Below are positions 1 to 20,000 of a DNA stretch of 20,000 bases, piece by piece. The first letter of the stretch is position 1; each line of letters begins with the position of its first letter. Under the pieces are notes generated by a model. The model had not been told where the DNA came from, did not search any database, and was given only the letters and a program-made list of their open reading frames with translations. The stretch is from a bacterium. Lineage in GTDB: Bacteria > UBP15 > UBA6099 > JAJRTR01. The stretch spans positions 52,644 through 72,643 of the forward strand of contig JAJRTR010000204.1 in assembly GCA_024278215.1 (NCBI GenBank). Reading direction: 5' to 3'. The translations under genes were made by a program, and so were the position numbers.

Positions 1-2
1 AC

Positions 3-533
3 GGGCTTGGCAACAGGCTTGAGGTGTATTTCGCGCTGACTAATGTGTCGATCACGAGCGTGAAGAAAACGACGAACATGACGCCCGCGTTCGATCGTTC
101 GTCGAATTCAGACCTGGACGGAAATGCGATAGGTATCAAGTATAATCCCGGCAAGAATTATGTTCTGAAAGAGACAACACATAAGAAGTGGGATTTCGCG
201 CTGGGCGGAACGAGAGTGCAGATGGACAATGTGGACGGCAGTGAATTCTATGGAGTAGTTTCGCTGCCGCTCAAGAAGTTCAACATGCACGCCGGTTTAT
301 TCTACTACAATCTCGAAGGCATGAGCGGTAAGAACTTCGGGACGATGATGGGAGTTGAATTTCCGCTTCGTTCGGACCTTTCGCTGATCGGCGAAGGGAA
401 GCTTTTCCAGTCCAACTACACATGGAACGCCGCGCTTCGTTATATCTACCAGGAGAGGGGCGCGTTGCTCCTGGGTATTTCTGATACAGACGACACGCAG
501 GTGAAACAGGTTGGTCTGTCATATTCATATTAG
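3..533 (+). CDS. Partial (5'-truncated) hypothetical protein, probable outer-membrane beta-barrel
   Basis: Frame is open from the window edge (GLGNRLEVYF...). Amphipathic beta-strand-like segments and a C-terminal aromatic beta-signal-like end (VGLSYSY). Stop TAG at 531-533. Confidence 0.5.
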   Translation, partial: GLGNRLEVYFALTNVSITSVKKTTNMTPAFDRSSNSDLDGNAIGIKYNPGKNYVLKETTHKKWDFALGGTRVQMDNVDGSEFYGVVSLPLKKFNMHAGLFYYNLEGMSGKNFGTMMGVEFPLRSDLSLIGEGKLFQSNYTWNAALRYIYQERGALLLGISDTDDTQVKQVGLSYSY

Positions 534-534
534 T

Positions 535-712
535 GAGCCAATTGCAAAATTATGTTCTTAGCGAGGTCGAGCGAAATTGTTCGGAGCAAGGCGGAGATGT
601 AAAATCCTCGCAGGCGAACTTGTAGAGTACGTCGAGGACGATTTTGTGCCGACAACGCAGCTATGGACAATAGCAGCCGACCGCAGCCGAATCAGAATTT
701 TGCAATTGGCTC
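535..712. mobile_element. 178-bp palindromic MITE-like element, copy 1
   Basis: Perfect 17-bp terminal inverted repeats GAGCCAATTGCAAAATT (535-551) and AATTTTGCAATTGGCTC (696-712). Nested internal inverted repeats, no transposase, and a second copy at 19829-20000. Confidence 0.85.
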
Positions 713-736
713 TAGAGAAGATACTGGTGAACATTT

Positions 737-1144
737 ATGCCTGATAGAAAGATAAGAGTAATAATAGCGAAACCGGGTCTCGATGGTCACGACCGGGGCG
801 CGAAAGTAGTGGCGCGTGCGTTGCGTGACGGCGGGATGGAAGTGATCTACCTGGGTCTACAGCAGACACCCGCGGATATAGTTAATGCGGCGATTCAGGA
901 AGATGCGGATGTCATCGGGCTAAGCTCGCTCGCCGGTGCGCACATGACACATTTCAAACGTGTCCTTCAGTTGCTTAAAGACAACGATGCTGAAGATATT
1001 CTTACGGTCGGCGGCGGGATAATACCTGAAGAAGACAAGAAGGCGCTGCTCGACATGGGTGTCGCCGCGCTTTTCGATCCCGGCGCTCACACCGACGAGA
1101 TTATCAGGACAATCGAGCAGCTTGTCAAACAGCCTGTAGTTTAG
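737..1144 (+). CDS. Stand-alone cobalamin-binding subunit of methylmalonyl-CoA mutase (acyl-CoA mutase small subunit)
   Basis: 135 aa with the B12 His-on motif KPGLDGHDRG, plus GLSSL and VGGGII motifs. Confidence 0.93.
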   Translation: MPDRKIRVIIAKPGLDGHDRGAKVVARALRDGGMEVIYLGLQQTPADIVNAAIQEDADVIGLSSLAGAHMTHFKRVLQLLKDNDAEDILTVGGGIIPEEDKKALLDMGVAALFDPGAHTDEIIRTIEQLVKQPVV

Positions 1145-1148
1145 GTTC

Positions 1149-1167
1149 GTCCGGAAATATTCCGGAC
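1149..1167. terminator. Perfect hairpin directly after the mutase small-subunit stop (possible terminator or stabilising stem)
   Basis: GTCCGGAA-ATA-TTCCGGAC. No clear U-tract follows on the + strand. Confidence 0.4.
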
Positions 1168-1286
1168 AAACATTGTGCAGAAAATCCTCTTTACTATAGA
1201 TCGGTCCTGTTTGTTCACACTGTATACCTGCCTGAAGGAGAAAATCCAATAAGCATGATTCAAGTTATTTGGAAGCGGGGAAAAAT

Positions 1287-2345
1287 ATGGGGAAAAAAGA
1301 AATACGAAAAAAGATAGATGCAATAGATTCGCGGATACTCGAGCTGCTCAACGAGCGTGCCGGTCTGGCACTTCAGACCAGTAAGTTCAAGAAGCATTTT
1401 TACGATCCGGTGCGCGAGCGGCAGATTTTCGAGCGTCTGTGGGAGATGAACAAGGGGCCGCTCGAAGATGACCACATTGCAAACATATACAGGGAAGTGT
1501 TGTCTGCCTGCCGCGGACTCCAGAGGCCACTCAAGGTTGCATTTCTGGGGCCGAAAGCGACGTTTTCACACGCCGCCGCAAAAAGTCGTTTCGGCGCGTC
1601 CATCGAGGAACATCCCTGTGCGGACATCGGACTGGTTTTTGATGAAGTCGAGAAGGACCGCGCCATCTACGGCGTCGTGCCGTTCGAGAACTCGAGCGAG
1701 GGCATTATCAACTACACGCTCGACCGCTTTGCCGTCACGCCGGTGAGTATATGCGGCGAGATTTACAGCGAGATCGTTATGAACCTGATCTCGAAGCAGG
1801 AAGACATATCGAAGATAAAGAAAATATACACGCATCCCAAGGCAATCGAGCAGTGTTCCGAGTGGCTGCGTCGGAACGCTTCGGACAAAGAGGTTATCCA
1901 AGTGGCGAGCACCGGGCTTGCCGCCCAGAGGGCAGCGCGCAGCAGGTCAGCCGCCGCCATTGCCGGAAAACTCGCGGCGGAAATATACAGCTTGAAAATC
2001 ATCGAATCGCACATCGAGGACAGCCGCGACAATGTCACACGTTTCATGATCATCGGCAAGCAGAAAATGCCGAAAACGGGCAATGATAAAACATCCGTGC
2101 TTTTCTCCGTCCGCCACGAACCGGGCACCCTCTACCGGGCGCTCAATTCGTTCGAGAAGTACAACATCAATCTGACAATGATGCAGGCGCGTCCTTCGCG
2201 GAAAGGGCAGTGGGAGTATATCTTCTTTGTCGATCTGATGGGGCACAAGTCGGACGAAGAGGTCAAGAGCGCGCTGGCCGAAATGAAAAAGGAAACCATC
2301 ATCCTTAAAACCTGCGGTTCCTATCCCGCTTCCGATCAACAGTGA
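1287..2345 (+). CDS. pheA: Bifunctional chorismate mutase / prephenate dehydratase (P-protein)
   Basis: N-terminal AroQ motifs (IRKKIDAIDSRILELLNERA, DPVRE), PDT motifs (FLGPKATFS, VPFENSSEG, NVTRF) and a C-terminal ACT domain (HEPGTL, ARPSR, YIFFVD). ATG 1287 preferred over TTG 1269. Confidence 0.95.
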   Translation: MGKKEIRKKIDAIDSRILELLNERAGLALQTSKFKKHFYDPVRERQIFERLWEMNKGPLEDDHIANIYREVLSACRGLQRPLKVAFLGPKATFSHAAAKSRFGASIEEHPCADIGLVFDEVEKDRAIYGVVPFENSSEGIINYTLDRFAVTPVSICGEIYSEIVMNLISKQEDISKIKKIYTHPKAIEQCSEWLRRNASDKEVIQVASTGLAAQRAARSRSAAAIAGKLAAEIYSLKIIESHIEDSRDNVTRFMIIGKQKMPKTGNDKTSVLFSVRHEPGTLYRALNSFEKYNINLTMMQARPSRKGQWEYIFFVDLMGHKSDEEVKSALAEMKKETIILKTCGSYPASDQQ

Positions 2346-2351
2346 CGGGTT

Positions 2352-4061
2352 TTATTCAGTTGATTTCAACTTATAAATCTTTATCTCCGGGCCGGGGCGG
2401 GCCGGGGTTTCGGGTATGAGCTTGATGAGCGCGGCTTCGGCGTCGAGGTCGTCGTAGAAGCGGACTGCGGCGGGGTAGTATTCGCGTGCGGCGCAGTAGC
2501 GGTCATATATCGCACTGGATGCAACAAGGTATTCATATCCTTCTTTCCTGTACATTTCCATTTTGTAGGCCGACAGTGAGTATGTGTTGAAGACATAGTA
2601 TTTCTTCTCGATTTTTTTCAGGGCCATCAAGTGAAATTTCTTTTGTGACGATGCTTCCGCTTCAGGCGTTTTGCGGTTTTTGTATGCGTAGAAGGGTACA
2701 GCTTCCTCGACATAGTATTTTTCGTAGCGCGCGGCGCGGCCTGTGTCGGTAAGCGATGCCGCGGTGGGGTGCAGTTGCGGGCCACCCATCTCGATGGCGA
2801 TGCGCGCGCCGGGCGGTATATTTTTTTCTATCCATTCGCGAGCGATCGTTCTTGTGTTGGTCTTTCTGATAAAGGCGTCGTATTTTATAGTTGCTGTTGC
2901 GGGAACAATTGTCAGGATGATTGCGACGGCGGCGACAACGGCGGCGCGGCGCGGCGCGGGTATTCTTAAGCGCTCCGGAAATTCCGCTACGATCCTGCCC
3001 GAGAGTATGCAAAGCGCCGGGATGATAATAACCATGTAGCGCTCGAATACCTGCGCGGACATGAATCCGTGGATGATGTAAAAGACGGCAATGTATGTGA
3101 GCAGCATCCAGTCCGCGCCGCGACGCTTTGCGGCGGCGAACGCTATAGCGCATAATGACACGAGCAGCAGAGGGAGTCCGAGGCCGTCGCGAAGGTAGAC
3201 CGCCGGGATTTGCCACCACATTTTCGACAGTACTTCCATACCGAGCCAGCCGTGTTCGAGCAGGCTGCGTTGTATGTTTATGTCCTGTGCGAAGGTTCTG
3301 AAATCGAGTATGGTGTACGGCGCACACAGGAAGAAGGCGGCGGCGGAGGCGAGGCTCATGAGAATAAGATTTACATTTATATGTTTAAGAGGATTCGCCG
3401 CGTGCCTGTCGGTGAACATGTGTGACGAGTGCGAAACGATAAGCGCGGGGACGACAACGAAGGCTGTGTATTTTGTGGCTATCGCTGCGCCTGCGGCGAG
3501 TCCGGCGAGGACGTAGTTTCTTTTTGTCGACGTGGCACCCGGTCCCGGCGCGAGAAACATTGCCAGCATTATCCAGAAAGTAACGGGCACGTCGGTTGTA
3601 GCGAAGTGGGAATGAACGCAGTGGAGATGCGCGAACGCGAGAAGCATAGCGGCGGCGAGACCGGCGCGTTTCCCGTAATACTTTTTTCCAATCGCGTACG
3701 CAAGCCAGACAGTTGCGACGCCCATGCAGGCCGAGAGAGTGCGGGCGATGAGGTAGAGAGGTGTGGGGTCGATGAAGTACATTGTGCCGAAGGCTGCCGC
3801 GCTGTGAAAGATGCCTGTGAAGCTGCCGACTACGAAATATGCGCCGAACAGAATGAAGACGAGATACATCTGGAGTGCGGGGTAGAAAAAGAAGTGCGGG
3901 TTGAGATCGCCTTTGCCGAAACGGACTGCACGGGCAACGATGTGGACTTCGTCGATATTGAGTTGATCGGGGAGACCGGATCCGTTGCCGTAGAGCCTGA
4001 CGGCCAGGGCGGCGACAAGTATCGTTGCGAGTATCAACCTGTCTTTAGTGCTGGTGGTCAT
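2352..4061 (-). CDS. GT-C fold membrane glycosyltransferase (ArnT/PMT-like, GT39/GT83 type)
   Basis: Many transmembrane segments, a DE motif in the first external loop (LNIDE), and FFYP, ATKY and ERY motifs typical of this family. Confidence 0.8.
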   Translation of the reverse strand: MTTSTKDRLILATILVAALAVRLYGNGSGLPDQLNIDEVHIVARAVRFGKGDLNPHFFFYPALQMYLVFILFGAYFVVGSFTGIFHSAAAFGTMYFIDPTPLYLIARTLSACMGVATVWLAYAIGKKYYGKRAGLAAAMLLAFAHLHCVHSHFATTDVPVTFWIMLAMFLAPGPGATSTKRNYVLAGLAAGAAIATKYTAFVVVPALIVSHSSHMFTDRHAANPLKHINVNLILMSLASAAAFFLCAPYTILDFRTFAQDINIQRSLLEHGWLGMEVLSKMWWQIPAVYLRDGLGLPLLLVSLCAIAFAAAKRRGADWMLLTYIAVFYIIHGFMSAQVFERYMVIIIPALCILSGRIVAEFPERLRIPAPRRAAVVAAVAIILTIVPATATIKYDAFIRKTNTRTIAREWIEKNIPPGARIAIEMGGPQLHPTAASLTDTGRAARYEKYYVEEAVPFYAYKNRKTPEAEASSQKKFHLMALKKIEKKYYVFNTYSLSAYKMEMYRKEGYEYLVASSAIYDRYCAAREYYPAAVRFYDDLDAEAALIKLIPETPARPGPEIKIYKLKSTE

Positions 4062-4138
4062 CAGGAAATCCGCCGCAGTTCGGTGCGATGTATTTGTTGT
4101 GAAACCGTCAGGTAACGATAGTGAATAAGGTGATATGT

Positions 4139-4747
4139 TTACCAGTGCCAGCCCAGTGAGCGGTTACGTTTCCTGAAAGTAATGTATATTGCTCCGGCGG
4201 CTGCGGCTTTCAATATTGCTCCGGGGATGAAGGGGACGAGGCCCATCATGACAACTTCGCGAATGCCTGTGCCGGTGACGAGTTTGAGGTGTAGACAGCC
4301 GAAGAAAAAGATTACGGCAAGTCCCGCGACAAGTGCTGAAGTTATTCTGAGAATGTTTTCCTTCTGAGAATCGTTGTTTCCGATTATGTAACCTATGACG
4401 GGCTGTGCGGCGAGAAAGCCGACGATGTATCCGCCTGTGGGGCCGGTGAGATGCGCTATGCCCACGCCCATGAGCGTGAACATGGGCATGCCCGCAATAC
4501 CAAGCACGATATATGCCGCCTGTGACACTGTTCCGTAGCGAGGACCAAGCAGCAGCGCGCCGAGCAGGACGAAAAACACTTGCATTGTGAAGGGCACAGG
4601 TGTGAAGGGGAGAGGAATCCTGATAAACGCGCCTATGGCTGTGAGAAATGTGAATGCCGCTATTCCAAGCATCACACTTATCTGTTTACTTATCAGAATA
4701 TCCCTGTTGGGAACTGAAGTTGCAATTTGTGGTCCTTGTATTCTCAT
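4139..4747 (-). CDS. bioY: Biotin transporter substrate-binding component BioY
   Basis: Motifs IPLPFTPVPFTMQ, LLGPRYG, GPTGGYIVGF and PFIPG. ATG at 4747 follows an AGGTG RBS-like site; alternative GTG start at 4756. Lies directly downstream of birA. Confidence 0.93.
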   Translation of the reverse strand: MRIQGPQIATSVPNRDILISKQISVMLGIAAFTFLTAIGAFIRIPLPFTPVPFTMQVFFVLLGALLLGPRYGTVSQAAYIVLGIAGMPMFTLMGVGIAHLTGPTGGYIVGFLAAQPVIGYIIGNNDSQKENILRITSALVAGLAVIFFFGCLHLKLVTGTGIREVVMMGLVPFIPGAILKAAAAGAIYITFRKRNRSLGWHW

Positions 4748-4752
4748 GTCTT

Positions 4753-5547
4753 TCACCTTATCAGAGTGGTTTCTTCAAACTCGACTGATTCTGTCGATCC
4801 GTTGTCATTGTGAACGATGAGCCGCCCGCGGTTGTCGATGTCGACAGGAACAACCTTTCGCTTGTTGCCGTCCGGCGATTGCAGAATTACATTGCGCCCG
4901 AACAGCACAGCCCTTTTTCTCCATTCCGCAATGATGTTATCTAATGAACCGGATTTGAATTCAGCGATTCTATTATCTATCATAATCGTGATTATTTCAA
5001 GCATTTTTTCAATCGGCCAGTTATTGCCGGACAGTGATTTTACAGAAGTGGAATGCTCCTGTATTTCCGCAGGCAACTGCTCCGGCGAGTTGTTCACGTT
5101 GATCCCGATGCCGATTGCCACGAACGGAATACTATTTTCGACAGATGTCGCCTCGCACAATATTCCGGCGATTTTTTTCATATCGACGAGCACGTCGTTC
5201 GGCCAGCTGAGACCAATGGAATCGGGCGGCAGTCCGAGTTCCACGAAAACCTTTTCGAGCGCGTCCGCCGCAGCAACACCTGCTGCAATGGACAGAGCGG
5301 GAAGACGCGCGATGTCTTTTGCGCCGGGTCGCACAAGCACACTCATCCACAGGCCGCCGCATGGCGAGTGCCACACGCGGCCCCGGCGGCCACGCCCCGC
5401 ACGTTGCTCGGCGGCGACGGCTATGGTTCCGTCCGGCGCACCGGCAAGCCCCAGCCTTCGGATCTCGTCGTTTGTGGATTCCACCACGCCGAACCGGTGG
5501 ATTCTTTTTGTTTCAGGCATATCCGGTATTCCGAATAATGGTTTCAA
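4753..5547 (-). CDS. birA: Biotin--protein ligase without an N-terminal HTH domain
   Basis: Motifs ESTND, AEQRAGRGRRGRVW, WPND, KKIAGIL and IGIGINV. Start may be ATG 5520. Confidence 0.92.
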   Translation of the reverse strand: MKPLFGIPDMPETKRIHRFGVVESTNDEIRRLGLAGAPDGTIAVAAEQRAGRGRRGRVWHSPCGGLWMSVLVRPGAKDIARLPALSIAAGVAAADALEKVFVELGLPPDSIGLSWPNDVLVDMKKIAGILCEATSVENSIPFVAIGIGINVNNSPEQLPAEIQEHSTSVKSLSGNNWPIEKMLEIITIMIDNRIAEFKSGSLDNIIAEWRKRAVLFGRNVILQSPDGNKRKVVPVDIDNRGRLIVHNDNGSTESVEFEETTLIR

Positions 5548-5558
5548 TTACTTGGTGC

Positions 5559-8522
5559 CTACAGTGCGATATTGCCGTGTTTGCGGCGCGGTCGGTGCTC
5601 GCGTTTCGACTGGAGCATGTCCAGCGCGGTGATGATACGCTGGCGTGTGTCGTTCGGAGCGATAACATCGTCGATGTAGCCGAATTCCGCCGTGATGTAG
5701 GGATTGGCGAATTTTTCACGGTACTCGCGTGCGAGTTCGGCGCGTTTGGCTTCGGGGTCGGCAGCCTCGCTGATCTGTTTTCGCGCAATTATGTTGATCG
5801 CGCCGTCGGGGCCCATCACGGCAAGTTCGGCGGTGGGCCATGCGAGGTTGATGTCGCCGCCCGAGTGTTTCGAGCACATGACGTCGTATGCGCCGCCGTA
5901 AGCTTTTCGTGTGATGATCGTGATCTTCGGCACAGTCGCTTCGCAGAAGGCATAGAGGAGTTTCGATCCGTGGCTGATGATGCCGCCATGTTCCTGGTCT
6001 GTGCCGGGCAGGAAGCCGGGCACATCAACGAATGTGACGAGCGGGATATTGAAAGAGTCGCAGAACCGAACGAAGCGGGCTGATTTGCGCGACGCGCTGA
6101 TGTTGAGGCAGCCTGCGAGGTAGTTGGGCTGGTTGGCGACGATACCCACGGGGAAGCCGTTATAGCGGGCGAAGCCGACGACGATGTTCTGCGCGTAGTA
6201 CTGGGCGACTTCGAGGAATTCGCCGGCGTCGACGGTTTTAGCGATGACATTTTTTATATCGTAAGGGTGGTTCGGATCGTCGGGGAGGATGTCGACGAGG
6301 TTTTCGCCGGGTTCGAGAATCGCGTCGCGCGGCTCGGCAAGCGGGGGGTCTTCCATGTTGTTGGAGGGCATGTATTCGAGCATATAGCGAACGAGGTCGA
6401 GACAGTCTTTCTCGGTTGGTGTGACGAACTGAACGACGCCGCTTGTGGAGTTGTGGGCCATGGCGCCGCCGAGTTCCTCGAAGGAAACTTCCTCGCCTGT
6501 CGCGGCCTTGATGACCTGCGGGCCGGTGATGAACATGTGGCTGGTTTTGTCTACCATGGCGATGAAGTCGGTCATAGCGGGCGAATAGACCGCGCCGCCG
6601 GCGCACGGGCCGAGGATCGCGGATATCTGAGGCACGACGCCTGAGCTGAGCACGTTGCGGAAGAAGATGTCGCCGTAGCCGGCGAGGCTCGCGACGCCTT
6701 CCTGAATGCGAGCGCCGCCGCAGTCGTTAAGCCCGATCACAGGCGCTCCGGCCTTCATCGCAAGGTCCATGAGCTTGCATACTTTCTGCGCGTAGCGTTC
6801 ACCGAGCGCACCGCCGAAGACAGTGAAATCCTGCGAGAAGACGAACACCAGGCGACCGTTTATGTTGCCGTATCCGCAGGCGACGCCGTCTCCGATCGGC
6901 CTTTTCTTGTCGAGCCCGAAATCGCGGCACCTGTGGCGCACAAACCTGTCGATCTCGACGAAAGTGCCCTCGTCGAGCAGGTAATCGATTCTTTCGTAGG
7001 CGGTCATCTTGCCGCGTTCGTGCTGTTTGTCGATGGCCTTGAGACCGCCGCCGAGTTTCGCTTCTTCGGACATCGTTTCATAAAGCTTCATTTTTCGCTG
7101 GTTGTCCGTGAGAGATTCGTCTTCCTCCTTCTCGGGGAGAGTGATCTCCGGCGCGGGCCGTTCCGGTTCTTTCTGTTTTTCGAGACGCTTCTTGAAGAAG
7201 TCGACGGCGACCTGCGGGAACAGCACATAAGTGAGGACGTCTTCTTCCGACTGTTTCCACTCTTTGACGGCTTTGCGGGCGGCGGGCAACTCGGGTTTGA
7301 TGGTCGCGCCGGGCCTGTCGGTGATGGGTTCGATGTCGCCGATTGCTTTTTTGAGCAGTTTTTTATTTATCTTGCCGGGCGCGCGGCCGTAGAGTCCCTT
7401 AAGATAAAGTTTCACTTCCTCGGTGATGATTTTATAGCGCTCGCCGGTCATTACGTTTATCGTAGCCTGTACGCCGACGATCTGGCTCGAGGGCGTAACG
7501 AGTGGCGGGTAGCCGAGGTCTTTGCGCACGCGCGGCACTTCGTCGAGCACTTCGTCTATCTTGTCCAGCATATCCTGTTCCTTGAGCTGGTTGACCAGGT
7601 TGGAGAACATGCCGCCGGGGATCATGTGCACGAGGATGCCGGTGGAAACGCGCTCGGACAGTGGGTTCAGCAGGTCCGCGTAATTCTCACGGACATGTTT
7701 GAAGCGGTCGGAAATCTCGACAAGTTTCGCGAGATCGAGGCCGGTGTCGTGTTCCGTGCCACGGAGCGCGGCGACAGTGGTTTCGGTGGGAGGTTGCGAC
7801 GTGCCGCCGGAAAGGGGCGAAAGCGCCGTGTCGAGAATATCCACGCCCGCGTCGCACGCGGCCATATACGCCATCGGCGCCATGCCGCTTGTGCAGTGGC
7901 TGTGCAGATGCACGATGGTGTTGAGCTTTTTCTTTAGCGCTTTTGTCAGTTCATATACAGCCTGTGGCGTGATGACACCCGCCATATCTTTTATACATAT
8001 CGAGTCCGCGCCCAGCTCGTGGAGTTCGGTGGCCGTCTCGACAAACTTCTTTATCGTATGCACGGGGCTGACCGTGTATGAGATGGTGCCCTCGCAGTGT
8101 GCGCCGACTTTCTTCACTTCGCGCATCGCCACTTCCATGTTGCGCACGTCGTTAAGGGCGTCAAACACACGGAACACATCCACGCCGTTCTTGTGCGCGA
8201 GCTGCACGAATTTTTTCACAACATCGTCCGCGTAGTGTTTGTAGCCGACGACATTCTGCCCGCGCAGCAGCATCTGCATCGGTGTGTTGGGGCATGCCTT
8301 CTTGAATCGGCGTATACGTTCCCAGGGGTCTTCGCCGAGGAACCTGATGCAGGAGTCGAATGTCGCGCCGCCCCAGGTCTCGAGCGAGAAGAACCCGATT
8401 TTATCCATGTCCGAGGCGATGGGCATCATGTCGTCGATCTTCATACGCGTTGCAATCAGCGACTGGTGCGCGTCGCGGAATATCGTGTCTGTAAGCTGAA
8501 CTTTTTTGTTTTTCCTTGCCAT
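5559..8522 (-). CDS. Fusion protein: pyruvate/oxaloacetate carboxyltransferase (5S/OadA/PycB-like) plus acyl-CoA carboxyltransferase (12S/PccB/MmdA-like)
   Basis: aa 1 to ~445: [56 protein letters not shown]. Then a charged Pro-rich linker. aa ~475-987: [49 protein letters not shown]. No biotinyl (MKM) domain. Confidence 0.92.
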
Positions 8523-8583
8523 TTATGTAATCCTCTTTTCTGCTATTATCACAGCATCATTGTATCCGCGCATATATTTCGAT

Positions 8584-8988
8584 CTACTCGCAGATTTCTA
8601 CAAGTATGCCGCCCGTCGCTTTTGGGTGGATGAAAGCGATTTTCTTATTGTGGGCACCGATGCGCGGCTTCTCGTCGATCATCCTCACGCCTGAAGCCAT
8701 AAGATTTTCGATGACCGATTCGATATTCTCGACAGCGATGGCAATGTGGTGGAGGCCGTCGCCTTTCTTGTCGAGGAATTTCGAGATGGGGCTGTCGTCG
8801 GTCGTCGGCTCGATCAGTTCGATTTTCGCGTCGCCCGTGTCGAGTATCGCGGCCTTCACCTTCTGCTCAGCGATCTCCTCGATGCCCTCGAATTCGAGTC
8901 CGATTAGGTCTTTATACAATCTGAGCTGCGCGTCGATGCTTTTGACGGCTATGCCTATGTGGTCGAGACCGTTTATTTTGTTTGCCAT
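8584..8988 (-). CDS. mce: Methylmalonyl-CoA epimerase
   Basis: VOC fold motifs DHIGIAV, IELIEP, GLHHIA, FIHPK and GGILVEI. ATG 8988 follows GGGGA. Confidence 0.93.
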   Translation of the reverse strand: MANKINGLDHIGIAVKSIDAQLRLYKDLIGLEFEGIEEIAEQKVKAAILDTGDAKIELIEPTTDDSPISKFLDKKGDGLHHIAIAVENIESVIENLMASGVRMIDEKPRIGAHNKKIAFIHPKATGGILVEICE

Positions 8989-9174
8989 GATTATTTCCCC
9001 CATTTGATTTTATGTGTAGCTCGTCGAAAAAAAACGGTAGTGGAAGCCGGTGCCGGCGGTTTCCGGTGTTCCCGGGGGCCGGTCGGGTAACACACAGACT
9101 GAACGCTCCCGCGTTCACAACCTTTTCTTTTCGCTACAAACGATTGGTGATTGCCGGTCCGGTGTCGATTCAAG

Positions 9175-9870
9175 TTACAGATCATTCAATTTAAGTTTCA
9201 GTCTTGCGATAGCGTTTGTAATGTCGATGTCCTTGGGACACGCCTCGTTGCAGTTGAAAATTGTGTGGCACTTCCACGGCCCCTTGCTCGTGTTTATCAG
9301 GGCGAGCCGTTCCTTCTGTGCCTGGTCGCGCGTGTCGAATATGAACCTGTAGGCTTTGAGCAGAGCGGACGGGCCGATATAATCGTCGTCTGCCCAGAAC
9401 GAGGGGCACGAAGACGTGCATGAAGCACACAGGATGCAGGATGCGGCTTCGTCGATAAGCTCCTGGTCTTCCGGCCACTGTATCCGCTCGGTGTCCGGTG
9501 GCGGCGAATTGTTCACGAAATATGGCATGATCGAGTAGAATCTTTCATAGAAGCGGTCCAGGTTAACGATGAGGTCTTTCTCGAGCGGGAACGAGCGAAG
9601 CGGTTCGACGATGATGTTTTTTCCGACATTCTTTACAAGGGTCTGGCAGGCCAGTCGGTTCTGTCCGTTTATCGTCATGGCACAGGAACCGCAGATCGCG
9701 TGGCCGCAGGAGCGGCGGAAAGCGAGTGTGCCGTCCTGGTGCCATTTTATCTCGTGCAGGCAGTCGAGCACCGGTGTTTCCGGCTCGGCCTCGACCGTGA
9801 AATCCTCGAAGTGAGGCCGCCTGTCCTTTGCAGGGTTGAACCTCTTTATCCTGAAGCGGATCTTCTGCAT
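9175..9870 (-). CDS. sdhB: Succinate dehydrogenase/fumarate reductase iron-sulfur subunit
   Basis: Cys clusters SCGHAICGSC...RLAC, CILCASCTSSCP and CHTIFNCNEACP. Start overlaps the sdhA stop. Confidence 0.95.
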   Translation of the reverse strand: MQKIRFRIKRFNPAKDRRPHFEDFTVEAEPETPVLDCLHEIKWHQDGTLAFRRSCGHAICGSCAMTINGQNRLACQTLVKNVGKNIIVEPLRSFPLEKDLIVNLDRFYERFYSIMPYFVNNSPPPDTERIQWPEDQELIDEAASCILCASCTSSCPSFWADDDYIGPSALLKAYRFIFDTRDQAQKERLALINTSKGPWKCHTIFNCNEACPKDIDITNAIARLKLKLNDL

Positions 9871-11579
9871 CAGTACTTCCTTTCCTTCGGCTGGTAGCGT
9901 GTTATCACCACATCGCGCCAGGCTGTATGTGGTTCTTTGTCTGTTTTAAACAGGAGTGTATGCTTGAGGAAATTCGCATCGTCGCGTTCGGTGAAATCCA
10001 CACGCGAGTGAGCGCCTCGACTCTCCTTGCGCTGCATGGCCGAGTAAGCGACCGCGGCAGCGAAATCGAGCATATTTTTCAGTTCCAGCGCTTCCTGGAG
10101 TTCGGTGTTGAACTGTTGCGTTTTGTCGTCAAGCGCGATTTTGTCGTAGTCGGCGGCGAGTTCGCGGACCTCATCATAAGCCTTCTGCATCCGTTTTTCT
10201 TCGCGGTACGCGCCGCAGTTTTCCATCATTGTGCCCTGCATCTTTTCGCGAAGTTCGGAAATCCTTATGCCGTCCGTTTTCGACAGCAGTTTCTTTATCA
10301 GTGCTTCGGTTTTCTTTTCGGGTCCGGCGGGCAGTGCCGGGCGTTGCGCTTCAGCAAGGTACTCACGCATATCTTTTCCTGTGCGGCGACCGAACACAAC
10401 AGTGTCCACCAGTGAATTACAGCCGAGCCGGTTCGCGCCATGGACCGATTCGCAGGCGGCTTCTCCGGCGGCGTAGAGGCCCGGAACCGGCGTGTTGTTT
10501 TCGTCGGCGATCACACGTCCCATAGTGTCGGTGGGAACGCCGCCCATCATGTAGTGGCCTGTGGGCATCACAGGTATCGGGTCCTTCGTGCAGTCGACGC
10601 CGACGTAAGTCATGCAGAACTTATAAATTTCAGGCAATTTTTTAAGGATGGCTTCGCGCCCGATGTGGTGTATCCGGAGATAGACATATTCTTTGCCGTT
10701 TATGCCGCGGCCCGCGGCGATTTCGTCATAGATAGCGCGTGAAATAATGTCGCGCGGGGCGAGGTCTTTCATGTCCGGCGCGTACCTTTCCATGAAGGGC
10801 TCGCCTTCGGAATTTATAAGTATGCCGCCCTCGCCGCGCACGCCCTCGGTGATGAGTATGCCGAGCGGATAGAGTCCGGTGGGGTGGAACTGCGCGAACT
10901 CCATATCCTGGAGCGGTATGCCCGCGTTGAATGCCATCGCGTAGCCGTCGCCAGTGCCTACATGCGCGTTCGACGTGATCCTGTAGATGCGGCCGCCGCC
11001 GCCCGTGGCAATCATTATCGCTGTGCAGTGGAATATGTGCAGTTCGCCCGTTTTCATGTCTGCCGCCACCGCGCCGCAGACCGTGCCGCCGTTCAACAGT
11101 AGTTCGGTGACGAAGAATTCGCTGTAGTAGTTGACTTTCGCGCGTACGCTCTGCTCGAACAGCGAGTGCAGGATAACATGGCCGGTGCGGTCGGCGGCGT
11201 AGCACGCGCGTGGGTGCGAGTGGCCGCCGAACGGTCGCTGCGCGATCCGGCCTTCGGGCGTTCGGCTGAACGGAACGCCTATATGTTCGAGTTCATACAC
11301 GGTCGGTATCGCGTTGTTGCAGAGAATCTCGATCTGGTTCTGGTCGCCGAGATAGTCGCTGCCCTTGACGGTGTCGAACATGTGTTCCTCGGGCGAGTCG
11401 GGTTCCATGTTGCCGAGCGCGGCGGCGATGCCGCCCTGCGCGGTGGTCGAGTGCGAGCGCGTGGGGAACACTTTCGTCAGGACCGCCACGCTGCATGTGT
11501 CGGCAAGTTCGATAGCCGCCCGCGTTCCCGCCAGTCCCGCCCCGATAATCAGAACATCATAAGTATGAAGTTTCGCCAT
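9870..11579 (-). CDS. sdhA: Succinate dehydrogenase/fumarate reductase flavoprotein subunit
   Basis: GAGLAG, covalent-FAD motif RSHSTTAQGG, QFHPTG, EGVRGEGG, HYMMGG, HGANRLG and ESRGAH. Confidence 0.96.
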   Translation of the reverse strand: MAKLHTYDVLIIGAGLAGTRAAIELADTCSVAVLTKVFPTRSHSTTAQGGIAAALGNMEPDSPEEHMFDTVKGSDYLGDQNQIEILCNNAIPTVYELEHIGVPFSRTPEGRIAQRPFGGHSHPRACYAADRTGHVILHSLFEQSVRAKVNYYSEFFVTELLLNGGTVCGAVAADMKTGELHIFHCTAIMIATGGGGRIYRITSNAHVGTGDGYAMAFNAGIPLQDMEFAQFHPTGLYPLGILITEGVRGEGGILINSEGEPFMERYAPDMKDLAPRDIISRAIYDEIAAGRGINGKEYVYLRIHHIGREAILKKLPEIYKFCMTYVGVDCTKDPIPVMPTGHYMMGGVPTDTMGRVIADENNTPVPGLYAAGEAACESVHGANRLGCNSLVDTVVFGRRTGKDMREYLAEAQRPALPAGPEKKTEALIKKLLSKTDGIRISELREKMQGTMMENCGAYREEKRMQKAYDEVRELAADYDKIALDDKTQQFNTELQEALELKNMLDFAAAVAYSAMQRKESRGAHSRVDFTERDDANFLKHTLLFKTDKEPHTAWRDVVITRYQPKERKY

Positions 11580-11603
11580 GTTTTCTTCTCGCGGGTTCGT
11601 TCG

Positions 11604-11996
11604 TTATTTGAACGGAAACCCCAGTATTGTTATTGTTCCGAGCGCATACAGGAGTATGCCGGACAGGATAAGCGCCGAATATATGGCGAGCCGCCAACTG
11701 TTTGTTTGCACATAGTCGGCGACGACGACCCACACACCGGCGAATCCGTGGTACAGCGCGAATGTCAGGAATGCCATATCGAAACACTTCCACAGCGGGT
11801 TCGAGAGCCGGTTCGCCACTACGTCGTAGGTCACTTCGCCCGTGCCGATCAGGTGGTTTATGCCGAAGTGAAGAAGGATGATCAGCACGATAAAAAGACC
11901 TGTGAGCCGCTGGAACAGCCATGTGCGCGAGCCGCCTGTCCCGGTGTTTCTGACCCACATCGACTGCGTATGTTCCTGTTTTTTCTCGTCCGACAT
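11604..11996 (-). CDS. sdhD: Succinate dehydrogenase hydrophobic anchor subunit
   Basis: WLFQRLTG, three TM helices, His residues in LLHFG and [12 protein letters not shown] motif, and position in the sdh operon. Confidence 0.88.
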
Positions 11997-12069
11997 CTTC
12001 TGTCCATTCCATTTATATAGGTTTTATCAGTACTTGACACTTACGAGTCGACCGCGCGTTTGTCCGAGA

Positions 12070-12450
12070 TTAATGAGCGAGTGCGTTCAACAGGTGCCCC
12101 GCAATCGGCGCCGCGCCCGCGACGAACAGCGCGGCGGCTATCACCATCATGATCCAGAAAAGCTGTTTCTGTATCTTCGTGCCGCCCCAGAAATCTATGA
12201 TTATCACACGCAGGCCGTTGAAAGCGTGGTAGAGTATCACGCCCAGCAGGCCGATCTCCATCAACTTGAACGCAGGCGAGCCGAGCAGTTCCATCACCCT
12301 GTCGAATCGTTCGGGGCCGTAGGCCAAGTTGTGGATCACGAATATGTGCAGGCAAAGGTAGGCGACGAGCGCGAGTCCCGACAGCCTGTGCAGCGCCCAG
12401 GAGACCATCCCGAGCTTCCACCTGTATCGAAATTCAAATATCGGTTTCAT
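12070..12450 (-). CDS. sdhC: Succinate dehydrogenase cytochrome b subunit
   Basis: Motifs [13 protein letters not shown] and [14 protein letters not shown]; three TM helices. Confidence 0.92.
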
Positions 12451-12514
12451 AATCGGTTCCGTTTTTTATTGTTTAGCAACACGGCACCCGGCGACAGTGT
12501 AGTGATGCCCATAT

Positions 12515-12546
12515 ATTATACCCAACATAACGTTAATTATGTAAAT
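12515..12546 (-). promoter_or_regulatory. Putative internal promoter for sdhCDAB with an overlapping palindrome
   Basis: Perfect TATAAT on the minus strand (12515-12520). Inverted repeat ACATAA-N6-TTATGT (12525-12542) covers the -35 region. Confidence 0.5.
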
Positions 12547-12551
12547 CCACT

Positions 12552-13418
12552 TCAGTCGATACGTTCTTTAACTTTGTCGACGAGTTCAGACACGAGCCCC
12601 GCCACCGGCGCGCCCGCCGCCTCCAGCGCTTCTATCTTCGACTCCGCCGTACCGACACCGCCCGATATTATCGCCCCGGCGTGTCCCATGCGCTTGCCTT
12701 TTGGCGCAGTTCGCCCGGATATAAATGCTACGACCGGCTTCGACATGGTTTTGATATATTCCGCCGCCCGCTCTTCGTCCGTGCCGCCGATCTCGCCCAC
12801 CATCACGACGACTTTTGTGTCCGGATCGTTCTCGAACATCTCCAGCACATCAATAAAAGTCGTACCGATTATCGGGTCGCCGCCTATGCCTATGACAGTC
12901 GTCTGGCCCGCGCCCGCGTGTGACAGTTCCGAAGCCACTTCATAGGTAAGTGTTCCGCTTCGGGAGATAATGCCCACGGGACCCGGCTCGAAAATGTGGC
13001 CGGGCATGATGCCCACTTTAGATTTGCCGACCGTCACCAGCCCCGGGCAATTCGGGCCGACAAGTCTCGATCCGCCCTCCCGCAGACGCTGGTTTATCTC
13101 GATCATATCCTTCACCGGGATGCCCTCGGTGATGCAGATAACCAGCGGCACATCGTTGAAAAGCGACTCGCGTATCGCGCCGGGCGCGAACGGAGCGGCG
13201 ACGAATATTATAGATGTATTCGCTCCGGTTTCCTTCACGCAATCCTCGACCGTGTCGAACACCGGCACGCCGTCGATAGCCTGTCCGCCCTTGCCGGGCG
13301 TTACGCCGCCCACGACATTTGTGCCGTACTCGATCATGCGCGCGAGATGGAACGAACCGTCGCGCCCCGTGATACCCTGTATGAGTACTTTTGTGTTTTC
13401 GTCTATCAGAATTCCCAT
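12552..13418 (-). CDS. sucD: Succinyl-CoA synthetase alpha subunit
   Basis: [35 protein letters not shown] and phospho-His motif RMGHAGAI. Start ATG 13418 (MGILID). Confidence 0.96.
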
Positions 13419-13460
13419 ATTAACGCACCTTTCGGAGCTTATGCCACACACGATTGTCGA

Positions 13461-14588
13461 TTATTTCACCGCGACCGCTTTTTTTACAGCGTCTTCCATG
13501 CGGGTGTCGGCGGAAATATTCTCTTTTTCCAGCATCTCGCGGGCGATCTCCTCGTTCGTGCCCGACAGCCTGATGAAGACCGGCCGGTCGATATTCTCGC
13601 TCCGCAGCGCTCCGATGAAACCGGCCGCGACATCGTCGCAGCGCGTGATGCCGCCGAATATATTTATCAGGATCGACTTCACATTTTTGTCACTGAGTAT
13701 CAGTTTCATTGCCTGCTTCATTTTTTCCGTATTCGAGCTGCCGCCGATATCCAGAAAGTTAGCGGGCTCGCCGCCGAAGTGTTTTACCATGTCCATCGTC
13801 GCCATGGCCAGCCCCGCGCCGTTGACTATGCAGCCTACGTTCCCGTCCAGTTTCACATAACTGAGTCCGTATTCTTTCGCTTTCACTTCGTCGGGGTTTT
13901 CCGGGTCGGCGCGTTCGAACTCTTTTATTTCTTTCCGGCGGTACATCGCGTTGTCGTCGGTGATGATCTTCGCGTCGACGAGAACGAGGTTTCCTTCGTC
14001 GGTCACCACCAGTGGGTTGATCTCCAGCAGTGTCAGGTCCATGTCCACAAACATATCGTAGAGCGCCAGCGCAAGTTTGATGAACTGATTGTGGAGTTCG
14101 CGCGGCACACCCATCGCGGCGGCGGCGCGTCGCACCTGGAAATCATATATCTTTCCTCTGGTGTCGGAAGTTATCTTAAGGATAGCCTCCGGGTTTTCTT
14201 TTGCCGTTTCCTCGATATCGACGCCGCCTTCGCCGCTCAGGATCATAGTGCAGGCGCGTTTTTCGCGGTCGAAAATGACACCGAAGTAAAATTCTTTTGC
14301 TATATCGCAAGCCCTGGTAACGAGCAGTTTTTTCACCGGCAAGCCCTTGATCGTGAGCCCCAGTATTTTCTCCGCAGTGGGCACGACATCTTCCATACTG
14401 CCTACAACCCTGACACCGCCCGCCTTGCCGCGCCCGCCGACATGCACCTGCGCTTTGAGCACCACCGGCAGGCCGATCTCTTCGACTATTTCCGGCACTT
14501 CCGCCGCACTCGCCGCCACGCGGCCCGGCATAATCGGCATCCCGTTTTTCCCGAGAAGTTCTTTCGACTGGTATTCGTGAAGTTTCAC
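13461..14588 (-). CDS. sucC: Succinyl-CoA synthetase beta subunit
   Basis: MKLHEYQSK, KAQVHVGGRGKAGGV, EINPL, NGAGLAMATMD, NFLDIGG and NIFGGITRCD. GTG start after GGAGG. Confidence 0.96.
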   Translation of the reverse strand: MKLHEYQSKELLGKNGMPIMPGRVAASAAEVPEIVEEIGLPVVLKAQVHVGGRGKAGGVRVVGSMEDVVPTAEKILGLTIKGLPVKKLLVTRACDIAKEFYFGVIFDREKRACTMILSGEGGVDIEETAKENPEAILKITSDTRGKIYDFQVRRAAAAMGVPRELHNQFIKLALALYDMFVDMDLTLLEINPLVVTDEGNLVLVDAKIITDDNAMYRRKEIKEFERADPENPDEVKAKEYGLSYVKLDGNVGCIVNGAGLAMATMDMVKHFGGEPANFLDIGGSSNTEKMKQAMKLILSDKNVKSILINIFGGITRCDDVAAGFIGALRSENIDRPVFIRLSGTNEEIAREMLEKENISADTRMEDAVKKAVAVK

Positions 14589-14589
14589 A

Positions 14590-15063
14590 TCAACCTCCGG
14601 TTTTTATCGTACACATCACATTGCCTTTTTTCATGATATCGCCGACATTCACAGAAATGGAAACGACGGTCCCGCTTGCCGTAGCGAGTATCGAGTTCTC
14701 CATCTTCATGGCTTCGAGGATGAAAACCGTGTCGCCTTTTTTTATCGTGTCGCCTTCGGCGGCCTTGACGGCAACTACCTTGCCAGCCATCGGCGCGACG
14801 ATTTTCGCGTCTCCGGCACCGGCTCCGGCATCCGCACCGGCGGGCGGGGCGGCTTTTGTCGTCGCCTGGGACGGACTCGGCGCTTTATCCGCCGACACCG
14901 TAAATGTCGGCACACTCCGGGCCGCCGCCTGCTCCTTTTCAACAGCAACCCTGAACTCCTTGCCCTACACATCGACAGTGAAACACTTCCGCGCACCTTC
15001 CGTGCCCTCGCTTTTCACAACGACCTCGAATTTATCTCCATCTACTTCAATTTTATATTTCAA
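14590..15063 (-). CDS. Biotin carboxyl carrier protein (1.3S/MmdC-like) interrupted by an in-frame TAG at codon 33 (pseudogene, read-through or sequence error)
   Basis: GGAGG RBS, then TTG at 15063, reads MKYKIEVDGDKFEVVVK...FTVDV*GKEFRVAVEKE..., continuing in frame into the Ala/Pro linker and the APMAGKV...LEAMKMEN biotinyl domain. TAG at 14965-14967. Confidence 0.88.
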
Positions 15064-15144
15064 CTCTGTGTGCCTCCGTTGTTGAAGTCTGTATTACTTA
15101 ACAGTCCGTGTCATCGCTCCGGGGTAGTTCATTACCTGATAAAA

Positions 15145-15342
15145 TTACGCGATTCCGAGCCGTTCGGCACGCCCCGCCATTTTCCATGCCTCGCGCGGCG
15201 CTTTCCGCGCGCCGCGATCGGGCGAGGCCGCAACGTTGCCCGCCTTGCTCATTTCCATCACTACCGCAGCTATCGCGGCGACCCGCATCCTGTCTTTTTT
15301 AGTGGACTTTCGAGAAGTTTTCTTCGTCTTCTTCTTTGCCAT
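15145..15342 (-). CDS. Small acyl-CoA carboxylase epsilon-like / OadG C-terminal-like accessory protein
   Basis: 65 aa with a VAAIAAVV helix and a C-terminal WKMAGR motif, the pattern of carboxylase accessory subunits. First gene of the run; no TM helix. Confidence 0.65.
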   Translation of the reverse strand: MAKKKTKKTSRKSTKKDRMRVAAIAAVVMEMSKAGNVAASPDRGARKAPREAWKMAGRAERLGIA

Positions 15343-15386
15343 AATGTAATATTCCGACCATCTGGATTTTAACTCTGAATTACAAG

Positions 15387-15415
15387 ATAATATATTGATT
15401 ATCGCTAATAGTCAA
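15387..15415 (-). promoter_or_regulatory. Sigma70-type promoter for the leftward operon
   Basis: TTGACT (15410-15415) - 17 bp - TATTAT (15387-15392) on the minus strand. Confidence 0.6.
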
Positions 15416-15447
15416 ACAGAAAACGATGGACGTCTCATGTCTGAAAA

Positions 15448-15475
15448 TTGAAAAAGGTGTGTTATCAGGTATAAT
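15448..15475 (+). promoter_or_regulatory. Sigma70-type promoter for the mutase large subunit
   Basis: TTGAAA (15448-15453) - 16 bp - TATAAT (15470-15475). Confidence 0.6.
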
Positions 15476-15590
15476 AGAAATTCGTAATCAGCCGGAAATC
15501 ATGACATTGCGCCGATGACTGAATCCGGTGCGGCAGACGCGCGGACAGGCGTGTTTCAATACAGTTCATTTCACACAGGAGGCAAAGGCT

Positions 15591-17255
15591 ATGACCGACA
15601 TCGACAGGATCAAACAGGAAAAAGAGAAATGGGAAAATGAAAAAGTCGACAAGGTGACCGCCAGATTTCCGGAAATGAAGGAACAGTTTGAAACACCGTC
15701 GGGCATTCCCGTGGAAAGACTGTACACACCGCCTGATACGGAAGAAGTCGACTATGTCGACGATATCGGTTTTCCCGGCGAATATCCCTTTACGCGCGGC
15801 GTGCAGCCGACGATGTACCGCAGCCGCTACTGGACGATGCGCCAGTATGCCGGGTTCGGCTCGGCGGAGGAAACGAACAAGCGGTTTCGCTACCTGATAG
15901 AACAGGGCCAGAAGGGGTTGAGCGTCGCATTCGACCTGCCGACCCAGATGGGCTACGACTCGGACGACGAACTTGTCGAGGGCGAAGTGGGCAAGACGGG
16001 CGTCGCCATCGACTCGGTGCGCGACATGGAGATTCTTTTCGACGGCATCGACCTTGGCAGGATCAGCACTTCGATGACGATCAACGCGCCCGCGAATGTT
16101 CTGCTTGCTTTCTACATCATCGTCGCGGAGAAAAACGGCGCGAAACAGGAAGACCTGAAAGGAACGATACAGAACGACATATTAAAGGAATATACCGCGC
16201 GCGGTACATATATATTTCCACCCGCGCCGTCGATGCGGCTTATCACCGACATATTCAGCTACTGCGGCGCGCACGTGCCGAAATGGAACACCATCAGCAT
16301 CAGCGGCTACCACATCCGCGAGGCGGGCGCGACGGCTGTGCAGGAAGTCGCTTTCACCATCGCCGACGGTATCGCCTATGTCGAAGCCGCGCTGGAAGCA
16401 GGACTGGACCTCGACGCGTTCGCGGGCCGCCTCAGCTTTTTCTTCAACGCGCACAGCAATCTTTTCGAGGAAATCGCCAAATTCCGCGCGGCGCGTCGCA
16501 TGTGGGCGAAGATTATGAAGGAGCGCTTCGGAGCGAAGAATCCGCGTTCGATGATGCTGCGTTTCCACACCCAGACGGCGGGCTCGATGCTCACAGCGCA
16601 GCAGGCGGAGAACAACATAGTGCGCGTGACGCTACAAGCGCTTGCCGGTGTGCTTGGCGGCACGCAGTCGCTGCACACGAACTCGATGGACGAAGCGCTC
16701 GCGCTCCCCACGGAAGACGCCGCCCGCATCGCGCTGCGCACACAACAGATAATCGCCCACGAGAGCGGCGCGGCCGACACCATCGACCCGCTGGCAGGCT
16801 CATACTTTATCGAATCGCTCACCGGCGAAATCGAAAAACGCGCCTTCGAGTACATCGACAAAATCGACAAAATGGGCGGCGCGGTCAAGTCGATCGAGAA
16901 AAATTACATGCAGGAGGAGATACATAACTCGGCCTATAAGTGGCAGAAAGAAGTCGAGCAGAACAAGCGTGTCGTCGTCGGCGTGAATAAGTTCCGGATC
17001 GAGGAAAAGACACGCCCGCCGCACTTCCATCTCAATCCGGAAATGGAAAAAGCGCAGAGAGAAAAACTCGCCCGCCTGCGCGACGAACGCGACGGCGACG
17101 CCGTGGACGCCGCGCTCGCGAAACTGAAGTTGCAGGCTCAAGACCCGAAAGGCGAGTTGTTTCCGTACATACTCGACGCGGCCCGCCGCGAGGCCACTCT
17201 CGGCGAAATATGCAACACACTCCGCGCCGTTTTCGGCGTGTACAGGGCAAAGTAG
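15591..17255 (+). CDS. Methylmalonyl-CoA mutase large (substrate-binding) subunit, lacking the B12 domain
   Basis: [19 protein letters not shown] (Tyr, MCM-type), [40 protein letters not shown] and [13 protein letters not shown] 15591 follows AGGAGG. Confidence 0.94.
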
Positions 17256-17292
17256 TTTTTCACCCGCATCTGTAAAATATGCGGGTTGAAAA
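17256..17292. terminator. Hairpin between convergent genes, probable intrinsic terminator
   Basis: TTTTCA-CCCGCAT...ATGCGGG-TTGAAAA inverted repeat right after the mutase stop codon. Confidence 0.6.
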
Positions 17293-17300
17293 CACAAAGA

Positions 17301-18581
17301 TCAGTATCGGTCCACAATTTGCGAAGACGGGAAATAATATTGAATGATTTCAGTATATGATTTGCCGAGCTTCGCCATCTCGCGGGCACCGTACTGGCAG
17401 AATCCGATGCCGTGTCCGAAACCCCTGCCTTTAAAAATTATGTAGTCGTCTTCACGGATAATATCATAAGAATTGCTGAGGATCAGGTTCCATCCGAAAC
17501 TTCTGGAGACAGCGCGGCGGAATTTATCGCCCTGTATCGTATAAACTTTTCCTTTGTCCTCGACTGTAACTTCCTGGGTGTAATCGCCCAACTCCGATCT
17601 GGATGATACGTATATCCGCGCATCGCGAGAAAGGGTGACGCCAAGTTTCCAGCCTGCGGCATTTATCACATTGCGTCTTTTTATCTTTCGTATCCAGGGG
17701 AAATATTTTGTGCCGCTTTTGTGAAAAGGGTCGCGCACCTGGACAAGGTTGTGATCCACAGAACCACCCCAGATTATGTCCGGTGTAGCTGTGTATCCGG
17801 AACATGCCGCCGTGTAATATGTTACCACCGGTTTGCCGTTGCGGTATATCACTTTGCCTTTAGTTTCTCTGATAAGCGACTTGATTTTCGCGGTTTGCGC
17901 GCGGCCTGTTTCTTCCCATACGGAATGGCCTCTGAAAAGCTGGCAATGGGTCGTGTCGCAAAAATCGAAGTCTTCCTTCCTGTGCCGCGCCCCGTGCGCT
18001 GTAATGTATGATCGTGAAACAATTGCCTGTGCCTTGATCACTTCCTTTTCTTTAAAACCCTTTATCTCCGATGCTACAACCATTGCGATGTAGTCTTCGA
18101 GATTTTTTGTAATCACAGGAAGTATCGTGCCGTTCTTCCTGAACTTTATCTCGAGCGAGCCGTAGTATTTCCTTATAACTTTTCCCGGTATTGTTATCTC
18201 GAAATCGAAGGGTGCGTTTGTGATCGAAGAAGGCGCGAAACGAAGATTGTGCACCTGTGACTTCGAGAAAATGTCGTTTCCGCTGTCACGCCCCAGAACA
18301 CGCAGGTAGCCTGCGCTGTCGGCCGCGACCTCGATGGTTCCGTCAGGGCCGACCGGCGAATCTCTCAGCGGTTCTCCGTTGATTACTGGTATTACAGGCT
18401 TCCCGTAGCGCTTGAATGTTATGATTATGTGCTGCGGTTTGTAGAGAGTAAGCACGCCGATGCGGACACGGCTTCCTATTTTTTCGGCGCGTGCTGTTTT
18501 AGTGAATAAGGCGGACGTGAGGAATGAAAAAAACATTATTGAAATGACAAACAGCAAATATAAGGTGTGGGGCGGCGACAC
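17301..18581 (-). CDS. SpoIID/LytB domain peptidoglycan lytic transglycosylase-like protein
   Basis: LEDYIAMVVASE, KAQAIVSRSY, CDTTHCQ, GRGFGHGIGFCQYGA and IIQYYFP. Hydrophobic signal ending in ARA. Start uncertain (GTG 18581 or ATG 18536 rather than 18743). Confidence 0.85.
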   Translation of the reverse strand: MSPPHTLYLLFVISIMFFSFLTSALFTKTARAEKIGSRVRIGVLTLYKPQHIIITFKRYGKPVIPVINGEPLRDSPVGPDGTIEVAADSAGYLRVLGRDSGNDIFSKSQVHNLRFAPSSITNAPFDFEITIPGKVIRKYYGSLEIKFRKNGTILPVITKNLEDYIAMVVASEIKGFKEKEVIKAQAIVSRSYITAHGARHRKEDFDFCDTTHCQLFRGHSVWEETGRAQTAKIKSLIRETKGKVIYRNGKPVVTYYTAACSGYTATPDIIWGGSVDHNLVQVRDPFHKSGTKYFPWIRKIKRRNVINAAGWKLGVTLSRDARIYVSSRSELGDYTQEVTVEDKGKVYTIQGDKFRRAVSRSFGWNLILSNSYDIIREDDYIIFKGRGFGHGIGFCQYGAREMAKLGKSYTEIIQYYFPSSQIVDRY

Positions 18582-18764
18582 GGGAACGCCCTGTGAACAG
18601 TTGCATTTATTGTTGTCTGAGTATGACAATGCCACACCTGCCGCTGCCTCGCGTTTTGTTGTAGATAGTGTTAACGGCGCGGGGTGAAATGTCAACGTGA
18701 CGGGCTTTGCCGGGGGATGGGCGGCATAAAAACAGCATGTCATGGTTTTTCCATGCTCCCGCGG

Positions 18765-19745
18765 TCATTCGCCATCCCGGTCGCCTGTCGTTCGTTTCGG
18801 ATGACTGCTGAAGAAGTCCCACATAATATCTGTTGCGGATATGCCTTCAAAGGGTTTGTCCTCGACAAAGAAAACTCTCTTCCCGCCCGGCCACGAGTGG
18901 GTTCCTCCCGCAATCGTATACAACACGACATCCGTGCCGGTTTCGGGGCAGGCATAGGAATCGACTCTTATGTCGCCGTCGGTCCGCGTGTGAGGCGTGT
19001 CTTCGCATTTGTTGTTATGTTTCCAGAGAGCAACAGCATATTCGACGGATTTCTTTTTGAGTTTCACCAGGGCGCGAGGGCCGACGCCGCCGTTGTACGG
19101 TACATTCAGATCGTTTGTTCCGTGAAACATTATCACATTTATCGGGTCTTCCGGTTCGCAGTGAGGAGTTGTGACACAGCCCGCGACAGGCGCGATAGCG
19201 GCGAGCCGGCGCGATAGTCGGCAGCCGAGATGGTGGGCGAGCATCCCTCCGTTCGAGAAGCCCGCCGCGTATATCCTCGCCTGATCGATACTGTACTTTG
19301 CCGACACATCGTCGATGACTGCTTCGACAAAACCGACATCGTCGATATTATTGTCCATCGAATATTTGCAACATCTGTCGGCGTTCCACGTGAGCATCGC
19401 GTTATTCATGTAGCCGGAACCGTTGGGATATACAACGATGAAGCCTTCCGCGTCCGCTTTATTATTGAATCCAGTGTTCAGCAAAGCGTGTCGCGCGTTG
19501 CCGCCGCCGCCGTGCAGCACTATCACGAGCGGGATGTGCTCCTTATGCCCAGTCCCCGGCGGCACGTGAATAAGGTAACTGCGCGCTCTGCCGTCGTGTG
19601 TAAGTTCTCGCGAGAAGGTGTTTTCAGAGTCCGGCCTGTCGCCGGCGCGAGCGCGGGGCGGACATGCGGCTGAACATAACAACAAGGCAAATATCAGACA
19701 AACAATGTGTCTGATAATACAACTACGTCCATTAATATATTCCAT
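18765..19745 (-). CDS. Secreted alpha/beta hydrolase, LpqC / PHB-depolymerase-like esterase
   Basis: VLHGGGG, VVYPNG, DDVGFV, nucleophile motif GFSNGG, HGTND and HSWPG. N-terminal signal peptide. ATG 19745 preferred. Confidence 0.85.
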   Translation of the reverse strand: MEYINGRSCIIRHIVCLIFALLLCSAACPPRARAGDRPDSENTFSRELTHDGRARSYLIHVPPGTGHKEHIPLVIVLHGGGGNARHALLNTGFNNKADAEGFIVVYPNGSGYMNNAMLTWNADRCCKYSMDNNIDDVGFVEAVIDDVSAKYSIDQARIYAAGFSNGGMLAHHLGCRLSRRLAAIAPVAGCVTTPHCEPEDPINVIMFHGTNDLNVPYNGGVGPRALVKLKKKSVEYAVALWKHNNKCEDTPHTRTDGDIRVDSYACPETGTDVVLYTIAGGTHSWPGGKRVFFVEDKPFEGISATDIMWDFFSSHPKRTTGDRDGE

Positions 19746-19828
19746 GTCAGGAATTGTAGCAGATTTTGAAATGCCGGTGTGAAAAACGTAAAAATAAGAC
19801 CGTGATTTTCGAAATAGTATTCTGACAG

Positions 19829-20000
19829 GAGCCAGTTGCAAAATTATGTTCGAAGCGAGGTCGAGCGTATTCGGTCGGAAGCAAGGCGGAGGTGCAAAAT
19901 CCCCGCAGGCGTACTTGTAGAGTACGTCGAGGATGATTTTGTGCCGACAACGCAGCTGTTAACAATTGCAGCCGACCGTAGCCGAATCAGAATTTTGCAA
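19829..20000. mobile_element. Palindromic MITE-like element, copy 2 (right end cut by the window edge)
   Basis: Aligns to 535-705 in the same orientation with about 17 substitutions and 1 indel by manual count (~90%). Left TIR GAGCCAGTTGCAAAATT. Confidence 0.85.

Follow-up and report, generated by a model that had tools for sequence, protein, structure and literature searches.

The window, a stretch of 20,000 nucleotides with zero N letters, encodes a single-chain fusion of two carboxyltransferases that we read, with a probability of roughly 75%, as the catalytic core of a predicted ATP-independent methylmalonyl-CoA:pyruvate transcarboxylase. The gene (5559–8522, minus strand) was defined by a single open frame and full-length homologues, and its product of 987 amino acids (P0001) joins a keto-acid carboxyltransferase of the 5S/PycB type to an acyl-CoA carboxyltransferase of the 12S/PccB type. 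The initial annotation had described an uninterrupted ORF with two complete carboxyltransferase domains and a linker near 7100–7190, and all of this was borne out, though it had not stated the strand. The transcarboxylase reading is supported by the two intact domains in one chain, by genes for a biotin carrier and a biotin ligase in the same gene run, and by searches of the genome that carries the fusion (G000, 95.2% complete), where neither a biotin carboxylase nor a Na+-pump subunit was found. Counting against it, the subunits of the Propionibacterium enzyme are more distant from both halves than PycB/OadA and PccB are.

The N-terminal half (residues 1–446; 7185–8522, minus strand) was assigned from Pfam and PDB matches, with HMGL-like at residues 7–272 and PYC_OADA at 296–465. 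It contains the motifs RDAHQS (residues 16–21), KDMAG (178–182) and HSH (207–209, the HxH of the initial annotation), and residues R16, D17, Q20, R87, K178, H207, H209 and T343 are invariant in all six aligned fusions. The linker (residues 447–478; 7184–7089, minus strand) is charged and Pro-rich, and varies in length and sequence among the fusions. The C-terminal half (residues 479–987; 5562–7088, minus strand) has a complete Carboxyl_trans domain at 499–985, matching profile positions 1–493 of 493. Here G642-G643 and G876-G877-A878 are invariant among the aligned fusions, and D880 corresponds in the alignment to D422 in the PccB structure 1xnv, a position that we take to be associated with propionyl preference. 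No Biotin_lipoyl domain was found in the fusion by Pfam. AlphaFold2, run on a 6-sequence alignment, returned a mean pLDDT of 45.7 and a pTM of 0.35, and this model was set aside; a deeper alignment placed 5S-only rows wrongly (ca. 20% identity).

The best PDB matches of the N-terminal half were PycB (5ks8, 539 bits), OadA (2nx9, 529 bits) and the transcarboxylase 5S subunit (1rqb, 464 bits), the last aligning over its full length. The C-terminal half scored 586 bits with the Propionibacterium 12S subunit (1on3), and PccB scores closer. The fusion reached 571.5 bits on the 5S equivalog model PRK12330, under the cut-off of 827, and scored high on the oadA and mmdA models, again under both cut-offs. 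These high scores, together with a phylum member (G012) in which OadB neighbours an unfused gene of the 12S type, would suit the soluble part of a Na+-pumping oxaloacetate or methylmalonyl-CoA decarboxylase whose membrane subunit went unassembled. That reading has a probability close to negligible: PF03977 had 0 matches in G000, the G012 OadB fragment as query found none there, and OadB was detected in none of three fusion-bearing phylum genomes and in 1 of 13 phylum genomes overall.

The fusion is a real, rare rearrangement of a known enzyme. A homologue search, which the initial annotation had proposed as a check on recurrence, found the in-frame junction in seven other distinct proteins; two of these, close to each other, are 65–66% identical to the fusion and the rest 68–81%. 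In comparisons among the fusions the linkers are 19–47% identical and the flanking domains 67–85%. Since the junction recurs in frame and the linker has diverged between conserved domains, neither chance nor local misassembly explains it. One further protein (P0008, 931 aa, 12S-then-5S) was excluded from the count: its ends are garbled, it has gaps inside, and it seems to be two neighbouring genes read through as one. A metagenome scan matched across the junction at 0 of the 80 loci listed. A search of 50% representatives returned no two-domain protein among the best 150 matches, but the fusion's own cluster was likewise not returned, so this search was blind here.

In the tree of the 5S half, seven fusions form one clade (support 99/95), and the 5S-carrier proteins of Planctomycetota fall within the same supported clade as the fusion 5S half (98/99). 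The inner order of the fusions is the same in the tree of the 12S half, where the AU test does not reject one clade (p-AU 0.41) and all eight fusions form one clade in only 18% of bootstrap trees. These trees suggest that the fusion arose once, in a small uncultured phylum and from its own split genes, and that at least one Myxococcota genome then acquired it in one piece.

Judged from its sequence, the operon around the fusion is one for the methylmalonyl-CoA pathway. On the minus strand, it includes a methylmalonyl-CoA epimerase (8584–9003; TIGR03081, 163.7 bits against a cut-off of 114.95), and Pfam matches identify sdhC, sdhD, sdhA and sdhB for succinate:quinone oxidoreductase (9175–12450), sucC and sucD for succinyl-CoA synthetase (12552–14588) and, immediately downstream of the fusion, birA for biotin ligase and bioY for a biotin transporter (4139–5547). 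The catalytic subunit of methylmalonyl-CoA mutase, identified by profile matches, is divergently transcribed (15528–17255, plus strand), and the mutase B12-binding subunit (TIGR00640) lies at 737–1144, also on the plus strand. A 64-aa ORF at 8991–9185 had no Pfam match and was not counted as a gene. A promoter scan gave 10 sites against 7.6 +/- 3.0 in shuffles, overall no better than chance.

The initial annotation had noted that the window has neither a biotin carboxylase nor OadB, and the absence extends to the rest of the genome (95.2% complete). The biotin carboxylase profile PF02785 had 0 matches in G000 (13 of 14 controls were found), and a relative's enzyme as query gave no match there either. 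G000 has one true biotin carrier and one Carboxyl_trans gene, which is the fusion. Biotin carboxylase was not found in three of the four fusion-bearing genomes examined (G000, G002 and G041). The fourth (G005) combines the fusion and a single carrier with a stand-alone PRK08654-type biotin carboxylase. This enzyme shares 63% identity with its counterpart in G004, which has carboxylase, carrier and carboxyltransferases as the same set of split genes. The contig with the G005 carboxylase looks native to the phylum, as one of its genes shares 59% identity with a gene of G000. Because G005 has both fusion and carboxylase, having the fusion does not imply ATP-free use; and because G000 is ca. 5% incomplete and the G002 assembly is without even its biotin carrier, a carboxylase gene may have been lost from view in an assembly gap.

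With halves most like PycB and PccB, the fusion might then be the carboxyltransferase module of an ATP-dependent pyruvate and propionyl-CoA carboxylase hub, in which a stand-alone biotin carboxylase, its gene unassembled in G000, loads the single carrier used by both domains. We think this quite unlikely, given the negative searches in G000, G002 and G041, the lack of a carboxylase gene in the operon that has carrier, ligase and transporter, and the probable ability of two carboxyltransferases on one carrier to transcarboxylate even where a carboxylase is present. The initial proposal of transfer without ATP stands as the best reading of a predicted activity, strengthened by the genome-wide search and qualified by the G005 carboxylase and by a stop codon in the sole carrier gene of G000.

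G000 also has no AccA, AccD or AccC, and an excerpt of PMC7985675 contains a proposal for the protist fused enzyme by which the main role here would be to supply fatty-acid synthesis with malonyl-CoA, made from acetyl-CoA and oxaloacetate in place of the missing acetyl-CoA carboxylase. Such a role is highly improbable, since FabD was found in 0 of 13 phylum genomes, FabF was likewise not found in the phylum, and fabD, fabF and plsX had no match in G000. Ketoacyl-synthase matches were short and weak (best E 4e-8) and lay in frames of ca. 400 aa read as thiolases. The aspartate at position 880 and the methylmalonyl-CoA operon also speak against it.

The carrier gene (14590–15063, minus strand; 157 codons from a TTG at 15063) encodes the EAMKM motif and is the only carrier gene in the genome. 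It and the 65-aa ORF are both present in the run, as initially annotated, though the TTG start and an in-frame TAG at codon 33 (14967–14965, minus strand) had been missed. As called, the carrier is 107 aa from a GTG at 14913 (14590–14913), the part after the stop only. The closest homologue (P0384) is uninterrupted at 156 aa; the carrier is also intact in G005 and at L024. Identities to P0384 are 21/32 before the stop and 83/123 after it. Amber recoding was ruled out: TAG is an ordinary stop in this genome (ending 305 of 1576 long ORFs), no PylRS scored above cut-off in 13 genomes, and no tRNA with a CTA anticodon is listed in the genome. A second copy of the stop-bearing segment was not found, and no comparable true internal stop was seen in 42 conserved places (16,683 codons), three flagged cases resembling gene borders or shadow frames.

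The TAG is either a nonsense change or a consensus error. The in-frame TAG, its ordinary use as a stop, the lack of a second copy and the lack of comparable internal stops would fit a real nonsense mutation in the sole carrier gene which, with no good downstream restart, left the system inactive or crippled here. That outcome is very unlikely in our view. The whole biotinyl domain lies after the TAG. The segment before it is as conserved as the rest and the remaining operon genes are all open, so the TAG is very recent or a consensus error and reveals little of the system's evolved function.

If the transcarboxylase reading is correct, the chemistry of these enzyme families would have the metal and Lys178 site of the N-terminal half pass a carboxyl group between oxaloacetate and biotin on the carrier, the free carrier swing to the C-terminal site, and that site give the carboxyl group to propionyl-CoA, or the reverse. 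Together with the epimerase, mutase, SucCD and Sdh, and with fumarase and MDH, the transcarboxylase would close a methylmalonyl-CoA cycle; G000 holds MDH-family, class I fumarase, citrate synthase and IDH genes and seven POR_N matches. We lean towards the oxidative direction, in which propionyl-CoA would be converted into pyruvate and acetyl-CoA after the manner of the Pelotomaculum mmc cluster, given 17 acyl-CoA dehydrogenase matches, ETF, cydA, complex I subunits and no match to ScpC in G000. Against this direction, searches of G000 for [FeFe]-hydrogenase, HypD/E and COX1 were negative, Pta, AckA and PEPCK-GTP are present and could drive the cycle to propionate, and a distant PrpD-like gene may offer propionyl-CoA another route. 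Propionate formation is accordingly plausible but less probable, and a cycle run in both directions is unlikely.

The C-terminal halves would be expected to form the usual hexamer, which would fix 5S-type and 12S-type domains at 1:1. In a model that assumes hexamer and dimer states from homologues, tethering would force a holoenzyme other than that of Propionibacterium: each face of the hexamer would bear three tethers, leaving 5S dimers only across the equator or between hexamers (as a chain or lattice). The G005 core plus carboxylase could be a three-way carboxyl hub for bicarbonate, pyruvate/oxaloacetate and propionyl-/methylmalonyl-CoA on one carrier, and a pure transcarboxylase could derive from it by loss of one gene. 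We put this forward tentatively and think it rather doubtful.

Docking of the carrier in a split BT-like manner is a candidate idea, with a lead in an extract of PMC5059739. The 65-aa protein (15145–15342, minus strand), with an Ala-rich helix and a W-x-x-x-G-R motif, is probably an epsilon-like accessory subunit and might help the carrier dock. It has no Pfam or NCBIfam match, and an atlas search gave unnamed clusters only (0.77–0.83). Small proteins with the same motif in the same place before the carrier gene occur in G005 and at L016, though pairwise BLAST to them was not significant. A complex prediction with the G005 small protein and two carrier N-terminal segments scored 0.25 (mark, 0.32).

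Transcarboxylase is large and built of many subunits, and its intact architecture has been hard to study; a catalytic core that occurs naturally as one chain, presumably with its two domain types fixed at 1:1, could be a simpler object for cryo-EM. For engineering of propionate or malonyl-CoA metabolism, it is also a candidate part of two or three genes that would transfer carboxyl groups without ATP. The relatives, in which the genes are split and accompanied by a carboxylase, fused and accompanied by one, or fused and without one, offer a small natural series on the origin of transcarboxylases from carboxylases. The fusion adds neither new chemistry nor a new pathway.

Among known systems, the Propionibacterium freudenreichii transcarboxylase (EC 2.1.3.1; 1rqb, 1on3) has the same two carboxyltransferase families, a free carrier and a small ORF. 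Its 12S, 5S and 1.3S subunits are separate, whereas here both catalytic halves are one chain that misses the PRK12330 cut-off. The 26S enzyme of Propionibacterium has six 5S dimers per hexamer, from which a 1:1 domain ratio, if fixed by fusion, would differ. Its locus, in the part of PMC2909200 consulted, has tags 18870 (5S), 18860 (12S), 18850 (small ORF) and 18840 (1.3S), with 5S and 12S adjacent. The mmc cluster of Pelotomaculum thermopropionicum, which encodes the propionyl-CoA:oxaloacetate transcarboxylase Pot, with Scs, mutase, epimerase, alpha, epsilon, gamma and 5S according to excerpts of PMC8892533 and PMC6046458, matches this operon in gene content but has separate mmcH and mmcL; in the present operon the Sdh genes are part of the cluster, those for fumarase and MDH lie elsewhere, and no hydrogenase was found in G000. 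The nearest structures to the N-terminal half, PycB and OadA, extend into a carrier domain and require a biotin carboxylase or OadB, neither of which was found in G000.

Split 5S and 12S genes lie side by side at 12 of the 80 loci listed (uncultured Planctomycetota, Thermoplasmatota and Myxococcota). These operons have two genes in the order 12S-then-5S, opposite to that of the fusion, and those of Planctomycetota have 5S and carrier joined in one protein. Some Planctomycetota 5S-carrier loci have birA, mutase and epimerase nearby.

The closest parallel in architecture is eukaryotic. A fused (methyl)malonyl-CoA:pyruvate transcarboxylase of Giardia was reportedly described by Jordan et al. in 2003. 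Passages of PMC8700996, PMC7985675 and PMC9547401 treat Giardia GL50803_113021 and its retortamonad orthologues as single-chain enzymes of this type, and the first gives a length of 1338 aa with the biotin carrier domain included. The idea of a single-chain transcarboxylase is therefore not new, and the initial statement that no characterised enzyme of such architecture was known holds only for the bacterial, carrier-less, 5S-then-12S form, on which no paper was found. Like the fusion described here, the Giardia enzyme has both carboxyltransferase types in one chain; unlike it, that enzyme is eukaryotic, has a carrier domain and probably places the acyl-CoA domain first. The Giardia sequence did not come up in the homologue searches, and the two fusions probably had independent origins.

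The minus strand of the window encodes a single ORF of 987 amino acids, P0001, at 5559–8522, where the plus-strand frame is interrupted by stop codons; the uninterrupted ORF proposed in the initial annotation is confirmed and its strand fixed. Both carboxyltransferase domains placed in this one chain were recovered with Pfam: HMGL-like (residues 7–272) and PYC_OADA (296–465) in the N-terminal, keto-acid (5S) half, then a full-length Carboxyl_trans (499–985) in the C-terminal, acyl-CoA (12S) half. The halves score against the NCBIfam models for PycB, OadA, 5S and MmdA, with the cut-off passed by the PycB domain model only. For the N-terminal half, the nearest solved structures are PycB (539 bits), OadA (529) and 5S (464); for the C-terminal half, they are PccB-type (1vrg, 710 bits) and transcarboxylase 12S (1on3, 586 bits). 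The motif residues named earlier are all present, and are invariant across six aligned fusions. In the alignment, D880 pairs with D422 of PccB (1xnv), a position altered in the variants 3mfm, 3ibb and 3iav; an aspartate there presumably indicates a preference for propionyl-CoA.

The fusion recurs in independent genomes – there are at least eight distinct fused proteins, P0001 included, with diverged linkers. Of 8000 scored candidates, the best 120 included five homologs (P0002–P0006) with 99–100% query coverage and 68–81% identity; the 5S half, searched against proteins of 782–2230 amino acids, returned the same five among the best 120 of 6970. All five are singleton clusters, their sources being JGI, Logan, NCBI or ENA. 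Among 41 whole genomes, the fusion was found in 3 of the 13 from the phylum (G000, which contains the window, G002 and G005) and in none of the 28 from outside it; the G005 gene is truncated by the contig end, with its junction intact. Two of the 80 loci kept from 568 in a species collection are fused (the G002 ORF and P0005, whose record is ranked Myxococcota), and 12 are split neighbors, 12S-then-5S. Linkers are 40–64 residues over the compared span and 19–47% identical; the domains are 67–85% identical. A local artefact is ruled out, since the assemblies are independent and their linkers have diverged.

Trees were built from hand-picked close homologs, omitting duplicates, P0008 (a suspected read-through of two adjacent genes) and the broken 5S half of G005. 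The 5S tree has 34 rows and takes two pyruvate carboxylases as its root; seven fusions make up one clade in it (99/95), nested with Planctomycetota 5S-carrier proteins and the unfused 5S of G004, another phylum genome (98/99). The 12S tree, with 38 rows and a bootstrap that had not settled completely, unites six fusions in one clade (100/100) and those of G002 and G005 in a second (100/97), both grouping with the 12S genes that G004 and G012 carry unfused (91/97); the tree itself shows two clades, though a single clade of all eight is not rejected (p-AU 0.41). The inner order of the fusions is identical in both trees. Placing P0005 and P0006 outside the other fusions was rejected (p-AU 0.032 for 5S, 0.0003 for 12S), as was joining them to an unfused Myxococcota homolog (1.5e-7 and 8.5e-6), in tests on 17-row subsets with groups chosen after the trees were seen. 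The simplest reading of these sequences would be one fusion event in the phylum, then whole-gene transfer to Myxococcota, the host rank being that of the P0005 record.

P0001 belongs to a minus-strand run in the order 65-aa ORF, biotin carrier, sucC, sucD, sdhC, sdhD, sdhA, sdhB, methylmalonyl-CoA epimerase, fusion, birA, bioY. The methylmalonyl-CoA mutase catalytic subunit (15528) is divergent from this run, and the B12-binding subunit is at 737. Between operon and mutase (15387–15475) are back-to-back promoter-like sites (10/12 minus, 11/12 plus), from a scan whose overall yield did not exceed chance. SdhC and SdhD (11604–12450, minus) have, read by eye, two His apiece in membrane segments, suggesting a two-heme anchor. 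Unrelated neighbors at 1269–4061 and 17301–19841 include a chorismate mutase/prephenate dehydratase, a PMT-family glycosyltransferase, a SpoIID-like protein and a PHB-depolymerase-like esterase. Elsewhere in G000 (C9 2932–4473), near an ArgK/MeaB-like match, is another mutase catalytic subunit, which shares 53% identity with that of the window.

In the G000 genome, which is 95.2% complete, one true biotin carrier and a single acyl-CoA carboxyltransferase were found. Neither a biotin carboxylase (also with the G005 enzyme as query) nor OadB, the membrane subunit of the Na+-pumping decarboxylase, was found in it, so an absence first reported for the window extends to the genome. With both the ATP-using loader and the Na+-pumping unloader missing, the two carboxyltransferases on one carrier would exchange carboxyl groups only with each other, and P0001 is predicted to work like a transcarboxylase (probability about 0.75). 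The 65-aa protein may take part by helix-in-barrel docking, an idea drawn from PMC5059739.

Two findings count against a simple ATP-free reading, however. First, G005 combines the fusion with a stand-alone PRK08654-type biotin carboxylase (C285 5527–7008) and one carrier, in a locus ordered mutase, small ORF, carrier, epimerase. In G004 these parts all occur unfused, with the biotin carboxylase at C461 7183–8670. The two biotin carboxylases are 63% identical, have a C-terminal extension in common and are distant from any carboxyltransferase gene. None was found in the fusion-bearing G000, G002 and G041; the G002 assembly, in which the mutase gene stops at a contig end, is also missing a carrier, which shows that gaps can mislead on gene absence. 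Second, the only carrier gene of G000, with a TTG start at 15063 and a GGAGG site ahead of it, has an in-frame TAG at codon 33 (14965–14967, minus), where homologs have Ala or Ser. The closest homolog, P0384, is uninterrupted, and its similarity ahead of the stop (21/32) equals that behind it (83/123). TAG serves as a normal stop in G000, no PylRS was found, and no comparable internal stop turned up in a proxy test of 42 conserved places. Either the TAG arose by mutation very recently or the consensus sequence is in error.

Malonyl-CoA supply is unlikely as the purpose of the fusion, since FabD was found in none of the 13 phylum genomes (G000–G012) and ketoacyl-synthase matches there were only short and weak. 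Biotin carboxylase is present in 2 of the 13, and the 41-genome carboxyltransferase search gave no AccA/AccD-like match among them. G000 has fabH- and ACP-like matches, with fabF and plsX unmatched. The phylum appears to be without standard fatty-acid synthesis.

Around the predicted transcarboxylase, G000 encodes an MDH-family gene adjoining IDH, class I fumarase, citrate/methylcitrate synthase, seven POR_N matches and PEPCK-GTP, with no match for PEPCK-ATP, malic enzyme, COX1 or [FeFe]-hydrogenase. The PEPCK-GTP match is weaker (E 2e-106) than in most relatives (about 1e-160), and [FeFe]-hydrogenase, unmatched here, is found in 10 of the 13 phylum genomes. E. coli queries matched AckA, Pta, pyruvate kinase, CoA-transferase, cydA, complex I subunits, ETF and 17 acyl-CoA dehydrogenases; Ppc, ScpC, SucA/B, FabD, FabF, PlsX and HypD/E were unmatched. 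Propionyl-CoA oxidation is favored by a bd oxidase, the many acyl-CoA dehydrogenases and the use of SucCD where a succinate CoA-transferase might stand. The missing hydrogenases speak for an electron-sink role of the cycle, and a PrpD-like gene, distantly related, counts against the oxidative direction. The cycle is somewhat likely to run oxidatively; propionate formation is a tentative alternative, and operation in both directions is improbable. Seven family-f3 genomes (G003, G006–G011) have methylmalonyl-CoA mutase-family genes, yet neither half of P0001 had a match there, so these mutases must serve another route.

The initial annotation knew of no characterized enzyme with this architecture. 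A single-chain transcarboxylase of 1338 amino acids, carrier domain included, is described from Giardia (GL50803_113021) in PMC8700996 and PMC9547401, with retortamonad orthologs in PMC7985675; each of these accounts cites Jordan et al. 2003 or follows it. The statement may hold for the bacterial 5S-then-12S form, of which full-text searches covering the main text of open-access papers gave no description. Four Planctomycetota loci (L028, L054, L083, L029) have the operon order 12S, small ORF, 5S, with the 5S fused to a carrier in the first three and mutase and epimerase close by in two; no biotin carboxylase was found in two of the three genomes tested. A family of 1100–1160 amino acids (P0173, P0279–P0281, P0284–P0286 and others) has HMGL-like and PYC_OADA domains only, which in P0173 make up two tandem keto-acid carboxyltransferase domains; the few named members of the family are mostly Bacteroidales-related. 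Its architecture places P0001 outside the three-subunit Propionibacterium transcarboxylase family, and its carrier content outside the Giardia type. The gene set of its operon matches the mmc cluster of propionate oxidizers, as set out in PMC8892533 and PMC6046458, and the four-ORF operon of Propionibacterium, as set out in PMC2909200.
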